Source: an uncultured Methanosarcinales archaeon (lineage in GTDB: Archaea > Nanobdellota > Nanobdellia > Woesearchaeales > CAYVYK01). From it: a stretch of DNA of 64,000 nt. The notes below the pieces were generated by a model. The model did not search any database and was not told the origin of the DNA. It saw nothing but the letters and a program-made list of their open reading frames with translations. Shown piece after piece: positions 1 to 64,000 of the stretch. The translations under genes were made by a program, and so were the position numbers. The stretch is from positions 1 through 64,000 of the forward strand of contig CAYVYK010000005.1 in NCBI GenBank assembly GCA_964455675.1, given 5' to 3'. Every line of letters starts with the position of its first letter. Position 1 is the first letter of the stretch.

Positions 1-87
1 ACCGGCGTGTGTGGCGTTCGAACTCCTGCTCTCTTTTAAATGTTGTGGCGGATATTATTATAAATTCAGCGTGCTTTCCAGTGCCTC

Positions 88-1335
88 ATGTGGGGAGAGG
101 AAGCGGTAAGGAACCTTGTCTTGTATGCGAAAATGACTGATCCAAAGCACCCTGAGCCTTCTGACGCTCTCTCATGGTTCCAACGGTTGTTCTTGAAGTG
201 GTCCGGTCAATATGAATCGTATAATCGTGCGTTGCGTTATGCACAGGAACTGGAATATGAATCGAGGGAGTTGCAAAGAGAGCAGGAGGACGCGCAAGCC
301 AAGAAGGAGATCCTGACGTCGCGGCTGGACTCCTCGCAACGAAGAGTTGCCGATCTCGAAGCCTTGTGTGCTCAGCGTGATGAACAAATGGCGGCAATAA
401 ACGGACGGCTCGAATCAGTCACCCATGATCTTGAAGGTGCCGTTAGTGCTCGTAATGCGGCCGAAAGTGATCGTACAGCGCTGATTCATGCATCTGGTGA
501 GAATGCGCAAGCATTGAATGCTCTTGTTGACGCGTCAGTCGCCACATTCCATCGGTTGCCGATTGCTCCCTCGCCTCGGTATGTTTTTTTGCGCTGGGAG
601 AATGATTCGCTCCTTCTTTCAGGAGTATCTCCTGCAGTCGCGCAACATTATAATGCTGACGTCGCGCGTTCATGGCAGAACTTTTTCGGGCATGATTTTG
701 AGGCGGAGTATGCGCGCGATATGCTCTCAAAGGGAAGGTCAGAAGTGCTTTCCCACGCTGCGAGGCGTCCGCGGCACTGGCGTGCAGGCTGGGAAACAGA
801 TGTGCGGCTGCGCGCTGGCGGCTTTGTCCGTCGTCACTGCGAGGCTGATGTTATTGCTTTGCCCTATGCGGCAGCTCCCTTGGTGGTGACGCGGTTAACG
901 CTCTTTAAGTCAATTGATTATATTCCCTCAGCGAATGAATTGTCGAGTGTGAACTACCTGGTTTTCGATCCGAAAAACTCGGAGGCATTGAGCATGATTA
1001 TGCAGTACTTGACGAACTCTCTTGTGCAGCGAAAGCTAAAAGATGCGTACGATATGCGGGGCATGGCTTCTAATCCGGTGTCGATTACGGTGGGTAATCC
1101 GCTTCTTCCATATGTGATTGACCTGAAGTATGCCGCGTGCCTTCCTTCATCGAGGGAAACGCTCACCGGCTTGTCAGCCCTGCAGAAGCTTGCGCGCAAG
1201 AAAAAATTCTTGTACTTGCTCAATGTTCCTGTGGGAGTCGCATCAGAATATGATCTTCGTTCTGACAAGATGCCCGGGCGATCTACGTATCACGTGGATG
1301 AGGACAGTCATCCTCCTGATCCATCCCCGCTCTAA
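88..1335 (+). CDS. Hypothetical protein with N-terminal coiled coil
   Basis: 415-aa ORF; E/Q/A/L-rich heptad-like N-terminal third; TATA-like TTATAAA just upstream; no family recognised. Confidence 0.7.
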   Translation: MWGEEAVRNLVLYAKMTDPKHPEPSDALSWFQRLFLKWSGQYESYNRALRYAQELEYESRELQREQEDAQAKKEILTSRLDSSQRRVADLEALCAQRDEQMAAINGRLESVTHDLEGAVSARNAAESDRTALIHASGENAQALNALVDASVATFHRLPIAPSPRYVFLRWENDSLLLSGVSPAVAQHYNADVARSWQNFFGHDFEAEYARDMLSKGRSEVLSHAARRPRHWRAGWETDVRLRAGGFVRRHCEADVIALPYAAAPLVVTRLTLFKSIDYIPSANELSSVNYLVFDPKNSEALSMIMQYLTNSLVQRKLKDAYDMRGMASNPVSITVGNPLLPYVIDLKYAACLPSSRETLTGLSALQKLARKKKFLYLLNVPVGVASEYDLRSDKMPGRSTYHVDEDSHPPDPSPL

Positions 1336-1676
1336 ATCTTGTACGGTTCCTTCGGTTGTTCATAGGGTTGTTCTCGGGCTTCTTCCCCAAGGATCCATGC
1401 CGTGATCGCGCGTGTTTCATACTCATCATCGGTGTGGATGCTTTCATGGATATGCGTTTTGCGGTCCTGATAACCACCGACGTCAAGGTCTGCATTGATC
1501 CAGCACTCCGGTCGTCCAAGGTATGTGTATCCATACCATCCGGGAACAAGTTCGACGCGATGTTTTTGCTTCCACGGTACTGCGTTTAGTCGGTCGCTCA
1601 GCACCTCGTGTCGCTCGCGAGTATAGGTGTTATCTGGCGCTCCTGAAGTATACCTATGCTTTATGGAATATCCCAT
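1332..1676 (-). CDS. Small HExxH (zincin-like) hypothetical protein
   Basis: Start taken at MGYSIK (ATG 1676); HIHESIHTDDEYETR carries HExxH plus downstream E. Confidence 0.6.
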   Translation of the reverse strand: MGYSIKHRYTSGAPDNTYTRERHEVLSDRLNAVPWKQKHRVELVPGWYGYTYLGRPECWINADLDVGGYQDRKTHIHESIHTDDEYETRAITAWILGEEAREQPYEQPKEPYKI

Positions 1677-1782
1677 ACGAGTGTTGATCATGAGGCTGAA
1701 TAAATAGTTTATGTTCAAGTGAGACAAAAAAGTCATAGTCAAACGCAACTATTTTATTTCAAGCATGCATTGTGCTTCTGAA

Positions 1783-2082
1783 ATGGATGATATCTATGAA
1801 CTGCGCAAGCGCGCTCACCTGCTCGAGCCTGTTGTCAGGGTGGGAAAATCTGGGCTAACACCGACTGTTATCGCTGAGGTGCAGAAGCATCTTCGGCAAA
1901 AGCAGCTCATTAAGGTTCGTTTTCTTCGCTCAAGCATGGAAGTGCAGCATAAGAAGCAGCTCTTCGCTGCCTTGTCTGCAGCAAGTAAAGCAACGGTCGT
2001 GGATATCAAGGGATTTACCGTCACTCTCTTCCGTCCAAAGGACGAGGCTCCTCCGTCTGTTTTCCCGGGGGGCAACGTTTAA
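1783..2082 (+). CDS. yhbY: YhbY/CRM-domain RNA-binding protein
   Basis: LRKRAHLLEPVVRVGKSGLT...LIKVRF...GFTVTLFR, typical CRM domain. Confidence 0.9.
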   Translation: MDDIYELRKRAHLLEPVVRVGKSGLTPTVIAEVQKHLRQKQLIKVRFLRSSMEVQHKKQLFAALSAASKATVVDIKGFTVTLFRPKDEAPPSVFPGGNV

Positions 2083-2105
2083 ATAACCGTAGATCTAGGT
2101 ACCTG

Positions 2106-3731
2106 GTGGAGGATACGGTGATGGATAAGGAAGGGCTTTCGCAAGACCAGCTGCTATTCGCGTTCGGTTTCATCTCTGATGATGAAGCGAGAAAAGAGTA
2201 TGGTGGCAAGTCTAATGAGGAGCGTCTGCAACTTGTTAAGGAAGGTAAGGTTACGAAGGAACAGTGCCAGAAGTGGGCGAGCAATCATGAGATTGAGGAA
2301 GCGAAGAACCAGCTGATGAAGACTGGCTTTCCTGAGCCCGGATGGTTTCACTACATTGTGTATGAGTCGTATCAGGCTTCTCTTGAGGAGTCCTATTACT
2401 GGTTGTTGAACTATCTGCGCTACGACGCTGGTTTTCCTCAGGTGTTCAAGGTAACTGACGTCTTTGCGGCGAGCGAGCACTCTTCGTTTTTTGGTTCGTC
2501 CGAGCAGCGGGTCGGGATTCAGCAGGACCGCATCTCAAACTTTTTGGCGACAATAGGTAAGCTGACGAAGGAAGTGTTCCAGATCGTGCGCGAACTTCGC
2601 ATTCTTGATGAACGCTTGGATATGTATAAGGCAAGTAATGACGCGAATCGTAAGGACCGTGAGAGCGCCGAGATTTCCCTCAAAGGAACCTGGATAGACT
2701 TGGTTGAGGGTGGTACGAAGAACGCTGGATCGGTGTTTGGTCTTGCGCGCGAGCTGCAGTTCACAACCCTTCCAGACCTCTTTTTTGCGATACATCCTCC
2801 AAAGCCCGAGGACGTTGATGAGTATGTTGACAAGCAGGATGAGTTTAATCGCAAAGTTCGTGAGGTTTTGAAGCGTAAGCTTCGCTCCTACTTGCATTGG
2901 AAGGAGCGCACCTTGCAGGAGATTTCCTGGCGGCGTAACTTCACATTGAAGTATCTGCGTCAGCACTACCTCGTTATCCGTCTCTACATGCAGTGGGTGC
3001 GCCCGTATATGAGGCACCTAAAGAGGTTAAATTCGAATCTCGAGCGCATGGACCGTGCTGATCTTGTCTCCGCGTTTGAGAGCAGCATGATGGAAGTTGA
3101 GATGCTCGCGCGTCAAATGCCAAAGAACAACAAGGAAGTGTACGCGGTCGAGATTATCAATATGCGTTTCCGCACCCGTCCGAGCATGAGCTATGTGCAG
3201 GAAGGAGGGGGCTATCAGCGCGGCCCCATCCATGTTGGTGAAGTTCGTATCCAGTATCGCACGTATGCGTGGGATGAGAAAGAAATCACGAACTACTTGA
3301 AGATGCGGGAGATAGAGGATTGGGAGCTCATGCTTGGTATTGATGAGACAATCTTGCAGTCCATGACCGAGCTTGGCGGTGACCTGCGTAAATACCTTGA
3401 GGAAGCAGGTGAAGTGTTTGAGAATAAGGTAAAAGCCGAGACTCCGCGAAAGCCCGAGGGCATGCTATCTCCCTTCACGGGGGTCCTGAAAGGTTTTGGT
3501 GAAATCTTTACCGCATTTGGCGGTAATGAAAAGAAGGAAGAGAAAAAGGAAGGAGCAAAGGATGAAACTCTCATGGGGCGTATGATGTCATCTGTTTCAA
3601 AGGAGAGCAAATCAAAGATGAACAAGTACGCAAAGGACCAGGAGCGCGGTCGAGCAAAGGAGCAGGCGATGTTCATGGCCTGGCTTTCCTACAAGAATTA
3701 CAAGGCCGGTCATCGCATGCTGACATGGTAA
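2106..3731 (+). CDS. Hypothetical protein (541 aa)
   Basis: Long ORF with host-like codon usage; no catalytic motif recognised. Confidence 0.8.
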   Translation: MEDTVMDKEGLSQDQLLFAFGFISDDEARKEYGGKSNEERLQLVKEGKVTKEQCQKWASNHEIEEAKNQLMKTGFPEPGWFHYIVYESYQASLEESYYWLLNYLRYDAGFPQVFKVTDVFAASEHSSFFGSSEQRVGIQQDRISNFLATIGKLTKEVFQIVRELRILDERLDMYKASNDANRKDRESAEISLKGTWIDLVEGGTKNAGSVFGLARELQFTTLPDLFFAIHPPKPEDVDEYVDKQDEFNRKVREVLKRKLRSYLHWKERTLQEISWRRNFTLKYLRQHYLVIRLYMQWVRPYMRHLKRLNSNLERMDRADLVSAFESSMMEVEMLARQMPKNNKEVYAVEIINMRFRTRPSMSYVQEGGGYQRGPIHVGEVRIQYRTYAWDEKEITNYLKMREIEDWELMLGIDETILQSMTELGGDLRKYLEEAGEVFENKVKAETPRKPEGMLSPFTGVLKGFGEIFTAFGGNEKKEEKKEGAKDETLMGRMMSSVSKESKSKMNKYAKDQERGRAKEQAMFMAWLSYKNYKAGHRMLTW

Positions 3732-4240
3732 AGAAAAAAATTCGAAAAGTTCTGGAAATACCCGACGAAAAGAAGTACGACGTCCATATCCCAAAGTCTC
3801 TCCCGAAATCTATTGTTAGTGTGAAGTATATTCCACAGGAGAAGAAGACTCCAAAGGTTGAACCAACAAAGCTGGAAAAGCTCTCCGAGCCAGTGTCCGT
3901 CGAGGAGCCCGATCGCTCTGGTCGTCCGCTTGAGGATACTGTTGCCGCGGAGCCCGGGCCGCATGTTTCAGAGGCGGAAGTGAGGGCGTATGAATCCCAT
4001 CTTGCTGCAAAACCCATGCCCGAGCTTTACAACAGGATTCGAAATCTCTACGAGGACATCAAGGAGTCCGGCACGATGGACGCGGATCAGTCCGACCAAC
4101 TTTACCACTTGCGGAATGCGATCCAGCAGAAGGAAAAGGATATCGAACGCGGAAGATACGCAGCTTCGCAGGCGGTGGCTAAGCAGTTGAGTCTCGCGGA
4201 AAAGATTGTTGATGACCTTCTTGGTTCCTATCGTCGATAA
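3725..4240 (+). CDS. Hypothetical protein
   Basis: 171-aa ORF overlapping the upstream stop (translational coupling). Confidence 0.7.
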   Translation: MVKKKIRKVLEIPDEKKYDVHIPKSLPKSIVSVKYIPQEKKTPKVEPTKLEKLSEPVSVEEPDRSGRPLEDTVAAEPGPHVSEAEVRAYESHLAAKPMPELYNRIRNLYEDIKESGTMDADQSDQLYHLRNAIQQKEKDIERGRYAASQAVAKQLSLAEKIVDDLLGSYRR

Positions 4241-4296
4241 TATTCCAGCTGTTTCCTGCTCTCTTGTTGCATCAGTGGTATTTTTTGTTTATTTGA

Positions 4297-4497
4297 GGTT
4301 AACACTGGCAATAAGCGATTTCTTCAGAGCTGGGCGAAGCCTCGGTAACCAAAAGCTGCGACCATCGAAGAAACCTAGATGAGAGGGCAGTGCAAGGAGC
4401 GAACCGCTTAAAATATGGTAAACACCCTGAACGCAGTGATCGCACTGCATGGCTCCTCGAAAAAAGAAGCGTATCTTTCATATACTACCTGTTAGAT
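4297..4497 (+). repeat. attC-like element A
   Basis: Starts GGTTAACACTGGCAATA and ends TACTACCTGTTAGAT (GTTRRRY); imperfectly complementary ends; internal hairpins. Confidence 0.55.
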
Positions 4498-4601
4498 TCT
4501 TTTTTACGAAGTAAAAACTTCGAGCGAAGCGAGAAAGTATGACGGAAGAAAAAATTGGGTGTAGAAGACAATTTATATATTTATTATAATAAAGTTCTCT
4601 G

Positions 4602-4847
4602 ATGAAAAAATTATTCACAATTTTTCTGGTTATTTTAGTGATTTTAATAGCTGGCTGTAACTCAAAATGTGGTCCGAACCAATATGAAGGTTGCGACAGG
4701 TCTTGTAAGACAGATATGGATTGTAAAGTAGATATATGTGCTGGCTGTGTGAACGTAGGTGTAAATATGGATTATTCGCACGGACCAATTGATTGTATAT
4801 CTCCCCTATCATGTAAATGTGTTAATAATAAATGTTCACCAGGATAG
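4602..4847 (+). CDS. Small Cys-rich lipoprotein (cassette 1)
   Basis: MKKLF + hydrophobic stretch + IAGC lipobox; many further Cys; TATA TTTATATA at 4572-4579. Confidence 0.75.
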   Translation: MKKLFTIFLVILVILIAGCNSKCGPNQYEGCDRSCKTDMDCKVDICAGCVNVGVNMDYSHGPIDCISPLSCKCVNNKCSPG

Positions 4848-4860
4848 CCCAATTTTTTCT

Positions 4861-5010
4861 AAGTAACATCGGAATTTAACGAAGCTGAATTTCCCACGAG
4901 TCTCGGCAACCCCCAAGAATCGTGCTGGAAATTCAATTGGGTAGAGCAGGGGAAATCGCTTGGCGATTTGGGCGACAACGACCCTGCGAACCGTTAAATT
5001 CCTGTTAATA
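4861..5010 (+). repeat. attC-like element B (copy 1 of 142-bp repeat)
   Basis: TAACATCGGAATTTAACG...CGTTAAATTCCTGTTA terminal inverted repeat with a bulge; 4867-5008 matches 9901-10042 with 3 differences. Confidence 0.8.
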
Positions 5011-5183
5011 TTCGTCTGACCAAAGGGAAGACCTGATTTTTAGTGCAACGATGCAAAAGGCAAAAAATCAGAGTCGTCGTGTGTACCATATAGTCGTGGG
5101 GGTTGCCGAAGTTCCGTAATAATCATCCAATAGTGACAACAAAAGAGAAAGCTTTAAATAGCTGCTCTTTCTATCTTTAATCT

Positions 5184-5270
5184 ATGGTTGCAGAATCAAA
5201 GATTCAAACTTTGGAAGTTAAGAAGGATTTTGCTAGTTCTAACTCGATATGTTCTCATCATCATCTGTAA
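5184..5270 (+). CDS. 28-aa peptide MVAESKIQTLEVKKDFASSNSICSHHHL (leader or precursor peptide candidate)
   Basis: ATG about 24 nt after TATA TTTAAATA (5153-5160), consistent with a leaderless transcript; followed by hairpin AATCTGG/CCAGATT. Confidence 0.5.
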   Translation: MVAESKIQTLEVKKDFASSNSICSHHHL

Positions 5271-5407
5271 ATCTGGCTTATTTTCCAGATTGTGAATTAC
5301 TTTCAGTTTAGTCATAATTCTGGTTTCTAAGTTCAGATCATCATTGTTTCAGATTAATTTATTTTCTAAAAAATGGCTGACATCCAAAACTGTCGGAGGA
5401 AAAGAAA

Positions 5408-5479
5408 ATGGAAAAACAAACAAGTACCAAACAACTAGAGGCTAAGGCGCAAGAAAGCGCTGGTTGTATTCATTGCTAA
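5408..5479 (+). CDS. 23-aa peptide MEKQTSTKQLEAKAQESAGCIHC (precursor peptide candidate)
   Basis: GGAGGA Shine-Dalgarno directly upstream; ends in CxxC; precedes the ATP-grasp-like gene. Confidence 0.5.
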   Translation: MEKQTSTKQLEAKAQESAGCIHC

Positions 5480-5555
5480 TAGTGATAACTCTTTTCAAGT
5501 ATTATCTACTATAGCAAGACTAAGCGGTGGAACCTATGATGAGCTACCAGATATT

Positions 5556-6851
5556 GTGTCAGACTGGCGAAGATTCAGAGGGCCATTTTATAGACTGAAT
5601 GATCCACTAAGTTCTAAAGAAGAGACCTCAATTGCAGAAAGATACCTGAGTCAGATGTTACTTTGTGGAAAACCTGATTCAATAGATCTAAGGAGATGGT
5701 TTATTAAGTGTTTAAGTAATGACCAAACCGCATTTACTGGATTTACTTCTTTAGTTGACGTTGTTGAGTCCGAAGCATTAGGATATGATGGCACTATCAG
5801 ATTGTTACCCTCTGCGTCTTTTGTTGAACCATTTGCTGTTGAAAGATTGGACATTGCTGGACGTGAAAAACTGTTCGGGATTAAAGAAAGATTGGACAAA
5901 CTAGACTCAACTAAGATAGAAGAAGTGAACGTGTTGGTGGAAGAGGCGGAAAGACTTTGTCCCATTGATGGGGGTAGAAAAAAAGGGAAAAGCCCGATCT
6001 TTTTTTATGGTGTGTCTGATAAACCATTCCAACTGCCCAAATCAGTGTATCAGAGGTTAGAAGAAGCCGCAAAAACCGCCTACGTCGCATTATGCTTGGC
6101 TACAGGAGATAATGGTAGAAATATCTTCACAGGTTCTGTTGATTTCATGCTTTGTGATAACGATATTTATCTTATTGATATAGGGACTCCTGCGGTGGGT
6201 TATGTTGCCGATATACTCGCAACTAGCCAAGCATTAGGAAGAAAACCTTCTGTGGGAATAGAAAAGATTGTTTCAACACTCAACGGAAAGGTTACAATTC
6301 CTCAAAGTACTCTATCAAGAGAATTAGGATTCTTTAAACAAGAGAAAGAATATTTAGTTTCTGAACTTAGAAAGAACGGTATTCTTGTTGAAGAAGTATA
6401 TGACGAAGTAAATGAGGCTATAGTTGATGGAAAATCATTGCCGAAAAGAGAATTTGACTACCTAAGCAGAAATCAACCTCTAAGAAATAGGATTCTTACG
6501 GGCGTAAACGGAAATTTGTCTGCATATGGTGTCAAAATACCCAAAGGAGCCATACTGCAACCTGATGATTTTGTATTGGCGAGATTTTATGAAACTTCCA
6601 GACTTGGAGAAGAAGATTATGGACTATTAATAAAGAAAAAGGTATTCTTCAAAGAATATGAAACTGGGAGTGGATATTTCAAACCATTGGTAACTCCAAT
6701 CTGGGGAAGAGAGATAATGGCAGACAATAAAAGGAGTAATCTTTTTGAGCAATTTGTACCTAGCCTCTTAGACATTGATGTGAAAGGAGACAGAAGAGGA
6801 AAGCGATGCTATGAAATCAGGATGTATTTTGTTGGGGGTGAAATCAAATGA
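5556..6851 (+). CDS. Circularly permuted ATP-grasp / glutathione-synthetase-like peptide ligase (putative)
   Basis: SVDFML..IYLIDIGTP and FEQFVP..YEIRMYFVGG resemble ATP-grasp motifs in permuted order; frame is open from 5439 so the start is uncertain. Confidence 0.55.
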   Translation: MSDWRRFRGPFYRLNDPLSSKEETSIAERYLSQMLLCGKPDSIDLRRWFIKCLSNDQTAFTGFTSLVDVVESEALGYDGTIRLLPSASFVEPFAVERLDIAGREKLFGIKERLDKLDSTKIEEVNVLVEEAERLCPIDGGRKKGKSPIFFYGVSDKPFQLPKSVYQRLEEAAKTAYVALCLATGDNGRNIFTGSVDFMLCDNDIYLIDIGTPAVGYVADILATSQALGRKPSVGIEKIVSTLNGKVTIPQSTLSRELGFFKQEKEYLVSELRKNGILVEEVYDEVNEAIVDGKSLPKREFDYLSRNQPLRNRILTGVNGNLSAYGVKIPKGAILQPDDFVLARFYETSRLGEEDYGLLIKKKVFFKEYETGSGYFKPLVTPIWGREIMADNKRSNLFEQFVPSLLDIDVKGDRRGKRCYEIRMYFVGGEIK

Positions 6852-7381
6852 TAAAAGGAATTATTTTTGATTTTAACAGAACGCTGTACATTCCAGAGCT
6901 TCAACAAATACCGGAAGAGACTATTGAATTGCTCAAGAATCTTAGAAAGTCTGGCCTTTCTTTGGCTTTGATCAGCATTAAGGAAGCTCACAGAGATACT
7001 TTAATCGAATCATATGATCTTTCTTCTATTTTTTCTGTTACTAAAATTGTGAGAGAGAAGGATACCAACATTTTCAAAGAAACACTTAGTCTTCTTGGAT
7101 GTCAGCCCAATGAGATTATTGTTGTGGGAGACAGAATAAAATCAGAGATAAAGCTTGCTAATCAGTTGGGAATCAAGACGATTTGGTATAAAAAGGGTAA
7201 GTTTAGCAATGAATTACCTACTGAAAAAATTGAGTTTCCAACTTGGACAATTAGTGATATATCAAAAGTGGAAGAAATAATCAAAGACGTAAACACTAGC
7301 AAATCTTTAGTAGACAGAGCAATCCAATCGAATCCAGAAATCTTTGATTTTGGACTATCTGTCTCGAAGGGACCAAGGTAG
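6848..7381 (+). CDS. HAD-superfamily hydrolase
   Basis: IIFDFNRTLY motif I; VVGDRIKSEI motif IV; overlaps the upstream stop (ATGA). Confidence 0.85.
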   Translation: MIKGIIFDFNRTLYIPELQQIPEETIELLKNLRKSGLSLALISIKEAHRDTLIESYDLSSIFSVTKIVREKDTNIFKETLSLLGCQPNEIIVVGDRIKSEIKLANQLGIKTIWYKKGKFSNELPTEKIEFPTWTISDISKVEEIIKDVNTSKSLVDRAIQSNPEIFDFGLSVSKGPR

Positions 7382-7416
7382 CAACCCCGTTATTATTTTA
7401 CACGACGATTGAGCAT

Positions 7417-7430
7417 AATTCCTGTTATGC
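7417..7430 (+). repeat. Right arm of attC-like element C
   Basis: AATTCCTGTTATGC; AATTCCTGTTA is identical to the B and D right arms; left arm degenerate (possibly AAACACTAGCAA near 7291). Confidence 0.5.
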
Positions 7431-7608
7431 GCCCCGACGAGCAAAGCGAGGAGAACGCAGTGGGGTCGAGCATTAATTCCGTAGGAAAAAAGCGGAGAAG
7501 TTAAATTTAATTTTCATGTCAATTCTGCGAGGCAGAAAACATCTTAGGGGAATTCTCTCTCAATCTCGAAGAGCCATCAAGATAAACGTTTAGACCAACA
7601 CTTTCTCA

Positions 7609-8568
7609 TTATGGCATGAATAAAAATTTATGTTCTTTATACCATAATAGATGGTGATATTTTTTTATGGACTTCCCAAAAAGGTTTCTAATTTCGTCCA
7701 AGACTTTCCTAAATTCCTCATAACTTTGGACTTCCATCTCGACTTCTAGGTCGTTTTCGCTTATTGTTTCATAAGCATAGATTATATTTGGATGTTGATG
7801 AAGAAAACTCAACATACTTTTTTTTATGTTTAAATCATCTAATTGTATCTCGATTTTATACCAATAATATCCTATTGTTTCTAAGTCAAGAATTACACGG
7901 AAATCAACTATTATTCCGTTTTCTATCATCTTTTTGATTCTATAATTAACGTTGGTAATGCTGATTCCTGTTTTTTCAGAAATTGAAACTGATGTCATCC
8001 TAGCATTAGGGGTAATCAATCTTAAAATCTGGATATCTTTATCATCAAACTCCACTTTTTCAGGAAAAAACATAACTTTAATTTTTTCATCTCCTCTTTT
8101 CTTATCAGAAAGATATGTTCTTTTGTATATATAGAATTTTGAGTATATGGCAATGTTCAAATCAAAGACGAATTTTCCAAATCTTTTTATTAAATCCTCT
8201 TTAATATCAAAAAACTCATATGTATTCTTGACCCAACATGCAAGACCTAAATCTCTAAATCCATCTATACTATTAACCCACCAGAATTGAGGGTGCTTTT
8301 TATAATATTCAATTACTTGATTTTCTTCTTCGGGTGAATCTTTTTGAAATTTAATAAAAAATCTGCAATTCAGATAACCTAACTTACTTACATCTATAAG
8401 CGTTTGATATCCTCTGATTATGCCTCTTTTTTCAAGCTGTTTTATTCTATATTGGACAACTTCTCTGCTTAGTTTTACTTTTTTGCCTATTTGTTTATAG
8501 CTTTGCCTACTATCTGAATCCAGTTGATAAAGAATCTGCCTGTCTTTCTTATCCAGTTTGTAGACCAT
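7609..8568 (-). CDS. Tandem (double) Lrp/AsnC-family transcriptional regulator
   Basis: Two HTH-RAM units: LDKKDRQILYQLDSDSRQSY..IGKKV and DDKDIQILRLITPNARMT; divergent from the radical SAM gene. Confidence 0.9.
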   Translation of the reverse strand: MVYKLDKKDRQILYQLDSDSRQSYKQIGKKVKLSREVVQYRIKQLEKRGIIRGYQTLIDVSKLGYLNCRFFIKFQKDSPEEENQVIEYYKKHPQFWWVNSIDGFRDLGLACWVKNTYEFFDIKEDLIKRFGKFVFDLNIAIYSKFYIYKRTYLSDKKRGDEKIKVMFFPEKVEFDDKDIQILRLITPNARMTSVSISEKTGISITNVNYRIKKMIENGIIVDFRVILDLETIGYYWYKIEIQLDDLNIKKSMLSFLHQHPNIIYAYETISENDLEVEMEVQSYEEFRKVLDEIRNLFGKSIKKYHHLLWYKEHKFLFMP

Positions 8569-8677
8569 AAATTAACTATATTGTCCATATTTATAAGTAT
8601 TATGGTTAAAGTGTAAAAATTATGATAAAAACTTTTATTAACATAGTCCTGTTAGTTTTCACTAAGGAGTTAATAAA

Positions 8678-9844
8678 ATGGAAAAAACAACCCTAGAAAT
8701 ACCAAAAAAATTTCAAAATGGTTTTCCTAGAGATTATCAGAACACTTTGCCTAATTGGGGATTTTTTTCAAGAGAAGATTTTGAAGCTAATCGAGGAAAG
8801 CTTTTGCTTTTAGATATAGACTTAGATCGGTACTGCTCCTTGCATTGTCCTGATTGTTTTAGGCAAGACAGTGCAGTAGATGATGCGGAGGATAAGAGAG
8901 ATTTAAGTTTTGGGGAATTGATTAAAATCATTGAGGACGGGAAAAAACTCGGGTTAAAATATGTTAAGATTTGTGGTGTTGGCGAACCAACGGAAAGCAG
9001 GAAATTCTTGCCGTTTGTTGAAATAATGACTAATATGAGTATAGGTACCGCAGTCTTTACAAAAGGGCAAGGATTAGGTAATGATGATGTTGCAAAAAGA
9101 TATCATGGGCGATATGGAATAAACACCGCTCAGGAATTAGCAGAGAGAATGTATCAACTGGATGTTAGTTTCATGTTGGGTTTTCATTCTTTTGATCCTG
9201 CAATTCAAGATCATGTTGTCAGAACACCAAACTATGCACAAATAAGAAATACTGCTTTAGAAAATTTAGTCAATGCTGGATTTAATAATTCGAATCCTAC
9301 ACGACTAGCTTTTTGTAATGCACCAGTTAGGAGCTCAACAGCAGATGATGCTTTCCCAATTTATATTTGGGCAAGAGAAAGGAATATTTATCCTGTAACA
9401 GCAGTATTAATGACGAGCGGGAAACAAATAGACCCTGAATTTCTAAAACAAAATGATTTAACACATGAACAAAAAGTTGAACTATGGACAAATATCTATT
9501 CATGGAATATTGAACATGGTTTTCAAAAATTAGACGAAATCGAAGCAGATGGAATTTCGTGTTTGCCTGGAGGTCATCCGTGTAATCAATTAAGAGCCGG
9601 ATTATACATAACTATGAAAGGCAATGTTGTAGGTTGTCCTGGTTACATTGAAAGCCAAGGAAATGTAAGGAAACAGAGTCTTGCAGAAATTTGGGAGCAA
9701 AGCAAAACAAGGCAAATTGCTGGAGATAGATTTAATACTGGCTGTCCTCCAAAAGAAGGCATAACAATTCCAACGACGCTTTATGCAGAAGTTTTATCCA
9801 ATTTGCAGAGCAAGTATCGTTCAAGAGAACGTGGGGCTCAATAA
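8678..9844 (+). CDS. Radical SAM enzyme with SPASM/twitch-like C-terminus
   Basis: CSLHCPDC (CxxxCxxC), GVGEPT, then C..GNVVGCP..GNVRKQSLAEIW..C; GGAG RBS. Confidence 0.9.
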   Translation: MEKTTLEIPKKFQNGFPRDYQNTLPNWGFFSREDFEANRGKLLLLDIDLDRYCSLHCPDCFRQDSAVDDAEDKRDLSFGELIKIIEDGKKLGLKYVKICGVGEPTESRKFLPFVEIMTNMSIGTAVFTKGQGLGNDDVAKRYHGRYGINTAQELAERMYQLDVSFMLGFHSFDPAIQDHVVRTPNYAQIRNTALENLVNAGFNNSNPTRLAFCNAPVRSSTADDAFPIYIWARERNIYPVTAVLMTSGKQIDPEFLKQNDLTHEQKVELWTNIYSWNIEHGFQKLDEIEADGISCLPGGHPCNQLRAGLYITMKGNVVGCPGYIESQGNVRKQSLAEIWEQSKTRQIAGDRFNTGCPPKEGITIPTTLYAEVLSNLQSKYRSRERGAQ

Positions 9845-9894
9845 AAAAATAAGAGAGAATTCCCGTTTTGTTCTAGAAAATTGAATTTAATTGC

Positions 9895-10044
9895 ATATAG
9901 CATCGGAATTTAACGAAGCTGAATTTCCCACGAGTCTCGGCAACCCCCAAGAATCGTGCTGGAAATTCAATTGGGTAGAGCAGGGGAAATCGCTTGGCGA
10001 TTTAGGTGACACCGACCCTGCGAACCGTTAAATTCCTGTTAAGT
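9895..10044 (+). repeat. attC-like element D (copy 2 of 142-bp repeat)
   Basis: Near-identical to element B; ends GTTAAGT (GTTRRRY). Confidence 0.8.
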
Positions 10045-10140
10045 ACGTTTCCAATACGCAAGTGTGGGAAACCTGCGTCCGCGGAGTAAAATTTCTATTT
10101 CCCCGATAGTTTAATAAACATTTTGGTATATGGTAATATT

Positions 10141-10296
10141 ATGGATAGAGATAAAATACAATTTTTTGCGGGATTGATACTTGCGCTTGGATCTGCAGTT
10201 TGGACTTTCTTCGGTTCGTTTCATCCAAGCCATACAATAATCTTAATTGTGGGATTAGGAGCAATAGTAACATCAAAATATAGATTATTGAAGTAA
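10141..10296 (+). CDS. 51-aa two-helix membrane peptide (cassette 4)
   Basis: Hand translation MDRDKIQFFAGLILALGSAVWTFFGSFHPSHTIILIVGLGAIVTSKYRLLK; TATA-like TTTAATAAA at 10110. Confidence 0.65.
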   Translation: MDRDKIQFFAGLILALGSAVWTFFGSFHPSHTIILIVGLGAIVTSKYRLLK

Positions 10297-10337
10297 GTAA
10301 TTATTTTCTACAATCCAGGAAATGGAAATTTTATTGA

Positions 10338-10483
10338 ACTTAACAACGGCATTAACAGAAGTTTTTTGCCCTCGTGAGCCCGAACCTCGTGAAACAGAGG
10401 TGCGAGAGCGAACAGTGATGACAAAACATTTGGGAAAGCGAAGTGCAACGATCTTTCCAGTATCTCCGCAAGAGAAAGTCAGT
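10338..10483 (+). repeat. attC-like element E (left arm present, right arm not found)
   Basis: ACTTAAC (RYYYAAC) + AACGG; exact complement of GTTAAGT that opens the same cassette; followed by short hairpins. Confidence 0.55.
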
Positions 10484-11341
10484 CTAGTCCATCTGCCCGA
10501 GCACTGATGCATTGATCTGTTTGGCCATGCCCATGTTCTTTATCACGGTGAGCTTGATAACGGACTTCTTATTGACGATTCTTGAGAGCTCTGTGATGTC
10601 AAGCTTCTCGAGTGTGGAATTCTTTCGGAAGAATACCTCGAGCGCTTGCACGATATCTGGTGGATACTGTGTCTGCACGATGAGATCTCCGTACGTTCCG
10701 ACGTAATACTTCCGGTCAAACGATGAGAGTGACGGATCGATCTCCATCTTCACGCCAATGTGGTGGTAGAACCTCTTAATATTTCGGTCAAGTGCAGTAC
10801 TGCCTATGGAGAGGATATATGACTTTATGCCTTTTTTCTTGAGTTTTCCCATGATCTGGCGTTCCCGGTCTGGATGCAGCAGGACTTCCCACGCGTGTGC
10901 TGCCTGGTACACATTGACATTGGGATCTCCTTTCTTGAGGTGTTTGTACCAATCGTCGATGAGGTCCTGCCAGAATACCATCATGTCATTGAGCGATTTG
11001 AATGTGAAGACCGCTATCTCGTTTCCAATAGCATCCTCTCGAGTAGGCTTGCTTTTCTGCTCATAGATCTCGGTGTAGAGGGTATCGACTTTCTGTTTGA
11101 GTTCTCGCACGTATTCACGGCTTATTGAGAATTCCTTGCCGGTTTGGTTAATGACTCCTGCAAAGGAAAGCTCGAGAAGCGCTTTGCGAACCGCCTGAAA
11201 CGTGATGGACTTCCCGTACCGCTTCTTGATAATATTCGTGAGATCAATAATCTTGAGTGGGTACTCCTTTGAGAGGATGGTGAACACCATGTCCTTTGCG
11301 CTATCGGTGCGATCAAGTGGTAATGATACTCTAATGGGCAT
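10484..11341 (-). CDS. Winged-helix transcriptional regulator-like protein
   Basis: N-terminal wHTH (ITFQAVRKALLEL...GVI) plus a C-terminal domain. Confidence 0.7.
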   Translation of the reverse strand: MPIRVSLPLDRTDSAKDMVFTILSKEYPLKIIDLTNIIKKRYGKSITFQAVRKALLELSFAGVINQTGKEFSISREYVRELKQKVDTLYTEIYEQKSKPTREDAIGNEIAVFTFKSLNDMMVFWQDLIDDWYKHLKKGDPNVNVYQAAHAWEVLLHPDRERQIMGKLKKKGIKSYILSIGSTALDRNIKRFYHHIGVKMEIDPSLSSFDRKYYVGTYGDLIVQTQYPPDIVQALEVFFRKNSTLEKLDITELSRIVNKKSVIKLTVIKNMGMAKQINASVLGQMD

Positions 11342-11449
11342 TAAACCAATAAGTACATAAGATTATTTAAACCTAACGGTTTAATTCTCATTGAACCAAA
11401 CATGCATAAAACTTTGCATTAACCACTAGTGAATAACGAAGGAGGAATC

Positions 11450-11860
11450 ATGATGGAAAACGATTCATTAGTGGATTACGCTGATATGTATCACAAAGAA
11501 AGGGTAAGGAATCTCAAATGCAAGGCTCTCGGAGCGATAGCGCTCGGCCTGCTCATAGAGACAGGTGTAGCTGTGTGTTCTATCGCGTATGAGAAAGGTT
11601 ACCAGAGTGGACGAGAGGACGCTGCGCGTGCAGTGTATGCACATGAGTACGTTCCTGTTGCCAATGGCGCTGCATCTCACATTTTCTTCGAAGGTTATGA
11701 TGACCGCCCAGAGATCATGCACGCCAAGGCTCTTCGCGATGTTGCGCTCGGTTATAGCAGAACCAGCGAGGAACAGGAACGACATCGTGCTTTCGGATAC
11801 CTCCCTCCGGGCATTGTCCACCCCGCAGAGATTGAAAGGGCAAGACACGATCAGCGCTAA
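11450..11860 (+). CDS. Hypothetical membrane-anchored protein
   Basis: GGAGG RBS before ATGATG; one hydrophobic helix. Confidence 0.6.
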   Translation: MMENDSLVDYADMYHKERVRNLKCKALGAIALGLLIETGVAVCSIAYEKGYQSGREDAARAVYAHEYVPVANGAASHIFFEGYDDRPEIMHAKALRDVALGYSRTSEEQERHRAFGYLPPGIVHPAEIERARHDQR

Positions 11861-11888
11861 AGCAAAATAACGAAATGCACACAGCAAA

Positions 11889-12085
11889 GCCATCATTCAA
11901 GCGAAGCTTGAAGATGGCGTCCGAGACAAGGCCGACCGGAGGGAAGCCGATCGTCCTACGATAATATTTTAATGCCTTTGTGCACCACATCTTTGACCGA
12001 CGGGAGGCCGATCGTCCCACGATATTATTATGATATTAGATTTTTATTTCGCCTTGACGACGGGAGGCCGACCCTTCCACAATAA
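11889..12085. repeat. Three degenerate copies of a REP-like repeat (..GACGGGAGGCCGATCGTCC(T/C)ACGATA), about 60-bp period
   Basis: Copies near 11930, 11993 and 12054; related sequences at 13549-13564 and 31014-31082. Confidence 0.7.
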
Positions 12086-12191
12086 TCCAGAGCAAAGGGA
12101 TAGTAAACTGGATTGCGGAGGGTTATCGATATACTGGTGAGTTCATAGGAATTGAGTTACATTTATATAAAATTGGGTTATTATCGAATTA

Positions 12192-13484
12192 ATGAGAATA
12201 AGTTGTATTATTCCTGCATTCAATGAAGAACCAACCATCATTAATGTAATCAGGACTGTTAAAAAAGTTAAGGTAATCGATGAAATCATTGTTGTTGATG
12301 ATGGATCTACAGACAATACTTTTAGGAATGCCAAATTAGAATCCGTTAAAGTTATTAGACATACCAAAAACCGGGGAAAGGGGGCAGCAATTAAAACCGG
12401 AGTTACGCATTCTTCAGGTGAAATCATACTGTTTCTTGATGCTGATCTTTACTCCATTTCACCGAAAAAAATTGCATCAATTCTTCAACCGATAGAAAAT
12501 GGTGAGGCTGACTTCGTTAAGACTTCATTTTCCAGGGCAAGAGGCAGAGTGACTGAGCTTGTCGTGAAACCATTATTCAGAGTAATTTTTCCATTCATAA
12601 CTTTTTATCAACCCTTAAGCGGGCAATTTGCACTGAAGAGGGATTTATTCAAGGACTTGAAAATTGATGATAAGTGGGGCGTTGATATTCAAATACTGCT
12701 CCAACTAGTAAAAAAAGGCGTACGAATAGCTGAAGTAGACATCGGAAAACTAAGACACAAAAAGCAGCCCTTGGAAAATTTGACTATTATGTCCGAGCAG
12801 GTTATCAAGACAATCTTATCTGAACTGGGTATTATTGCGAACAAGCACAAACTGGTGATATTCGATTTTGACAAGACTCTCATTCGAGAAAGCAGTATCG
12901 AAGTAGTTGCCAAAGAGTTTGGATTTCTGAAACAACTAAAATCGCTAAGAGCTGATTATGGAAAGGGGAAAATTAAGGATTATAACATAACTTTGGAACT
13001 CGCAAATCTGATTAAAGGGAAAACTCAGAATGATTTTGAAAAGGTTTTTCAGAATATTAATCTTAGGAGAACAGCAAAAGGTACTATTGAAAGACTTAAA
13101 AAAAGACAATATCATGTCGGCATCATTTCTGTTGCTTTTTCCCCGATAATATACTATTTTGCTAATATACTTGGAATTGATAAAAGGAATATTGTATGCC
13201 CGATTTTAGTAACGGATAGTGATGGAAGGTACACGGGAGAAGTTATCGCAAAGACAAAATATAATTCAAAATGCTGTGATATGATCATCTGCAAGGCTGA
13301 GGCTACTAAAGAATTAATGAAAAAATTAAATGTTAAAGCAGAAGAATGCATTGCACTTGGTGATGGAAAATCAGATGCGTGTTTGTTTCGTGCTTGCGGT
13401 CTTTCTCTGGCGTACAAACCCGTAACGCCTATAGGCGATGTTAGAATATTGAATCTCGCAGAAGTCTTAATATATGCAGAATAA
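12192..13484 (+). CDS. Glucosyl/mannosyl-3-phosphoglycerate synthase-like GT2 fused to a phosphoserine-phosphatase-like HAD domain
   Basis: IIPAFNEE, VVDDGSTD, FLDAD, GRVTELVVKP, QPLSGQFA, WGVDI (GpgS-type motifs); C-terminal FDFDKTL..LGDGKSD. Confidence 0.85.
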   Translation: MRISCIIPAFNEEPTIINVIRTVKKVKVIDEIIVVDDGSTDNTFRNAKLESVKVIRHTKNRGKGAAIKTGVTHSSGEIILFLDADLYSISPKKIASILQPIENGEADFVKTSFSRARGRVTELVVKPLFRVIFPFITFYQPLSGQFALKRDLFKDLKIDDKWGVDIQILLQLVKKGVRIAEVDIGKLRHKKQPLENLTIMSEQVIKTILSELGIIANKHKLVIFDFDKTLIRESSIEVVAKEFGFLKQLKSLRADYGKGKIKDYNITLELANLIKGKTQNDFEKVFQNINLRRTAKGTIERLKKRQYHVGIISVAFSPIIYYFANILGIDKRNIVCPILVTDSDGRYTGEVIAKTKYNSKCCDMIICKAEATKELMKKLNVKAEECIALGDGKSDACLFRACGLSLAYKPVTPIGDVRILNLAEVLIYAE

Positions 13485-13644
13485 TTGATGAAAACTCTCC
13501 TTTGATAAATACACTGGAAAATTTTTTGCTGGTGGACAAGTCATATATCCGACCGTCCTACGATGTAATTTCTTTATATATTTTTCATAAAAAGTCATAA
13601 TTTTTTTCCAAACCTTTATTAATCTCCCCGTCTAAAAAGAAGGT

Positions 13645-15783
13645 ATGATCTTCATGTACGGCAACTCGATGGATCGGGACTACATTGGTAACCTTGCCGA
13701 GGAGAAGAAAGTTGCTCCAAGGCAGACTCCCGAGATTCGGGCGTCCGATATCAGCCCCTCGGTAACCGAGGGTGGTAGGTTTGGCAATCTCATCCAGTCC
13801 GCGCAAGGCATGATCCGCCTTGGAGCCGCAAAGGTTGAGCTTCAGTTGCAGCAGGGTGGTGGTCAAGAGCCCGTTGGTCCTGATTCGTATGGTAAGGAAG
13901 CCCGTCAGACGTTGCGCGAGATCTCCAAGGTTAACCAGGTGCAGTTTGCGGCAGTGCATGCGCCGGTTACGGTGGGTAATGTTTCCGGTTTTAATCCCGA
14001 GACTGGTTTTTCTGAGCAGCAACGCGGGTCCTCTGTTGAGGAAATAAAGAAGGCAATTGAGTTTAGCGCCGATGTAGCGGGCGGTAGCCCGGTTGTCGTC
14101 CACACCGGCGAATTTTTCCGTCCCATGGAGGGTGCTGATTGGAATCGCAAGCTCGGTGAGGGAAAGAACGGTTATGAGTTTCTCGCCTACCAGGAAGAGC
14201 CTGGCCGAGCGATCAAGTATCTTGTTGATAGAAGGACTGGTCAGATCCAGGCGAATGTAAGGAAGAGCCAGATCTACATTGAGCCCAAATTCATGGGGGC
14301 AGAGCATGATATGGAGGGTTACACGGTCGATGGTAAGCGTAAAGTGCACATCAAGAAGGGTGACTGGGTGACCGAGGATGGCCGCTGGATTGACGCCACA
14401 AATCCTGATGAGTTGAAACTGCGCAAACCCTTCTGGGATCCGGAGAATAATAAGTTTGAGACGCAGACGCTCACATGGGAGGATATTGAGAAGCGTACGA
14501 AGTGGTGGAATGATCGTTATCGTGAAAAGGGTGAGCGTCCCATTAAGCCCGAGGAGATGGCGTTCCGTATCCAGGCAGAGAATGGTATCTTGCAGGCGAA
14601 GGGTAACGCGCTCTACTACTCAAGGCAGTATCAGGAAGCCGTGCGTGAGCGCGATGTATTGAAGCAGGTGCTCAAGCACTATCAGGACATTGAGAAGGAC
14701 GCTCCTCCTGAGGTCATTCGTGATATGATGATCAAGGACCCGCAGATCAATCGTGATCCGCTCGTGCGTCAGCTCTGGCCAAAGTACGATGAGCGTCGTC
14801 CAACGGTGGTAATTGAGGAGGCCTTGAAGCGCGCTGAAGCTGACGTGCTCTACATTCGGGAGGGTTCAGCGGCCGCGGATGCGCGTGCCGCGGAAATCGA
14901 GCTTTCCTTGCAGCACGTGATTCCGATGGAAGAGTATGCAAAGCAACAAAGTGCGCATTCTTATGCTGAGCTTGGCATTCATGCGATGCAGCAGACAAAG
15001 GAAAATCCTCATGTGAAGAAGGATGTGTTTGTCGCTCCTGAGAACATTTTTCCAGAGATGGGGTATGGTTCCCATCCTGAGGAATTGATCGAGCTCGTGA
15101 CCGATGCAAGGAAGCAGATGGTAAAGCTCCTCACGTCACCTAAGATTGAGGATCCTCACGGGCGAAGGAAGGCTGATGGTAGCCTTGAGCTCGTGCCAAA
15201 CCCGTACTTTCATAAGGGGATTGATGAACATAAGGCGGAGGAAATGGCGAACAAGCATATTCGCGCAACCCTTGACACCCAGCACTTGAGTATGTGGCGC
15301 AAGTACTTTCAGCCGCAGTATCAGAAGGGTGAGGGCAGGATGGAGACGCCTGAGGAGACAGACAAGCGCTTCAATAAATGGTACATAAACCAGGTCGAGA
15401 AACTGTCGCAGTCTGGTATACTCGGTCACATTCATCTCGTTGATGCGTTTGGTTCTGGTCATTCGCATCTTCCCGCGGGTCAAGGTAAGTTTCCGGTGGT
15501 TGATGCGGTGAGGTATTTGAAGAAGAAGGGGTATGATGGTTCTATTACGTCAGAAGGTTATGGCGAGAGCGCGTATGGACCTGACCGGATCTTTACGAAG
15601 GTTCTTGAGGCATTTGACAGTCCGACGTTCAGTGGCATGTACTCGGGTGGTTTTGGCAGGCCGAATTATTGGTCGGGTGTTGCGCAGTCATACTTTGGGA
15701 CGATGGTTCCGCCATACTTTATCTTTGGCGCGTACACTCCAAGTAATGAGTGGAAGTTCTGGAGCGAAGTGCCGCTCGAGTGA
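13645..15783 (+). CDS. Xylose isomerase/AP-endonuclease-2-like TIM barrel with a large insertion
   Basis: VHAP, VVVHTGE, APEN, TLDTQHL, HIHLVD, HLPAGQG and ITSE metal-binding motifs; long insertion between VHTGE and APEN. Confidence 0.75.
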   Translation: MIFMYGNSMDRDYIGNLAEEKKVAPRQTPEIRASDISPSVTEGGRFGNLIQSAQGMIRLGAAKVELQLQQGGGQEPVGPDSYGKEARQTLREISKVNQVQFAAVHAPVTVGNVSGFNPETGFSEQQRGSSVEEIKKAIEFSADVAGGSPVVVHTGEFFRPMEGADWNRKLGEGKNGYEFLAYQEEPGRAIKYLVDRRTGQIQANVRKSQIYIEPKFMGAEHDMEGYTVDGKRKVHIKKGDWVTEDGRWIDATNPDELKLRKPFWDPENNKFETQTLTWEDIEKRTKWWNDRYREKGERPIKPEEMAFRIQAENGILQAKGNALYYSRQYQEAVRERDVLKQVLKHYQDIEKDAPPEVIRDMMIKDPQINRDPLVRQLWPKYDERRPTVVIEEALKRAEADVLYIREGSAAADARAAEIELSLQHVIPMEEYAKQQSAHSYAELGIHAMQQTKENPHVKKDVFVAPENIFPEMGYGSHPEELIELVTDARKQMVKLLTSPKIEDPHGRRKADGSLELVPNPYFHKGIDEHKAEEMANKHIRATLDTQHLSMWRKYFQPQYQKGEGRMETPEETDKRFNKWYINQVEKLSQSGILGHIHLVDAFGSGHSHLPAGQGKFPVVDAVRYLKKKGYDGSITSEGYGESAYGPDRIFTKVLEAFDSPTFSGMYSGGFGRPNYWSGVAQSYFGTMVPPYFIFGAYTPSNEWKFWSEVPLE

Positions 15784-15786
15784 TTG

Positions 15787-16041
15787 CTACTTGAGATCGA
15801 GAATGGGCTCTTCCGGCTCGTCGAGTAATATTTTCTGGGCAAGGTCTATCGTATCAGAGCCGACGTGAGTTTCACTTTTCCAATTGACGTTCGCGAATCT
15901 CGGCTGTCCGTTCAGGGAATGCACGGTGACGGAAGTCACGTCTTTTCCCGCGAACTGTGCAGCGTACGCTGTCTTGATCTGTGTCCATCGATTCATGAGA
16001 TCATACGCTTCCTGTGCATCTTGGTACTCGTGTGTTTCCAT
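15787..16041 (-). CDS. Hypothetical protein
   Basis: 84-aa ORF with AGGA RBS filling the gap between neighbours. Confidence 0.55.
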   Translation of the reverse strand: METHEYQDAQEAYDLMNRWTQIKTAYAAQFAGKDVTSVTVHSLNGQPRFANVNWKSETHVGSDTIDLAQKILLDEPEEPILDLK

Positions 16042-16101
16042 AATCCTTGTAACTAAGGAGTGGTATAATAATTTATCGTCCCGACGATAAAATGGCTGCG
16101 C

Positions 16102-16737
16102 TTACTTCGATAGGAGCTTGAACGCGTGCGTCCAGTGATTGTTCAGAAATCCGTATCTGATCCAGATGAGCGCGAGCGCCTCGAGAAGATACGCTTGGTC
16201 GATGCCTCCAATGTCGATCACTCCCCACCCCCATCGTTTCGCGATCTCGGTTGTTTTTTTCTTGGCATTCATATCGTTGCCCGCGATAAAAAGGTCTGGC
16301 TTTCCTTCGTGGAGCTGTGCATGAGTCATGTACATTGCAGGAACGGTGTTGAACGCTTTGACGACATAAGATTTCACAAGCAGCTGTTGTATCTCTTCTC
16401 CTAGCGAGTGAGGGAACGCCGTAAAGAGTGTTGGCGGCGCTCCCTCATTTTGTCGTAGGGGATTTGTGATATCGATAACAATCTTATGGTCAAAATTGTT
16501 GATCTTTGATTCCCGTATGACTGAAGTTGCTGCGCTTCCTTTCACTGCGATGACGATGAGATCGGCGGTCTTGCATGCCTCTTCATAGTCCGTTACATGG
16601 ACGTTCCTGACCGTTTTTATCCATTCTGCCAGCTTTTCAGGGTGTCGTGTGCCGATGAAAACGTTGCTTCCCTGCTTGGAAAAACCGCTCGCTATAGCTC
16701 TTCCAACATCACCTGAACCGAGAACTCCAATGTTCAT
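16102..16737 (-). CDS. F420-dependent NADP oxidoreductase-family dinucleotide-binding protein
   Basis: IGVLGSGDVG, IDITNP, VVKAFNT, IDIGGI. Confidence 0.9.
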   Translation of the reverse strand: MNIGVLGSGDVGRAIASGFSKQGSNVFIGTRHPEKLAEWIKTVRNVHVTDYEEACKTADLIVIAVKGSAATSVIRESKINNFDHKIVIDITNPLRQNEGAPPTLFTAFPHSLGEEIQQLLVKSYVVKAFNTVPAMYMTHAQLHEGKPDLFIAGNDMNAKKKTTEIAKRWGWGVIDIGGIDQAYLLEALALIWIRYGFLNNHWTHAFKLLSK

Positions 16738-16774
16738 GGCTTGACCCCTCGTCGGAAATATGATGTCCGCGATA

Positions 16775-16945
16775 TTACATCACCTTCATTGCTTTTTCAA
16801 CGTCTTTATCAGACATTTCTTTGTTGTGCGAATTTTTCACATGTTCCACAGTATATTTCTTCACTTCGGATTTGTCGTGGCTTTGGATGATAAAACCGCA
16901 CATCGGATCGCACTCTACTCGTACAAGTTTTGTTTTAGATTGCAT
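16775..16945 (-). CDS. Small metal-binding protein (DUF1059-like)
   Basis: Hand translation MQSKTKLVRVECDPMCGFIIQSHDKSEVKKYTVEHVKNSHNKEMSDKDVEKAMKVM; CxxxC and HxxxxH; AGGTGA RBS. Confidence 0.75.
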   Translation of the reverse strand: MQSKTKLVRVECDPMCGFIIQSHDKSEVKKYTVEHVKNSHNKEMSDKDVEKAMKVM

Positions 16946-17126
16946 GCTGGCATCACCTTGCTCATTTTTTTTCTCGAAGTATTATCCCGAAGTATTAGTC
17001 AGTTTGGTTTAGACTTGTATACTACATATTAATAGAATTTTTAGGTGGTGTTATTTTGGTTGCGAAACCATTTTCTGGAATTGAGCTCCATACCGTTTAA
17101 ATACTCTCACAAGTATAGATAAAGCC

Positions 17127-17294
17127 ATGGTCAAGGACCTGGGGGAAGGGTACCTCTGTGAGGAATGTGAAACGGTATACGGAGAAATCGTCTGGGCGGT
17201 GAGATGTGAGGTCTGGTGCATGGAGCATCGGTCATGCAACCTCGACATCAACAAGCATGCAATGCTGCATCCACGGCAAATTTCCCAAAGTTAA
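17127..17294 (+). CDS. Small Cys/His zinc-binding protein
   Basis: Hand translation MVKDLGEGYLCEECETVYGEIVWAVRCEVWCMEHRSCNLDINKHA..; TATA TTTAAATA upstream. Confidence 0.7.
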   Translation: MVKDLGEGYLCEECETVYGEIVWAVRCEVWCMEHRSCNLDINKHAMLHPRQISQS

Positions 17295-17341
17295 CCGTGG
17301 GTTCGCCAGACAGGGCCTCCTAATAGTAGGTAGGCTGCCTT

Positions 17342-17686
17342 TCAAGGATGTTCCGAAAATTCCAGCGCGAGGGAGTTAATACAGTACCTTGTGCCTGGTC
17401 CGTCGTTGAAGAGGTGTCCGAGGTGTCCTTTGCAGTGCTTGCATGTGACTTCTGTGCGGTGCATTCCGTAGCTGGTATCCTCGCGCAGCTCAACGTTTGT
17501 TGCATTGCAGAAGCTTGGCCATCCTGTTCCCGATTCAAACTTGTCCCTTGAAGAGAAGAGTAGTGTGCCGCACCCTGCACACCTGTACCTGCCTTTTTTC
17601 GTAGTGTGCAAGAGCTTTCCGCTAAATGCTGGTTCTGTTCCTCGCTCTTTAAGGATGCGGTATTGTTCTGGTAATAATTTTTTCAT
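17342..17686 (-). CDS. msrB: Peptide methionine sulfoxide reductase B
   Basis: GTEPAF, KFESGTGWPSF, HLGHLFNDGP, RYCINS. Confidence 0.97.
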   Translation of the reverse strand: MKKLLPEQYRILKERGTEPAFSGKLLHTTKKGRYRCAGCGTLLFSSRDKFESGTGWPSFCNATNVELREDTSYGMHRTEVTCKHCKGHLGHLFNDGPGTRYCINSLALEFSEHP

Positions 17687-17757
17687 AAAGGGGTGTGGTT
17701 AGACCTAAATAAAGAGCTGATGCTTAAGAAAAAGGATGCGGGAGTTTCCCGCGCGAT

Positions 17758-17946
17758 CTACTTGCATTGGCAGTATTTCATCCCAAATGCGATGATGAAC
17801 AGAATGACTGTCCAGCCTGAGATGCCAAAGAGTGTCATGCCGAAGATGTCTCGTAGCAAAAATAGGATGGCTACGATGAGAACGATCCACCAACCATATC
17901 CAGAGCAACCGCAGCTTGAGCACGTAGCGACTTTGTCTGCTTTCAT
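17758..17946 (-). CDS. Small membrane protein
   Basis: 62 aa, two hydrophobic helices, Cys-rich ends. Confidence 0.6.
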   Translation of the reverse strand: MKADKVATCSSCGCSGYGWWIVLIVAILFLLRDIFGMTLFGISGWTVILFIIAFGMKYCQCK

Positions 17947-18067
17947 TTCCTTCTTCAAAGGAATCACCTCTTGGGCGTTTACAGGCTCCTCCCTATAAAA
18001 AGCTTGCTGATATGTCACCGCTTCGTTCTGAACAACCTTTAAATATTTCCTGCAAGGCACATTCATC

Positions 18068-18613
18068 ATGCTTACCAAGATTGTGGCAGAGTTGTTTCCT
18101 TCCTATCTTCTGTTTGTCGCGGCAGGCATGTACACTCTGCCTGGAAGGGCCGAAAAGCCAAAAAAACATGCAATGCAAAAGGTCGATTCCAAGAGTGAGA
18201 TTGAGGAAAAGATCCGTGAGGCAGCAGAGTCCTTGGATCTGGAATTTCCCGTACAGTTGCAGGAGCCTTTTCGGATTCGTCTCGAGCCGATGCAGTACAT
18301 GCCCGTGGATGACCAGCCTGCATCATATCGGGCGGCATATACGTTTGAGAGCTCAGTAAAAGCATATTCGTTCTATGGGGGGTATAATCATGTCGACCCT
18401 CATCGTGAGAAGCATGATATCGAGGATGATAAGGGCGGGCTTGATCCAAAGCTTGATCACGCTGCGATCATGAAGATTCTTCAGGCAGCAAAGCGCGAGA
18501 ACATGTGGGGCGTGAAGACCTATATCAATCCGATGCTGAAGGAAAAGTTTGATCGCTGGAAGATTTTCAATGACGCGGACAACAAGCTCTGGTACGAGAT
18601 TGTGAGCCTGTAG
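18068..18613 (+). CDS. Hypothetical protein
   Basis: 181-aa ORF; TATA TTTAAATA upstream. Confidence 0.65.
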   Translation: MLTKIVAELFPSYLLFVAAGMYTLPGRAEKPKKHAMQKVDSKSEIEEKIREAAESLDLEFPVQLQEPFRIRLEPMQYMPVDDQPASYRAAYTFESSVKAYSFYGGYNHVDPHREKHDIEDDKGGLDPKLDHAAIMKILQAAKRENMWGVKTYINPMLKEKFDRWKIFNDADNKLWYEIVSL

Positions 18614-21600
18614 TTATGATGTCTTTATTCTGAACCTCTGTTCGATGGCTTGGCGGAGTTCTTGGCTTGATACTCCGCGCCTGTTGGCTTCAGCGCCCAT
18701 CCAGAACAATTCCTGGAGTTTTGGATTCTCGTCGAGCTCTCGCGGCGCATTGTTGTGCAGTCTGCTGATCCCTAAGTCTTTGAGATTAATATTGATGGTG
18801 TCTCCTCCACCAGCTTTGCCCTCGAATGGGACTGTTCCAGGCGTTCCAACATGGAGTGATACATATGTTCTCACCGTTCCTTCAGGCCATGGCCACTCGC
18901 CTTCTTTCTGGCTGGTTGTGCCAAATCCCATGACGAAGGAGTCTTTGTACACGTTGGGATTCTCCTGAAGTGCTCCTTTAAATGCGTCGAATCCAGCGCT
19001 ATGAAGGACGACGTCTCGGCCAAGAGTTTCTGTTCCAATCTCTGCTTGTGCGGCAGTGTAGAACTTTGCCGATTCCTCTGCCTTCTTGTCGACGCCTCCA
19101 ATGCCTCGTGTGTTAAGTGTATCGGTATCCTGATCCTCAAAATATCCCAGTGCGTCTTCCATGGACCACATATCAAGAACGTGAGCTCCATTGAATCCGA
19201 CGACCGCGTGCTTTTGTGGATCCACCTTTCCTTCTCTCCAATTGGATCCTGCAGATTCAGTCCGTGTGGCGGATGCAAGCTTTGTTAGGGATCGTTTTTG
19301 ATCTGGCCCTTTTGTGGCGACGTCTTCAACTATTTTTGTAGCAACTTGTTCAGCACTTGGTGCTGGCGTCAATGCTTTGTCAACTGCCTCGAGCTCCGAA
19401 TCGATTGTGATGTCCTCACCGTTCCTCCACGTTTCCTCGTTCTTGGCAAAGAATGCCGGATCCTTGATGAAGAGGCAGTTGTCCTCTCCGTTGAAGAGGC
19501 TCATCTCATCGAGTGTCATGAGCTGTTCGCCCAGGAGTCCTCTCTTGGGGACTGCATAGTACCTTCCATATTCTTGATCCCACACGAGTTCTCCTGTCTG
19601 GAATGACAGTTGTTCTTTGTCAAAGATGCGTCCCTCGCTGTCAACTCGAAGGTTGGTATCGGTGACCTTGCCATCCCGTTTGGTGGAAATTATCCTTCGG
19701 TCCGCTCCAAAGAGCGCGTCCGATCTCTCTCCGCTGATGATAACTTCCTCATCACCCATATAGTACACTTGTCCTTGTGTGTTCTGGGGTGAGGGGGTGG
19801 TTTGAGATCGTTTTTCCATGATAGTGATACTCTTGTCACGCCAGTCTGCCTTGTTTCTCGCGAAGAATGCTTGGTCTTTAATGATAAGTCCTGCCTGTTC
19901 TCCGTTGAGGATATCTTCTTGGGCGTCCGACATGAGGTCGCCAATGAGTCCTTTTCTGGAATTTGCGACGTACTTACCTTGTGAAGGATCATAATCAAAG
20001 TCTCCGATATGGATACCGAGTTTGCTGTATATTCTTCCTTCATCGTCGATACGTAGGCCAGTATCTTTTTGGTCGTGGAGGAGCACTTTTCTGTCCGCTC
20101 CTCCTAGCGCCTTGGACTGCCTTCCGAGCGTGAATTCTCCGTTCATTGTGTAAACATCAGCGTCGCTTGCGATCGTGTTTTCCCTTCCGGCAACGTATGT
20201 GTGGCCTCCAACGACCGCTTTCTCAGTTTTCTCGACAGACCCAACGGTCTTTCCATCATCAGTTTTAATCTGCTTGTCACATTCCAATCCCTGTCCGATG
20301 GTGAGCTTCATTCCATCCTTTTGGATGCTCTGGTCATCTTCAGCTTCTACGGAGATATATACATGGTTTCCGGTTCGTTCATCTACTGGACCGCTGACGC
20401 TTCCGTGGATGTCTCGGGGGACTTCCGTTGTAACTTCCATAGTAACCTGTGGATCCGTTGATGTTCGTGATACTCGGAATGTTGTGCCTTCGACTTCTGC
20501 GTTATTCTCATCGGCTTCTACGCTTTTCTTATCGACTTCTTGGTATGTTATGAGCGCTTCCTCTTGGGGTGATTCGCTTGGGCCAAGCTTTTCACCAACC
20601 ATGTTGACGGTGAAGAATTTCTCGCCAAGTCCAAAGAAACCCATTTGGTCTCCCGCATCACGTGTTCTCACGGTGATATACGTATCGGGGCTTGTGCTTT
20701 GCGCGTTGACTTGTGCGGTATCCCCTCCAAAATCATTATATGATGGTCCTTGGATTTTTGTGTTCGCAATTGTTGCAACATCATCATTGTCAATGATGAG
20801 TGTACCGGCCTCTTTGTTCTTCGTGTATGCGGTCCATGCAGTTCCAAGTGATTCTTGTAACGATGTGAATGATTCGGTGAATTCGAGTTTCTTGCCTTCC
20901 GTGATCTGCTTGATGTACGCGGAATATTCCCGTCCAAGCGAGGCGCTCGGATTCTCTTCCTCTATCGGTTTTGCTCCTTGCTCAAAGCCTCCCGCGATGA
21001 GTATCTGCTGGTCTGGCTCTGGTGTGAACGCGCCAGCTCCGATATGTCGAAATACAGGTTCCGTGCTGGGTTCTGTAGTAATAAGGCCTAGGATTTGTGG
21101 TTGTCCTCTCTCGTCCTGGACGTTTCTTCCTATGTTTAGTGTACCTTCCTTGATTGGTCCAGTGTTGAAGACTAAGGCGTCTTTTCCGTCTTCGACAATT
21201 CCCGAGACGGTTTCAAGGTGCTTTCCTGTAAGTGAAAGGTCAAATTCGCTATCGATTCTGTCTTTATACATTACCTCGCTCGTTATTTTTCCAAGGTCAA
21301 CATCAATATCGAGTCCATATGCGTCGTCAACGAAATGCTGTTTTTGCTCTCCAGAACCACTCACGATCATGGGGTATTCTTCCCGCAAATTAAATGCAGT
21401 GACGCAATTCTTGCAATCAGTTACAAGATGATGCACTTCTTCATCCGCTTTCTGAACGCTGATACTCTCAGAATTTCCGTTCACTTGTATTTCTGCTTCT
21501 CCTATTCGCGGTCCTTCAAGCGGTATGACGACTTCTCCTTCACCCTTGTTCTTGAATGTGTAATCCTCGCCATTGACGTTAAGGCTGAGGATATTGCTAT

Positions 21601-22507
21601 TGTCAAAACTGGTTTTTATGGACCTGGCGTGCTCCATCGTTCCTTCAAATCCGTATGATATTTCAGAAATGTCCTTGTCATCGAGGTTTACTTCCACCTG
21701 CTGCAGCGTTTTGAGCTCGGTTTCTCCATTGACAACTGCTACGACTTCTCCGCCTTCTCGCTCCTCGATATGTGGTGCCTCAACGATCGGTTCGGCAATT
21801 TTTAGAGTTCCATCATCAACGGCTGGTGGATACTCAAGAATTTCAAGTTTCTTTCCTTTGAGTTCAAACAGGTTTTGTACGATGTTGTTGTGCTGGTCGT
21901 TTGTGATTCCTGATTCTGGTTTGTCCTGGATATACTGGGTGATTTTCTGAACGTTTTTTGCTGCGCTTTTCATGGCTTCTGGATCATTCTCGTACCGGTC
22001 TGTCATGGTTTGTGCGTAGGATTTCTTTGGAACATGATTCGGATCAGGATTGTATGCCTGGTCTCCTCTCTCGCCGTAATGGTCCGCCCATATTTTGAGT
22101 ATTTGTGGGTTCTCGTCGTAGTATTTTGGAGCTCCAAGGCCGTTGCTTCCCTCAACGGATTCAAGGAATACGCTGCGGAGTTCGTCGGAGTTTGCCGCTC
22201 CTTCTTTGTATACTTGCTGTGCGATCGTTGATCGTAGTTTCTTCGCATTCTCTCCAGTTCCAGTGATGCTTTGTTTGATCATGTCTCGTTTTGCGGGATC
22301 CTTGAAATCTTCTGGTTTCATCGTTTGGAGTGCTGTTTGGATCTCTTGTTCGTTACCGCTCGAGAGTGTTGTGCTTAGATCCGGTGGCGGCGTAGTATCC
22401 CCTTCAACTCCATGTACTGAGTGAGGCCCAAAGATGCTAATGAGTATGATCACAATATAGACTCCCATGATGATGCCAAGGGGGATGTGGTGGTGGAAGC
22501 GGTTCAT
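18614..22507 (-). CDS. Large secreted/surface protein (1297 aa) with an internal duplication
   Basis: N-terminal signal or TM helix; acidic beta-rich body; duplicated GADR..LR(I/V)D.EGRI..(K/R)GL(I/L)G..NGE..IKD.AFFA(R/K)N module. Confidence 0.85.
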   Translation of the reverse strand: MNRFHHHIPLGIIMGVYIVIILISIFGPHSVHGVEGDTTPPPDLSTTLSSGNEQEIQTALQTMKPEDFKDPAKRDMIKQSITGTGENAKKLRSTIAQQVYKEGAANSDELRSVFLESVEGSNGLGAPKYYDENPQILKIWADHYGERGDQAYNPDPNHVPKKSYAQTMTDRYENDPEAMKSAAKNVQKITQYIQDKPESGITNDQHNNIVQNLFELKGKKLEILEYPPAVDDGTLKIAEPIVEAPHIEEREGGEVVAVVNGETELKTLQQVEVNLDDKDISEISYGFEGTMEHARSIKTSFDNSNILSLNVNGEDYTFKNKGEGEVVIPLEGPRIGEAEIQVNGNSESISVQKADEEVHHLVTDCKNCVTAFNLREEYPMIVSGSGEQKQHFVDDAYGLDIDVDLGKITSEVMYKDRIDSEFDLSLTGKHLETVSGIVEDGKDALVFNTGPIKEGTLNIGRNVQDERGQPQILGLITTEPSTEPVFRHIGAGAFTPEPDQQILIAGGFEQGAKPIEEENPSASLGREYSAYIKQITEGKKLEFTESFTSLQESLGTAWTAYTKNKEAGTLIIDNDDVATIANTKIQGPSYNDFGGDTAQVNAQSTSPDTYITVRTRDAGDQMGFFGLGEKFFTVNMVGEKLGPSESPQEEALITYQEVDKKSVEADENNAEVEGTTFRVSRTSTDPQVTMEVTTEVPRDIHGSVSGPVDERTGNHVYISVEAEDDQSIQKDGMKLTIGQGLECDKQIKTDDGKTVGSVEKTEKAVVGGHTYVAGRENTIASDADVYTMNGEFTLGRQSKALGGADRKVLLHDQKDTGLRIDDEGRIYSKLGIHIGDFDYDPSQGKYVANSRKGLIGDLMSDAQEDILNGEQAGLIIKDQAFFARNKADWRDKSITIMEKRSQTTPSPQNTQGQVYYMGDEEVIISGERSDALFGADRRIISTKRDGKVTDTNLRVDSEGRIFDKEQLSFQTGELVWDQEYGRYYAVPKRGLLGEQLMTLDEMSLFNGEDNCLFIKDPAFFAKNEETWRNGEDITIDSELEAVDKALTPAPSAEQVATKIVEDVATKGPDQKRSLTKLASATRTESAGSNWREGKVDPQKHAVVGFNGAHVLDMWSMEDALGYFEDQDTDTLNTRGIGGVDKKAEESAKFYTAAQAEIGTETLGRDVVLHSAGFDAFKGALQENPNVYKDSFVMGFGTTSQKEGEWPWPEGTVRTYVSLHVGTPGTVPFEGKAGGGDTININLKDLGISRLHNNAPRELDENPKLQELFWMGAEANRRGVSSQELRQAIEQRFRIKTS

Positions 22508-23514
22508 ATCGCGTTTACCTCCCAGAATGTGTACCCCATGTTTCCCTCGTCGTCGCGCGCTCCGATGATGATCGTGTACTTTCCTGGCGCTTCTGGCGTG
22601 AACTCCACTTTCTCGTCGGTAATCCTTGTGTTATCTCCTTGCACGAACGTGGTGATGTCATCAAACTCGGGATCGATCGCATTGATCGTAACGCGCGCTG
22701 TCCGTCCGACGAGTACTCCTTGTGGTTGTACTGGCTCGACCACTGGCGGGTGGTTAGTTTCCGTCGGAGGGCGGTATCCCATCGCAAATGAGAGTTCTTG
22801 TTTTCCTTCTGATAGCGTGATGAGGTAATTGTATTTGTTCCACGCGAATGCTTCCGCGGTGAACTTGTCCGTCATGAGGTCTGTGACTGCGAACTGCTCT
22901 GGTGATCTCTCTGCTCGTTTTGTGAACCATTCCGCAAAGTCGACCATTTCCCCTAAGGTAGTCGGTGTGCTGATGATGAGGTTATCAAATGTGTATTCCT
23001 GGTTGTTTCTGATAAATGGGCCCACTCGGATATGTGCGCTCGCTTCCTTATCCATGATCGTGACATCGGCGATGATCGTGCCGTTGAAGGGCAGGTATCC
23101 TCTGCTTTCAATCTGTGGCGAGCATGATGCAAATCCGTTTTGGATGTATGTTTCGACTTCTTGCGCGATTTGTTCTTTCGTCCGTGCCTTGCTTTCGCCC
23201 TCAATGAACCAGTACGCGGATTCGCGCATCTGCGTGGAGAGGACTCCTGTTCCGAGAGGAAACTCTAAGTATCCACCTCCTCGCCCGACGAGGAATAGTC
23301 CGTCAGCGAGTAGTTCTAGAGAGCATGATTGTACGCTCGTACCTAGCTCTACATACTCTGCGGGCAGCTTGAGTGGTTGTTCGGTTTCTGGTGTCCGTTC
23401 TGAAGCGATATAGAGAATGGCAAGCGCGACCAAAAGCCCTGCGAGAATGATGATCAGAGTAGATAGTTGTCCCTTCTTAAGCAGGGGGTTACAAAACTCC
23501 ATGACAGTATACAA
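22504..23514 (-). CDS. Class III signal peptide (pilin-like) surface protein with a C-terminal Ig-like domain
   Basis: KKGQ + hydrophobic helix; NHPPV..A.DPE.D..FTP..G.YTI Ig/cadherin-like repeat. Confidence 0.75.
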   Translation of the reverse strand: MYTVMEFCNPLLKKGQLSTLIIILAGLLVALAILYIASERTPETEQPLKLPAEYVELGTSVQSCSLELLADGLFLVGRGGGYLEFPLGTGVLSTQMRESAYWFIEGESKARTKEQIAQEVETYIQNGFASCSPQIESRGYLPFNGTIIADVTIMDKEASAHIRVGPFIRNNQEYTFDNLIISTPTTLGEMVDFAEWFTKRAERSPEQFAVTDLMTDKFTAEAFAWNKYNYLITLSEGKQELSFAMGYRPPTETNHPPVVEPVQPQGVLVGRTARVTINAIDPEFDDITTFVQGDNTRITDEKVEFTPEAPGKYTIIIGARDDEGNMGYTFWEVNAI

Positions 23515-23592
23515 AAAGGTATACTAATATATAAACCTTTTGATCAAACCTCAAGCTTAAACTATATATAGACACGATCATCTTGGGACGTC

Positions 23593-24063
23593 ATGCAAAC
23601 GCTCAACATTGGTGATAAAGCTCCTGACTTTACGCTTCCCGATGCTGAAGGGAACATGGTGACCCTATCAAAACTCCCACATAAGACGGTCGTTCTCTAC
23701 TTCTACCCAAAAGATGATACGCCAGGGTGCACAAGAGAAGCATGCAACTTGCGTGATAATTATGAAGCTTTGAAAAGCGCAGGTCTTATCATCTACGGTA
23801 TTTCTACGGATACAAAAGAATCTCATCAGAAGTTTGCAAAGAAGTACACTCTTCCGTTTCCGCTTCTTTCTGATGAGCGTCATAAGGTCGCCGAGAAGTA
23901 TGGGGCGTGGGGAGAAAAGACAATGTATGGAAAGAAGTATGCGGGCATGTTCCGTATTACATATATCATCAGTCCCGAGCGTAAAATCCAAAAAATATTC
24001 GCGGACAAGGAGAAGGTTGATGTGGATAATCACTCGGCGCAGATTCAGGCGGCGATGAAATGA
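23593..24063 (+). CDS. bcp: Thioredoxin-dependent peroxiredoxin Bcp
   Basis: LYFYPKDDTPGCTREAC. Confidence 0.97.
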   Translation: MQTLNIGDKAPDFTLPDAEGNMVTLSKLPHKTVVLYFYPKDDTPGCTREACNLRDNYEALKSAGLIIYGISTDTKESHQKFAKKYTLPFPLLSDERHKVAEKYGAWGEKTMYGKKYAGMFRITYIISPERKIQKIFADKEKVDVDNHSAQIQAAMK

Positions 24064-24611
24064 ATCGGCAGGAGCAATTTGATCTGATCAAGAAATATTT
24101 TCTGGAGCGGGATCTTGACCTCTACGCTGGTGGCAACCTCCCTGTGCGGAGTACCGAGCAGGGAATCTGGGGTCCTTCCGTTCTTGATTACTGCTATGAT
24201 GCATTTCTGAAACTTCATCTTGAGAACTTTCGTCATTTTGTTGATCTGGGTTCTGGCGATGGTCGCATTGTGTGGATTGCATCTCTCTTCACAGAAGCAT
24301 CAGGCATTGAGTCTGATAAGGAGTTTCACGCGATTGCGAAAAAGGCTCGCCCATTTGATCCGGTGCACAATGTGCATTTGCTCTGCAAGGACTTCCGGAA
24401 TATGAAACTCAATGAGTTTGATTTTCTGTTCGCAAATCCTGATCATACCTACGCTCCAGATTTCTCTCGGAAATTGCTTGAAGAGTGTTCCGGTGCGACT
24501 TTTCTTTTATACAACAACATTTTCCCGGTCTATGACTTCAAAAAGGAGCGTGTTCTCTGGTATGATCAATTTCCCCTGACGGTATACAAGGTTGTTCCTT
24601 CTCGAGGATGA
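24060..24611 (+). CDS. Class I SAM-dependent methyltransferase
   Basis: FVDLGSGDGR, GIE. Confidence 0.8.
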   Translation: MNRQEQFDLIKKYFLERDLDLYAGGNLPVRSTEQGIWGPSVLDYCYDAFLKLHLENFRHFVDLGSGDGRIVWIASLFTEASGIESDKEFHAIAKKARPFDPVHNVHLLCKDFRNMKLNEFDFLFANPDHTYAPDFSRKLLEECSGATFLLYNNIFPVYDFKKERVLWYDQFPLTVYKVVPSRG

Positions 24612-24653
24612 CCCCACAAACGTTTATAAACTGCCCCCCTCCTCTCAAATAAT

Positions 24654-25754
24654 ATGGTGCTGACCGCAAAACAAAGGTTTGACTTGAAGAAGTTTGTGAA
24701 GGAGTTGGCACTCTACAAGGGACGCCATACGGAGATGGTATCGGTGTACGTTCCTGCAGGTTATGACATCACGAAGATCAGAGCGCACTTGCAGCAGGAG
24801 CAGGGCACAGCTCAGAACATTAAGTCAACCTCGACGAGAAAGAATGTGACTGATGCGCTTGAGAGAATGATCCAGCATTTGAACCTCTATAAGACAACTC
24901 CCGAGCACGGGCTCGCGGCATTCTCAGGAAACGTTGCCGAGCGCGAAGGCCAAAGTGACGTCCGTGTCTGGAGCCTTGAGCCTCCAAATCCGATCCGTAC
25001 TCGTCTGTATCGTTGTGATAAGACCTTTCAGCTTGAGATACTTTCTGAGATGCTTGATGACAAGGACATGTGGGGTCTTGTTGTCATGGATCGCCGTGAG
25101 AGTAACGTAGCGCTCCTCAAGGGGAAGTCAATTGTTCCAGTCTACCATGAGAAGTCGAACGTTCCGGGAAAGACGAAGGCTGGTGGTCAGTCCGCCGCAA
25201 GGTATATGCGCCTTCGTGAGGACGCCGCAAAGGATTTTTACAAGGAAATCGCAAACCAGATGAAGGAGGCGTTCCTGAGTCGGACCGAGCTTAAAGGAAT
25301 TATTGTCGGTGGCCCTGGTCCGAGCAAGTACGAACTAGTTGACAGTGGATACATCACTGGTGATGTGAAGAAGAAGATCATCGCGATTAAGGACATTTCG
25401 TACACGGGTGATTTTGGTATTATTGAGCTCGTCGATCGTTCGCAGGATGTTTTGGGTGATGCAGAGATCGTTGCCGAGAAGAAAGTGATGGGTCGTTTCT
25501 TCGAGCTTCTCGCGACTGACCCGATGCGGACAAGCTATGGAAAAGAATATGTTCGGCGTGCGCTTGAGATGGGTGCGGTCGATACCCTCCTCCTTTCCGA
25601 GAAGCTTGAGGATGCAGACATTCAGGAGTTTGAGTCGATCGCTGAGCGATTCTCCACGAATGTTGAGATCATTTCCACTGAGACGCGCGAGGGCGTGCAG
25701 TTGCGGGAGATGGGGATGTATGGTGCTATCTTGCGCTACCCCTTGCACGTGTGA
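24654..25754 (+). CDS. prf1: Peptide chain release factor aRF1
   Basis: NIKS, YRCD, GGQS motifs. Confidence 0.98.
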   Translation: MVLTAKQRFDLKKFVKELALYKGRHTEMVSVYVPAGYDITKIRAHLQQEQGTAQNIKSTSTRKNVTDALERMIQHLNLYKTTPEHGLAAFSGNVAEREGQSDVRVWSLEPPNPIRTRLYRCDKTFQLEILSEMLDDKDMWGLVVMDRRESNVALLKGKSIVPVYHEKSNVPGKTKAGGQSAARYMRLREDAAKDFYKEIANQMKEAFLSRTELKGIIVGGPGPSKYELVDSGYITGDVKKKIIAIKDISYTGDFGIIELVDRSQDVLGDAEIVAEKKVMGRFFELLATDPMRTSYGKEYVRRALEMGAVDTLLLSEKLEDADIQEFESIAERFSTNVEIISTETREGVQLREMGMYGAILRYPLHV

Positions 25755-25757
25755 GCC

Positions 25758-26423
25758 ATGACTGATCCGCTGGTTGCAAAAGCTTTCCGAATGCTCTACC
25801 CGGATAAGTATGACGGTCAGTACACTTTTGTTCTTGAATATTCTGGCAGGTTCAATGACTACAACGCGAATGTGCGCTATAGTCGCGACACGTTCACGTT
25901 TAATCTCAGCAAGAAATGGAAAGCGATTGATGAGGAGATCACGATAGGTCTCATCCAGTCCCTGTTGAATCGAGTGCAAAAGACGAAGAAATCGACTCCG
26001 AACATCGAGTTGTACAACATCTTTGTGAAGCGTCTGCATAAGGTTGTCCCAAAGACGAGGAGCGATCCTTTGCTTGCCGAGTCGTTTGCGCGAGTGAACG
26101 ATCTGTATTTTGACGGCATTATCGAGCAGCCAAATCTTGTGTGGGGCCAGTCATCGTTTCGGACACTCGGGCATTATGCGTACACGACGGATACTGTGAC
26201 CATCAGCTCGATTCTGCGGGAGGATCCCGAGCTGCTTGATTACGTCATGTACCATGAGCTGCTACATAAAAAACTCAAATTTGATCATTCCACAGGCAGA
26301 TCTCGTTACCACACTAGAGAGTTCAAGCGCGAGGAAAGAAGATTCCGCGATGCCGAAATTCTCGAGCGTCGCTTGGCGTCTATTGCGAGGAAATCCCGCG
26401 TGCGCTCCTGGTTTGGCTTCTGA
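25758..26423 (+). CDS. SprT/YgjP-like zinc metalloprotease
   Basis: LDYVMYHELLH...H..EFK..E. Confidence 0.8.
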   Translation: MTDPLVAKAFRMLYPDKYDGQYTFVLEYSGRFNDYNANVRYSRDTFTFNLSKKWKAIDEEITIGLIQSLLNRVQKTKKSTPNIELYNIFVKRLHKVVPKTRSDPLLAESFARVNDLYFDGIIEQPNLVWGQSSFRTLGHYAYTTDTVTISSILREDPELLDYVMYHELLHKKLKFDHSTGRSRYHTREFKREERRFRDAEILERRLASIARKSRVRSWFGF

Positions 26424-26550
26424 ACCAGAGGAACCATAACGCACCTTTAACAATAGCAGGAATCATGCAGGTATTTTTCCCCAGATGTCTGGACCCCCGC
26501 AAGATTCATGCATGCCCTTTTCCAAGATCATATGCAGCAGGGAGAAGGGC

Positions 26551-26625
26551 GTGCCGAAGGCTCGTAATTAGTCTATTATCCTGCTATCATCATCTCAATA
26601 ATGGTGTGCCCAAGGCTCGTAATTA
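26551..26625. repeat. Two-copy 20-bp direct repeat GTGCC(G/C)AAGGCTCGTAATTA
   Basis: 26551-26570 and 26606-26625, 19/20 identical, in the gap between convergent genes. Confidence 0.6.
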
Positions 26626-26675
26626 TTTGGTAAATGCTGACATCGTCTCAGATAACTGCAGAAAAAAAGAATGGT

Positions 26676-27230
26676 TTAGGCTAGATCAAGGATTTTTTCG
26701 AGCATGGGAAATCGCTTGTACGGCTGGTGATACTTGTCCGATCCCATGTGACCTTCCCCGTGTCGCACGATGAGTGTTCCACCAAGATGTTCGAACATGT
26801 ACATGCCTTCCAATTGATCGCATCCCCAAGGGTCATCATCGCTGTTGATGAATACAATGTCTTGGGTGTTCTGAGTAATGGTATCCCAAGCATAAGAATC
26901 CTGCAGTATTCGCTCGGGTTTTTTCTCCCTTCCTTTCACACGCGCGTATCCGGCGACAAGTACAACCATTCTTATCTTAGTTTTGATTTGCTCCAGCACG
27001 CTTAACGTGAGTGGGCATCCCGCAGAGTGCCCGATGATGATCGTGTCCTTGGTGAATTTTCCTCCTTTCATGACGAATGGAACCTGCACCATCAAGTCCG
27101 GCGTGTCTGGACGTGGAAGTGCCGGAACCCAGACAGTATATCCTTTACCCTCAAGATACTTTTTTATCGAAGGGTACCAGAACGATTCAGGCGTGCACGC
27201 CGTTCCATGGAGGATGATCGCATGCTTCAT
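26676..27230 (-). CDS. RBBP9/YdeN-family alpha/beta hydrolase
   Basis: IILHG, WYP, IGHSAG, SDDDPW, GH. Confidence 0.92.
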   Translation of the reverse strand: MKHAIILHGTACTPESFWYPSIKKYLEGKGYTVWVPALPRPDTPDLMVQVPFVMKGGKFTKDTIIIGHSAGCPLTLSVLEQIKTKIRMVVLVAGYARVKGREKKPERILQDSYAWDTITQNTQDIVFINSDDDPWGCDQLEGMYMFEHLGGTLIVRHGEGHMGSDKYHQPYKRFPMLEKILDLA

Positions 27231-27304
27231 GCGCCTAGCGCATACTCGCATCTATTTATGGATTGCCATAACTTTTATATAGATCGCGAGCTGGTTTCTC
27301 TCGT

Positions 27305-28222
27305 ATGGACGGCAGGAAGGGAAGCTCTGATCTTGTGATCTCAGTGACTATTGCTCTCTTCGTCGTTGGTTTCTTTGTGGGGTATGAAGTGTCGCATGGT
27401 TCTTCGCCGATTACGGGTATGTTTGTGCGCACGCTTCCGCCTGCGGTATCACCTCAGAAGGAACCGTACGTGCAGACGCTTGCGGTGGGTCAGAGCTTTG
27501 AGAAGTCCGTCGGGATTTCGAACATCCGGATAACATTGCTCGCAACGGGTTCTGAAGGGGCTGAGCGTTTCGCGCGTGTCCGGATTGAGTCCTCTGATTT
27601 TGCCACGGAGCTTTCCGTTGCGGACGGTTCTGATGTGACATTTGTCGTGCCCGTTGCATCCTCGTTTTATCAGGGCAGTCTTCGTGTTTCTGGTGTGATC
27701 ACGCAGAAGAATTATGCTGCGGTTGGTGTGCTGCGCGTTCAGTCCATCGTGCCACCCTTCTGTATGTACTCCCATGATCTGCAAAACACTGTTTTTTACA
27801 CCTCAAGCGGGCTGAAGGTTCGATCTGAGGAATGTTCCCCGAATGCAAACATGCTCTATGTTCCTTCGTGTGTTGGGACCCGCTTTGCTCTCCTCGCTCG
27901 GACCTGTTCCTGTGAGGGTAGGACTTGCCTAAATGATCCTTCTGCTGTTCAGGAGATTTCGGAAGAAGCAGCTACGCAGCCGGTTCAAGTGAATTACTGC
28001 ACGGATCCTCTGACGAGGCAGACGTACGCGGTGGGTGTTCGGGTTGCTGGCACAGACAAGGTCTGCACCTTTGCTGGATGGGATTTTGTGCGTAAGGGTG
28101 GTGAGGACTGCATTCAGAACTTCATGTGCGACTCTGGTCTTTGTATGAACATGAAGTGTGTGGCAAAGCAGACGTTTAATCCCACACCAATACGATCCTT
28201 CTTTCTGTCGCTCGTGAAGTGA
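27305..28222 (+). CDS. Membrane-anchored Cys-rich surface protein
   Basis: RKG + hydrophobic helix, ITGMFV motif, C-terminal Cys clusters. Confidence 0.7.
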   Translation: MDGRKGSSDLVISVTIALFVVGFFVGYEVSHGSSPITGMFVRTLPPAVSPQKEPYVQTLAVGQSFEKSVGISNIRITLLATGSEGAERFARVRIESSDFATELSVADGSDVTFVVPVASSFYQGSLRVSGVITQKNYAAVGVLRVQSIVPPFCMYSHDLQNTVFYTSSGLKVRSEECSPNANMLYVPSCVGTRFALLARTCSCEGRTCLNDPSAVQEISEEAATQPVQVNYCTDPLTRQTYAVGVRVAGTDKVCTFAGWDFVRKGGEDCIQNFMCDSGLCMNMKCVAKQTFNPTPIRSFFLSLVK

Positions 28223-28286
28223 CCCAAAGCTTTTTAAATGTCCCGCTTCCTCTGATGGGAATCATCCAGTATTATCGGTGACTAGT

Positions 28287-28685
28287 ATGGGAGAAACCAA
28301 ACTCATGGACATTGGCGAAATGAAGAAGGGTAGCTACATCGTTATTGAGGGTGCTGCGTGTGTTACGACGGATACGCAAGTGAGCCGTCCGGGAAAGCAC
28401 GGTCATGCCAAGGTGAGGCTGACAGGTGTTGGCATCATCGATGAGAAGAAGCGCGTCATTGTCGCCCCAGGCCACGATAAGGTTGAGGTCCCAATCATTG
28501 AGAAACGTACTGCTCAGGTGCTTTCAATCACAGGAGAGAATGCCAACGTGATGGATTCTGAGACGTATGAGACATTTGACCTGAAGATTCCGGATGAGTT
28601 GAAGGGTCAGGTTGTCGAATCATCTGAAGTCTTGTATTGGGTTATCTTAAGTGACAAGGTCATGAAGCAGGTGAAGAGTGCATAA
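28287..28685 (+). CDS. eif5a: Translation factor aIF5A
   Basis: SRPGKHGHAK hypusine motif. Confidence 0.97.
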   Translation: MGETKLMDIGEMKKGSYIVIEGAACVTTDTQVSRPGKHGHAKVRLTGVGIIDEKKRVIVAPGHDKVEVPIIEKRTAQVLSITGENANVMDSETYETFDLKIPDELKGQVVESSEVLYWVILSDKVMKQVKSA

Positions 28686-28846
28686 TGGTAAAGTTCCCAG
28701 AAGCTCAAGCGAGATTGTTCCGAAATAAGTTTGTCTGCAGGAAGTGTAAGTCCGCATGCCACACGTCAAACATGCTCGTGATTGAGGGTGTGGTAAAGTG
28801 TCGGAAATGCAACAGCCGCGCTCTGCGCCCTGTTCGTAAAAAGTGA
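28685..28846 (+). CDS. rpl40e: 50S ribosomal protein eL40 (L40e)
   Basis: Hand translation MVKFPEAQARLFRNKFVCRKC...KCRKCNSRALRPVRKK; TAATG overlap with aIF5A. Confidence 0.93.
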   Translation: MVKFPEAQARLFRNKFVCRKCKSACHTSNMLVIEGVVKCRKCNSRALRPVRKK

Positions 28847-29031
28847 TCGTTCTTTGATGTGCACGGCACGTACTGCGTGGTAGAAGGAGCATTAGAGAGA
28901 GCGATCGTTAGAATAACCAATAGGGCAACCAACAGTAGGAGCAAGGAATGCTATGGGGGGGTAATTGTGTGATAAACACTTGTTTCTAAAAAATCACAAA
29001 CCTTAAAAAGCCGTAAGCCCAAAATCCGTGG

Positions 29032-30207
29032 ATGTCGGGTTTTTTAGCATGGGTGGTCACCTACAAATGGCAATTGGTATTCTATGCAATTGTTATTCTA
29101 CTCGTATGGCTGCTGAGGAAACGCCTCGAGATGCATGGTATTATGGGGTTATTCCATACTAAGGTTGGTATTAAGACGATTGACCGGCTTGCGGCGAAGT
29201 ATGGCGAGTGGTTTCGTCTTTTCGGTCTCGCAAGCATTGGTATAGCTTTCATCGGTCTTGGTATGATAATCTACTGGTTTCTTGATAGTCTATGGAAGCT
29301 CTTCACCGTCCCAAATACGCCTCCTCCAGTCTCATTAGTCATCCCTGGTTTCCCGATTCTCGGCCTCGGGATAACGCCTCCATTGATCATTGGATGGCTT
29401 GCGCTCTTCACGATTGTGACAATTCATGAGTGCAGCCATGGCGTGATCGCGCGTGTCCATAACCTCAAGATTCTCTCGACAGGCCTCCTGTTCATTGGAA
29501 TTCCTCTCGGCGCATTTGTCCGTCCTGATGAGAAAAAGATGGCGAAGCAGGATGATGTTGTACAATATAGCATTCTCGCTGCCGGTCCTGTTTCAAATCT
29601 TGTTACTGGTTTCTTCCTGCTGCTCGTGGCAAGTTTGCTCATAGTCCCGGCAATGGGTACGTTTGTGAATCAGGAAGGGTATCGGATTGCAGAAGTGATT
29701 GACGGAACTCCCGCAAAAGAAGCAGGTCTTGTCTCGACGATGGTGATTACGAGGATTGACAATGTCTCAATTAAGAACTCGGAGAATTTGACATCCGTGC
29801 TCCGTGGGTATCGTGCTGGTGATCGTATCCATATGATGGCGAATGGCACATCCTTTGCGGTAACACTCGCCGCTCATCCTGATGTGAAAAATTCCGCCTA
29901 CCTTGGTATCAAGGGTGGGGATAATCTTGTGCTGAAGGATCGTTCGTTCCTGATGGTTGCAGCATACGCTGTGTTGAGCATTCTCTTTGAGTTCTTCAAG
30001 TGGGTTTACATCCTGAGCTTTGGTATTGCGCTCGTTAATCTTTACCCGATCTTCATCACGGATGGCGCGCAAATGCTTCGCATCTTCTTCATGCGGCTCA
30101 TGAAGTCCAAGGATCAGGCGATCAAGTGGTGGGCTGGTATCAACAAGTTCTGCCTTGCGCTTCTCATCTTCCTCTTCTTCTTTGGCATCGTCAAGCAGTT
30201 GTTCTAG
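29032..30207 (+). CDS. Site-2 (M50) intramembrane protease with PDZ domain
   Basis: HECSHG, GAFV, AGPVSN, NLYPIFITDG; PDZ insert. Confidence 0.93.
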   Translation: MSGFLAWVVTYKWQLVFYAIVILLVWLLRKRLEMHGIMGLFHTKVGIKTIDRLAAKYGEWFRLFGLASIGIAFIGLGMIIYWFLDSLWKLFTVPNTPPPVSLVIPGFPILGLGITPPLIIGWLALFTIVTIHECSHGVIARVHNLKILSTGLLFIGIPLGAFVRPDEKKMAKQDDVVQYSILAAGPVSNLVTGFFLLLVASLLIVPAMGTFVNQEGYRIAEVIDGTPAKEAGLVSTMVITRIDNVSIKNSENLTSVLRGYRAGDRIHMMANGTSFAVTLAAHPDVKNSAYLGIKGGDNLVLKDRSFLMVAAYAVLSILFEFFKWVYILSFGIALVNLYPIFITDGAQMLRIFFMRLMKSKDQAIKWWAGINKFCLALLIFLFFFGIVKQLF

Positions 30208-30250
30208 TTTTTCAATCATCTTTATAAACGGGCAGTGTACTGTCAAGAGC

Positions 30251-30946
30251 ATGCTAACAGTAATCTTGATCCAGCCAGAAAATCCTGGTAACATCGGCGC
30301 GGTCGCGCGAGCTATGGCGAATTTTGACTGCAAGGATCTCGTGCTGATCGATCCAAAATGTAAACCCCACGCGAGGACTGCTTGGCAGCGGGCAAAACAT
30401 GCCTCGCCTATTCTGAAGAATGCGAAGATACGCACGATGGCTGCCGTAAAGCGATTTGATGTCATCGTCGGTACAACCGCAAAGCTTGGCACTGATTATA
30501 ACATTGGTCGAAGTCCTGTTACCCCTAGGCAGCTGGCAGAAATGCTTCCTCGTGGTTGCAGGAAAGTTGGTCTTGTGTTCGGTCGTGAAAGCAATGGTCT
30601 TACGAATGAGGAGATTCGGATGTGTGATTTTGTCGTGACAATCCCCTCATCGAAGAAGTCCGGCGCGATGAACCTCTCCCATGCTGTGGCTATCCTCTTA
30701 TACGAACTCCATCCGCTTCAGGGGAAACCCTTTGTTGGAGATCACATCACACTCGCCTCCGCAAAAGAGAAGGAAGTGATCATGCGTTACCTCGATCAGG
30801 TTCTTGCTCGTATGGTATTCGCCAAGGAGAGCAAGCGTGACACCCAGCGCCGTGTGTGGAGGAGGATGATCAGCAAATCTTTCCTCTCCCAGCGCGAAGC
30901 GGCTAGCCTCATGGGTTTTCTAAGAAAAGTGCAAAAAGATCTCTGA
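30251..30946 (+). CDS. trmJ: SPOUT tRNA methyltransferase, TrmJ family
   Basis: PENPGNIGAVARAMANF, VFGRESNGLTNEE, MNLSHAV. Confidence 0.9.
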   Translation: MLTVILIQPENPGNIGAVARAMANFDCKDLVLIDPKCKPHARTAWQRAKHASPILKNAKIRTMAAVKRFDVIVGTTAKLGTDYNIGRSPVTPRQLAEMLPRGCRKVGLVFGRESNGLTNEEIRMCDFVVTIPSSKKSGAMNLSHAVAILLYELHPLQGKPFVGDHITLASAKEKEVIMRYLDQVLARMVFAKESKRDTQRRVWRRMISKSFLSQREAASLMGFLRKVQKDL

Positions 30947-31013
30947 ATGATCCGCGTACCCTTACGCTCAATCTCGCAGCACAAAGAGAGCACCATAATC
31001 CATACCGAGCACA

Positions 31014-31082
31014 GGCATCATTCTTGCAATGAAGATGCCGTCCATTCAAGGCCGACCAGAGGGAGGCCGACCGTCCTCCTAT
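31014..31082. repeat. Dispersed copy of the 11.9-kb hairpin/REP-like element
   Basis: GAAGATGCCGTCC..CAAGGCCGACCAGAGGGAGGCCGACCGTCCT aligns with 11910-11958. Confidence 0.7.
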
Positions 31083-31214
31083 GGTAGTAGTTGTTATCAT
31101 CAGAATTTGTAATCATCTAATCTTTAATCACCATAACATAATTCACCGAGAAAACCCCGTGCGACTGGTGTATGCGAATTAATTATTGTACTTAAACGCA
31201 AGAGAACAGCGGGT

Positions 31215-31547
31215 TCACCGCGCCTTTTTCTTGAAGTGTGTGTCCAATTGTTCGGTTCGGTGAGGATTCCCATTCCTACCAACTTTGTAATAGTGTTGTT
31301 CGGTTTCGCTTCCCCAAGAATAATCGCCTTTCTTCTTCTTGACTTCGACCTTTTCTATTTCTCCCAATGTCACGCCTTTGTGGAGGTGGTAGTAGATGAG
31401 TCGTAGTGTAATCTTTGGAAAGAGTGTGCGGTAGTGCTTGTATATTTCGTACCCGTAGGCTTTCCCAGTATAACCGAGGATATCTACCATGTTATACCGG
31501 ACGACGCTGTGGACTGGCCTCCCTCTGGGCCTTCGTGTCTCCGCCAT
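31215..31547 (-). CDS. PadR-like winged-helix protein
   Basis: RGRP, AYGYEIYK, LIYYHLHKG, YYKVG. Confidence 0.75.
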   Translation of the reverse strand: MAETRRPRGRPVHSVVRYNMVDILGYTGKAYGYEIYKHYRTLFPKITLRLIYYHLHKGVTLGEIEKVEVKKKKGDYSWGSETEQHYYKVGRNGNPHRTEQLDTHFKKKAR

Positions 31548-31600
31548 GCGGCATTTGGTGTACATAACCTTTATAAAATCTTCTCCCTTAGGACCGATGA

Positions 31601-32170
31601 ATGGTATCAAAGATCAAACAAATATTGCTCGCGGTTGGAATCATGGTTATCTTCAATTTCTTTGTGTTCTATGGTATCGAGGCGTTCTACGACTCCCCTG
31701 AATACCAGGATTTCTGCCCTGACCGTCCGTTTCCCGTTATGAATGAGACACAGGAGACGTGCGAATCTGCCGGTGGTTATTGGAACCCGCCGATGTGCCC
31801 TTCAGGCGAGAAATGCCAAGGGTATTGCGACATGTATTACAAGTGCCAGAAAGAGTTCGATGCGGCAAGGAAACCTTATGAACGGAACGTATTCGTTATC
31901 AGCATGGTTATTGGTATCCTCACAATCCTGGTGTCGCTATTCCTTCCCCTCGAGAGCGTTTCCTCCGGTTTCATGGCAGGTGGTGTAATCGTGCTCATCG
32001 TCGGTGTTATCAGGTATTGGAATGACCTAAACGAGGTATTGCGTTTTGTTATCCTCGGGATCGTGCTTGCCATCCTCGTCTGGATTGGATACCGGAAGTT
32101 GAATCCCAAGCTCGAGCAATCCGAGAAAGCGCCGCCGCAAGAGAGGCCTGTAAAATCGAGAAAGCGGTGA
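31601..32170 (+). CDS. Hypothetical membrane protein
   Basis: 4 TM helices and a Cys-rich loop. Confidence 0.75.
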   Translation: MVSKIKQILLAVGIMVIFNFFVFYGIEAFYDSPEYQDFCPDRPFPVMNETQETCESAGGYWNPPMCPSGEKCQGYCDMYYKCQKEFDAARKPYERNVFVISMVIGILTILVSLFLPLESVSSGFMAGGVIVLIVGVIRYWNDLNEVLRFVILGIVLAILVWIGYRKLNPKLEQSEKAPPQERPVKSRKR

Positions 32171-32201
32171 AGTTTCTATAGCCGCCTCAATTCATCGCAA
32201 A

Positions 32202-33149
32202 GTGAAATTTTTTCTTGAGCTCTCAAGAGAGCATCAGACCCTTCCGGCAAGCGAAGCGCTGCAACTGCTAAAGCCAATAGTCCATCATTCAGAGGAGAAT
32301 CTGCTTCTGATGGGTTTAAGGAAGGACCGTCTTGAAAAGCTTGGTCATCGTCTTGCCTATACGAAGTCCTGTTATGAATTTCTTTTCAGTTGCGACAGGA
32401 GTGAGCTTGACTCTTTAATTGCATCATTTGATTGGCAGTCTCATTATAAGAAAAGTTTTGCCGTTCGGCTGCAGCAGGGTGATGGGACGATTTCTGAGCG
32501 TGAAATCGCAGATCTTGTGTGGCATCGATTGAGAAAGCCAAAGGTTGATCTTGACCATGCCTGTTCCGAGTTCCATTTTTTTATGCTGCGTAAGGTCGTT
32601 GTCGTGGGTAGATTGTTGTGGAAAAATCCTTCTGTCCATCGTGAAAAACCCTTGAATCATCCAACTTCTCTTCCTCCAAAGCTTGCTCGTGGAATCGTGA
32701 ATCTCGTCGGTGTCGAGCGGGGAAATGTGCTCGATCCCTTTTGTGGTGTGGGCGGAATTCTTGTTGAGGCAGGTATCATGGGTCTTGTTCCGGTTGGGTA
32801 TGACATCAATCCTGTGATGGTGAATGCCGCGAAACGGAATGTGAGCTATTTTAAAATAAAGAAGTTTGACATCACGCACGGTGATGCGACGCAGCACAAG
32901 AATAAAGTTGACTACATTGTGACTGATGTTCCGTATGGGAAGAACACGGGCGTGAAGGATATTACGTCCCTCTATGATGCGTTCCTGAAAATTCTGCCAA
33001 GGATCTTGAAGAAGCGCGCGGTGATTGTGTTCCCCCACTGGTCTCGTTATAAATCGCTGATTAAGAAGCACAGGCTGAAGATCATAGAGGAGTTTGATGT
33101 GTATGTCCATAAGACGATGACAAGAAAAGTCGTTTTAATTTCTCGCTAG
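32202..33149 (+). CDS. THUMP-domain tRNA m2G10 methyltransferase (Trm11/TrmG10-like)
   Basis: PTSLPPKLAR, LDPFCGVGG, VTDVPYG. Confidence 0.88.
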   Translation: MKFFLELSREHQTLPASEALQLLKPIVHHSEENLLLMGLRKDRLEKLGHRLAYTKSCYEFLFSCDRSELDSLIASFDWQSHYKKSFAVRLQQGDGTISEREIADLVWHRLRKPKVDLDHACSEFHFFMLRKVVVVGRLLWKNPSVHREKPLNHPTSLPPKLARGIVNLVGVERGNVLDPFCGVGGILVEAGIMGLVPVGYDINPVMVNAAKRNVSYFKIKKFDITHGDATQHKNKVDYIVTDVPYGKNTGVKDITSLYDAFLKILPRILKKRAVIVFPHWSRYKSLIKKHRLKIIEEFDVYVHKTMTRKVVLISR

Positions 33150-33791
33150 TCCTAACTCCTCATAGACATCGCGCATTCTGGCGCGTCGTTCATACCGCTC
33201 TGGTTTTCTTCGTGCTTTTAATCTGGCAACGAGTCCGCCCTGGATCATGAGTTCTCGCATGTCATCGATCACTCTGTAGATTGGATCAAGGTGTCCGTTG
33301 CCATCAGGCGTGAACGCGTGTAATTCAATATATCTCCCTCCCCACCGTCGCATAGCATCTCTCGATGCCGTGAGGAACTCAAGCCTTCCGACTTGTCCCG
33401 TTCCCATGCTAACAAATGTATCAACAGCGATCGCTACCGCTTCATCGTTCGCTGGAGTGTTCGTGATTCCTTCCGCATATTCAACTCGCTGTGAAGCATA
33501 TCTTCCTTCAATGATGCTAGCAAGATAGAGCCCTGTGATCGGTTCGATTCCGCGAGTTGGCACACGTATCATATGCTTTGCTGCCCGCCAGAGATGGAGG
33601 CGCAGCATCTGGAATGCTTGGTCTGATGAGTATGCCCCATCCATCGGAATTCTTTGTCCATCGATGCATGGAAACAATTCTCGGACGGCCTCGCGTCCAT
33701 TCGACAAGCGGACGATATTTCTTGCGGTTTCTTCGACGAGCCGGTCCATCTGGCTCGCTGCATGATCCTCTTGAACATCAGTCTTTTGCAT
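33135..33791 (-). CDS. Hypothetical protein
   Basis: 218-aa ORF; TATA upstream; no motif recognised. Confidence 0.6.
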   Translation of the reverse strand: MQKTDVQEDHAASQMDRLVEETARNIVRLSNGREAVRELFPCIDGQRIPMDGAYSSDQAFQMLRLHLWRAAKHMIRVPTRGIEPITGLYLASIIEGRYASQRVEYAEGITNTPANDEAVAIAVDTFVSMGTGQVGRLEFLTASRDAMRRWGGRYIELHAFTPDGNGHLDPIYRVIDDMRELMIQGGLVARLKARRKPERYERRARMRDVYEELGLARN

Positions 33792-33911
33792 CGTGAGGGG
33801 AAGGTGGGACTTGAAATCTATATAAAACTTATATTTTATCAGGATTTCTCGATGATAGATGATGTGAATCCATCAGAATTCTTATATAAATCGTCGTATT
33901 CTAGCTTGGGC

Positions 33912-34421
33912 ATGCAGCATCTGAGAAAGACCATCCTGTTCAGGGGACTGACACGTGCTTTAAGGTCATATCCAGAAAGCCCTGTTGTTTTTGGTAAGCG
34001 TGGTCTTGTCCGATCGATTGTGGACGGTTCAACCCTGGATTTTGATGTATGGTATTACTTGCTGAAGGGAAATTCACTCGGCTATGTCGACGGAAAATTC
34101 GATGCATTTAGGGATATCGCTGATATGGTCGCGCCTGTGATCCTTGAGGAGGCTCCCGGTATTGTTGCATCTGAGGAGCTTGATGCTCTTGCAAGAAAGT
34201 ATCGGCATTACTCGCATATCTTTGTTAAATACGATCGCGGTTCATTTCCTTGGATGTATTCTGCGCGTCCTGCTTATCAAGGCAAAGTGCGCGTTCCAAG
34301 CATGCTGTTTTCCTGTGATGAGCAGGGGTTCTATCGTAGTGCTGGGGATGAGAACATTAGGGACTGGGTGCGAGAATCGAGGCGTTCGCTTAATGCGCTC
34401 CTGCAGCAGCCGGTATACTAA
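33912..34421 (+). CDS. Hypothetical protein
   Basis: Start taken at MQHLRK after TTATATAAA; the longer ORF overlaps the divergent gene. Confidence 0.55.
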   Translation: MQHLRKTILFRGLTRALRSYPESPVVFGKRGLVRSIVDGSTLDFDVWYYLLKGNSLGYVDGKFDAFRDIADMVAPVILEEAPGIVASEELDALARKYRHYSHIFVKYDRGSFPWMYSARPAYQGKVRVPSMLFSCDEQGFYRSAGDENIRDWVRESRRSLNALLQQPVY

Positions 34422-34444
34422 CGTTCTACCTGCTGAGGGTTGAA

Positions 34445-34654
34445 TTACTCAGAGGGTAGTGCGAGGCGCTCATATAAGAGGAGCATTGCGATACCGACAG
34501 CGACGAGGACGATTCCATAGAACGTGGTACGGTGCGCGTCGATGCCCTTTCCGACCACTGATCCTGTGAGTGTTGCGTGCACGCTGAGGATGAGGATGAT
34601 ACCGATAAAAATGAGTAGCAGGTTGACGATGATGAAGGTTCTCTTGAACGCCAT
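34445..34654 (-). CDS. Small two-TM membrane protein (paralog 2)
   Basis: MAFKRTFII..LTGSVVG; GAGGT RBS. Confidence 0.7.
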   Translation of the reverse strand: MAFKRTFIIVNLLLIFIGIILILSVHATLTGSVVGKGIDAHRTTFYGIVLVAVGIAMLLLYERLALPSE

Positions 34655-34659
34655 GTACC

Positions 34660-34860
34660 TCACGGTTGTCTGCTTGACTCAACGAGGAACATCAGAAGGC
34701 CAAGGAAGATGAATACCGTCCCAAAGAACGTTGCGCGTTCGGGGGAAATGACAGTGCCAACGACAGCACCTGTGATGCTTTGCTTCGCGTTTAAGACGAG
34801 CAGCACGCCGATCGCGATCATCAGTACATTGATGATGATGAACGTTCTTTTAAATGCCAT
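34660..34860 (-). CDS. Small two-TM membrane protein (paralog 1)
   Basis: MAFKRTFII..ITGAVVG. Confidence 0.7.
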   Translation of the reverse strand: MAFKRTFIIINVLMIAIGVLLVLNAKQSITGAVVGTVISPERATFFGTVFIFLGLLMFLVESSRQP

Positions 34861-35172
34861 ATAGGGTCTTCTGCGTTTGAATTATTTAAACATTGCGCAC
34901 GGGGCAGAGAAAGCTCGTTCTGAACGCCCTTCATATCCATCCCTAATCTGTGGACTTGGACGCGTGTTGGCCATCCATCTGACTATCGATTGCCATTTCT
35001 GCACCGTCGTTCCTGCATGCCCTGTTCTAGGTTTGTGTGCAGAAAGGAACAGGTCGTGCCGTCAGGCCGCAATTTTTTTAGGTTCAGTATTCAATGGCGA
35101 ACTGAGTTCACCAGAAAATGTGCAGGTAACTGCTAACGGAAAAAAGAAGGAAAAGAAAAAAATGCAAAAAGC

Positions 35173-35529
35173 CTAGTGCTTCTTGCCGATGCGCCAGACT
35201 TCCTTCAGTGCGACGACGATTGTCGCTGGCACGATGAAGACCATCAAGGCGTTAAATACTGGCCCGAGATACGGTCCGATCCACAGCACCATGCTGAGGC
35301 TCGAGACGCCCTGTCCGGCGTACGATACGATGACGAGCATTGTGGAGATCTCGAGGAACTCCCGCACTTCCATGTCCGTTATGTTCAGGAACCCAACAAT
35401 GAGTCCGAGAATGATGAGGATGGACAGGAGCACGCTAAGCCCGTTCGGAACGAATACTGATATGATTCCTATCGCTACAGCTAAAACAACTCCAAGCACG
35501 AATGCATGGCTTCCAATCTTATCTTTCAT
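35173..35529 (-). CDS. Four-TM membrane protein
   Basis: LGLIVGFLNIT..E..FL, FIVPATIVVALK; GGTGAGG RBS. Confidence 0.8.
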   Translation of the reverse strand: MKDKIGSHAFVLGVVLAVAIGIISVFVPNGLSVLLSILIILGLIVGFLNITDMEVREFLEISTMLVIVSYAGQGVSSLSMVLWIGPYLGPVFNALMVFIVPATIVVALKEVWRIGKKH

Positions 35530-35666
35530 TCCCTCACCCCTTTTTTGGAATTTACTCCTGTATCCCGAATTTCCCTATTTAATATTATGTTACGATTCAG
35601 GAGTGAAGGCGTTCCGTCGGTAACAGAGGATAATGGAAAGGAATTCAACATGAGAATATGCCAACC

Positions 35667-36902
35667 CTATTGAAGGATGCTGATCCGTGCGACTCGTTCC
35701 TTAATGGAAGGGTCGTCAAGCGCGCTTCTTACATGTTCAAGAAGCAGTGTTTTGTCTCGTGGAACGGTTGCATATAGTCTACCATTCCGGACATGGGTTT
35801 TTCGGTATTTCTTTCGAAAGATGGTTGCAAACTTCTTCATATCCACAGGAGGGCCTTCACGCTCAATGGATGGCGCGAGCTTGTCCCGTGTAAACACATA
35901 CCAGAAGTATGCTTTGCTGTCTCGGTCCCACCACCATCCCTTTTTGATGATTCCGAACTCTTCCAGTTCTTTGGTTATTGTCTCGTATGCCTTGATGAGT
36001 TTTGCACCGATGATGTCTTCCTTCCCGTGTGCTGTTCCAACGTCAAAGATGATATGGTAACGGTTTTTACGGATTTCCTCAATGGACAGCTGTTTATAGA
36101 TGAAGAATTCCTTGCCAGGTTTCTTAAGGAATTCTCTGCATGCACGGATAAATGCATGGTATGTCTCCTCGCTGACGGCAGCTGAGGCGTTCCTGTAGGG
36201 CTGGATTGGATCGACGACAACGAGAGGCCCTTCGATCTTGCTATGGTTGAACTCCTCAAGTTTTGTTCCGTGTTTTTTGACATCGATGAATGTCTTGGGC
36301 CGCCACTTGCATGCTGCGCGTACGAGTGGAAGGAATCCTCCGTAGTTCACGATGAGAATGTCAATGACATGCCCTGAGAATCCGTGGATGTAACTTTCCG
36401 CTCCGTAGACTTCTTGCGCCCTGCAAAAGACTTTCGCGATGATAACTTCTTCTCGCAGTTTCTTGCCTAGGGCCTTTCGCGCCCATGCGACATGCATCGG
36501 GGAAAAATCTGTAACATTGAGGGCTTCTGATGCCTTGCTGATTTTGAGGACGGGAACAACCTCGATTTCCTTGTTGATCATGAAGTAGTCCCTGCTTCCG
36601 TGCACCCGCTCTGTTTTAATCGGCTTGAGTGCCTTGGCAAGAAGATCACTGAGGTTTTCTTTTGCGTATTTCTTGTCAAACTGCACAAAGAGGTCACAGT
36701 CGAATTCGTTTCGAAGATGTGTCATCTTCGCAACGCTTCCTCCGATCATGACGTTCGCTTTGATGTGTTTTTTTGCGAGCTCTCGAGAAATTGTCTGAAT
36801 GATAGGTTTCACGCGCGATAGCGCTTCTTTTCCCCCTGCATGTTCCCGCAAGACTTCTGTGCGGATCGTACTCCATGAATCCTTTTTCTGCTTCACATCC
36901 AT
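35667..36902 (-). CDS. cca: Archaeal (class I) CCA-adding enzyme
   Basis: GGSVAK..DCDLFV, VYGAES..GFSG, VVDP..RNAS. Confidence 0.95.
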   Translation of the reverse strand: MDVKQKKDSWSTIRTEVLREHAGGKEALSRVKPIIQTISRELAKKHIKANVMIGGSVAKMTHLRNEFDCDLFVQFDKKYAKENLSDLLAKALKPIKTERVHGSRDYFMINKEIEVVPVLKISKASEALNVTDFSPMHVAWARKALGKKLREEVIIAKVFCRAQEVYGAESYIHGFSGHVIDILIVNYGGFLPLVRAACKWRPKTFIDVKKHGTKLEEFNHSKIEGPLVVVDPIQPYRNASAAVSEETYHAFIRACREFLKKPGKEFFIYKQLSIEEIRKNRYHIIFDVGTAHGKEDIIGAKLIKAYETITKELEEFGIIKKGWWWDRDSKAYFWYVFTRDKLAPSIEREGPPVDMKKFATIFRKKYRKTHVRNGRLYATVPRDKTLLLEHVRSALDDPSIKERVARISILQ

Positions 36903-36999
36903 CCCCGTAATTCCTGCTGTGCAGTCTCTTTATATACCTTTGGTTCAGGCTATTAATGGATTCATGGGAGAATACAAGCGCAGTGCTACCCTCTCTAGT

Positions 37000-37413
37000 T
37001 TACGGTGTAGGCTCGAATTCGCGTCGTAATTCCTCATACAGTGCCTGCCTGGCCTCGCGACTCCGTTGCTCATTGCTTGCGTCTTTCGCAGTTTTCGCTG
37101 CCTGGTCCGCTCGTTCCTGCTCTGCCTTTCGCTCGTCGTAAACCTGCATCCAGTTTTCTCTCCAAAGAAGTTCCGCGGGATGTTCTTCATAGCTTGTCTC
37201 CGGGTGGCAGTGGCAGGCGCCGTTATACCGTATCACGAAGGTATCCGCATCAAAATCCACGCCCTCGACTCGTCCGCGCCAGTTTTCTCGTTCTGCTTCT
37301 GGTACGCCGTAGAGGAATACTTCGAGTGCGCGTGCTCGGAATTTTTCTTGCTGGTCGTGAAATAATGAATAGACCGTATCTTCGATCGGTTGACTATCAG
37401 GTTGGTTGCTCAT
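37000..37413 (-). CDS. Hypothetical protein
   Basis: 137 aa; GGAGG RBS; C-terminal coiled coil. Confidence 0.6.
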   Translation of the reverse strand: MSNQPDSQPIEDTVYSLFHDQQEKFRARALEVFLYGVPEAERENWRGRVEGVDFDADTFVIRYNGACHCHPETSYEEHPAELLWRENWMQVYDERKAEQERADQAAKTAKDASNEQRSREARQALYEELRREFEPTP

Positions 37414-37524
37414 CTGTAACCTCCGTTTATCGCGAATCCTTTCGAATTTTTATCACTTGTGGTTTTCTCCCTGGTGGCTTTTTTCATCCCAACCTTTATT
37501 AATTCCGCTCACGGATATGCTTCG

Positions 37525-38052
37525 ATGCTCAAGCTTGTTGCTAACATCTCGCTGCTAATTATCGCACTTGTGGCATTATATTTCATAGCTCCAAAGTTTA
37601 CTGGCGAGCTTTCGGGAGTGACGGGTAACGTCATCCTCGACGAATGCGTTGATTCTGATGGGGGCCTCATGGTTGATGTCTTTGGCGTCGTAAAGCAAGG
37701 TTGCATACGCGTCGAGGACTGCTGTCGGAAATCTGGCGTTGGTCCGTGTGTGGAGAATGCGGATGCGCTTGTTGAGACCCATTGCGAGCAGGGGGAACCA
37801 AATTTCCTGATCCACCACTGTACGTATGGATGTACCCATGGCGCGTGCAGGGATTCTGAGGGGGGGACACAAGACTCGTTTGCGAAAAATCCCTCGTTGC
37901 TTGAGCACTTCCGTCTGGCGCCAAATTGTACGAATAGCATAACTGACATTCGCGATCTCGTGCCCTCGCTTGACTGCGATTCCGCTTCTTGTGTCGCGCG
38001 GGAGAGCGTCAGGGAATCTGCGAAGATGATCGGCGACATATTACCCGAGTGA
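37525..38052 (+). CDS. Membrane-anchored Cys-rich surface protein
   Basis: TM helix, VTGNVI, CVDSDGG..C..CTYGC..GAC repeat. Confidence 0.75.
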   Translation: MLKLVANISLLIIALVALYFIAPKFTGELSGVTGNVILDECVDSDGGLMVDVFGVVKQGCIRVEDCCRKSGVGPCVENADALVETHCEQGEPNFLIHHCTYGCTHGACRDSEGGTQDSFAKNPSLLEHFRLAPNCTNSITDIRDLVPSLDCDSASCVARESVRESAKMIGDILPE

Positions 38053-38128
38053 TTATGTGAATGCTTTCTTCAGCTGAGCGAAAGTTTTATAATGCGTTAA
38101 TCCTGGATTCACTCCTGGAGGTAGGGAT

Positions 38129-39355
38129 ATGTCGTTATGGCTGTTCATGTCGTTTGTTGCGCTTTTGATTCTTGTGTCAATGTACATTCATTACCTTGCC
38201 GAGAAGCATAAGTTCTCATTTCCTCTCTTCATGCTGATCCTCGCGTCGATTTTCGCGTTTCTCACGAAGAGCTTTCTTGATACTACCTTGATGAATTTTT
38301 CCATGATCGATACGCTACTTTGGGTATGTATTGTAATCGTTTCGCTTGATGTCGCAAGCAGGCTCCACTGGAGGATGTGGGATCACTTTACAACTGAGGT
38401 ATTCAAGTTTGTAATCTTCGAGACCCTGCTCATGACAGTAGTTCTTTCCCTTGTGTTCTACTTCCTGTTTTTCAGCCATCAGCTCTCCTGGGCTGCATTC
38501 CTTGTGTGCGCATTTTTTTCTTGGCTCTGGGTGGGTACTACACCGTCTCATATCTCGTTTTCGCACTTTGATGCCGAGCGTCACCATCCTAACCTTCACG
38601 AGAAATTCATGGAATTATCTTCTTATCTTGGGGAGATGGCTACGATTCTGCTCATCTTTTTCTTCCTTCCATTCTTCATTTTTCTCCCAGGTCAGCCAGT
38701 CGTAAAGTATACGATTCATCCATTCATCACATGGGTAGTCTTTGGTGTGGGTACTGGTCTCCTTGGCGCGATGGCGATTGTACGGCTGCTGCGGGGTGAT
38801 TTTTCAGCAACATTCCATTCGCTTCTCCTCATCGTGTCAGCGTGGCTGGTCTACGCTTTCGCTTCGTTCATCAAAGGCAATGGAATCATCGCGGTACTTG
38901 CATTCGGTCTTGCGATCGGTATTTTTTCACTCAAGAATCGGGAGGAGATTCTGGCGCATTCCTCAAATCTCCGTGTGGTCATTGAGATTCTTGCCTTTTT
39001 CTTTGCAGCATGGCTGATATCTATTCCGACATCATGGTCCTTGTATGCTATTGCAATTCTCTGCTACATCGTATATGTTATCCTGCGGAATACTGCGCTT
39101 TACTTTTCCTTCGGCGAGGAATTGCCTATGCGCGAGCGTATGTATCTTGCGCTCTACACGCCAAAAGGCGTCGTGTTTGCGCTCTGCCTCTCAACGCTCT
39201 TCATGATCGCGCAGCGTATACCTCCTCCATTGGTGTTTCCGTTCAAGGAGCAGCTTACCCAGCTCTGTCAGGTATCGCTCATTTTCCTTTTCATTACATA
39301 CCTTGTTGCCTTTTACCTGGCGCCGAAACGTCACCATTATCTGAGAAGCGTGTGA
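38129..39355 (+). CDS. Cation:proton antiporter (CPA1/NhaP-like), divergent
   Basis: About 12 TM helices, GNGIIAV, TPKGVV. Confidence 0.75.
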   Translation: MSLWLFMSFVALLILVSMYIHYLAEKHKFSFPLFMLILASIFAFLTKSFLDTTLMNFSMIDTLLWVCIVIVSLDVASRLHWRMWDHFTTEVFKFVIFETLLMTVVLSLVFYFLFFSHQLSWAAFLVCAFFSWLWVGTTPSHISFSHFDAERHHPNLHEKFMELSSYLGEMATILLIFFFLPFFIFLPGQPVVKYTIHPFITWVVFGVGTGLLGAMAIVRLLRGDFSATFHSLLLIVSAWLVYAFASFIKGNGIIAVLAFGLAIGIFSLKNREEILAHSSNLRVVIEILAFFFAAWLISIPTSWSLYAIAILCYIVYVILRNTALYFSFGEELPMRERMYLALYTPKGVVFALCLSTLFMIAQRIPPPLVFPFKEQLTQLCQVSLIFLFITYLVAFYLAPKRHHYLRSV

Positions 39356-39358
39356 ATT

Positions 39359-39751
39359 ATGAGAATAATTCTCGATACGAACTTCCTTCTCATACCCGGC
39401 CAGTTTGGCGTCGACATCTTTGAGGAGATAGACCGGATTGCGAATTTTCCCTATACCCTTCATGTGGTGAGTGCCACGATCGCTGAACTCGAGAGACTGA
39501 TGGGAAATCAAAGACAGAAGGTTGTGGATCGTCGGGCGGCAAAGCTTGCGCTTGACCTTCTGAAGAAGTATCCGGTGAATATCATGCCTGTACCAGAGGA
39601 GGTTCTCGCTGATGATTCAATAGTGGAGATCGCGAAGGGCGCTGACATCCTTGTGGCGACGAATGATCGTGAGCTCATCGCTCGCCTCAAGCGCCTCTGT
39701 GTGCGAATCATCAGGCTACGTCAGAAAAAGCTTCTTACGATTGTGGGATGA
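39359..39751 (+). CDS. PIN-domain ribonuclease (Fcf1/Utp24-like)
   Basis: IILDTNFL, ADD, VATNDREL, IRLRQKK. Confidence 0.92.
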   Translation: MRIILDTNFLLIPGQFGVDIFEEIDRIANFPYTLHVVSATIAELERLMGNQRQKVVDRRAAKLALDLLKKYPVNIMPVPEEVLADDSIVEIAKGADILVATNDRELIARLKRLCVRIIRLRQKKLLTIVG

Positions 39752-39791
39752 GGCCACAAAGCATTTAAAACAACGTTCTTTCTTCGTGGAT

Positions 39792-41555
39792 ATGCCAATA
39801 AAACGTTCGCTCATCTGTTCCACGCTTGGGCATGTGGATCATGGGAAGACATTGCTCCTTGATAGGATTAGGGGCAGTGCTGTCCAGCGCGGTGAGGCGG
39901 GTGGTATCACACAGGCTATTGGCGCATCCATCATTCCGATTGAGACGATCCGAAAAGTCTGTGGGCCTCTGCTTCTTTCGTTGAAGCGAGAGATCACAAT
40001 CCCTGGTCTTCTCTTTATTGACACTCCAGGTCATGCCGCATTCACATCTCTTCGGAAGCGCGGTGGTAATCTTGCGGATATAGCGATTGTCGTCGTTGAC
40101 ATCAATGAAGGTCTTATGCCGCAGACTGAGGAAGCTATCGAGATTTTGCGGCAGGCGAAGACTCCATTTTTGATTGCAGCGAATAAAATCGATTTGATCC
40201 GTGGCTGGACACCGTCTTCTTCGATACTCCTCGAGACTCTCACGAAGCAGCCAAGGGAAGTCATTGAGGCTTTCGATCGTAAGCTGTATGAGTTCGTGGG
40301 TCAGTTCTATGAGAAATTTCAGATGAATGCGGACCGTTTTGATCGTGTTCAGGACTATACAAAACAGGTTGCGATTGTTCCAACGTCTGCAATGACTGGC
40401 GATGGAATACCAGAACTTCTCATGGTTCTGACAGGTCTTGCTCAGAGATACCTTGAGGGTTGTCTTGAGTGCGAACCAGATGGTCCGGGGAGAGGAAGCA
40501 TTCTTGAGCTTCGCGAGGAGAAAGGTCTTGGTATGACTGCTGATGTTATTTTGTACGATGGAACGCTGCAGGTTAACGATGTGCTAGTTGTCGGTACTCT
40601 CGATCAGCCTTTTGTGACGAAGGTGAAGGCACTGTTGTTACCTAGTCCGCTCATGGATATGCGAGATCGTAAATCCAAGTTTCACGGAGTTAAGCAGGTC
40701 TGGGCTGCGACAGGTGTCAAGGTCTCCGCTCCTGATCTTGATAAGACAGTCTCTGGAATGCCGGTTCATGTTGCCTCGCATGATGATACGGAAAGCGTGA
40801 TGAAAGCGGTGCGTGCTGAGGTTGAGGAAGTCCTGATCCAGACGGACGAGAATGGAGTAATCGCGAAAGCTGATACGCTGGGTAGTCTTGAGGCTTTGAG
40901 TGTTCTGCTTCGTCATCATGGGATCCCGATCATGAAAGCGATGATTGGTCCGATTGGGAAGAAGGACGTGCTCGATGCGGAGGCGAACGCGCAGAAGGAT
41001 CCGCTGAATGCCGCGGTGCTTGGCTTCAATGTTCCTGCAGAGGGTGTGGAATCGTCAAAAGCAGTGATCTTCGCACACAATGTGATCTATCGGCTGATTG
41101 AGGATTTTCAGGGATGGCAAGCTCAAAAGCGTTCGGCGCTCGTCCAGGCAGAACTTGGTGGTCTTGTTCGGCCAGCGAAGATTGAGGTATTGCGAGGGTA
41201 TGTATTCCGGCAGTCGAATCCTGCAGTATTTGGGATATCTGTTTCCGCAGGTTGTCTGGAGGCGCACGTGCCAATGATGAATGCGAACGGTGATGTTGTT
41301 GGCACGGTGAAAGCAATCCAGGCAGAGCAGGAGAATGTGGAGAAGGCAGAGCTGAATCAGCAGGTTGCAGTTTCGATGGATGGAGTTATCATGGGCCGGC
41401 AAATTCAGGAGGGCGATACCCTCTATGTGGATGTGCCTGAGGATGATTTCAAGAAATTACGAGATCATAAGGAATATCTTTCCAAGGGAGAAGTTGAGCT
41501 GTTGCGTGAGATCGCCAAAATAAAGCGGAAAGGTAATGTTGTGTGGGGTGTCTGA
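39792..41555 (+). CDS. infB: Translation initiation factor aIF5B (IF-2)
   Basis: GHVDHGKT, EAGGITQAIGA, DTPGH, NKID. Confidence 0.98.
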   Translation: MPIKRSLICSTLGHVDHGKTLLLDRIRGSAVQRGEAGGITQAIGASIIPIETIRKVCGPLLLSLKREITIPGLLFIDTPGHAAFTSLRKRGGNLADIAIVVVDINEGLMPQTEEAIEILRQAKTPFLIAANKIDLIRGWTPSSSILLETLTKQPREVIEAFDRKLYEFVGQFYEKFQMNADRFDRVQDYTKQVAIVPTSAMTGDGIPELLMVLTGLAQRYLEGCLECEPDGPGRGSILELREEKGLGMTADVILYDGTLQVNDVLVVGTLDQPFVTKVKALLLPSPLMDMRDRKSKFHGVKQVWAATGVKVSAPDLDKTVSGMPVHVASHDDTESVMKAVRAEVEEVLIQTDENGVIAKADTLGSLEALSVLLRHHGIPIMKAMIGPIGKKDVLDAEANAQKDPLNAAVLGFNVPAEGVESSKAVIFAHNVIYRLIEDFQGWQAQKRSALVQAELGGLVRPAKIEVLRGYVFRQSNPAVFGISVSAGCLEAHVPMMNANGDVVGTVKAIQAEQENVEKAELNQQVAVSMDGVIMGRQIQEGDTLYVDVPEDDFKKLRDHKEYLSKGEVELLREIAKIKRKGNVVWGV

Positions 41556-42040
41556 TGTTATTCGTCCATAATTTGCGGATTCTAAACACCAGGGAGCGGT
41601 CTGATATTGCTGATGCGGTTAAGGCACAGTGGGGTATTCCCGACGTTCCAAGTGTTCTCCTGCTGAACAACAGGAATGATGTATTCACCATATCCCCCGA
41701 TATCCAATCGGTCACGCTGCAGAATCTACATATCAACTCGCTTGGTTTGTACATTGGTGAATGGCGTGAGGGCAACTTGCGTCTTTCCATGGAGGGTTCT
41801 CATCTTCTGGGTCCGCTGGCAAAAAAGAATTTGATTGATCTTACAAAGGATCAGACGGAAAGCTGGCTGAAGGGTGATCCTTTGCTTCTGGAACGGGGAT
41901 CTGCGGAGGGCTTTCAACTTGTCGCGTATCCCCATCCGATTACCGGCAAGCGTGATTTTCTTGGATGCGGAAGGTATCGGGAATCGACGCTTATCAACTT
42001 TGTTCCCAAAGCTCGGCGAGCCAAGGAACCAATCGTCTAA
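41555..42040 (+). CDS. NIP7/PUA-like ribosome biogenesis protein
   Basis: SLGLYIG, RLSMEGS..LGP.A.KN, WLKG, NFVPKARR. Confidence 0.7.
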   Translation: MLFVHNLRILNTRERSDIADAVKAQWGIPDVPSVLLLNNRNDVFTISPDIQSVTLQNLHINSLGLYIGEWREGNLRLSMEGSHLLGPLAKKNLIDLTKDQTESWLKGDPLLLERGSAEGFQLVAYPHPITGKRDFLGCGRYRESTLINFVPKARRAKEPIV

Positions 42041-42052
42041 TTAACTCTACAT

Positions 42053-43138
42053 TCAGAGGGTAAGCTGTCGGAATCTGTACTCATAATACTTGTTGCGGAG
42101 TGTGTGGAGGGCTCTTCCCTCGATGAGTATTCCAAAAAGATTGGTGATCGCCCTGCCTTTCTCAAGTGTCAGTAAGTATCCTTTATGTGAAACATGAACT
42201 TCTCGCAGTGGTTTCTTCTGCAGGAGACGGGCAACATTCTTCCCTGTGGCAAGACCATGCGCTAGTGCGATTTGTGCTGTGGGTGGCTGCGACCTGTTCA
42301 TGCCGTTCGTGTTTGCCGCGTCCCCGAGGACAAATAGGTCCTTCTTGGCCTGCAGATATTTGTCGACGCGGATTCGTCCGGTATCATCCATTGCCAGCGG
42401 TTCATCCATGTTAGGAATGCTAGCCATTATACCCGCGCACCAGATGATCGTGTCTCCAATTACTGTCTCAGAGATTCCATGCACAACTCCTTGCGTAATC
42501 TTCTGCACCGCAAATCCTGTCCTTACACGGATGCCTGCGGTACCAAGTATGTGTTCCACAACTTTAATGATCCTCGGTGGGAATCCTGATAGTATGCTAG
42601 TATCCCGCTGAAGAATGATGATCTCAGACATTCTCATTGTTGACCGTTGATGCTCTAAAATCTGAAAAGCGACTTCAATACCTGCAGGTCCGCCACCGAT
42701 GATGATCGTCCGGTGTGGTGCTTTTCCAACTGTTGGTTTCTTCAGTTGTTTTTTTATCGCTTCCACGTGCTGGTATTCTCTAAATTCAAATGAGTGTTCT
42801 TTTGCCCCTGGAACCATGGATGAATTACTCATTGATCCTGTTGCTATAACGAGAATATCATATGGGATGGCTTTCTTTCCGCAGCGAATGATGTGCTCCT
42901 TGGTATGTATCGCTGTGACTTCTTGTGTGTGGAGTCTGATGCCTCTAAGGGATTGCATGTCCGTATAAGCACGCATGATTCTCATTTCTTGTGTAAGAAT
43001 GTCAGGTAGCCATGGTGTGAAGAGGAAATGGCCTTTTTTTGTGATGAGAGTGATGTCAACGTTTGCGTCTGCGTGCTTGCGAAGTGCTGAGATGAATGCA
43101 AGGCCTGCAAATCCTCCTCCGATGACGACGATCTTCAT
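42053..43138 (-). CDS. NAD(P)/FAD-dependent oxidoreductase (type II NADH dehydrogenase-like)
   Basis: GGGFAG, YDILVIATG, GGGPAGIE, IWCAG, LGD, TAQIA. Confidence 0.9.
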   Translation of the reverse strand: MKIVVIGGGFAGLAFISALRKHADANVDITLITKKGHFLFTPWLPDILTQEMRIMRAYTDMQSLRGIRLHTQEVTAIHTKEHIIRCGKKAIPYDILVIATGSMSNSSMVPGAKEHSFEFREYQHVEAIKKQLKKPTVGKAPHRTIIIGGGPAGIEVAFQILEHQRSTMRMSEIIILQRDTSILSGFPPRIIKVVEHILGTAGIRVRTGFAVQKITQGVVHGISETVIGDTIIWCAGIMASIPNMDEPLAMDDTGRIRVDKYLQAKKDLFVLGDAANTNGMNRSQPPTAQIALAHGLATGKNVARLLQKKPLREVHVSHKGYLLTLEKGRAITNLFGILIEGRALHTLRNKYYEYRFRQLTL

Positions 43139-43267
43139 GTCATAAACACATTCCTATCCGTTTATAATTATACTGTTTTATGCGCTGCTCGTCGTACTCT
43201 ATCCAAACCTATAAATACCTGCCAATGCACAGATGCACGTACAGTCTATAAGAAAAGAGGTGTAAGG

Positions 43268-44515
43268 GTGCGACAGCTGTATGTGATTATTGCCTTGTTT
43301 GTTATTCTCTGTTCTGGCTGTGCGACCGTTGAAGTGACTGAGCAACTGAAGCCCCAAGGTGAATATAACCTAATAATGGACCTTACGGTGCCCGCAGAGA
43401 ATCTGGTAACTCTGCGGGAGAACCTGCAGTTGGTTCCGGGTTTGGAAGGCATAGCCGAGGTTACATCGACTGATTCCTCCTTAAGAGTAGCTTTCTTTGG
43501 TCTTTCCTATGGACAGCCAAGGAATTTTTTTCGAAATACTTCATTCGGCGATCCTGATGGTCTGCTCCCACGCGTAGACTATCTTGGTCAAGAACTGCAT
43601 TTCCCGTATTATATCCACACGTACGAATATCATGTTGTACCAGCATTATTCTCAAATCCGACGGGAGGAGTGCTGAGCGCAGAAAAATACATTGAGGATG
43701 AGATCAACCTTCTGGATTCCTCACAGGAAGATCTGATTGTTGAGAGGATGAATCGCATGTTTCAAAATGATTCGATTGAACTTCTGGTAGTCACTAAACC
43801 CATGGTGAATTATGATGAATTTCAGCCGGAATTCATCCAGCAGTTTGATTTTGTGACGAAGCGCTATGTCATGCTGTTCGTCTCAAGGAATGCAACCGCC
43901 TCAATCTGCATGATCGATACAAATCTCTTCTTTGGAGAGGCAGTTCCGCTCGAGATCACATCGCTTGGTGCGCGCTTTGCGGAGAACTGTTCACGAAATC
44001 TTTCAAAGAATATCATGGATGTCACGGAACATCTTGATCAACTGTTTATCCAGCAGGACATTATAGTACTGGATGCGGAGGAGCAAGGTATTGATTTCTC
44101 TAATCTGCCAAGTATCCAGTACACCGTAGACCTGTTTGGAGACGTGACAGATACGAACGGTGAGGTCCTTGATAGGCGAAGGGTTCGCTTTGATATCGAT
44201 CCAGCGGTGGAGATGGGATACAGGGTGCAGTTCCGTGAGTTTATCCTTGCATCATATTTCGGAAAGAATTACATTTGGTATGTTGGTTTGATATGTCTTT
44301 TACTACTGTTTCTCATGATTATTGTGCTTGCTACAAGGATCCGGGAATACCTAAGGCCGAGGGAAAGACCAATGCCCGATGGTCCGAATCCCCAAGCGCT
44401 TGTGTACGTCAGGCGAGGTCGCATGTGTGGCATTTCAGATGAGGAGATCTCTCGAAGGCTCATTGCAGCTGGTTGGTCTAAGGCCGATGTGGATAAGGCA
44501 TTGCAGATGCTGTAA
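43268..44515 (+). CDS. Lipoprotein with C-terminal TM anchor (possible TPM-like domain)
   Basis: CSGC lipobox; TM near C-terminus; tail I..RL..AGW. Confidence 0.7.
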   Translation: MRQLYVIIALFVILCSGCATVEVTEQLKPQGEYNLIMDLTVPAENLVTLRENLQLVPGLEGIAEVTSTDSSLRVAFFGLSYGQPRNFFRNTSFGDPDGLLPRVDYLGQELHFPYYIHTYEYHVVPALFSNPTGGVLSAEKYIEDEINLLDSSQEDLIVERMNRMFQNDSIELLVVTKPMVNYDEFQPEFIQQFDFVTKRYVMLFVSRNATASICMIDTNLFFGEAVPLEITSLGARFAENCSRNLSKNIMDVTEHLDQLFIQQDIIVLDAEEQGIDFSNLPSIQYTVDLFGDVTDTNGEVLDRRRVRFDIDPAVEMGYRVQFREFILASYFGKNYIWYVGLICLLLLFLMIIVLATRIREYLRPRERPMPDGPNPQALVYVRRGRMCGISDEEISRRLIAAGWSKADVDKALQML

Positions 44516-44653
44516 TCGTTTAAACTGCAGAACAAAGCCTTTTCCGTACCTATATTGGAAAACGTGGATAACCTTGGAAAGACCTGAAAACGCCTGTCAA
44601 AGCCTGTAATAAAATCGTAAAGTATTTAAAGGGCGTATTCCTTGCAGAGCAGT

Positions 44654-45157
44654 ATGGGCAAAGAACCTGATTCCGACGAGAAGATGCTCGAGGAATTCAT
44701 CCAGAATCTCAATTTAAAGCATCCACGCGAATCATATGATCCGCATAGGTATCAGACGACAAATTCTCGTGAGGACGTTAAGACTGTTTTCTCGAATTTG
44801 AAGGAAGAAAAGATTCAGTCGTTAAAAGAGGCGATTGAGGATATTGAAAGCCTGATTGTCCGTCGAGAAACACTGCATAAGGAGATGATGAAGGATCTTG
44901 GAAAGATTGAGTCCGAAGTGAATGCGATCATCACAAGTATGAGCCCTAATCCGAACTTGCGTGACGCTCCCGAGGTAATGAAAGTCCGTGAGGAGCTCCG
45001 TCGGGAGATAGTTGCAGTGCGACAGATGGGTGTCAAAGAGAAGCTTGATTGTTTCCGCGATATTGCTGATTTGAAGAAGGAGCTCCGTGAGCGGGTTCAT
45101 GACTTCCGTGAGCGGGAGACACAGAACGAGGCTTTTGATAACATCATAGAGCCATAA
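44654..45157 (+). CDS. Coiled-coil protein upstream of the HerA-like ATPase
   Basis: E/K/L-rich helical sequence; TATA TTTAAA upstream; 1-nt gap to the ATPase. Confidence 0.75.
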   Translation: MGKEPDSDEKMLEEFIQNLNLKHPRESYDPHRYQTTNSREDVKTVFSNLKEEKIQSLKEAIEDIESLIVRRETLHKEMMKDLGKIESEVNAIITSMSPNPNLRDAPEVMKVREELRREIVAVRQMGVKEKLDCFRDIADLKKELRERVHDFRERETQNEAFDNIIEP

Positions 45158-45158
45158 C

Positions 45159-47087
45159 ATGGAGCGCGCAATTACAACCGAGGAGCTCTGTAGGCGTTTA
45201 AAGCCGATTTTTGGGAAGAAAATAGACCAATTGTATCTGAAGTATACTCTCACGGAGGGTCGCCGTGAGAAAGAAGAGATCGCGCAGTTTATTGCGGTCC
45301 TCTATGAGAAACACCTGGAGACAACGCTTCTCGGCGAGAAGATACTGCTCGTTCCGCCAAAGGAGAACGATGTGTCCGGAACCTACCCTCTTGGTATGGT
45401 AACATACGCTGATAAAGAATTGTATCCGTTCTGTATGCGCGACCAGGACTTGGTCCGTCACATCTGCATCACAGGTATGTCCGGTTCTGGTAAGACAAAT
45501 CTTGCTTTCCTCATCATCTCTCATCTTATCAAGAACAATATGCCGTTGATCATTTTTGACTGGAAAAAGAGCTTCCGGCCTTTGCTCAATCTTGACAAGA
45601 AGATGATGATCTTCACGATCGGTAAGAAGGAGACATCAAATATGTTCCGGGTGAATATCAACCGTCCTCCGCCAGGTGTCGATCCGACGGAGTGGATCGG
45701 GATACTCTGTGACCTGGTGAGTGAGTGTTTCTACACGAGTTATGGTGTTCATAAGCTCCTTAAGGAAAGTCTCGATCAGGCGTTTAAGGATTTTGGCGTG
45801 TACAAGGGGTCTGATAATTATCCCAATTGGTACCATATCAAAACTCGCCTTGAAGATCGTGCTGCTGAGATGCAGAAAGGTCGTTCGCATCGTGAGGCAG
45901 AGTGGATGGAGAGTGCTCTGAGAATTGCGCACTCGCTTACGTTTGGTAATTTCGGAGATGTGGTGAACACAAAGAAAGGGACGTACGTTGATGTTGAGGA
46001 CTTATTTAATATGAGGACGATCTTTGAGCTTGCCTCACTTGATACGTCGGAGAAGAAGTTTTTTTGTGAGTATGTCTTAACGTATATCTATAAATTGAAA
46101 AAAGCAAAGGTGAATCAGAAGCAGCCGTTCAACTTCTCTATAATGATTGATGAAGCTCATAACATCCTGCTTAAAGAAAAGCCTGTATTCATGCGTGAGA
46201 CGGTAACAGAGATGATTTATCGTGAGATTCGTGAGTATGGGATAGGCCTCATCTGCCTTGATCAGCATGTATCCAAGCTTTCCGAGACTGTTGTGGGGAA
46301 TAGCGCTACGTCGATAGCATTCCAGCAGATGCTACCTCAGGATGTTGAGACCGTGTCCATGGTTATGATGATCAAGGATTACAAGCAATACTTCACGATG
46401 CTTCCAGTTGGTGTTGCAATTGTCAAGCTGGCCGAGCGGTATTTCAATCCGTTCCTCATTAAGGTACCGCTTGCTGAATTCAAGAAGACAGAATACACGG
46501 ATGAGCAGATCGTTGAGCGTATGAATAAGCTCGCTCGTGATTTGATCCGTCAAAAATCGTTCAAGGAATCACTCAAGGACGACAATTTGAAGAAAGTTGT
46601 TGAAGGACTGAATCGGCTTGAGCATCTCCGTACCGAAGGCCGAGGTGACGAGAACCCTAAGGAAATGACTCCTGAAGAATACAATAGCCTCGTCGAATAT
46701 CTCTCGAGAAATGAGAATGTTCTCGAATTTCTGAAACTCGCACAGGGGAAACGGATGGGAACGACAGAATTATATACCAGTCTTGGATTGTCCACGAGGA
46801 AGTGTGATGAGCTAAAAACCGACCTCCAGTATAGGGGTTTAATTAAGGTGGAGGAGGAGCGCACTCCATCAGGACTGCGCAAGTTCATCGTCATAACTCC
46901 CAAGGGCAGGGAGATTTGCGAATACGTCACAAACCTAAAATCGGATTCCTTCAATGCGTCAAAAGGTGATGAGCCAGACGCTCACGACCCCGAGGTTTCC
47001 GAAAGAGGATCCACAAAACCATCATTGGCGAAGTCACAAAAAAGACAGTCAACCTCACATTCATCAAATAAACCATCCATAAAATAG
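45159..47087 (+). CDS. HerA/VirD4-like (DUF87) P-loop ATPase with C-terminal winged helix
   Basis: RHICITGMSGSGKT, IFDWK, IMIDEAH, REIREYG, LDQ; C-terminal GLIKVEE..ITPKG. Confidence 0.88.
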   Translation: MERAITTEELCRRLKPIFGKKIDQLYLKYTLTEGRREKEEIAQFIAVLYEKHLETTLLGEKILLVPPKENDVSGTYPLGMVTYADKELYPFCMRDQDLVRHICITGMSGSGKTNLAFLIISHLIKNNMPLIIFDWKKSFRPLLNLDKKMMIFTIGKKETSNMFRVNINRPPPGVDPTEWIGILCDLVSECFYTSYGVHKLLKESLDQAFKDFGVYKGSDNYPNWYHIKTRLEDRAAEMQKGRSHREAEWMESALRIAHSLTFGNFGDVVNTKKGTYVDVEDLFNMRTIFELASLDTSEKKFFCEYVLTYIYKLKKAKVNQKQPFNFSIMIDEAHNILLKEKPVFMRETVTEMIYREIREYGIGLICLDQHVSKLSETVVGNSATSIAFQQMLPQDVETVSMVMMIKDYKQYFTMLPVGVAIVKLAERYFNPFLIKVPLAEFKKTEYTDEQIVERMNKLARDLIRQKSFKESLKDDNLKKVVEGLNRLEHLRTEGRGDENPKEMTPEEYNSLVEYLSRNENVLEFLKLAQGKRMGTTELYTSLGLSTRKCDELKTDLQYRGLIKVEEERTPSGLRKFIVITPKGREICEYVTNLKSDSFNASKGDEPDAHDPEVSERGSTKPSLAKSQKRQSTSHSSNKPSIK

Positions 47088-47288
47088 CGAAACACAACAG
47101 CCTTTCCCTCACGCGCACACCAGCGTCAAAAAAATCGAGACGCATCCTTGCGCGTTGGAGAAATCCGCCCCACGTTTTCCCGAAAGAACCCCAAGGTTCT
47201 GTATCGGTACGACGTGAGAAAACAAGACGGATAAGGCCGGAAACGGGAAAAAACTGATTCCCGCTTCGCTGGGACACCACTGCTTCTG

Positions 47289-47332
47289 AAGAGTGAATTC
47301 TATAGGATTAAAGAGTGAATTCTATAGGATTA
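47289..47332. repeat. Perfect 22-bp tandem duplication AAGAGTGAATTCTATAGGATTA
   Basis: 47289-47310 and 47311-47332, at the left edge of the structured GC-rich block. Confidence 0.9.
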
Positions 47333-48320
47333 TAATCGGGTTCGAGACTGTCGACCCCTTCCCCACATGCCCGCCATGACCCTGGACCTCCTTCGTGAAC
47401 GCTGACCTTTAATCACTTTGTGGATTGGTTGTGGCGGGTTTGATATCAACGGGACCTCCCCCTCCTCTGGAGCGGTGCTTTCTCTACCGTGCGCTTCGCG
47501 CATGAGTAAAGACCGTGCCGCTCCTGAATATTTTCTATCTCCTGGGTAATGGAGAAGTTCTGATACTGAGGCGGCATTGCCTTCGCGCATGCGTTCCCCC
47601 CGCGCTGCCGGGTGATGCCGCCAAAAACAAATGACCGCCGCACAATCCCCTCTCGGATGATGTGTTAGTCTCTAGCCAGAACGTGCGGCGGTCATGAACC
47701 CTGCGGCACTGCTCTCGTGTAGGCGTTTCCCCCCACCGTCTCCGGACAGTGCCGCGTTGACTATCAGTAGTCTGGTGGGAGTGCTGCGGCTGGGGCCCGC
47801 AAGGCGACAGTATGCATTCCTCGCGCTGAAGGGAGCATCTGTCGCCACTGACTGAACTCCCTGCCGTTGGCCGTATGTGATTTCGGCTCGCCCGCGCCAG
47901 CGGCAGGGTGCTTGATACCCGGGCGACCACACGCCCACTGACCGAGGCTTCGTCAGCCGACGGAGCCTCCCTTCGGGGGCTGCACGGACAAACACGATGT
48001 TGCCACAGCATGAGTATCATCCCCTTGCTAACCTGCTTGTTGGAAACGTGGTAAGCCAGCACCGGTCGGCGAGAATGGATGATGCGATGTTCATCGTGCC
48101 GAAAGCCCCCATCAGTGTTGAATCACGCGTGGCCAGGACGCGTGTGTCGCCGTGGATGCTGTGGCGCTTGCAGCTTCTTTCGGCAGCGGCGGTTAGGCAT
48201 GGGCTCCCTTGGTCGAGGTAGCGAGACGTAAGGGTAGCGCCTGCGGGTTGGTCCTAGTTCGGGATCCTTTGCCCCCTTGCGGGGAGCCCATGCCCTGGAT
48301 CCACATACATAGTGTCCTAC

Positions 48321-48395
48321 GGGCTTTGCTCTGGGAGGGGAAGCGACGCGAAACAGTCGTCGTTGCTTACAAGGGTTCGACTCCCTTAAGGCCCC
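48321..48395 (+). ncRNA. tRNA-like domain lacking a D-stem
   Basis: Acceptor GGGCTTT/AAGGCCC; T-arm AAGGG-TTCGACT-CCCTT; 8-bp arm AAGCGACG/CGTTGCTT with a 12-nt loop. Confidence 0.6.
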
Positions 48396-49006
48396 GTGCC
48401 TTGGCAGGTTGCGCGGTCAACCGTTGACGGGTCTGCCAAGGCGTCACGTCATACTTGGGAGGTAGGTTCGATGAGCCAAGTCGTAAGGAAGCGCGGCACG
48501 AAGATGGAAGCATTGGTCGCAATGTCAACGAAGCGGGATGACCAGACGGATCGTGACACTGGTCATTGCCTGCAGATGGGGCAGACCCCATCCCACGTTC
48601 CCGTCAACCTGCCGGTCCAGCGGAGGCAGCTCAAGGCGAACAGGATCCACAGGGGCGAGCTTCCGATGGATTGAACCTCCCGGTTTGGATGTTCTCGTGG
48701 CTGTTCCCCAGTCACACCCTCGTCCGGGTCTTCGGCGAGGTGGTCGTCAGCCCTGCAATTATCGCGGGGCTCAGGTCCGGCGCTTGCCGGCCAAATGAGG
48801 GCCTTGGCTGAAATGGCCTCGGCTTTCACTCTGTGGCACAATGGTGTGCCGGTGCAGCGAGGGCGAAGTGCGGGTGTGTAACCTGCAAAATGCGTATGTG
48901 GAAGGTGCCCTCAAAATCCATCCCCGGGCATTCGCCATGAACCGTGTCGGATGTGCGGGGATCATTGAACTCCTCAGGGAATTCCCTGTTGACATAGATC
49001 GCAGCC

Positions 49007-49420
49007 TCTTTCCCCTCCGGAGCGCACCAGGCTTGGTATCCCTGTGATTCCTCCCTGGTGCCCTCTTTTGGGAATCCCCGGTCCGATGCCACGGGCCGCT
49101 GCTTGGCACTGGCGCCGATGACTACGAGAAACGTCGCACCAGTGCCTCTTGCCGATTGCCCAGCGATGGCTGGTTGGTCGATAGTGCTTCTTTCCCCTCC
49201 GGAGAGCACCGGGACGCCTTAGGCACTCGGTGCCCTCTTTGTCCGCTGACCGGGTCCTAGGCGAGGACCTGTCCCTCCATGCGGGTATCGGTGAAGACCG
49301 TTAAGCCGGTACCCGCCGTGCCGATTGCCCAGCGATGGCTGGTTGGTCGATAGTGCTTCTTTCCCCTCCGGAGAGCACCGGGATGGTGGTCCGAGCGGCT
49401 CCTCCTGGTGCCCTCTTTGT
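49007..49420. repeat. Three copies of TCTTTCCCCTCCGGAG(A/C)GCACC-variable-GGTGCCCTCTTT
   Basis: 49007-49068, 49150-49242, 49319-49420; copies 2 and 3 share 65 identical nt. Confidence 0.9.
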
Positions 49421-50807
49421 ACGTATTCGTGTTCCTCCCCGAAGGAGGTGCCTGCTCACCGAGGGTGGGCACCTCCCATGGGACACGTTGTTGATAGATG
49501 TCTCCCTTCGCTGGACGCGCTCGCGTTCCAGAAGAACGGCACCGATCCCGGCAAAGCTCGGTGCCGTCGTGCCCCTGATCCGTCGCTGACGGCCCTCCGT
49601 TCCCCTGATGGGCGAGCCATCCCCCGCCCAACGCCCTCATGGCTCGCCCAGTTTGATTCTGATCCGTTTGGCCCGACGGTGGAGTTCGCCATTGAGGCCT
49701 GTTGGTGGAGTGGCGACGCGGGAAGGCACCAGTGTGATCATCATCACACTGGTGCCGCTTGACTGTTCATGCGTACCCGTGCGGGGCGCATTGGGTGCTT
49801 CACCTAGAGATGGTGAGGCGGATGCGGCAGGGCGGCTCGGGACTAGACTGCCACGGCTCGAGCCGCCCATTGAGAATTCCGGACGGATTGATCCGTCCGT
49901 TCACGGCGATGATACCACTTTAGGAGATGGAGTATGGTGCTGAAATTCAATGGATGAGGCCCCAAGTGAATGGAGAGCGCGGACGTTTGCTTGGGGCGCG
50001 ATGGGAATTGACCGCGCGGTGATCACACCGAAAGCCGATGTGGGTATCGGCAGAGAGGAGAATACTTCTCGGTATGATTGTCGCAAGGGTACCTGGTTTG
50101 TCCGGACAGGCTGCCAGGTGAATGCTGACGACTGTGTCGGCACAATGGCTGGGGTGCATCCAAATATCAAGTCAGAAGGGTGTGCCCCCTAACCGTTGAG
50201 GGAAGAGCGCAGGTCAGAAGTGTTCTTGCACATCTGAGTTCTTCCGCATCCTGAAAGCGTGCATAGCGCGCTTGGACCAGAGGGAGGCGGTCCAGACCCC
50301 TTGGGTGCTGCGCGAGCCGCGGTCTCCCCACCCGATGAAAAGGGATCTAACCGCGAAAAAGCCTTACATCTTGGTGTTCGTCAATAACTCAAACAATCAT
50401 CACGTCCCATACGGACGCGGATCGAAAAAAAAAGGTGTTCGTCTAGCCACGGTCGGGAGCTGATCGCTTTCCCGCCCGAAAGGACGTCAGCGGACCTCTT
50501 CCTCCCAGGGGTCCGCCCTGTTTTTGTTCCAACAAGGCCAGTTGAGGAGACCTTATGGAGCACTGTCTGATGTTGTCCTCTGAGAATCGCACTATCATCC
50601 GCTTCGGATGAAACACACAAATGGACTCGCCATGGTTCCGTGGACCGCCGGGGCGAGTGAACACAAATACCGGCTAGCCGCGTGCAAGCGTCCGCGAAGT
50701 CACAGGCGTTATGCGGACGCGCGTGGACGAGGCAGGGGACAATAGCGCAGGAGTCCGGCACGCCATCGTCGGACATGGCGCATGTACCCTGATCCGCTGC
50801 CCGTCCT

Positions 50808-50873
50808 GGCTCGTCGTTCAGCGCCTAACAAGGTGCACTGGGTACTTAACCCTGAACGACGAGCCTTTTTTTT
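50808..50873 (+). terminator. Terminal stem followed by T8
   Basis: GGCTCGTCGTTCAG (50808-50821) pairs with CTGAACGACGAGCC (50852-50865), then TTTTTTTT. Confidence 0.65.
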
Positions 50874-51073
50874 GGCATATTAATTACAATATAGAAAATA
50901 AATAAGCTAAAAAATATCTAAACACCCGGTTCCTCGCCATCCTCCGCATTTGTTATGACTCAGAAAACAGAGTATTGTCAATCATAATTGGTATTCAATT
51001 AAGTCTTATCATTAATCATCTGGCAGGATCGTTGATCGATATCTTTAAAAACCCCCTCCAATTCTTTCGCACT

Positions 51074-51619
51074 ATGTTCTACAGAACGCTATTAAAGGAC
51101 CATATACGGGTTCCACCTACGTTATTTGCTGAATCACTTGATAAGGCGATCATTGCGGAAGTAAAAAAGAAATACGAAGGTTACATCGACAAGGATTTTG
51201 GTGTTGTCATTGACGTTGAAAAAGTGGAAGAGATAGGAGAAGGTGTGATTATCCCCGGAGATGGGGGAGCATATCATGACACCACTTTTAGTCTATTCAC
51301 CTTTAAACCTGAATTGCAGGAAGTCGTAGTCGGGAAGATCAAGGATATTGCCGACTTTGGTGCATTTATCTCTCTAGGTCCTATGGAAGGAATGATCCAC
51401 GTTTCCCAGACAATGGATGACTTTGTTTCCTTCAGCAAAGAAAAAGTGTTATCCGGAAAAGAATCAAAACGCACTCTTAAAATAAATGATCTCTGCCGGG
51501 CAAGGATAATTGCAGTATCCTTTAAGGATATCGCCTCACCAAAGCTTGGTCTTACAATGAGGCAAGCAAGACTTGGAAAACTTGAATGGCTCGACGAAGA
51601 ACCAGCAAAGAAGAAGTGA
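51074..51619 (+). CDS. rpoE1: DNA-directed RNA polymerase subunit E' (Rpo7)
   Basis: IIPGDGGAY, FGAFISLGP..GMIHVSQ, LGLTMRQ. Confidence 0.97.
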   Translation: MFYRTLLKDHIRVPPTLFAESLDKAIIAEVKKKYEGYIDKDFGVVIDVEKVEEIGEGVIIPGDGGAYHDTTFSLFTFKPELQEVVVGKIKDIADFGAFISLGPMEGMIHVSQTMDDFVSFSKEKVLSGKESKRTLKINDLCRARIIAVSFKDIASPKLGLTMRQARLGKLEWLDEEPAKKK

Positions 51620-51625
51620 TGAGTA

Positions 51626-51814
51626 ATGGCAAAGCGAAAAGTGTGTAAAAAATGTCGATATTTTTTCGAGGGAGAAGTCTGCCCTGCATGCAAGAGTTCA
51701 ATATTAGCAACATCCTGGCAAGGTCGTGTGGTGATCCTTGACGAGGTCAAGTCCCAAGTCGCGCAGAAAGTTGGCCTTTCCGTAAAGGGTGAGTACGCGA
51801 TAAAGGTTCGGTGA
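51626..51814 (+). CDS. spt4: Transcription elongation factor Spt4 (RpoE'')
   Basis: CKKC..CPAC..WQG..GEYAIKVR. Confidence 0.95.
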   Translation: MAKRKVCKKCRYFFEGEVCPACKSSILATSWQGRVVILDEVKSQVAQKVGLSVKGEYAIKVR

Positions 51815-51818
51815 TACC

Positions 51819-52112
51819 ATGGAAATTATCAAGGATGCTCAAAATAACATGCTTAACCGTCGTGAAATTGTGGTTGATGTACTCACCGAGGGAAAAGGGA
51901 CACCAAAAGCGGAAGATATTGTTGCATTAATTGCCCCCAAATTAAAATCTCAGCCATCAATGATTCACATATCCAAGATCCGCTCAAGCTTTGGGACGAG
52001 GCATGTTATCGTGGACGCGTTTGTTTACAATTCCGAAGAAGATTACAAATTGGTTAAGCGACCCTTGAAAGTTAAGAAGGAATCCGCGCTAAAGAAATCC
52101 ACAGCTAAGTAG
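51819..52112 (+). CDS. rps24e: 30S ribosomal protein eS24
   Basis: NNMLNRREI, GTP, FG..A.VY; conserved position after spt4. Confidence 0.88.
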   Translation: MEIIKDAQNNMLNRREIVVDVLTEGKGTPKAEDIVALIAPKLKSQPSMIHISKIRSSFGTRHVIVDAFVYNSEEDYKLVKRPLKVKKESALKKSTAK

Positions 52113-52211
52113 AGTTTTCTTAACTCCTTTCGTTTGTTCTTGAGACAGTGGGAAATCCTTTTGTTAGAATGAGATGGCAAATCTGAATAACTGAATGAAC
52201 CCCGCGTATAT

Positions 52212-53108
52212 TTACTGTTCATCCTGGGTGGTACGTTGATAAACCAGGAGATCTTCTGTCGTGAGTTTTTGGCGTTTCTTAATCTTATCCTGGACATGTT
52301 CCTCCTTTGTCTTGAGAATATCATCCTGTATCTTCTTCTTTTCTGCTTGGCGTTCCTGCTTATGCTGATCGAGCTGTTGCTGCACTTTACTTGCTTCGGC
52401 TTGTTCCGTATCAAGCTCCGCAGTAATCTTCACAATCTTTTGTTTGATATCAAAGAACTGTTTGTAGCCTTCTTCCTCCGCTGTGCGAAGTTGGTCTATC
52501 CCCTTAGACGCTTCCAGTATGTTCTCATGCTTTGACTGACTTGTCTTAGCAGCGTCCTGAAGCATCCGGTGTTTCTCTTCGGCTTTCTTCTTGAGCTCCT
52601 CAATCTGCTGGGAAATCTCGTGGAGTTTTTTCCAAGTATCACCAGTCTTTTCAAACTCTTTAACCTGTTTGCGTTTTTCGCGGATATCCTTCATGAGCCT
52701 TTGTTCTGTCGAGAAGTCCATGGGCTCCGTCTCAATTTTATGCTCAAGGTGTTCGATCTGTTTACGCAAAAGAGATGGATCCCCCTTAAGATGGTGCTGT
52801 TCCATCAATTGATCCTTCTGTTTTCGAAGCGTGGTAACTTCCTCTATCTTCTTACGGATTTCCTGATGGAACCGATCCCTCTCATCCTTGAGTTGTCGAA
52901 CCTGCTGCGTGAACTGATCCCGAGAACCACGAGTCTCCTTGATACCTGTAATTAGCCCGGTCACTTTTTTCCCGATCTCATCGCGAGCGGCGTACCATTT
53001 TTCTTTCTCAGCGTTAAGTTCCCGGAGCTGATCTTTAAGCTCCCGAATACGTTTCTTTCGCTCACTGAGCTGGGAGAGCAGTTGTTGACGTTCCTCCTCA
53101 CCAAGCAT
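52212..53108 (-). CDS. Archaeal coiled-coil protein (COG1340-like)
   Basis: Long coiled coil; IETEPMDFSTE; C-terminal KLTTEDLL. Confidence 0.85.
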   Translation of the reverse strand: MLGEEERQQLLSQLSERKKRIRELKDQLRELNAEKEKWYAARDEIGKKVTGLITGIKETRGSRDQFTQQVRQLKDERDRFHQEIRKKIEEVTTLRKQKDQLMEQHHLKGDPSLLRKQIEHLEHKIETEPMDFSTEQRLMKDIREKRKQVKEFEKTGDTWKKLHEISQQIEELKKKAEEKHRMLQDAAKTSQSKHENILEASKGIDQLRTAEEEGYKQFFDIKQKIVKITAELDTEQAEASKVQQQLDQHKQERQAEKKKIQDDILKTKEEHVQDKIKKRQKLTTEDLLVYQRTTQDEQ

Positions 53109-53124
53109 TATGCTATCACGTTGT

Positions 53125-53424
53125 TTAGCCGAAGAGGGCTCCAAGCCCTGCAGCTGCTTCTTCTTCACTCTTCTTTTCCTCTTGCGGTTTCTTCTCTTCT
53201 TTCTTCTCATGGGCTGCGCTTGGGGCTGCTACAGCAACTGGTGCTGCAACCGCTGCTTTTGCGACAGCTTCATCGATGTTGACGCCATCGAGGGCAGCGA
53301 CGAGTGCTTTGACACGCGTGTCGTCGACTTTGACACCGGCCGCTTCGAGGACTTTCTTCACTGAGTGTTCTTCAATCTTTCCACCCGCTTTGTGGATCAA
53401 CATTGCGGCATAGACGTACTCCAT
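53125..53424 (-). CDS. rpl12: 50S ribosomal stalk protein P1/P2 (aL12)
   Basis: MEYVYAAML...[13 protein letters not shown]. Confidence 0.98.
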
Positions 53425-53428
53425 ATTG

Positions 53429-54280
53429 CTAACCTCCAAATTCTGATTGTAATATTTGAGCTTCCCGCTGGGCGCGCGCTAGAACATCTGACACGTTGTC
53501 AGAGGTAAGGAATGATGTTTCGATGCTCATGGCTTTTGCATCACGGAAAGCTTTCTGTATCAAAACTCTAGTAGTGTTCTCAGTGGGAATCGCTGACTCA
53601 ATCGCAAGATTCAGCGCCCAAGAGTGTGCTTGTGATAGGTCCCTTACATACTGCTCTTGATCAATGTTCAACACTTTTTTATCATACACTGCACCATTTT
53701 CGAAAACTGCTGTAACATCCAAACCGATCTCCATAGGCTTAATATCTAGCCTCATAAGCATTGAAGCGGCAGTCTCACTAATCACTTGTCCTTCCTTTAT
53801 CATGATATGATCAGTTCTGATCACTATCTTTCCATTTTCTACACTTGTCTTAAATCCAAGAGAGGCAAGTTCACTGATGATTGGCCCCGGTTGGAAAGGA
53901 GTAGGCCCCGCCTTAACCTGAATGTCTTGGGGAGCGATCTGCCCTGGTTTTGCTGGGGCAGGGGACTTGCTCTGTTTTATCTTGTTAAACACCTTGAATG
54001 GATTTATTTTTGTAAAGAGAATGGCTGGCATTCCTTTCATGTATGGAGCTATTTGCCCGAGGCCTTCCCGCTGCTTTGCTGCGTCATTGAGCGCCAACGT
54101 TAGCAACCTTTTTTTTGTCATTAATATCTCCACATCACCACGGAGTTTCCTTCGCAACTGTTGCAGCTGTGCAGACGGCATATTCTCCATATTTGCGATA
54201 CCAATAACCGGTGATTCAACAAACATCTTGGAAAATCTTTTTACCAATTCTTTTTTATACGGGGCGACGTGTGCTTGCAT
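53429..54280 (-). CDS. rpl10: 50S ribosomal protein uL10 (P0)
   Basis: [31 protein letters not shown]. Confidence 0.97.
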
Positions 54281-54284
54281 ACTT

Positions 54285-54959
54285 CTACCTCTGGATGTCT
54301 GGTAATGATCCTATCTTAACGGCCTTACCCATCGTTAACTTCATCATGATTGCATTGATATTATGCTCATGGTTTGGAAGAGCATTGATTAATTGTGTGT
54401 GTATAGTGAGGATATTGTCCACTATCTCATCAGTATTACCAGTCTCTGTTCCGATTCTACACTGGAAGAATGGTCTAGTTTTTGCGTTGATGTGTAAAGT
54501 CTTTTGCAGTTTCTCCTTGAGCGCTGGTAAGTTAGCGTTAGCTGGAACCACACATCCCGCTTTTGGGTTTGGCATCTTTCCTCGGGGACCTAGCACACGT
54601 CCAAAACTCTGAGCGACTTTATTCATAATATTCGCTTGTGCGACAAAGTAATCGTATTCTTTGGCAAGTTTTTTAATCAATTTTTTATCCTTTTCATATC
54701 TAACAAATTCTTGAGTTTCAATTGCTAAATCGAACGATTGTTTCGCCTGTTCAATGAGTTCTCCTCCAACGAGGCCACACACTTTAACCGGTATCCCCCG
54801 GCCATGACGAAGTTGTGCAAACACTTCAATCTGCCCTTCGGGCTTCTTTTGATCGAGCTCCTTGAGGGTAATGATCAAGTCGATAGACTGTTGGAATTTG
54901 CGTTTTGGAGAATTATTTTTTATCCACTCAATAGCCTGAATGATATGTTTTTTTTCCAT
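54285..54959 (-). CDS. rpl1: 50S ribosomal protein uL1
   Basis: RKFQQSIDL, GRVLGPRGKMP, KLTMG. Confidence 0.97.
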   Translation of the reverse strand: MEKKHIIQAIEWIKNNSPKRKFQQSIDLIITLKELDQKKPEGQIEVFAQLRHGRGIPVKVCGLVGGELIEQAKQSFDLAIETQEFVRYEKDKKLIKKLAKEYDYFVAQANIMNKVAQSFGRVLGPRGKMPNPKAGCVVPANANLPALKEKLQKTLHINAKTRPFFQCRIGTETGNTDEIVDNILTIHTQLINALPNHEHNINAIMMKLTMGKAVKIGSLPDIQR

Positions 54960-55122
54960 ACACTGCCTCCACCCTACTATTGGACGATGTCAAATAGTCT
55001 TAGGGATCGATCACAACAATACCCAGTGGGAACGCCAACCCCTTTATAAAGCTATCGTTGGAATTATTTTTTATATTAAAAATGCATAATAATTTTAAAT
55101 CAGAAACTGAATCCACGTTAAA

Positions 55123-55806
55123 ATGGAAAAGGTACCCTCACACCTCGCAATAATCCTCGATGGCAATCGCAGATATGCCAAGCATCACGGTCTCCACCAG
55201 TGGGAGGGTCATATTGCGGGGTATTCAAATCTAAAAAGGGTATTAACTTGGTGCTTAGAATTGGGTATCAAAGAATTGACACTATACTGCTTATCTTTAC
55301 AAAATCTCCAAAGATCAAAGGCAGAATTAAATTTCTTAATGGATATGTTCACTCGAGGAATCACTGATGCTGCAACGAGTATTGATATAAAAAAGCATCA
55401 AGTTAAATTTAGGGTATGCGGAAGAATTCATCTGTTACCCACTAGTTTACAGTCAGCCATAGCCCATCTTCAGGACGCAACAAAATGCTATGACCTACAC
55501 CGCATCAATCTATGTATTGCATACGGAGGGCAAGAGGAGATCATTGATGCATTCAATATGATACAAAGACTCGGAAATAATCAGACTATTACTGTGGAGA
55601 ATTTTGCCTCATTCTTATATATCGAAGGTTCTCCAGATCTTGTTATTCGTACTGGAGGTGAATTTAGGACCTCCAACTTTCTGCCTTGGCAAACAATCTA
55701 CAGTGAATGGTATTTCTCCGCAAAAACATGGCCTGAATTCACGAAAGAAGATCTATTAAGTGCGATACAGGATTATTCTACACGCGACAGAAGATTCGGG
55801 AGATAG
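55123..55806 (+). CDS. uppS: cis-prenyltransferase (undecaprenyl diphosphate synthase)
   Basis: HLAIILDGNRR, YGGQEEI, DLVIRTGGE.RTSNFLPWQ. Confidence 0.97.
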   Translation: MEKVPSHLAIILDGNRRYAKHHGLHQWEGHIAGYSNLKRVLTWCLELGIKELTLYCLSLQNLQRSKAELNFLMDMFTRGITDAATSIDIKKHQVKFRVCGRIHLLPTSLQSAIAHLQDATKCYDLHRINLCIAYGGQEEIIDAFNMIQRLGNNQTITVENFASFLYIEGSPDLVIRTGGEFRTSNFLPWQTIYSEWYFSAKTWPEFTKEDLLSAIQDYSTRDRRFGR

Positions 55807-55839
55807 GCTGAAGTCGAGAAATTATCGAGTTAAACAGAT

Positions 55840-56304
55840 TTATCCAACCGGGACTACTTTCTGGCACATTATCACGAAGAGATCCTGGGGGATATTCAAT
55901 CCAGCCTCCACAAAATATGTAGCTAAGCGAAGCACAGCTTCCTCTTGACTTTCCTGTGACAACATTTTAAATCGTTTAATACGATTGACCATCCTAATGC
56001 AAAGAAATCCCTCGTTGATGGCATATACTTTACCGCTACGGTAGCTATCAGCATCTATGTCATGTTTATAAAGCTCCCATGTTACAAGCGCTTGGATGAC
56101 TTGTGAATACGTATTATTACGCCAGTACTCAGCACTCTTGTTATTCATAAATTCGTAGAAACCCTGACTTTGGAGTTTATGAGGGCGGAAGACCCTACCA
56201 AGGTATTGCTTAACATGTTGGACGGTTCGTTTAGAACGCCAGTAATTTTGAACTAAGTATGCGTACTCTTTTCCCTTAACAATTTTCACACGTACAAACA
56301 CCAT
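55840..56304 (-). CDS. Hypothetical protein
   Basis: FVRVKIVKGKEYAYLV..W..Q.VKQYLG N-terminal domain. Confidence 0.7.
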   Translation of the reverse strand: MVFVRVKIVKGKEYAYLVQNYWRSKRTVQHVKQYLGRVFRPHKLQSQGFYEFMNNKSAEYWRNNTYSQVIQALVTWELYKHDIDADSYRSGKVYAINEGFLCIRMVNRIKRFKMLSQESQEEAVLRLATYFVEAGLNIPQDLFVIMCQKVVPVG

Positions 56305-56374
56305 ACTGGTTAGGCACCAGGAGGTGGTTTATCTTTTTTTCGCTTAAAACAGCGGAAGAACCCTTTTTCGGACT

Positions 56375-56644
56375 TTAGAACGCCTTCTCAATCTCTTTCT
56401 GCAACTTATTTGCAGCTTTTTGTAACCGGTCGCAAGATTCCTGAAGCGCCTCTTTCGGACTACCCTTTGTTTCGACAATCAGTCGAGGTGTACTAACCAA
56501 GGGGTGTGGTTGATGAAGTCCTGTTGCTTTTATCTGCTCGTCATTCCACAACTCCTTACGGAGTAGATCGACGATAGTTCTGTCCTCATTCTTAAAGTCG
56601 ACAATCAACTTGTGCTTTGATTGATCCAAAATCTCGATATCCAT
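56375..56644 (-). CDS. rpoL: DNA-directed RNA polymerase subunit L (Rpo11)
   Basis: NEDRTIVDLLRKEL..HPL..P.L.V.T..PKEAL. Confidence 0.88.
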   Translation of the reverse strand: MDIEILDQSKHKLIVDFKNEDRTIVDLLRKELWNDEQIKATGLHQPHPLVSTPRLIVETKGSPKEALQESCDRLQKAANKLQKEIEKAF

Positions 56645-56722
56645 CCAGAGTGGGAGATTCAACAACTTTATAAGGCTTGTGGTGTATTTGATTATTCATT
56701 TTTTTTGCATTTCCTATTGCGG

Positions 56723-57376
56723 CTAATTGGAGGCCTTATAGGAGATCCCATTTATCATACGGATACAGCTAACATCAATATAATGGATCCTCTTAAAATG
56801 AAACTTGAGGCTTGCTCTCACCCCCCATTTATATTCCCAAACATGTGTGATAGTCTGCGCTGAACATTTCTTTTGCAAAAATGGGATAGTCTCACTTTTA
56901 TGAAAGCTGTATACCACGTTGCTGATTTTAATTGCGTGCAGCAGAAATCTGATGTCCGAATGGGGTCTTTGTATCCCGAATGGTGGATTCTGGAGGACTA
57001 TGTCAACATTCTCATTGAACTGTCCCACATCCATGTTGTGGATTCTCGCTTGATAATCCCCTAGTACTCCCAGTTTTCGCATCTTGCTTAAGTTCTCATC
57101 AAGAATGTCCAGTGCTTCTGGGTCCTTATCCACAAAATGGACCTTTTCTGCGCCTAGTATCAATGCCCCAATGCCAAGTACACCTGTTCCACATCCTAAA
57201 TCGCATAAATTCCTAGTCTTGATATCCCCCTGCATAAATGAATGCCAGAGGAGGTCTGCTGCGATTTCCGCTGGAGTTTCATATTGCTCAAGACTCACTT
57301 TTTGGTGTTTGAAGCCCTGGATCTCGCCGAATATACGAGCTAGACCCCCCTTTGACCACTTTTTCCCATAATCCAT
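56723..57376 (-). CDS. METTL5-family RNA methyltransferase
   Basis: LEQYETP, DLGCGTG, QNPPFG, YSFHK. Confidence 0.93.
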   Translation of the reverse strand: MDYGKKWSKGGLARIFGEIQGFKHQKVSLEQYETPAEIAADLLWHSFMQGDIKTRNLCDLGCGTGVLGIGALILGAEKVHFVDKDPEALDILDENLSKMRKLGVLGDYQARIHNMDVGQFNENVDIVLQNPPFGIQRPHSDIRFLLHAIKISNVVYSFHKSETIPFLQKKCSAQTITHVWEYKWGVRASLKFHFKRIHYIDVSCIRMINGISYKASN

Positions 57377-57914
57377 ACTTGGAAAATGATCTGTTGGGCC
57401 TCATATTTATTCTTATGGGGTCACAAATATGGGCCTGTCCCAAATGTCAAACCATGTCTATTGGAAGCCCCTGACTTATAACCCCTGTTAAAAGGCTGGA
57501 CAATCAACTTTTACTGGCCGTACCTCTCACTTTTTGGCTATGAACCTTCATTTTCTGGTACAATTGAGGGGTATTCTTTAGTCAAATAGAATCTACATTT
57601 CGCTATCTAAGACTAAAATATTCTTGGATTAGGCCTAGTCGTACAATTTTGCTTTTACTAACACTCTCTGAGCTGCCTGCGTTGGAATACCTCTCCAGGA
57701 CAATCTCCTCTTCGATCATCATTTTGATACGCGCTTGCTAATCCATTCTAACTAGATATACAAGGGTGGTAGGAAACCATATCTTCTAAGAGTCGCATAA
57801 TTCAATCCTCTCTCTTGGACACATAAATCTGGTCTCTTGTGGTCCTGATTCATTAACCACTCCTGAATCTTTTCATTTCTTCCTCTATACCCCAAAAATC
57901 CAACTCTCCGTCGA

Positions 57915-58210
57915 TGGGAATGATCTGGGAATGTTCATTCCCAGATGGGAATGATCACACTGGGAGGTTTTATACATGGGGATGATCCCGATGTTTCACG
58001 TCGGTAAACACCATTTATTCTCTTTTCACCGTCTATATAGCCGGTAATGGATATGAAATTTTCAGTCTCACACCCGTTCCCAGATATTCCCAGAAACGAC
58101 CCAATACGTTCCCAAATAACTGGGCGGAGATTTCTTAATTATAGACTAATATTTATAATTTGTTATTCCCAAAACATTCCCATAACATTCCCAAATAATT
58201 CCCATGGGAA
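57915..58210. repeat. Cluster of 12 TTCCCA/TGGGAA hexamers, partly in helical phase
   Basis: Starts at 57915, 57926, 57938, 57946, 58077, 58087, 58109, 58166, 58177, 58188, 58199, 58205. Confidence 0.85.
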
Positions 58211-58249
58211 CGAAAAATTTAAATAAACAGATACCTTTTACTAAAAAAT

Positions 58250-58993
58250 ATGTTCTTCTTCAAAAAGAGGCGTGATGTGGTTCTTGCGAGAATGGAACAT
58301 ATGGACTTAGTCCTAAGACATTCTTTTTCAAAGGTGAAACAAGATACTCAGTTGATGTATTACTGGATCCAATACCTACAATCACGACAACAAAATCATG
58401 AGCAACAGTTACGCGAAATATTCAGTTACCTTCCATCGAGAGAGGAGATCCGAAGATTAGTTGATGAGCACTATGAGAGCGTAGATCAGCTCCAGAGAGA
58501 TCGTTCAAGTCAGATCCAGGAAGATATAAGGACTCTACAGCACTCTTTTGAGGAATTAAGACAAAAGATCGATGGAAGAACCCAAGAATTAGATAAGGGT
58601 CTAGAAAAACTCAGGGAATATGATTCTAAGATTGAAGAACTGCGTTCCCTAATAAATCAGCCCAAAAAAACAATTATTGGCGAAAAAAAGCCGGAAGAAT
58701 CAGATAAATCACCAAGGAACCTGTATTTAAGAGAGAAAATCATCCGATCAATTTCAAGGAACTCAAAGGATTACGTGAAAAGCATGGTGTATAGCATGAT
58801 GAGGCGCTATCAGAAAGTTTCTGGTCTGCAACTACGTCTCATGGTCGTTGAAGAGCAAGGGCTCGCTTCCAAGAGCTCTTTCTACCGAATTCTAGAGGAG
58901 ATTGAGAAAGAGAGCGACGAGATTACCGTAATACGTGAAGGCAAGGAAAAGGTGTATATGTTCAAAAACTCAGTGCAGAATCCGTCGATCTAG
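58250..58993 (+). CDS. Coiled-coil protein with C-terminal winged helix
   Basis: Long heptad region, then SKSSFYRILEEIEK HTH-like segment with a wing. Confidence 0.75.
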   Translation: MFFFKKRRDVVLARMEHMDLVLRHSFSKVKQDTQLMYYWIQYLQSRQQNHEQQLREIFSYLPSREEIRRLVDEHYESVDQLQRDRSSQIQEDIRTLQHSFEELRQKIDGRTQELDKGLEKLREYDSKIEELRSLINQPKKTIIGEKKPEESDKSPRNLYLREKIIRSISRNSKDYVKSMVYSMMRRYQKVSGLQLRLMVVEEQGLASKSSFYRILEEIEKESDEITVIREGKEKVYMFKNSVQNPSI

Positions 58994-59068
58994 GGATAGT
59001 GGGATCTATCTATTCCTCTATCTAAAATCTTTTAAAGAGGACAATCCGACTGAATCACAACATCGGGG

Positions 59069-59605
59069 GTGAAAAAGTTGGATAGTGAGACTAGAGGTAG
59101 TTCCATTAAAGAGGACGTTCAGTCCATTCAAGAACAGCTTGATGATCACCTAACCGCGATCAACGAAAATTCTAATGAAATTGAGGGTAATTATGAGTTT
59201 CTATGTGAATTGGAGGAAAAAATTGAGAAATTGAACAGTAGAATCGATGAACTTTTTTGCTTAGTGCAGAATAGGCAGGCTGATCGTAAACTGGACACCT
59301 TTGCCCCGCAATACGATCCAAAACCTCTTAATCGTGCAGAAAAAGAGGTATTTGCGGCTATCTACTGGTTAAATGAAACAAAAGAAGAATTCAATTATCC
59401 TCAAATTGCTGAAAAAGCAAAAATATCGGAGGAATTGGCACGATTTTATGTGACTGCATTAATCACAAAAGGGATCCCATTAAAAAAGCATTACGTTAAT
59501 GGAACAGTCATGATTCATATAGAATCATCCTTTAGGGACGTTCAAAGGCAAAAAAATGTTATAAAACTGAATCCAGCGCTTTTTAATTCCTTAAATCACC
59601 AGTAG
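59069..59605 (+). CDS. Coiled-coil protein with C-terminal HTH
   Basis: LDDHLTAINENSNEI coiled coil; LNRAEKEVF..YPQIAEK..LITKGIP. Confidence 0.75.
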   Translation: MKKLDSETRGSSIKEDVQSIQEQLDDHLTAINENSNEIEGNYEFLCELEEKIEKLNSRIDELFCLVQNRQADRKLDTFAPQYDPKPLNRAEKEVFAAIYWLNETKEEFNYPQIAEKAKISEELARFYVTALITKGIPLKKHYVNGTVMIHIESSFRDVQRQKNVIKLNPALFNSLNHQ

Positions 59606-59872
59606 AGCCGAGATCTTACTGTAATCATTTATACAATCAATGATATATAATTATTTATATAATTACTACTATAGGATATAATAATAAATCGATATTTTTG
59701 AGATAACAAATTACTAAAACTATTCAGAATTAATAGTAAACACTGATAAAAACTTTTTGGGATTCTGACTTTTCCCACATGTATCTTCATATTAATCAAT
59801 ACCTTTATGCGATGTGTTTTTTATGCTTAAAAAAACTGGTTTATAGCCATTATTAGACCTATATTCAATAAA

Positions 59873-59900
59873 AGTACGCATTATATACAAAAAGCGAACT
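59873..59900. other. dif-like Xer recombination site
   Basis: AGTACGCATTA-TATACA-AAAAGCGAACT: 11-6-11 layout, arms 8/11 inverted, about 90 bp before the xer gene. Confidence 0.65.
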
Positions 59901-59989
59901 ATCCATCACGTTAAGAATCAGAACTCCTCAACGGGTGCTAATACGAACTTTTAAATACTTAATATGTGTGCATTTTTAGGGTTAGGCAA

Positions 59990-60592
59990 ATGGCTTCCAG
60001 ACGCCCAAAAAGGCTACCAAAGTACCTCACAAGAGATGAGTTGCAAAGGCTCTTAAACGCTGCGGGAAGACCGATCGATCGCTTAATTATCCTCTTCCTG
60101 TACAACACAGGAGCTCGTGTCTCAGAGCTCGTTAATTTTCGAATTGAAGACATTGACTTCGAAAACCAGTCAATAACTATTTTTCGTGGAAAGGGAGCCA
60201 AAGACCGTACTGTGAACGTTTCAGAAGAGTTCCTAAATGAGCTTAGACGGCATATAAAAGACCGAAGAGAAGGTATTTTATTCAATAGTAACTGGAAACG
60301 AGCTTTCACGCAGAGAGCAATACAGAAAAAGATAAAAAACCTTGCGAGAATAGCGAAACTACCCTATCTGCATAAAATAACGCCACACACACTTAGGCAC
60401 ACCCATGCAGTGCATTCCCTTCAAGCTGGAGTCAATATAATCTCCATAAAGAAGCATCTGGGCCATGAAAACCTGAAAACAACAATGGTTTACACTGAAA
60501 TCAGTGATGAGGTTGTTAAACGTGATTATGAAGTCCATAAACCATTCAAACTTAAGAGAGAATCGGATCAACAAACGCTAGATTCCATTTAA
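59990..60592 (+). CDS. Xer-family tyrosine recombinase (catalytic domain only)
   Basis: LPKYL, YNTGARVSE, GKGAKDR, HTLRH, LGH, TMVY: complete R-K-H-R-H-Y set. Confidence 0.92.
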   Translation: MASRRPKRLPKYLTRDELQRLLNAAGRPIDRLIILFLYNTGARVSELVNFRIEDIDFENQSITIFRGKGAKDRTVNVSEEFLNELRRHIKDRREGILFNSNWKRAFTQRAIQKKIKNLARIAKLPYLHKITPHTLRHTHAVHSLQAGVNIISIKKHLGHENLKTTMVYTEISDEVVKRDYEVHKPFKLKRESDQQTLDSI

Positions 60593-61419
60593 TCTAATCA
60601 CTCAAACAATATAAATAGAAGCTAGTTATTGTATAACATATTAATCTAAGAACCTGATCTAAAGGAGATAATCAAAAATATAGTAGATAAAATAACTAAT
60701 CCGCTACCCATAACTTACCTTATCCGGTTCCAACTCTCACTTTCTGGTGCATTCAGTGAGTTTTTATGTCAAACGCAATCAAAAAGTGAGAGTTCCGATA
60801 CTTCCACCAATAAGCGGGTACCATCTGATCAACCTCAATTTCAAATTGTCAGCCCCAAGAGTTATTGTTAGCTTCAATAATAGAACGAGCACCCGGATTG
60901 AATCGAGGGACTTCCAGTGATACTCCTCCTGGCCGGACTCTCACCCACTATACTGAATCCAAACAGATCTCCCCTTTTTGCCAATTATACCTTTCATTAT
61001 CCCTGCTTTGATAAAAAAGTGAGATGAACCACTAACTGAGTACGCGCATCCTCCTTAACTGGTTAGGCACCATGGCGCAGGTTATAGATTCTAGCTCCTG
61101 ATGTTTATAATCCGTAGTATTACCCCTTTTACCAGAATACTGCGGTCTCAAAATCAACCTCCGATACTACAGGATCATCTTTGGAGAAGACGTATGCTAT
61201 ATACGCGCCAGGTCTCAGAAAGTGAGGATTAGTCAAAATTACTCCAAACCAAAAGAATCAGTGTTATCCGCTTTTTAAACTATTTTTTCTAATATAGTAG
61301 TATACAGAATAGTAAACTATATATACTACTACCCCTGTTGTACAACCTTACCGTTTATATACATTTCCCACGCTTGCGTGGGGGCGACTAATTTACTGCT
61401 GAGGAGGAGAGGTGAGCGG

Positions 61420-62496
61420 ATGGATACGATAGTAAATGCGGCGTTATCGAAGCAAAACACGATGACGCAGGTTGAGTCAACCGTGGGTCAGGCAAACATC
61501 AAGGTGATTGGCTGCGGTGGTGGCGGTTGCAACATGGTCAACTGGCTCTACAAGAAAGGTGTTCGTGGGGCTGAGATCATCGCCTTCAATACAGATCAAC
61601 AGCATCTCAATATCGTCGAAGCGGATAAAAAATTTCTCATCGGTCAGAATTTAACAAGAGGTCTAGGTTGTGGTGGATTCCCTCAGAGAGGAGAGGAAGC
61701 TGCAAAGGAATCTATGAATAGGATTAAGGAATCCATCGGAGGATCAGACCTTACATTTGTTTGCGCCGGAATGGGCGGAGGTACAGGTACTGGCTCTGCT
61801 CCCGTCGTCGCTAGAGTTGCGCGTGAGTCCGGCTCAATCGTTCTGGGCACTGTTACCATGCCCTTTAAGATCGAGCGTGCGCGCATCGAAAAAGCGGAGT
61901 TTGGTCTCGCTGCACTCCGCAAGAATTGTGACACCGTCATCGTCATTGATAACAATCGCCTCGTCGAAATCGCCGGGAATCTGCCGATTGCACAAGCGTT
62001 TGCCGTCGCAAATGAATTGATTGCAACAATGATCCGTGGTATCGTCGAAACAATCTCCGTTCCAAGTCTCGTGAACCTGGACTTCGCTGATGTAAAAGCC
62101 ATTATGAAGGAAGGTGGAGTTGCGGCGATCGGCGTCGGTAGTTCCGACACAAACAATCGTGTTGCGGAAGCAGTTCAGGGTGCACTCAACAATCCTCTTC
62201 TTGACATCGACTATAAAGGTGCTGTCGGAGCCCTCATCCATCTCGAGGGCGGCGAGGACATGACACTTGAAGAAGTGAATAAGATGGGCGAGCTTGTTAC
62301 TGAGAGCCTTTCCGAGGATGCGAACGTCATCTGGGGTGCGCGCGTTTCTCCCGAGATGAAGGGAAGGGTCACGGTGATGACGATCATCACGGGTGTCACA
62401 AGCCCTTGGATGCTCGGAAAAACTGCAAGACAGGCTAGTGCCCGTGAAGTTCCAGCAGCGAGAGACGACGATGAGCTGAGGATAATCCCCCTATGA
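61420..62496 (+). CDS. ftsZ: Cell division protein FtsZ (FtsZ2-like)
   Basis: GCGGGG, GMGGGTGTG, NLDFADV, VIWGAR; GAGGTGA RBS. Confidence 0.97.
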   Translation: MDTIVNAALSKQNTMTQVESTVGQANIKVIGCGGGGCNMVNWLYKKGVRGAEIIAFNTDQQHLNIVEADKKFLIGQNLTRGLGCGGFPQRGEEAAKESMNRIKESIGGSDLTFVCAGMGGGTGTGSAPVVARVARESGSIVLGTVTMPFKIERARIEKAEFGLAALRKNCDTVIVIDNNRLVEIAGNLPIAQAFAVANELIATMIRGIVETISVPSLVNLDFADVKAIMKEGGVAAIGVGSSDTNNRVAEAVQGALNNPLLDIDYKGAVGALIHLEGGEDMTLEEVNKMGELVTESLSEDANVIWGARVSPEMKGRVTVMTIITGVTSPWMLGKTARQASAREVPAARDDDELRIIPL

Positions 62497-62572
62497 GAAT
62501 CGTTGACCTGCTTACATGCATTGATTTTATTATGCTGTTATATAGTGGAATTCCCCAACCGGAGGTCGGAAT

Positions 62573-63307
62573 ATGACGAAAGGAAATGACATGATTATTC
62601 GAAGAATGGTGGATGATCTCGTGGAAAGCAGCGAGCCCTACCTCAACGCCCCAAAGCCTCAGAGTTTTGAGAAGATATTACCTACGTTGATGAAGAAGGG
62701 GATTGACAACCTTAACCTCTCCATGTTTAGCGACGATGTGCGCACGCAAATTTTAAATACACTCGGAGAGGAGTATATCCGTCGTGGAAAGATGGGCGAA
62801 GCGATCAAGGCGTTCGTTCTCACAAGTAATCGCACGAAACTTTGCGACGTGGGTGATGAGTTTGTTCGGCTCGGCCAATTCGCGAATGCTACGGAAGCGT
62901 TCAAGCTCGCGAACGACAAGCAAAAGTTGTTTGAGCTCGGTAACAAATGCTTTGAGGAAGGGCATCTCGCTGATGCCGTAAAAGCATACTCCCAGTTGGA
63001 TGATGTGGCTCTCCTAAAGAAAGTAGGTGACGACTGTGTCAACCGCCTGAAATTCGAGCACGCGTTTGAGCTCTACAGTATTGTGAAGGATAAGGAACGG
63101 CTTATCGAGCTGGGAAACCGATGTGTTGAAGAACGACAGTTTGGTACAGCCATTCGTGCGTTCAAGGCGGCGGAAGCCAAGGAGAGCTTGAATCAGCTTG
63201 GTGACCTCTGCCTGCGGGAAGGATTTTTCATGTCCGCGCTTGAGGTTTACAAACTCACAGAAAACCAGGCAATGGTTGACTTCATCCAGGAGAATTTTGT
63301 AAGGTGA
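62573..63307 (+). CDS. Alpha-solenoid (TPR/clathrin-like) repeat protein
   Basis: Repeated L..(L/V)G..C..EG....A..A(F/Y) units of about 29 aa. Confidence 0.8.
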   Translation: MTKGNDMIIRRMVDDLVESSEPYLNAPKPQSFEKILPTLMKKGIDNLNLSMFSDDVRTQILNTLGEEYIRRGKMGEAIKAFVLTSNRTKLCDVGDEFVRLGQFANATEAFKLANDKQKLFELGNKCFEEGHLADAVKAYSQLDDVALLKKVGDDCVNRLKFEHAFELYSIVKDKERLIELGNRCVEERQFGTAIRAFKAAEAKESLNQLGDLCLREGFFMSALEVYKLTENQAMVDFIQENFVR

Positions 63308-63311
63308 TGTC

Positions 63312-63719
63312 ATGGACACGAAGGAAGGAGACTACTACCTATTTGAGAAGCGCATGGAGCTCAAGGTGAATCTCGCTCTTCAGAAAATGAAGGAGCAAAT
63401 GGATTCCCTCTCAAAAGAGCTGTCCGACGTAAAGGGAGAACTCATGGAAGCGCGCAGGAGTGCGCGCGCGCCGCCAGTCATGCCCTCAGCTTCTCCTCCG
63501 GTGATGAATGTACAACCCGCAGAGCCTCAATTTGATGCAACGCAGGGAGTAACGGGAGCAATGCTCGCGCAGCAGTGGGCGAATCAACCACAGCCTGCAG
63601 CATATGCTGCACCGCAGAATCCTGCCCCTCAGGTCATGCAACAGCCTGTCCAGCAACGTCCACAGGACCCGCCGGTTCCAGACCTTCAGAAGATGTTTTA
63701 CTTTGGAGGTAAGAGATAA
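63312..63719 (+). CDS. Hypothetical protein (coiled coil plus P/Q-rich linker)
   Basis: AGGTGA RBS; C-terminal KMFYFGGK tail; in the ftsZ operon. Confidence 0.7.
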   Translation: MDTKEGDYYLFEKRMELKVNLALQKMKEQMDSLSKELSDVKGELMEARRSARAPPVMPSASPPVMNVQPAEPQFDATQGVTGAMLAQQWANQPQPAAYAAPQNPAPQVMQQPVQQRPQDPPVPDLQKMFYFGGKR

Positions 63720-64000
63720 TGAATGAGCTCATGCATGTCTGCCGTCATTGCCATGCCAAGACACCTTTTGAACTCCTGCTATATGATGAGTCTGCGGAAG
63801 CGCTTGTATGCAAGAGCTGTGTTGGCAAAGGACGCGCAAAGAAGGTGGAAACTATGAAGGATACTCGCACGAAAATGATGTGTTCAAACTGCAACTATCG
63901 GTTCTATTTGAACCCGAAAGTGTCACCTCGCTGCCCAAACTGCGGCGAGTCTTGCATTGAGGAAGCAATGAGTGCGCAGCAAATCCTCAACCAGGTTGTT
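63719..64000 (+). CDS. Double zinc-ribbon protein (truncated by window end)
   Basis: Hand translation MNELMHVCRHC..CKSC..CSNC..CPNC; TAATG overlap. Confidence 0.75.
   Translation, partial: MNELMHVCRHCHAKTPFELLLYDESAEALVCKSCVGKGRAKKVETMKDTRTKMMCSNCNYRFYLNPKVSPRCPNCGESCIEEAMSAQQILNQVV

Follow-up and report, generated by a model that had tools for sequence, protein, structure and literature searches.

The described systems closest to the locus reported here are integrons and several elements that depend on Xer recombinases. IMEX such as the CTX phage have single-stranded genomes that fold to a hairpin mimicking a dif site, and these phage genomes integrate at one chromosomal dif site of bacteria. 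Xer sites, as given in PMC2958812, consist of imperfect inverted arms that enclose a 6-nt centre, and dif appears in PMC2958812 and PMC8371274 as a single chromosomal site for dimer resolution that does not lie beside xerA. The Acinetobacter pdif modules described in PMC7399989 carry resistance genes between XerC/XerD sites on bacterial plasmids. For integrons, PMC9668308 describes the integrase IntI, the sites attI and attC, and CALIN arrays, some of the published archaeal CALINs being from Nanoarchaeota and Woesearchaeales.

We analysed a window of 64,000 nucleotides, the whole stretch of DNA under study, from a host genome that is 99% complete and whose FtsZ has its nearest matches among proteins that bear the names Woesearchaeota or Nanoarchaeota. 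An AT-rich island at 4241-10483 (6.2 kb) holds four gene units between recombination-type sites. We think it likely that the four units are mobile gene cassettes and that the array they form belongs to an integron-like, Xer-driven system, a conclusion that draws mostly on evidence from outside the window. This upholds the proposal, made in a sequence-only reading of the DNA, of a cassette system in a DPANN-type host that is related to yet distinct from classical integrons.

Anatomy and insertion of the island

The sites follow the plan ATTGnnnnTAACA, a 2-nt bulge, a palindromic arm, its complementary arm and TGTTA. Sites, 5' modules and genes are as follows, together with a distant recombinase gene.

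4300..4494, forward: site A, the first site; TAACA-CT-GG on the left, CC-TGTTA on the right
4495..4601, forward: cassette 1 leader (5'), with a TATA-like box 30 nt ahead of the ATG, at 4572
4602..4847, forward: ORF1, cassette 1 cargo; 81 residues, Cys-rich, lipoprotein-like N terminus
4864..5007, forward: site B, a full hairpin of TAACA, TC bulge, 11-bp arm, structured middle, complementary arm and TGTTA
5008..5125, forward: postB module, 5' end of cassette 2
5373..6851, forward: ORF2, a Woesearchaeota-specific protein of unknown function
6848..7381, forward: ORF3, a HAD-family phosphatase; 4-nt overlap with ORF2
7408..7431, forward: site C, dif-like, ATTGAGCATAA - TTCCTG - TTATGCG; imperfect inverted arms, 6-nt centre
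7428..7500, forward: postC module, 5' end of cassette 3; at least 5 other genomes conserve it
7609..8568, reverse: ORF4, within cassette 3; a double AsnC/Lrp-type wHTH regulator, 319 residues, ~28% GC
8678..9844, forward: ORF5, cassette 3 cargo; a radical SAM/SPASM-domain protein
9890..10041, forward: site D, a full hairpin; left core mutated to TAGCA and preceded by left arm ATTGCATA
10042..10087, forward: postD module, made of two covarying hairpins, at the 5' end of cassette 4
10141..10296, forward: ORF6, cassette 4 cargo; hydrophobic protein of 51 residues; TATA-like box at 10110
10333..10470, forward: site E, the last site; left arm ATTGAACTTAACA and a family-like inner part
59966..60592, forward: XerA-like gene, the sole tyrosine recombinase gene in the genome

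The positions read earlier for the motifs are correct (TAACAnnGG at 4300, 4864 and 10341, TAGCAnnGG at 9898, and CCTGTTA at 4488, 5001, 7421 and 10035), and the clustering is far above chance. Across the entire 1.717-Mb genome, the forward strand has TAACAnnGG 40 times and CCTGTTA 37 times, so that ~0.14 of each would be expected per 6.2 kb, compared with 3 (and one variant) and 4 seen. GC content is 27–44% in the island and ~46–57% in its flanks, and 27–40% in the cassette cargo compared with 48% genome-wide.

The description of the elements as palindromes with pairing arms applies to B and D, the only sites whose fold spans their full length (-33 to -35 kcal/mol, z -5.7 to -6.3, with 0/200 shuffles equally good); A, C and E are incomplete. 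Pairing in site A, which begins 59 nt past the stop of the host gene 3725-4240, is limited to the ends TAACA/TGTTA and GG/CC, with mismatched inner arms, although its inner part resembles members of the site family (L022). Site C has neither the hairpin insert nor the left hairpin arm, and its pattern occurs once in the whole genome. Site E lacks the right arm and the TGTTA half and adjoins the stop of the convergent gene 10484-11341. As had been noticed, 4867-5008 and 9901-10042 (sites B and D) differ at only 3 of 142 nt.

TATA-like boxes do stand at 4572, 5153 and 10110, the first of which may act as a promoter; the cassettes are not all of single direction, since unit 3 combines the reverse-strand regulator gene with a forward gene. 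Unit 2 also has two genes, a pairing (ORF2 and ORF3) that recurs in another Woesearchaeota genome. The frame of ORF2 is interrupted by a TAG at 5436-5438 (Trp in an 86%-identical homologue) and is open from GTG 5556. ORF1 matched no Pfam family, and NCBIfam gave only weak lipoprotein-signal matches. The 5' modules recur elsewhere: the postB part 5034-5076 has 80–93% identity in at least 9 other genomes, and the ORF4 homologue in G018 likewise lies 3' of a postC-like module. G039 has DNA that matches the ORF6 region. ORF2-ORF3 and ORF4 also have homologues in ordinary contexts that are devoid of such sites.

The suggested search for an empty site succeeded. Homologues of 2106-3731 and 13645-15783 are adjacent in three relatives (G030, G023 and G007); in G030 the block also includes the homologue of 3725-4240, and in G030 and G007 its last two genes are <20 nt apart. 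As 9.4 kb separates these flanking genes in the host genome, the island is an insertion.

The site family in relatives and metagenomes

Whether such elements recur elsewhere had been proposed as a check, and they do. A 594-nt query (site D, postD, ORF6 and site E) found matches in 65 of 200 further genomes from the order, the scoring being limited to two candidates per genome, and an exact 22-mer of postD matched 65 metagenome loci. The proposed integron-like cassette system is common in this Woesearchaeota-type DPANN order; literature searches returned no published description of the site family. Its sites range from 18 to ~195 nt with conserved ends, and the 2-nt bulge and short core-adjacent spacing picked out in the sequence-only reading are indeed conserved across it. 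Relatives of site C are also dif-like (imperfect inverted arms, 6-nt centre). In the helix formed by core and arm, 96% of cells pair (17 sites, 10 genomes), compared with 31–48% in slid controls; both-sided changes occur in 7 of 16 pairs and one-sided changes in none, and the covariation score was reached by 0 of 500 shuffles.

In integrons, the start of a cassette complements the bases ahead of its end in the excised circle, and the earlier reading had extended this rule to the island. Stated for this family, the 5 nt 3' of TGTTA at one site complement the 5 nt 5' of TAACA at the next. Of 25 adjacent pairs from relatives and metagenomes, 19 follow the rule with at least 4 of the 5 bases, compared with 8–14% in controls. 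The relatives contribute 6/8 pairs, compared with 21/258 cross-genome controls and 3/18 own-flank pairs (these two figures take in the sites of the window), and metagenome contigs 13/17 (9 perfect), compared with 357/2,492 controls and 7/51 own-flank pairs. Within the window only cassette 4 clearly obeys (4/5 flank bases between D and E, and 7/7 with the core counted, as GTTAAGT at 10038-10044 and ACTTAAC at 10338-10344 are present as read); cassette 3 is marginal (3/5), and cassettes 1 and 2 do not conform (1/5 each).

Covariation could also be read as the mark of conserved structured RNAs or regulatory elements (terminator or 3'-UTR hairpins, leaders or small RNAs) that have no role in recombination. 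Both the hairpin and postD covary strongly, the elements are co-oriented with most genes, and the non-Watson–Crick pairs of postD place G.T on the top (sense) strand in 24 cases compared with 2, as RNA would give. That bias fits single-stranded DNA as well; the strand favoured in integron attC is the opposite one. The main hairpin has no such bias (5 versus 3). Rfam gave no match at E ≤ 1 other than one chance snoRNA elsewhere. RNA folding does not account for complementarity across more than 0.3–2 kb at cassette ends, and it leaves the dif-like sites, the positional link to XerA-like genes (below) and the empty site in relatives unexplained. We regard this explanation as unlikely, noting that for the post modules RNA and recombination roles are not exclusive.

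It is rather more doubtful that the sites are miniature palindromic transposable elements (MITE- or IS200/IS605-type) scattered between unrelated genes, the 'cassettes' being whatever lies between. Sites B and D do look like a near-identical 142-nt palindromic repeat, and family copies are frequent at contig ends, as multi-copy repeats would be. In the host genome, however, the elements are confined to the array locus, and the genome has no Y1 HUH transposase, which leaves the HUH/Y1 enzyme suggested earlier unsupported. There is no target-site duplication, a site's own flanks matching far less often than those of neighbouring sites in the counts given above. The family combines conserved ends with lengths of 18 to ~190 nt, and conserved post modules come after the right core, 63 of the 65 metagenome copies of postD sitting 15–45 nt 3' of a TGTTA-type core.

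Recombinase genes and a proposed mechanism

As had been reported for the window, IntI is absent: the best match to the integron integrase model TIGR02249 in the host genome scored 75.6 bits against a cut-off of 265, and all 201 genomes of the order fell below the cut-off. The best matches span profile positions 2–184 only and lack the IntI-specific region. This bears on a reading of the island as a classical integron remnant (CALIN) with canonical attC sites, served by an IntI encoded elsewhere or in trans. Such a remnant would match the integron logic seen here (TAAC...GTTA cores around a variable middle, short cassettes that mostly point the same way, and complementarity in the circle), and archaeal precedents exist. 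The family is present in 65/200 genomes, however, compared with 75/6,718 archaeal genomes identified by canonical attC models; its spacing is unlike that of nine published archaeal attCs, with a one-sided 2-nt bulge and no extrahelical bases in the arm, and the cassettes have their own promoter-like boxes. We consider a CALIN improbable.

The proposed check for a linked tyrosine recombinase was borne out in relatives but not in the host itself. The host gene 59966-60592 sits 50 kb away from the array, in an AT-rich island of its own; it lacks ~85 N-terminal residues, with no remnant of them upstream. The five sites of G006 stop 0.6 kb 5' of a 278-residue XerA-like gene on the same strand, and by coordinates sites lie 0.6–8 kb upstream on the same strand in G006, G015, G056, G074, G096, G105 and G133. 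The array-linked recombinase scores as XerA (NF040815, 217 bits against a cut-off of 220).

The link is partial. Among lower-scoring XerA-like genes, family sites were found upstream in 3/11 with at least 12 kb of upstream sequence (the other 8 regions hold no site of this core type) and in 2/9 cut by contig ends, whereas none of the 20 best-scoring XerA genes has a long-type family hairpin upstream; this division by score was chosen after the table had been seen, and related genomes are not independent. In the best-scoring set, a 192-nt match in L088 was judged to be chance, and L080 has two minimal candidates. Approximately 30 of the 150 listed XerA-like matches start <1 kb from a contig edge. 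The element is present in 28/48 genomes with at least two XerA-like matches, 16/49 with one and 3/20 with none; a XerA-like gene lies within 2.5 kb of 1/65 metagenome postD loci.

An error of assembly or binning (a contig that is chimeric, or a repeat that was collapsed or duplicated) is very improbable: B and D break the short-read unitigs and the island differs from the host in composition, but depth in Logan contigs of two runs is even over host and island (8.45, 8.8 and 7.2) and doubles at the 103-nt B/D unitig (16.4 compared with 8.45–8.8 alongside), as expected of two genomic copies, B and D differ at three positions and in the left core, separate contigs of run X1 bridge both host–island junctions (3000-4896 and 10076-11913), and a second run from the same study also covers the stretch. 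The 142-bp duplication is therefore genuine. Excision or circle junctions were not seen in the Logan contigs, the only data searched for them.

For the cassette array that we favour, we propose the following mechanism. Each cassette opens with a structured 5' module (postA, postB, postC or postD) directly 3' of the conserved TGTTA core, carries its own putative promoter and one or two genes, and closes with a recombination site whose left arm reads ATTGnnnnTAA(CA). Most sites have a palindromic hairpin, 0–180 nt long, between this left arm and the next cassette's TGTTA. In a putative excised circle, the cassette's own left and right arms would meet and be complementary. A tyrosine recombinase would swap strands in or adjoining the core, which would make each site in an array a hybrid of adjacent cassettes. 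The most likely enzyme is not an integron integrase but a XerA-family paralogue, whose gene in relatives lies just downstream of such arrays. Folding or extrusion of the hairpin, as in integron attC, is probable, and substrates may be single- or double-stranded. In the host genome, the array was inserted, along with further genes, between a pair of genes that are neighbours in relatives. This array is orphaned and partly decayed; with no recombinase gene alongside, it is probably frozen or mobile only in trans.

Comparison with known systems

The likeness to integrons, as described in PMC9668308, lies in short accessory-gene cassettes that end in imperfect TAAC...GTTA palindromes with a variable middle, in the complementarity of a cassette's first bases to those ahead of its own 3' site, and in the existence of integrase-less arrays. 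As in the attC described in PMC5027507, the extra bases of the bottom strand are on the arm opposite the AAC triplet. Unlike integrons, the genomes here have no IntI. attC has a two-sided unpaired central spacer, whereas the sites here have the one-sided bulge and an arm free of extrahelical bases. The range of site lengths, the dif-like sites within arrays, the conserved structured 5' modules 3' of the crossover core, and the promoter-like boxes and occasional reverse-strand genes within cassettes also set the system apart, and in relatives the recombinase gene follows the array on the same strand, whereas that of integrons is divergent at the array head.

The pdif modules, as PMC7399989 describes them, are likewise small gene modules between Xer-type sites that are thought to be mobile by Xer recombination; they differ in having simple sites in inverted orientation, hairpins and one-directional arrays being no part of that description.

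The array-linked recombinases score as archaeal XerA and site C has the layout of dif. Unlike dif, the sites are many and arrayed, their arms are swapped and the centre of most contains an inserted hairpin, and many of the genomes have a second XerA-like paralogue. As in IMEX, a folded hairpin with an imperfect centre would offer a Xer-type site to a host-type Xer enzyme, but here the elements are small, non-replicative gene cassettes stacked in archaeal arrays.

The cassette array in the window

The host is archaeal, with a full-length archaeal SSU rRNA (1421 bits), and its genome (99% complete, 48% GC, 25 contigs) encodes an FtsZ that is 70–78% identical to proteins that their sources assign to Candidatus Woesearchaeota or Nanoarchaeota. 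Four cassettes lie in an AT-rich island of the window, bounded by five recombination-site-like elements (sites A–E) and carrying six cargo genes (ORF1–ORF6).

Features of the array
4241–10483: island with sites A–E and cassettes 1–4; 27–44% GC, against ~46–57% in the flanks
4867–5008: site B
7408–7431: site C
9901–10042: site D
10042–10087: postD, the structured module after the TGTTA core of site D
ORF1: 81 aa, Cys-rich, lipoprotein-like
ORF2: no protein family; 431 aa when read from GTG
ORF3: HAD phosphatase
ORF4, reverse strand: double AsnC/Lrp wHTH regulator
ORF5: radical SAM/SPASM protein
ORF6: 51 aa, hydrophobic

The motifs of the sequence-only reading were all found where it had placed them: TAACAnnGG at 4300, 4864 and 10341, with the variant TAGCAnnGG at 9898; CCTGTTA at 4488, 5001, 7421 and 10035; and GTTAAGT and ACTTAAC at 10038 and 10338, respectively. 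Sites B and D are identical at all but 3 of 142 nt. On the + strand of the entire 1.717-Mb genome, TAACAnnGG occurs 40 times and CCTGTTA 37 times, so that ~0.14 of each would be expected per 6.2 kb, and the combined left and right pattern occurs genome-wide at this locus and as four unrelated chance pairs only. Sites A, B and D have both core halves (the left core of D is mutated), site C has the right half only and no left hairpin arm, and site E has the left core and no right half. End to end, sites B and D fold on either strand (−32.7 to −34.8 kcal/mol; z of −5.7 to −6.3), and none of 200 shuffles equalled this folding energy; in the same type of analysis, the pairing of site A is limited to its outermost ends. 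The cassettes had been described as single-direction units with their own TATA boxes. TATA-like boxes are indeed present at 4572, 5153 and 10110, and those 30–31 nt 5′ of the ORF1 and ORF6 ATGs are putative promoters; one cassette, however, contains a reverse-strand gene.

Sites A and E could also be read as the att-type direct repeats of a single integrated element; we rejected this, because only their first ~25 nt are common to both and these are the left end of the site family. Between ORF4 and ORF5, 24 nt before the ORF5 start, lies the element TAACA-TAGTCC-TGTTA (8639–8654), which may be an extra minimal core that splits cassette 3; its flanks break the complementarity rule described below.

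An assembly artefact could in principle account for the B/D duplication. We examined Logan contigs from two runs of one sludge-metagenome study, in which the unitigs break at sites B and D. The 103-nt unitig shared by B and D has a depth of 16.4, compared with 8.45–8.8 alongside, and separate contigs cross from host DNA into the island at both borders. The doubled depth and the bridging contigs establish that the duplication and both junctions are real. Excision joints and circle junctions were absent from the Logan contigs, which cannot reveal rare forms, and the postD 22-mer had no match in a viral contig collection, giving no sign of a viral carrier there. One contig of run X1 matches the window from 4278 (site A) onwards and has a different sequence to the left; together with a depth of up to 14.7 in that bin (compared with 8.45), this indicates that site A or cassette 1 also occurs elsewhere in the community.

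Homologues of ORF2 in Woesearchaeota and Nanoarchaeota are 440–492 aa long. Here, an in-frame TAG (5436–5438), at a position occupied by Trp in an 86%-identical protein, separates the original ATG (5373) from the remaining frame, which opens at GTG 5556. The ORF2–ORF3 pair recurs in JAGVZN010000010.1 (75.5% DNA identity) and an ORF4 homologue in G004, another genome of the order (67% amino-acid identity), both in contexts without family sites; such homologues neither support nor refute cassette transfer. In JAGVZN010000010.1 (L070:6700–6800), which comes from a different Woesearchaeota genome, the pair lies right after a tRNA-like sequence containing TAACATCGG and precedes a histidyl-tRNA-synthetase-like gene.

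Insertion and decay of the array

A search of relatives for an empty site, which the sequence-only reading had proposed, was successful. In three genomes from three other families (G030, G023 and G007), the homologue of the 2106–3731 gene lies directly before the homologue of the 13645–15783 gene, with a homologue of 3725–4240 between the two in G030. The gene before the 13645 homologue in G007 was missed by tblastn and resembles 3725–4240 by sequence reading; in G030 and G007, the last two genes of the empty locus are less than 20 nt apart. In the window, the genes that are adjacent in these genomes are separated by 9.4 kb, which holds the array, a convergent gene (10484–11341), a gene for a 143-aa protein, a repeat field and an AT-rich GT2-HAD gene. 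The same flanking genes enclose 7.3 kb of ordinary genes and no family sites in G015; of two further loci, one is on a contig that ends too early and the other has no 13645 homologue nearby.

The AT-rich GT2-HAD gene is preceded by three tandem units of ~61 nt (11880–12090), each with a GC-rich box ahead of an AT-rich, TATA-like tail, and one more copy (13547–13580) precedes gene 13645. This repeat yields 26 BLAST pieces, including the query, at ~20 places in the genome, with a unitig depth of up to 94 compared with 7–8 nearby; it looks like a shared promoter or operator box rather than a recombination site.

The sole tyrosine recombinase gene of the genome (59966–60592) lies 50 kb from the array in a separate AT-rich island. 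It is XerA-like, matching positions 86–263 of the 263 of profile NF040815 with 183 bits (cut-off, 220), and lacks the N-terminal domain; tblastn with five full-length relatives detected no remnant of the N terminus upstream. The array itself is worn: the left core of D reads TAGCA, the right arm and core of E are lost, the arms of A are unpaired and ORF2 carries a stop. We conclude that the window array is an orphaned copy in partial decay that was inserted between two conserved genes.

The second AT-rich island (57400–61350), which holds the truncated XerA-like gene, also contains two ORFs with faint coiled-coil-type matches only (58250–58993 and 59069–59605), a TTCCCA repeat field (~57900–58210) and, close to each border, a copy of CCCCTGTT (at 57483 and 61334). 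This island could represent an element that integrated here or a recombinase platform in decay. Elsewhere in the window, 47000–50000 has a GC content of 55–62% in this 48% GC genome.

A widespread family of sites

Within the host genome, pieces of the sites are confined to this one locus. The expectation that the elements recur elsewhere was borne out in other genomes: B/D and post-B, post-C and post-D pieces are found among the 30 nearest genomes, all from other families of the same order, often two or three per 2 kb and often at contig ends. A 594-nt query spanning D to E matched 65 of 200 other genomes of the order (E ≤ 1e-4; two candidates scored per genome). This tally includes the unpublished genome G131, and those for XerA-like genes, IntI and element carriage likewise include unpublished G131 and/or G111; no claim depends on either alone. 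The sites share one layout: the left arm ATTGnnnnTAACA leads, through a 2-nt bulge, into an 11-nt arm; next come a modular middle that varies greatly in length, the complement of that arm and TGTTA, and one of a few conserved types of post module follows. Minimal versions exist (for example, TAACA-TC-GGG/CCC-TGTTA), as do simple, hairpin-free versions of the form ATTGnnnnTAA-TTCC-TGTTA; site C is one of the latter, and this pattern occurs once in the whole host genome. One contig (L151, from ERZ889078; 2392–4954) has six family sites in 2.6 kb, with three inter-site gaps of 94 nt that would be near-empty cassettes comprising little beyond site and module.

Among 17 aligned sites from 10 genomes, all 17 have TAAC(A) and (T)GTTA with little or no variation, and 96% of cells in the core-plus-arm helix are paired. 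Both sides have changed in 7 of its 16 pairs and one side alone in none; none of 500 shuffles reached the covariation score, and slid registers pair at 31–48%. As judged from this covariation, the site structure is under selection. The conserved bulge beside TAACA that had been noted in the window is one-sided, and reads TC in 26 of 42 candidates; the 11-bp arm after it pairs without extra bases. The postD module forms two hairpins (24 copies, 95.6% of cells paired), with both-sided change in 8 of 15 pairs. Its non-Watson–Crick cells on the sense strand are G·T rather than A·C (24 versus 2), which indicates folding of either RNA or the top DNA strand; no such bias is seen in the main hairpin (5 versus 3).

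Passage of cassettes through a circle, with the crossover in the core, would make the bases just after the TGTTA of one site complementary to those just before the TAACA of the next. Complementarity would thus be expected between neighbouring sites and not between the flanks of the same site. We counted matching positions out of 5, with a cut at ≥4/5, in relatives and in metagenome contigs collected with the postD 22-mer; 63 of 65 metagenome postD copies sit 15–45 nt past a TGTTA-type core.

Flank pairs scoring at least 4/5
Relatives: neighbours 6/8 (four at 5/5); own flanks 3/18; cross-genome control 21/258 (own flanks and control pooled from relatives' sites plus the five window sites)
Metagenome contigs: neighbours 13/17 (nine at 5/5); own flanks 7/51; cross-locus control 357/2492

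These sequence comparisons establish the rule for the family. The window array keeps it only partly: the circular pairing proposed for cassette 4 stands (site D with site E, 4/5), the pair C–D reaches 3/5, and the pairs A–B and B–C reach 1/5 each. Overall, the window locus is a real, non-chance, integron-like cassette array that belongs to a widespread, non-canonical family.

The recombinase and comparison with known systems

The absence of IntI extends beyond the window: the IntI profile TIGR02249 reaches 75.6 bits in this genome (cut-off, 265), and none of 201 genomes of the order scores above that threshold; the best matches span profile positions 2–184 only, without the IntI-specific additional domain that an integron integrase has. 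The genome also has no match to PF01797, the profile of Y1 HUH transposases; the suggestion of an HUH/Y1 enzyme is thus unsupported. A MITE or IS200–IS605-type element, which would be expected to have many dispersed copies and a cognate transposase in the genome or its relatives, is unlikely, as the copies in this genome lie only at this locus.

Candidate enzymes are XerA-like. In G006, a row of five sites stops 0.6 kb before a same-strand gene, the 278-aa product of which scores as an archaeal XerA (NF040815, 217 bits; cut-off, 220). Read from coordinates alone, the same-strand layout, with sites 0.6–8 kb upstream of a XerA-like gene, occurs in G006, G015, G056, G074, G096, G105 and G133. The terminal site directly before array-linked XerA-like genes has the family left arm and a conserved CCTATTAAA-type arm, and no TGTTA. 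The element is present in 28 of 48 genomes with at least two XerA-like matches, compared with 16 of 49 with one match and 3 of 20 with none; relatedness makes these genomes non-independent, and the p-value was therefore disregarded. Approximately 30 of 150 listed XerA-like matches begin less than 1 kb from a contig edge, as would be expected from a repeat array just upstream.

Scanning of upstream regions with a hairpin finder detected no long-type family hairpin before 20 best-scoring XerA genes. Among the lower-scoring XerA-like genes, family sites precede 3 of the 11 that have ≥12 kb of DNA upstream and 2 of the 9 that are cut by a contig end; the two score groups were defined post hoc. One of the best-scoring group (L080) has two minimal candidates upstream. 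A 192-nt hairpin before another best-scoring XerA (L088) was judged to be a chance hit, since neither the ATTG left arm nor the TC bulge is present. Evidence against a tight link between array and XerA comes from the 8 of 11 long upstream regions without a site of the family core type, and from the 65 metagenome postD copies, which have a XerA-like gene within 2.5 kb in no case at E 1e-8 and in one at E 1e-2; the short flanks of these copies do not allow linkage to be assessed. As in the window, matches of XerA-like genes are restricted to the catalytic part of the profile (from ~71–95) in no fewer than 10 further genomes of the order (G151, G056, G084, G072, G023, G118, G086, G009, G050, G006 and G141), some of these genes also having internal stops; such genes may represent a short subfamily or recurrent decay.

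The array family is probably Xer-driven. In the mechanism that we propose, each cassette circle would have a symmetric Xer-type site, in most cases split by a folding hairpin, with a structured module behind it; the circles would be stacked by a dedicated XerA paralogue whose gene lies where the array ends downstream. We see an even chance that Woesearchaeota-type DPANN archaea run their own XerA-paralogue gene-capture system, present in about one-third of sampled genomes, the window array being an orphaned, decaying example. In bacteria, gene capture and shuffling are the textbook role of integrons; to our knowledge, the archaeal integrons reported so far are of the canonical attC/IntI type only, in ~1% of genomes. 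If the proposal is correct, a much commoner system, with a plain Xer-type enzyme acting on non-canonical hairpin sites, would explain the exchange of accessory genes in genome-reduced, host-dependent DPANN archaea, a whole class of cassette arrays would be escaping current integron finders, and a compact new recombinase/site pair would be available for in vitro testing. It would bear on the evolution of integron integrases from Xer recombinases. The system would be either a separate invention of the integron principle or a surviving snapshot of the passage from Xer to IntI. The window locus adds a clear-cut empty site for comparison, an example of an array that lacks its enzyme, and a 5′ module with an unusual bias towards the sense strand.

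Our literature search on integrons, archaea and attC, on XerA/dif and on DPANN cassettes found no description of such arrays, within a coverage that is incomplete and leaves absence unproven; the parts consulted of a 2021 review of archaeal tyrosine recombinases do not mention hairpins, cassettes, DPANN or IMEX. An Rfam scan of 3000–12500 (E up to 1) returned only a sub-threshold snoRNA match outside the elements (3332–3372). According to the portions consulted of a survey with canonical attC models, 75 of 6718 archaeal genomes have integrons or CALINs, with six IntIs; a few Woesearchaeales genomes have 4 attCs each, and nine tested archaeal attCs have ~5 nt between TAAC and the inner arm (PMC9668308). 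Neither TAACATCGG nor CCTGTTA appears in the consulted supplement text of that survey.

Xer sites are described, in the excerpt used, as two ~11-bp arms flanking a 6-bp spacer (PMC2958812). Site C resembles dif in this respect (ATTGAGCATAA-TTCCTG-TTATGCGCC.., with 7–8 of 11 arm positions complementary) and has relatives of the same form, whereas the hairpin-type family sites, as double-stranded DNA, do not fit the dif layout. Classical attC sites, as far as the consulted text describes them, combine R and L boxes with an unpaired central spacer, extrahelical bases in the L box and a variable terminal structure, and favour bottom-strand G·T pairs (PMC5027507). The family differs from this plan in that its spacer is a one-sided 2-nt bulge rather than unpaired on both arms, its arm has no extrahelical bases, its arrays include simple dif-like sites, structured 5′ modules follow the core, its cassettes have their own promoter-like boxes, and there is no IntI. 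A classical array is headed by an attI site and a Pc promoter, with promoterless cassettes behind them; neither an integrase nor an attI lies beside the window array. The family resembles attC in its cores, its variable middle, the circle rule and the extra bases that its bottom strand carries on the arm opposite AAC.

Follow-up and report, generated by a model that had tools for sequence, protein, structure and literature searches.

Why should each gene unit of a small archaeal gene-cassette array be enclosed by an inverted repeat of its own? This is the arrangement of cassette units 1-4 in an AT-rich island of the window (the whole 64,000-nucleotide stretch of DNA that was analysed), and the same bracketing is found in related arrays of other genomes. 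We consider it probable that this island, located at 4.3-10.5 kb, represents a cassette array of the integron type and that the paired arms, or clamps, are the base of an extended single-stranded DNA stem that is split by the crossover.

Results

Organisation of the island

A first-pass annotation had proposed an individual inverted repeat around every payload; all six of its arm pairs were confirmed, in the positions given here (plus strand unless stated). The left edge of the island is formed by J0 (4301..4423), a decayed attC-like junction site with degenerate R boxes whose 4319-4373 segment matches the hairpin-1 part of family members by blastn (E 5e-9). Unit 1 begins with an R'-like GTTAGATTC (4491-4499) and a GC-rich 5' module (4500-4546; together 4491..4546), which holds GCGAAGC and CGAAG in the layout seen in modules of other arrays. 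Its left arm, AGAAAAAATTGGG (4547..4559), pairs at 13/13 positions with the right arm, CCCAATTTTTTCT (4848..4860), which lies directly 3' of the stop codon and overlaps the R''-like CTAAGTAAC of J1 (4859-4867). The payload between them (4602..4847) encodes an 81-aa Cys-rich protein with a lipoprotein-like N-terminus, for which no family was found, only weak matches of signal-peptide type.

The junction site J1 (4865..5006), of the form AAC-ATC-GGAATTTAACG ... CGTTAAATTCC-T-GTT, is 97% identical to J2 (9899-10040) and is predicted to fold as DNA into a three-way junction (-34.5 kcal/mol, z -5.97; equally stable in 0/200 shuffles). It is followed by R' GTTAATATT and the unit 2 module (5004..5073), in which a hairpin CTGATTTTT/AAAAATCAG surrounds AGTGCAACG and the end reads ...CAGAG; this module is homologous to the one after the L027 site (L027/win_4871, 89.8% over 49 nt). 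The left arms of unit 2 (5074..5106), TCGTCGTGT at 5074-5082 and the nested GGGGTTGC at 5099-5106, match at 9/9 and 8/8 positions the right arms (7381..7408), ACACGACGA at 7400-7408 and GCAACCCC at 7381-7388, after which TT follows. The payload (5556..7381) comprises a 431-aa protein without an assignable family and a 177-aa HAD-type hydrolase; the 450 nt upstream of it contain no long ORF.

Next comes a reduced site, GAGCATAAT-TCCT-GTTATGCGC (7411..7432), of which only the R-box-like ends remain, with a small hairpin GCATAA/TTATGC. The unit 3 module (7433..7500) is of the ...GGTCGAGCA...AGCGGAGAAG type, which recurs in L004 at 14023-14091 and 14698-14758. Left arms TTAAATTTAATTTTC (7501-7515) and GGGAATTCTCTCT (7548-7560), together 7501..7560, pair at 14/15 and 13/13 positions with GAAAATTGAATTTAA (9876-9890) and AGAGAGAATTCCC (9852-9864) on the right, where a TT completes the segment (9852..9892). 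Between them lies a divergent pair of genes (7609..9844), a double AsnC/Lrp-type regulator on the minus strand (7609-8568) and a radical SAM/SPASM protein on the plus strand (8678-9844).

J2 spans 9893..10046, including an R''-like GCATATAGC, in which AAC has become AGC, and R' GTTAAGTAC; it leads into the unit 4 module (10047..10086), with the hairpin GTTTCC/GGGAAAC and GCGTCCGCGGAG; modules of this type occur in L004, L030 and L014, and the match to the L010 flank is 93.6%. The left arm of unit 4, TAAAATTTCTATTTCC(CCGATAGT) at 10087..10110, is matched at 15/16 positions, or over 24 nt at 83% when extended, by the right arm (10310/10318-10333), which is followed by TT and R'' GAACTTAAC (segment 10310..10344). 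This R'' agrees with the reverse complement of R' GTTAAGTAC at 8/9 positions, 7 of them contiguous. The payload is a small hydrophobic ORF of 51-57 aa (10141..10296), again with no family found. At the right edge of the island J3 (10342..10465) is a decayed site with a degenerate 3' end; it is not strongly folded by prediction and is recognised by blastn matches to family members at 10395-10458 (E 2.3e-11) and 10341-10394 (E 1.1e-5).

Arm pairing compared with chance

Whole intergenic segments were subjected to 400 dinucleotide shuffles per unit. The observed arm score was reached in 3/400 shuffles for unit 1, 3/400 for unit 3 and 1/400 for unit 4; for the 9/9 arms of unit 2 it was reached in 262/400, which is the chance level on this segment test. 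The shuffle comparison that the first-pass annotation had suggested thus sets three of its units apart from chance and fails to do so for the remaining one. Within the window, scores are 8-10 for non-cognate segment pairs and 13 for the three strong pairs. Only B-D departs from this pattern, scoring 13 through a match between 5097-5109 and the junction hairpin loop, so that GGGGTTGC, the nested arm of unit 2, could also pair elsewhere; 5094-5109 pairs at 15/16 positions with the J hairpin loop. Taken alone the unit 2 arms are weak. The 9/9 arm begins right after the module end '...AG' and stops right before 'TT-N6-AAT', and it is meaningful only with a positional prior from other genomes; the same placement is seen in 25/34 cassettes.

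The junction elements

Both copies of the shared junction (4865-5006, 9899-10040) are members of a family of hairpin sites whose AAC...GTT ends resemble those of attC. The scan found this family at 33 loci, mostly in DPANN archaea; the junction elements matched no Rfam family. The 34 aligned copies have invariant ends and modular interiors, and each site consists of an R box (N6-AAC with GTT-N6), a small bulge (ATC versus T), an L stem of 11 bp and a branched tip that varies. The GTT-N6 after one site and the N6-AAC before the next are complementary at 7/9 positions or better in 22/33 cassettes, and at exactly 9 in 19, compared with 43/1056 mismatched pairs that are at least 7/9 complementary. 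The chain rule of integron cassettes holds. Units 1-3 of the window, however, show little of this R'/R'' complementarity (5, 4 and 6 of 9). Flank homology between sites and payloads (1/465 upstream pairs against 74/528 downstream) favours a site and its downstream payload as one unit, whereas the homology of J1 and J2 ends exactly at GTTAA, which fits the opposite assignment.

Arms in other arrays

For the comparison of 33-34 cassettes, sites were taken from a hairpin descriptor and then curated by hand. The best end-to-end inverted repeat scores at least 12 in 21/33 cognate against 24/1056 non-cognate combinations, and at least 13 in 16/33 against 6/1056; a direct-repeat control never exceeds 10. 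An anchored test took the 10 nt immediately 5' of TT-N6-AAC and asked whether their reverse complement, with no more than 1 mismatch, lies within the first 200 nt of a cassette. The result was positive for 25/34 cognate and 21/1122 non-cognate cassette ends, and for 15/23 when the window and L004, both first read by eye, are left out. All of the strong arms, 21/21, are distinct, in keeping with the first-pass claim that sequences differ while pairing is kept. Six of the nine cassettes negative in the anchored test also have no cognate R boxes, so that the site was probably missed there; the others, with cognate R boxes, are L004 at 13208, L011 at 2930 and L030 at 9110.

The arms lie exactly at the point where conservation of the recombination-site sequence ends. 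In most anchored matches the left arm comes directly after '...RAG', and the 9-mer is preceded by 'ATT' in 29/33. In three L015 cassettes there is no module and the arm directly follows the R box (matches at position 11), which is what a continued stem would predict. Between two L004 cassettes whose flanks are homologous, one pair has changed with compensation (TTGAGAAAAAGGC/GCC... in one, ...GAC/GTC... in the other). The first-pass annotation had also suggested folding each unit in linear and circularised form; in 10/10 cassettes the junctions circularised in silico have a predicted advantage of 9-23 kcal/mol over those actually present in the array, with 21-36 cross pairs. These results support the view that the repeats are not due to chance, that they are cassette-specific and that pairing is conserved while sequence changes.

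Modules and recombinase

The module between R box and clamp is conserved, GC-rich and 40-75 nt long, and is present on one strand only. Twenty modules (1326 nt) contain CGAAG 23 times and CTTCG not once, against a background of about 1/kb for each in all loci and the window together, and the motifs GCGAAGC, CCGAAGG and GTGCAAC are likewise carried on one strand. Mini-hairpins of the GCGNAGC type (PMC13037366) and d(GNA) loops (PMC3201870) are described as extraordinarily stable DNA structures; those accounts concern isolated oligonucleotides, whereas here the motifs lie within modules. Such mini-hairpin modules may have a role in recombination sites.

In 8/33 loci a XerA-like tyrosine recombinase lies 0.8-5.2 kb past the last site on the same strand, in most cases preceded by an N6-AAC half site. 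The adjoining enzyme (266 aa) falls below the NCBIfam cut-offs for both XerA (216.8 against 220) and integron integrase (192.6 against 265) and has no integron-integrase insert, so integron-type chemistry is an analogy. The only recombinase in the window is a XerA-like one at 59966..60592 (plus strand; Pfam PF00589, E 4e-35), 50 kb from the array; it is the catalytic part alone (NF040815 profile positions 86-263 of 263), some 85 N-terminal residues being missing and no in-frame ORF being present upstream. No integrase adjoins the window array, both edges of which are decaying, with two sites decayed and one reduced to its ends. The array may be inert here and its arms relics.

Discussion

From these observations we infer that the junction elements would fold as single-stranded DNA, in the manner of attC, with a stem that runs past the R box as an outer clamp of 9-17 bp and often a further 8-16 bp as an inner clamp, while the module between R box and clamp would fold on its own into GNA-triloop DNA mini-hairpins. 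The crossover would fall at the R box, within the long stem. On integration, one half of the stem base would come to lie at each end of the cassette, and every integrated cassette would be enclosed by an inverted repeat of its own. Once the cassette is excised as a circle, or where the array DNA is single-stranded, the arms would re-pair and so complete the site. No circle, excision product or empty site was observed. The recombinase, possibly the XerA-like enzyme, would read structure together with the conserved AAC/GTT and L-stem bases; arms that need only be complementary would be free to drift.

The cassette layout, GTT-N6 (complementary to the cassette's own N6-AAC), module, left arm, genes, right arm, TT-N6-AAC, revises one point of the first-pass annotation: instead of standing apart from the junction elements, the arms continue their R-box pairing (GTT-N6 with N6-AAC, 9/9 in 19/33 cassettes), interrupted on one strand by the conserved module. 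The annotation had left open folding as DNA or RNA. Single-stranded DNA fits the strand-specific mini-hairpins and the adjoining tyrosine recombinase; an RNA fold is unlikely because unit 3 holds two divergent genes and no single transcript covers both arms. That the start of an integron cassette complements its own site, over 6-7 bases, is a classical principle. The novelty is thus not the principle but the length of the complementarity, which on this reading grows from the classical 6 bases to about 25-45, and the module. The repeats resemble the outer portion of a folded-DNA recombination site of unusual length, a kind of site apparently not described before.

The version put forward in the first-pass annotation, a variant of this explanation and not its opposite, has a real though clearly smaller chance of being correct. 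Arms and cognate N6 pairs would zip up within single-stranded array DNA, loop out the payload and join the two flanking sites. Each pair of arms would serve as an address peculiar to its cassette, so that this one cassette is preferentially excised. The arms are indeed unique to each cassette, and cognate R'/R'' (9 bp) together with the arms form a far stronger pairing than a site can make with the neighbouring GTT-N6 in the array. However, 0.3-2.5 kb would have to be single-stranded simultaneously, one R helix would be common to two L stems, unlike the known tyrosine-recombinase synapse, which is two-site, and no sequence feature separates this arrangement from the circle model. About half as probable is that the arms are by-products or relics without a present role, left from cassette building (for example, gene capture into the loop of an existing long palindrome) or else kept perfect by arm-to-arm correction on each hairpin formation. 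Two L004 cassettes share module and outer arms and carry different genes; within the arms TAAAGTTGGGTGCC/GGCACCCAACTTTA there is a GTT...AAC pair that resembles an R box, and a similar sequence is a real R' at a homologous payload in L031; the window array itself is decaying. Yet the GTT/AAC signature is absent from most arms, and arms that are perfect or nearly so in 25/34 cassettes from many genomes, always in register with the R box, would be hard to maintain without selection or an active process.

Pairing of the 5' and 3' parts of a transcript for processing or circularisation, as in archaeal bulge-helix-bulge stems, is improbable. Long-range stems around genes do exist in archaeal RNA processing; here, the divergent genes of unit 3, left arms that seem to lie upstream of TATA-like boxes, GNA triloops of DNA type on one strand only, perfect arms with no bulge-helix-bulge pattern and the Rfam search without a match all speak against it. 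It is marginally harder still to see the payloads as small MITE- or IS-like transposons inserted between junction elements. Inverted repeats exactly at the border of unique and conserved DNA would suit terminal repeats, but 21 different strong arms leave no common end for a transposase, none of which was found in any window unit; just outside the arms stand the conserved ...AG and TT and not a target duplication, and cassette specificity extends to the N6 pairs beyond them, across the module. Chance matches in AT-rich DNA could account for the unit 2 arms, and a perfect 14-mer inverted repeat does occur at unrelated positions (5324-5337/6360-6373). For the arm set as a whole chance is rejected by the shuffles of units 1, 3 and 4, the cognate against non-cognate comparison and the anchored test, and its probability is negligible.

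The preferred reading, an extended stem split by the crossover, places these arrays close to integrons and archaeal attC clusters. With those systems (Ghaly et al. 2022, PMC9668308), the shared features are tandem genes between imperfect hairpin sites, conserved ...AAC / GTT... ends with a bulged spacer and variable tip, a cassette start that complements its own site, strand-specific features on the folding strand, a tyrosine recombinase gene adjoining a non-hairpin end site, and arrays that commonly have no integrase. The present arrays differ from integrons in the stem extended past the R box, in the conserved GC-rich mini-hairpin module inserted in one strand, in R-box complementarity of 9 bases, in cassettes that have their own TATA-like boxes, may hold two genes and may face in either direction, and in the 266-aa XerA-like recombinase lacking the integron-specific insert. 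Filamentous phages of the CTX-phi type, whose single-stranded DNA folds two inverted sites into a hairpin at which Xer recombinases integrate it, resemble them in the recombinase family and in a site that exists only in self-folded single-stranded DNA; they have one site in the phage genome, and no arrays, cassette-specific stem extension or module. Foldback and MITE-like elements also hold unique DNA between inverted repeats, but theirs have a family consensus and target duplications, whereas here all pairs are different and stand in register with the adjoining recombination site.

Inverted repeats around the gene units

The first-pass annotation described each gene unit of the AT-rich island as enclosed by inverted repeats of its own, here called arms, and all six repeat pairs were recovered in the window with their positions and match counts; the arm pair of unit 4 extends to 24 nt at 83%. 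In unit 1, GTTAGATTC at 4491 is followed by a GC-rich stretch, the module (4500-4546), the left arm (4547-4559), an ORF and the right arm (4848-4860), which overlaps CTAAGTAAC of the junction site J1. Unit 2 runs from GTTAATATT (5004) through a module ending in CAGAG (5013-5073), an arm at 5074-5082, two genes and an arm at 7400-7408 to TT and GAGCATAAT. Unit 3 consists of GTTATGCGC (7424), a module ending in GAGAAG (7433-7500) and outer arms at 7501-7515 and 9876-9890, followed by TT and GCATATAGC of the junction site J2; its inner arms (7548-7560 and 9852-9864) enclose two divergent genes. Unit 4 begins with GTTAAGTAC (10038) and a module ending in GCGGAG (10047-10086), and its arms (10087-10102 and 10318-10333) flank a small ORF, after which come TT and GAACTTAAC of the junction site J3.

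The island was cut at its genes and the best ungapped inverted repeat (+1/-2) was determined for each pair of neighbouring intergenic segments. The segments flanking units 1, 3 and 4 score 13 each, against 8-10 for non-neighbouring pairs of the window; the one exception among the latter, also scoring 13, joins 5097-5109 to the hairpin loop of a junction element, so the nested arm of unit 2 has a second possible partner. Direct repeats, used as a control, score 7-11 in all segment pairs except that holding the J1 and J2 copies (133). When both segments of a pair were shuffled 400 times with dinucleotides preserved, the observed score was reached in 3, 3 and 1 shuffles for units 1, 3 and 4, but in 262 for the 9/9 pair of unit 2. 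Three of the four arm pairs are above chance by themselves and the unit 2 pair is not.

By its encoded proteins (an eRF1-type factor, an aIF2-type GTPase, ribosomal proteins L1 and L10, an archaeal CCA-adding enzyme and FtsZ) the window looks archaeal; its GC, about 0.49 elsewhere, falls to 0.31-0.43 within the island. The 431-aa protein of unit 2 has no Pfam or NCBIfam match. The first long ORF of this unit (GTG start at 5556) is separated from the arms by about 450 nt (5107-5555) in which, by eye, there are short frames only and no ORF reaches 50 aa. Elsewhere in the window, within 46800-51200, about 3 kb reach a GC of 0.55-0.62 without a long ORF in any frame; on either strand there are only short stop-to-stop frames, numerous and overlapping. 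This region has a single 22-nt tandem duplication (47289-47332), gave neither a tRNA nor an Rfam match (E up to 0.1), and could be a heavily broken foreign gene or a non-coding element of no known type.

The junction-site family

J1 (4865-5006) and J2 (9899-10040) are 97% identical, and their predicted fold as single-stranded DNA is a three-way junction, with GGAATTTAACG/CGTTAAATTCC and TAACA/TGTTA as the closing stems (-34.5 kcal/mol, z -5.97; equalled in 0 of 200 shuffles). A blastn search of the window with J1 returned these two full copies and no more; family-wide blastn was needed to detect J0 (about 4301-4423, E 5e-9) and J3 (10342-10465, E 2e-11), both of them decayed, and of a reduced site at 7411-7432 the ends alone remain. 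The folds of two junctions as originally delimited, 7405-7520 (z -0.46 to +0.10) and 10334-10483 (z -0.18 to -0.37), were not significant. Rfam gave no match at the gathering score in the whole window and none at E up to 1 in 4200-10600, and the tRNA scan gave no match.

A single scan of a species-representative genome collection with both stem halves yielded 33 loci, mostly in bins labelled Woesearchaeota, Pacearchaeota, Nanoarchaeota and Aenigmatarchaeota, with some labelled Methanosarcinales, CPR bacteria and Atribacteria; the bacterial and Methanosarcinales labels may reflect mis-binning. One locus in an Anaerolineales bin (L018, 6072-6210) matched the scan pattern but carries a different, repeated short hairpin of 47 nt with the same 11-nt stem halves, in two copies 92 nt apart; being unalignable with the family, it was rejected as a member and excluded from both the MAFFT alignment and the flank comparison. 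The alignment thus holds 34 sequences, 32 loci plus J1 and J2. Throughout it the site ends are invariant (TAACATCGGAATTTAACGAAGTT ... AATTTGGG ... CCGTTAAATTCCTGTT), and conservation stops at ...AAC on one side and at GTT... on the other, with variable bases beyond. An attC site is an imperfect hairpin with a bulged spacer and a variable tip; its inverse core, at the 5' end, finishes in AAC and its core, at the 3' end, starts with GTT, again with variable bases outside, and the conservation limits thus have the pattern of a putative inverse core and core.

The interior hairpins of the aligned sites fall into few types that are differently combined; one type of hairpin 1 is paired with four different types of hairpin 2. 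The many combinations suggest that sites often exchange parts at the conserved central AAATTTGGG or that gene conversion takes place among them. Because these hairpins are of differing, reassorted types, the RNAalifold consensus recovers the outer stem only (15 pairs, 0 with change on both sides). With a descriptor for the site hairpin (AAC, 2-4 nt, a 10-nt stem, loop, complementary stem, 0-2 nt, GTT), additional sites came to light in the loci; these have many different inner stems (L stems), each complementary within its site, as the descriptor demands. The L stems covary inside one site and differ among neighbouring sites. A crossover in the middle of the site, prompted by the reassorted hairpin types, was therefore judged unlikely. 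The array of locus L004 has at least 8 sites in 5.8 kb. Sites from a looser descriptor (penalty 2, AT-rich stems) resembled noise and went unused, save L004 13886-14016; those at L004 14548-14691 and L004 15636 and those of the window were placed by hand.

Arms in cassettes of other genomes

Read by eye, every L004 cassette has the order seen in the window: GTT-N6, a module ending in RAG, the left arm, an AT-rich box and gene or genes, the right arm, TT and N6-AAC; an inner second arm pair is often present. The TATA-like, AT-rich boxes that follow the left arms in the window and L004 are candidate promoters.

Cognate and non-cognate ends were compared in a small, hand-curated set of 33 cassettes from 13 arrays, picked on their sites alone from loci chosen with one stem motif. 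The R boxes, GTT-N6 after a site and N6-AAC before the next, are complementary at 7 or more of 9 positions in 22/33 cognate pairs (9/9 in 19) and in 43/1056 mismatched ones. With the R boxes left out, an end-to-end inverted repeat scores at least 12 in 21 of the 33 cognate but only 24 of the 1056 non-cognate pairs, and at least 13 in 16/33 against 6/1056; direct repeats between cognate ends reach a maximum of 10. In the window, the cognate R-box match read off the sequence is 8/9 for unit 4 and 5, 4 and 6 of 9 for units 1, 2 and 3, and it is because of the latter values that we regard the window array as partly decayed.

An anchored test asked whether the cassette's first 200 nt contain the reverse complement of the 10 nt directly 5' of TT-N6-AAC, one mismatch being allowed. 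This was passed by 25/34 cognate (15 perfectly) and 21/1122 non-cognate combinations, and by 15/23 cognate ones when the window and L004 were omitted. Nine of the 34 cassettes fail. Six of the nine also lack cognate R boxes, so that an intermediate site has probably been missed there; three have them (L004 13208, L011 2930, L030 9110). All four window units pass with one mismatch each, and the weak 9/9 arm of unit 2, being placed exactly at the anchored position, carries weight beyond the segment test. The first-pass statement that arm sequences differ while their pairing is kept was borne out, all 21 of 21 strong arms being distinct, and in two L004 cassettes with homologous modules the arms differ by one compensated pair. 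Three cassettes of locus L015 have no module, and their left arm adjoins the R box.

Two other origins of the arms were tried and rejected: as copies of the junction's inner hairpin strands they give only weak blastn matches (E about 0.5, 4543-4566), and as fossil R boxes they fit one L004 cassette and not the remaining ones.

Contigs binned as CPR (L015, Peregrinibacteria; L031, Torokbacteria) also carry arrays of this site type that have arms and cognate R boxes, and an L031 cassette holds a SET-domain-like gene with 74% DNA identity to a gene of the L004 array, which is archaeal; either the sharing of cassettes across domains or mis-binning is indicated. One L004 cassette (10319-10826) has, by eye, two small adjacent genes, taken from their size and layout for a putative toxin-antitoxin pair, such pairs being common in chromosomal integrons.

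Modules and predicted circular junctions

Limits could be set for 20 modules (1326 nt; GC 0.48 against 0.38 overall); in these, CGAAG occurs 23 times and its complement CTTCG not once; over all loci and the window each has a background of about 1 per kb. The longer forms GCGAAGC and CCGAAGG occur 9 and 6 times. Mini-hairpins of the GCGNAGC type and triloops of the d(GNA) type are known for their exceptional stability as DNA structures (PMC13037366, PMC3201870).

For ten cassettes the right end, site and left end of one cassette were joined in silico as a circular junction. All ten are predicted to fold better than the real array junctions, by 9-23 kcal/mol, with 21-36 pairs between the ends; this is expected from the repeats, and shows that the modelled fold is thermodynamically reasonable and no more.

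The recombinase and a half site upstream

A tblastn search with the tyrosine recombinase fragment of the window (59966-60592) matched 8/33 loci, in all of which the gene lies 0.8-5.2 kb past the last site and on the same strand as the site. Upstream of it, most of the eight have an N6-AAC whose hairpin is short or absent and which lacks a clear GTT. This half site, 60-120 nt before the recombinase start, reads N6-AAC, ATC, TATTAAGCG... and a short or eroded hairpin (L019 10781-10880; also L006, L012, L030, L028, L009 and L022), is conserved among L006, L012 and L019, and is a candidate attI, the site that in integrons adjoins the integrase gene at the start of the array.

The array-side recombinase of L019 (266 aa) has archaeal XerA as its best match (216.8, cut-off 220). 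Against the integron integrase profile TIGR02249 it scores 192.6 (cut-off 265) and is matched over two stretches, of which the best begins at profile position 238; the first stretch of the window recombinase ends at position 181; from these two ends we infer that about 56 profile positions are unmatched, in a region which we take to be that of the integron-specific insert. The IntI-specific additional domain near patch III was not found in the L019 enzyme. No recombinase lies beside the array in the window, where the only copy is 50 kb off (region 59629-60592), covers XerA profile positions 86-263 only and has no N-terminal domain. The AT-rich 340 nt upstream have no in-frame start for the missing domain, so this gene is either truncated or has an unusual start.

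Discussion

Assignment of a site to its payload was addressed by comparing the 160-nt flanks of all family members, in the + orientation of the window. Upstream flanks are similar in 1/465 pairs and downstream flanks in 74/528, the similarity usually covering the first 40-70 nt after GTT (the module) and in some cases extending to 158 nt; furthermore, in loci with a single site and a recombinase the chromosome is followed by site, module, payload, half site and recombinase. For these reasons a cassette probably comprises the site, GTT-N6, module, left arm, payload, right arm and TT-N6-AA. Against this, the J1/J2 homology stops exactly at GTTAA, with different module types following. If the site does come first, the window + strand corresponds to the reverse complement of the classical orientation, and the strand that folds to the bottom strand of classical integrons. 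The structural conclusion is independent of this assignment.

The simplest account of the arms is that the full recombination site would be a long interrupted stem made of inner arm, outer arm, a module bulge where there is one, R box, bulge, L stem and a branched tip. Crossover would occur at the R box, within this stem, and because of that position the stem halves would come to lie at opposite cassette ends, integration splitting off the distal half and moving it to the other end of the cassette. In a classical integron the crossover falls between G and TT of the core, one strand being exchanged on the folded bottom strand; for the present sites, the stop of conservation at AAC and GTT is indirect evidence on its place. 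In classical integrons the six bases after G/TT belong to the next cassette and complement that cassette's own inverse core; the cassette-specific arms would be this rule lengthened to about 25-45 bases.

Several other explanations were weighed against such a stem. The arms might act within the array, as first proposed, by pairing two sites around one cassette and not by completing a site in the circle, which we consider less likely. Chance matching is rejected on the shuffles for units 1, 3 and 4, on the excess of cognate over non-cognate inverted repeats and on the anchored test. That the arms are a relic or by-product is possible for the decaying window array, but is hard to reconcile with perfect arms in register in many genomes.

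Payloads that are transposons (MITE or IS) would also have terminal inverted repeats. This is rejected, as the arms, all distinct, share no end consensus, the bases flanking them are a conserved AG and TT and not a target duplication, the payloads contain no transposase domain, and cassette-specific N6 pairs lie outside the arms. The first-pass annotation had also allowed for folding as RNA, and that part of its proposal is dropped: divergent genes lie between the unit 3 arms, the loops are of DNA type and on one strand only, and there is no Rfam match. The same motif bias, gene arrangement and lack of an RNA family argue that one DNA strand, the + strand of the window, would fold, rather than a transcript.

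A wider reading can be offered only tentatively. DPANN, and possibly some CPR, might have a distinct XerA-type cassette system whose substrate is a multi-helix single-stranded DNA of more than 200 nt drawn from both cassette ends. The arms would serve as a cognate-only address for cassette-precise excision and the GNA module would either seed the folding or provide a primer for the second strand; the arms would perhaps be kept perfect by hairpin-templated correction and not by base-by-base selection.

Should the extended stem have a function, sites of the integron type can be far bigger than the textbook attC, with part of the site carried at the cassette's far end. The arms offer an assignment of site to payload from sequence only, and could show the intactness and borders of cassettes in genomes of DPANN and CPR, in which standard attC models detect no more than the core. 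As dozens of natural arm variants share one geometry, they form a natural test of structure- against sequence-recognition, and they bear on the question of how genes turn into cassettes. A Xer-like enzyme without the integron-specific domain may drive a cassette platform, which bears on the origin of integron integrases from Xer recombinases.

Clusters of attC sites are known from archaea, including Nanoarchaeota, according to the main text of PMC9668308, in which the words "inverted repeat", "stem" and "complementar" are absent. A literature search on attC and integrons in DPANN or Woesearchaeota and on inverse cores with inverted repeats, with most subscription papers on attC structure outside its scope, found no cassette-specific stem extension or module. 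Recombinase aside, the array as such is of a known kind. It differs in that classical cassettes are mostly promoterless, co-oriented and single-gene and are transcribed from one shared promoter, whereas units 2 and 3 have two genes each, divergent in unit 3, and in that the array-side L019 enzyme is XerA-like, scores below the TIGR02249 cut-off and leaves the IntI-specific region unmatched. It resembles integrons in the attC-like hairpin fold predicted for J1 and J2, in the AAC-side and GTT-side ends shared by all 34 members, and in the complementarity of GTT-N6 to N6-AAC, which holds in 22 of the 33 cassettes and, within the window, in unit 4 only.

Follow-up and report, generated by a model that had tools for sequence, protein, structure and literature searches.

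The locus analysed here raises the question of what a block of about 3.5 kb without a credible gene (47335-50873; all positions refer to the window, the 64-kb stretch of DNA that was analysed as a whole) represents in a small, symbiotic DPANN archaeon of the Woesearchaeota. DPANN genomes being tiny and gene-dense, such a cell invests heavily in a non-coding block of 3.5 kb. The original prediction of an undescribed very large RNA or polycistronic RNA cluster stands insofar as the block is non-coding, structured and without a family, while the tetraloops and the G-T bias invoked along with it carry less weight than claimed and the predicted pairing is mostly local. The block is packed with hairpins, does not code for protein and contains strand-asymmetric words. 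Our tentative preference, held at less than even confidence, is for a lineage-specific structured RNA gene of about 3.2-3.5 kb on the + strand, composed of local hairpins with CCUCC/UUCCCC motifs.

Composition, coding potential and neighbourhood

In 500-nt windows from 47500 to 50749, the GC content of the block is 0.558-0.636 versus 0.42-0.49 on either side, and the interval 49001-50000 (0.625) is the top 1-kb window of the 64 kb, with a maximum of 0.529 outside of 47-51 kb. The block is GC-enriched like a stable RNA, as is usual for structured RNAs in genomes of lower GC; long GC-rich intergenic regions are, in the passages cited, described as enriched in structured RNAs (PMC6429828). The gap around the block is with 3.9 kb the largest of the window, the next stretches without an open reading frame of at least 100 aa being about 1.3 and 1.2 kb long.

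Frame length, periodicity and GC windows all confirm the initial observation that the block has more GC than its flanks and lacks a credible ORF. At 195 codons, its longest stop-to-stop frame compares with 182.6 +/- 37.3 in 200 shuffles, and the period-3 power is 3.1 versus 21-48 in four long coding stretches, with 7.2 in the short rpoE'-S24e stretch. Reassignment of the stop codons, one at a time, opened no frame along the block. Neither the Pfam profile search of 53 block frames (stop-to-stop, at least 45 codons; E < 0.05) nor the PHROG search of these frames (E <= 0.01) gave a match, and no reverse transcriptase remnant was recognized in the block frames by Pfam. A protein-coding gene or decayed pseudogene is not supported, in view of frames of shuffle length, low periodicity and the lack of Pfam and PHROG matches.

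Rfam 15, which covers rRNA, RNase P, SRP, tmRNA, GOLLD, ROOL, OLE and HEARO as well as group I/II introns, ribozymes and C/D and H/ACA sRNAs, did not match anywhere in the window at gathering thresholds. At E <= 10 over 47000-51100, four chance-level matches were obtained, the best with 17.9 bits versus a threshold of 39 (E 0.31), and a known RNA family for the block was rejected on these grounds. The impression that known RNA signatures are missing is thereby borne out, and a known family and decayed protein genes, two of the findings named beforehand as refuting a novel RNA, were both searched for and neither was encountered. ARAGORN reported neither a tRNA or tmRNA gene nor a tRNA array in the 64 kb. 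A CRISPR array was discarded as the repeats comprise no more than a 22-nt doublet and three modules of 170-180 nt.

Between a PIN gene and rpoE', 11 kb of sequence are inserted here, and the block lies at their end. Among 80 related rpoE' loci from GTDB species genomes (1.18 Mb), 71 contain both genes, which in 63 of the 71 are located at most 300 nt apart (median 52 nt); in two relatives with wider PIN-rpoE' gaps the space is occupied by ordinary ORFs. Blastn and nhmmer, the latter proposed already with the original prediction, retrieved no homologue of the block from the 80 Woesearchaeal loci, and none was found in plasmids or phages. Further copies are absent from the window and the 80 loci, and no direct or terminal repeats flank the block. 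A comparable GC spike does not occur in the 80 loci either (excess over the mean +0.162 here, next best +0.098), the GC content of the block (about 0.60) being above every 1-kb window of the relatives. The spurious block ORFs, used as queries in word-index searches and in a full HMMER run against 1.84 billion representatives, led back to nothing but the entry of the window itself and a chance match to a tandem-repeat protein; the one spurious ORF that the protein collection contains occurs there as a singleton, on a single contig of 114,277 bp. With a single sequence and no homologue in loci, plasmids or phages, covariation is limited to one or two pairs of internal repeats. A full-text search of the literature retrieved no description of such an RNA for DPANN or other archaea.

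The genes of the operon upstream of the block are absent from the syntenic loci of the relatives. For the encoded ATPase, models of HerA/CedD/VirB4-type DNA translocases give matches that all stay far under the cutoffs, and a Nanobdellota DUF87 cluster is among its nearest Atlas clusters. None of the upstream genes matches an integrase family, the nearest integrase-family gene being 9 kb off from the block past ribosomal protein genes, and Pfam scans of the window's ORFs revealed no replication initiator gene. The 415- and 171-aa proteins at the start of the window were compared as potential twins of the upstream genes and are unrelated.

Folding, strand and layout

Shuffle z-scores on both strands corroborate dense folding, more strongly on the + strand, with a mean folding z of -2.64 on + and -1.45 on - in the block (33 windows) versus -0.64 and -0.40 outside (49 windows). 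The MFE of the whole block is -1603.7 (+) versus -1455.3 (-) kcal/mol, and by z and MFE the + strand is the better candidate for an RNA. The block contains 25 strong helices, 7.1 per kb, compared with 1.5-2.2 per kb in coding controls and a mean of 7.8 (maximum 14) in 20 shuffles of the block. The most strongly folded part is the central-right body at 49426-50424 (z+ -3.3 to -6.2 in windows from 49600 to 50100), 451 nt at 50430-50880 have z = -4.32 on the + strand, and sliding windows indicate only weak structure at 50200-50700. The 506 nt holding the six 5' hairpins have z = -5.83 on + and -4.61 on -, so that the - strand also beats shuffles, in this segment as on average. Perfect stems of 12-14 bp are numerous, which young DNA palindromes would fit too. 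Restriction of the base-pair span to at most 100 nt retains 91% of the unconstrained MFE, with 67 top-level domains; pairing is thus overwhelmingly local and the predicted architecture is hairpins on a string rather than an ornate globular fold.

Finer signatures of RNA are less distinct. G-T exceeds A-C in the block helices by 22:6 (p = 0.014), yet the coding controls (14:5, 14:5 and 6:5) have a comparable excess, which makes this strand test significant in the block but non-specific. Accordingly, of the claim that stems 1-3 contain G-T pairs functional on the + strand only, the tandem U-G/G-U pairs were indeed seen in hairpins 1-3, while the bias is equalled in coding controls. The proposed GCAA and GAAA loops did not materialize, as GNRA and UNCG are each represented zero times among the 21 four-base loops of the predicted + strand fold and classical tetraloops are not enriched; the C-TTCG-G noted near 47971 was located as CTTCGG at 47970. 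In rRNA-type folds unpaired bases are A-rich; predicted unpaired bases on the + strand of the block are not (A 0.288, U 0.283).

The words of the block are strand-asymmetric despite equal overall G and C, with CCTCC occurring 15 times on the + strand versus 5 for GGAGG, CCCCC 9 versus 1 for GGGGG and TTCCCC 8 versus 1 for GGGGAA. TTCCCC has a density of 2.26 per kb in the block versus 0.22 elsewhere (about 10-fold), CCTCC one about 4-fold above the remaining window sequence. Roughly one in two of the TTCCCC/CCTCC copies falls within predicted unpaired stretches, and only part of the hairpins bears the UUCCYCC/CCUCC motif. CCUCC is identical to the anti-Shine-Dalgarno core.

Table 1. Features of the block and its left flank in window coordinates.
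Feature	Position	Strand	Remarks
Upstream operon	43268-47087	+	lipoprotein-like protein, coiled-coil protein, HerA/VirB4-like ATPase
Structured ORF-free leader	47088..47288	+	between HerA-like ATPase stop and tandem repeat; GC about 0.5
22-nt unit, exact tandem duplication	47289..47332		core AATTCTATAGGATT, imperfect palindrome
TATA-like palindrome GATTATAATC	47328..47337	+	W-rich run at left edge; candidate promoter
Six successive long hairpins	47370..47846	+	from fold and helix search
Hairpin 1	47370-47381/47427-47438	+	tandem G-T pair
Hairpin 2	47469-47478/47515-47524	+	present in predicted fold
Hairpin 3	47570-47581/47611-47622	+	tandem G-T pair
Hairpin 4	47631-47643/47683-47695	+	13/13 paired
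Hairpin 5	47703-47711/47747-47755	+	9/9 paired
Hairpin 6	47803-47810/47839-47846	+	present in predicted fold
Central-left body, many stable helices	47847..48989	+	e.g. 47859-47908, 48196-48294 (13/13), 48398-48442
Three tandem modules, spacing 170-180 nt	48990..49425	+	hairpins with variable tip
Central-right body	49426..50424	+	includes perfect 14-bp hairpin 49725-49756; strongest windows
A9 (T9 read on -)	50425..50433		from base-run list
10-bp hairpin with UUCCUCC loop, then T5	50490..50525	+	candidate first terminator
3' segment of moderate structure	50526..50807	+	C(UUCG)G hairpin near 50600; sliding windows weak
Perfect 14-bp stem 50808-50821/50852-50865, then T8 50866-50873	50808..50873	+	candidate final terminator

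The left border differs from the start at 47335 given originally, as structured, ORF-free sequence is present from 47088, right after the upstream stop codon (Table 1). Folding of 47088-47340 reaches z -4.16 on + and -3.61 on -, and the leader up to 47288 contains no T run of at least five. The 22-nt doublet, of which no other copy is found in the window and none in the 80 loci, may represent either an operator with two sites or a duplication of TATA-like elements. The TATA-like palindrome is a candidate promoter but a weak match to the genome's own TATA boxes, with a score of 3.8 in a PWM trained on 22 of this genome's own sites that is under every one of them (minimum 4.1, median 8.7). All six 5' stems named in the original prediction were recovered, be it by complete pairing, by tandem G-T pairs or in the predicted fold, and UUCCCCCC is displayed in the loops of hairpins 3 and 5. 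Hairpins 2 and 3 were dismissed as structural paralogues, their common 14-mer falling in different predicted contexts.

In each of the three tandem modules, a conserved stretch CUUUCCCCUCCGGAG precedes a hairpin GGAGNGCACC...GGUGCCCUC whose tip varies, modules 2 and 3 having an identical stretch of 65 nt in common. Across the modules, the bases of one stem pair are A-U, G-U and G-C and those of the neighbouring pair G-C, G-C and G-U; this variation may be regarded as limited paralogue evidence for RNA pairing, at one or two pairs. Descent of the whole block from one diverged module was rejected, as a covariance model (R1) and self-blastn find only the three known copies.

At the right end, T runs of at least five occur on the + strand of the block at 50521 and 50866 only, both 3' of hairpins. 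The predicted end in a perfect 14-bp stem plus T8 is confirmed, with the AT-rich rpoE' upstream region directly beyond. Oligo-T terminates archaeal transcription, according to the passages cited (PMC2253867), and the T9 on the - strand would be a stop for archaeal RNA polymerase arriving from the right.

Known large RNAs and competing explanations

With the bacterial or phage-borne GOLLD, ROOL and OLE RNAs the block has in common that it is long, non-coding, heavily base-paired and a conspicuous intergenic block. Known large ornate RNAs had been put at under about 1 kb, and the block is indeed several times as long as GOLLD, the longest of the trio, for which numerous members of >800 nt are described in the section cited (PMC12286853), exceeding it about 4-fold. 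In contrast to these RNAs, it is found in a DPANN archaeon, it is not matched by their Rfam models and it consists mostly of local hairpins predicted from one sequence instead of multi-way junctions backed by covariation. The likeness to an rRNA operon resides in the kilobase scale, GC enrichment, lack of ORFs, structure, T-tract end and duplicated upstream elements, but an SSU, LSU or 5S match is missing even at E <= 10, the unpaired + strand bases are not A-rich and GNRA/UNCG loops are not predicted. Group II introns, among them archaeal ones that lack ORFs or are nested, are likewise kilobase-scale, structured and ORF-poor, yet their Rfam models remain unmatched at E <= 10 and the block is devoid of a reverse transcriptase remnant. 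Hgc RNAs, GC-rich non-coding RNAs which Klein et al. reportedly found by composition in 2002, are with tens to a few hundred nucleotides of a different order of length; no family of Rfam, in which any Hgc model would be included, matches the block. It shares its signature with the GC-rich intergenic islands of the GC-IGR approach, long intergenic regions with GC well above the genome as described in the cited passages (PMC6429828).

That the block is non-functional GC-rich DNA of foreign or selfish origin, or a mobile-element remnant, in a rearrangement-prone spot, rich in inverted repeats by chance and not selected for any RNA function, is unlikely, though less so than the other alternatives. 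It is an orphan at the end of the lineage-specific 11-kb PIN-rpoE' stretch, with a GC content (about 0.60) beyond any 1-kb window in the 80 loci, many perfect stems like recent palindromes, a weak promoter and no tetraloop signature. The lack of copies elsewhere in window and loci nevertheless speaks against a multicopy MITE or IS, and missing terminal repeats, upstream genes without integrase-family match, a distance of 9 kb to the nearest integrase-family gene and no protein remnants in Pfam and PHROG searches speak against this explanation too. Moreover, words are asymmetric though G equals C, the hairpin plus oligo-T at the end has the orientation of the genes nearby, structure and raised GC set in left of the tandem repeat already, and 3.5 kb of junk would be unusual in so compact a genome. 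An assembly artefact, the joining of a GC-rich fragment of another organism into the contig, is what we consider the least probable explanation: the GC-richer structured sequence extends left of the repeat, a natural hairpin+T8 forms the right end and borders on the AT-rich rpoE' upstream region, two independent mis-joins within one intergenic gap would be needed, and a GC-rich genome piece would normally show ORFs and codon periodicity, neither of which is seen. What suggests an artefact is the abrupt GC jump, the exact 22-nt duplication at the left border, possibly an untrimmed k-1 unitig overlap, and the metagenome-type contig with its singleton spurious ORF on one 114,277-bp contig.

If the block is transcribed, the product might be a polycistronic precursor cut into independent small hairpin RNAs of 50-180 nt. 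Nearly exclusively local pairing (91% of MFE, 67 domains), the six discrete 5' hairpins in series and the three tandem modules are consistent with such processing, on which small RNAs would depend as internal promoter-like or terminator-like runs are few; we judge it quite unlikely, since models of C/D-box, H/ACA, tRNA and other small RNAs give no match, TGATGA is counted zero times in the block and the hairpins outside the three modules form no repeated family. It is very unlikely that the block prolongs the upstream operon as a structured 3' segment with a cis effect on mRNA stability or localisation, or serves as substrate or partner of the ATPase. The + strand is without a T run of at least five from the ATPase stop at 47087 to 50521, the leader is structured already, the promoter candidate of the block is weak, the operon genes are all on + and all missing from the relatives' syntenic loci, and the ATPase resembles, far below cutoffs, HerA/CedD/VirB4 models and has a Nanobdellota DUF87 cluster among its nearest; however, adjacency in one genome is the sole link, the intervening AT-rich palindromic repeat and TATA-like element suggest a separate unit, and T5 is not always required in archaeal termination. 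Finally, a DNA-level element, i.e. a folded single-stranded or cruciform origin, packaging or recombination site, is highly improbable. Archaeal replication origins are AT-rich, z and energy favour the + strand, words are asymmetric, iterons or ORB-like repeats are not present besides the three modules and a replication initiator gene was not seen by Pfam among the window's ORFs, as opposed to folding of both strands beyond shuffles, several stems that are perfect palindromes and the adjoining DNA-translocase-like ATPase.

A candidate giant RNA of a symbiotic archaeon

A structured RNA gene on the + strand, the reading we prefer, would give rise to a transcript that ends either at the hairpin+T5 at 50521 (about 3.2 kb) or at the hairpin+T8 at 50873 (about 3.5 kb). 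Transcription may start from the weak TATA-like palindrome behind the duplicated 22-nt palindromic site or, alternatively, continue by read-through out of the upstream operon, at the end of which an oligo-T stop is missing. At least 25 hairpins would be strung along this long, nuclease-resistant RNA, which would not adopt a single globular fold and might act as a scaffold or decoy that shows single-stranded UUCCCC, UUCCUCC and CCUCC in loops and linkers. The displayed pyrimidine motifs could titrate G-rich or SD-like RNA or a motif-binding protein. Such sponge logic, which we only infer, would be that of CsrB-type RNAs. CsrB, of about 0.35 kb, displays the motif GGA; with CsrB/RsmZ the block has in common many hairpins or linkers in which a short motif recurs in single-stranded form, UUCCYCC/CCUCC in the present case, but the motif is another one, CsrB is shorter and only part of the block's hairpins carries the motif; the resemblance is one of logic and not of membership. 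A more far-reaching version, which we consider slightly less probable still, would be a stable RNA of >3 kb, the largest non-ribosomal structured RNA known in a prokaryote, in an unsampled DPANN lineage, that is co-expressed with or handled by the membrane-anchored HerA/VirB4-like translocase cluster and may be a scaffold, an SD-like decoy or symbiont-host cargo.

Should the block turn out to be junk or a mis-join, it would serve as a warning that GC-rich, hairpin-dense orphans can pass every single-sequence test for structured RNA. A genuine RNA would stretch the sizes covered by prokaryotic non-ribosomal structured RNAs about four-fold, carry the phenomenon of giant ornate RNAs beyond bacteria and phages to archaea, and put a concrete object at hand for asking what symbiotic archaea use large RNAs for.

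Composition and folding of the block

The GC-rich, hairpin-dense stretch at 47335-50873 (the block) is non-coding. The original prediction of a giant non-coding RNA was right about its high GC content, which amounts to 0.558-0.636 in 500-nt windows over 47500-50749 against 0.42-0.49 in the flanks, while outside the block every 1-kb window in the 64 kb stays at or below 0.529. The claim that it holds no credible ORF is equally borne out, as the longest stop-to-stop frame (195 codons) is close to that of 200 shuffles (182.6 +/- 37.3), codon periodicity is absent (period-3 power 3.1, where four long coding stretches reach 21-48 and the short one at rpoE'-S24e 7.2), the block stays closed when any single stop codon is reassigned, and its 53 frames of at least 45 codons gave no match to Pfam at E < 0.05 or to PHROG at E <= 0.01. 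The block belongs to no Rfam family; the Rfam scan proposed with the prediction gave nothing at gathering thresholds over the whole window and only chance-level matches at E <= 10, and ARAGORN detected no tRNA.

The block is structured. Folding z-scores in 200-nt windows, each compared with 30 dinucleotide shuffles on both strands as the original prediction had proposed, average -2.64 on the + strand and -1.45 on the - strand in 33 block windows, against -0.64 and -0.40 in 49 flank windows. The 5' 506 nt (z -5.83 on +, -4.61 on -) and the last 451 nt (-4.32 on +) fold strongly, and 50200-50700 is weakly structured in sliding windows. A strand-symmetric helix finder detected 25 helices (7.06 per kb), against 7.8 on average and at most 14 in 20 shuffles of the block and 1.5-2.2 per kb in three coding controls. 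The six 5' stems that had been named beforehand are all present, as are the terminal 14-bp stem and its T8. In the predicted + fold none of 21 tetraloops is of the GNRA or UNCG type, the unpaired bases are not A-rich and local, often perfect stems dominate, which counts against an 'ornate' RNA.

Strand and transcription signals

The composition of the block is strand-asymmetric. With nearly equal G (0.306) and C (0.292), CCTCC outnumbers GGAGG by 15 to 5, CCCCC outnumbers GGGGG by 9 to 1, TTCCCC outnumbers GGGGAA by 8 to 1 and TCCCC outnumbers GGGGA by 16 to 4. Only two runs of at least five T occur on the + strand, each after a hairpin at the 3' end of the block, and the A9 of the AT-richer dip, T9 on the - strand, would stop a - transcript entering from the right. 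G-T pairs in helices, which the original prediction had taken as a sign of the + strand, do outnumber A-C by 22 to 6 (p = 0.014, with 0.56 expected from composition), but the coding controls behave alike (14:5, 14:5 and 6:5). Across the three tandem modules, 170-180 nt apart, one base pair of a stem is A-U, G-U and G-C in turn, and its neighbour G-C, G-C and G-U; this is the path that would be expected if pairing were kept in a + RNA, and comprises one or two events only.

Features of the PIN_9-rpoE' interval, and anatomy of the block (left to right)
Feature	Position in window	Strand	Remark
aIF5B	PIN_9-rpoE' interval
PUA-like protein	PIN_9-rpoE' interval
Pyridine-nucleotide oxidoreductase	PIN_9-rpoE' interval
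415-aa protein, lipoprotein-like signal and C-terminal membrane anchor	PIN_9-rpoE' interval	+	translation inspected
171-aa protein, coiled-coil-looking	PIN_9-rpoE' interval	+	translation inspected
642-aa HerA/DUF87 ATPase	PIN_9-rpoE' interval	+	weak CedD/VirB4-type matches
Block itself	PIN_9-rpoE' interval
Start of ORF-free structured stretch	47088		directly after upstream gene's stop; z -4.16 and -3.61
22-nt unit, exact tandem duplicate, imperfect-palindrome core	47289-47332		unique in window, absent from the 80 related loci
10-nt palindrome GATTATAATC	47328		follows duplicated 22-nt unit
Six discrete hairpins	47370-47846
Body rich in perfect 10-14-bp stems	after six hairpins
Three tandem modules	48990-49425
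AT-richer dip with A9	50425
Hairpin, UUCCUCC loop, then T5	50490-50525
Final hairpin, then T8	50808-50873

With respect to initiation, a TTTATAWA-type TATA box ends ~20-23 nt before the start codon in ~22 of 40 genes examined in the window, so that their mRNAs would be leaderless, and 10 of the 40 carry a Shine-Dalgarno (SD)-like word (GGAGG-type), often close behind the preceding gene. On a matrix of 22 hand-picked TATA sites, with boxes read by eye, GATTATAATC scores 3.8 bits against a training minimum of 4.1 and a median of 8.7, which makes it a plausible but weak candidate for the block's own promoter. The 22-nt units, which contain TTCTATAG, similar to one training site, score 1.5. Between the upstream operon (43268-47087) and the block there is no run of at least five T, which makes read-through a real alternative to a promoter of the block's own.

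Host, genomic context and homologues

The window is an archaeal chromosome stretch, with Pfam matches to aIF5B, RpoE'/Rpb7, Spt4, S24e, L10P, L1, aRF1, aIF5A, CCA-adding enzyme and FtsZ. With RpoE' as probe against GTDB species genomes, the 80 best loci, at 64-74% RpoE' identity, are nearly all titled Woesearchaeota, Nanoarchaeia or Nanoarchaeota MAGs, which makes the host a DPANN archaeon without a closely related genome in the GTDB collection; many submitter labels are a generic 'Methanosarcinales'. From amino-acid composition (IVYWREL fraction 0.409), optimal growth is roughly estimated to lie at ~48 C, by a formula reportedly due to Zeldovich and colleagues in 2007.

Elsewhere in the window, ARAGORN found no tRNA gene and Rfam no recognisable RNA of any kind in the whole 64 kb. 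Low-GC islands lie at 5000-10000 (GC 0.31-0.38; a double AsnC-type HTH regulator, a radical-SAM/SPASM enzyme and a HAD hydrolase) and 59000-61000 (GC 0.33-0.40; a tyrosine recombinase at 59966-60592), and a 1297-aa ORF with an adjoining 336-aa ORF (18614-22507, -) has no Pfam match. The ORF-free 4850-5130, apparently closed by a long-range helix of ~11-13 bp (CGGCAACCCCCA with TGGGGGTTGCCG), folds with z -3.60 on - and -1.80 on + and has no Rfam match; it is a candidate for a small structured RNA, ~250 nt long, missed by current models. A weak C/D-box-like match at 5281-5354 (-), AATGATGA ... CTGA, far under threshold with snoRNA models (E 4.5), may mark an archaeal C/D sRNA or have arisen by chance.

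Of the 80 loci, 71 carry both the PIN_9 gene (39359-39751 in the window) and rpoE', with a gap of at most 300 nt in 63 of the 71 (median 52, maximum 2351) and ordinary ORFs inside the two largest, against ~11.2 kb (39751-50975) in the window. As aIF5B occurs in one of the 80 loci and the other interval genes in none, the block is lineage-specific in position. With the essential aIF5B gene inside it, the interval has the look of a rearrangement rather than of a simple mobile element. The 415-aa and 171-aa proteins have no family match, and the nearest Atlas clusters of the ATPase include a Nanobdellota DUF87 cluster; the three + genes at 43268-47087 may encode a DPANN nucleic-acid translocation apparatus.

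No homologue of the block was recovered by blastn or by nhmmer, a check set with the original prediction, in the 80 loci, nor by blastn against plasmids and phages. As spurious ORFs are often called on RNA genes, block ORFs can serve as probes; three were searched against a 5.8-billion-cluster protein collection and one, by full HMMER, against a library of 1.84 billion representatives. The sole matches were the window's own 158-aa entry, which is a singleton from one contig of 114,277 bp, and a chance match to a tandem-repeat protein. For a lineage without a close genome in the collection, missing relatives may reflect sampling.

Readings of the block

The feature is real and unusual. What the evidence supports best, though tentatively, is a structured non-coding RNA of ~3.2-3.5 kb read from the + strand, hairpins on a string, whose transcription and function we infer. 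UUCCCC, UUCCUCC and CCUCC occur in the block at 2.3-4.5 per kb, against 0.2-1.0 elsewhere, with several of them in apical loops at 47594, 47727, 48704 and 50499. These loops might act as display or decoy for G-rich or SD-like partners, which suggests, if loosely, a role like that of CsrB-type sponges.

That the block is junk or foreign non-coding DNA is unlikely, if still to be reckoned with. A transcript processed into many small hairpin RNAs, which the mostly local predicted pairing would fit (spans up to 100 nt give -1485 of the unconstrained -1637.6 kcal/mol), is rather improbable. A structured 3' extension of the upstream operon, which ends in the ATPase gene, is quite improbable; the candidate promoter, weak as it is, lies between the two. 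A DNA-level element is more doubtful still; z and minimum free energy are both better on the + strand (-1603.7 against -1455.3 kcal/mol, span <= 600). An assembly mis-join has the slimmest chance of all.

Set beside GOLLD, ROOL and OLE, the RNA that we tentatively favour has as common ground only that it would be large, structured and of unknown function. None of the three is larger than GOLLD, which has many members > 800 nt (PMC12286853). The compositional signature fits the logic of GC-IGR searches (PMC6429828). The literature searched describes no such element in DPANN or other archaea and, if the RNA were confirmed, the block would, at the bold end, represent a new class.
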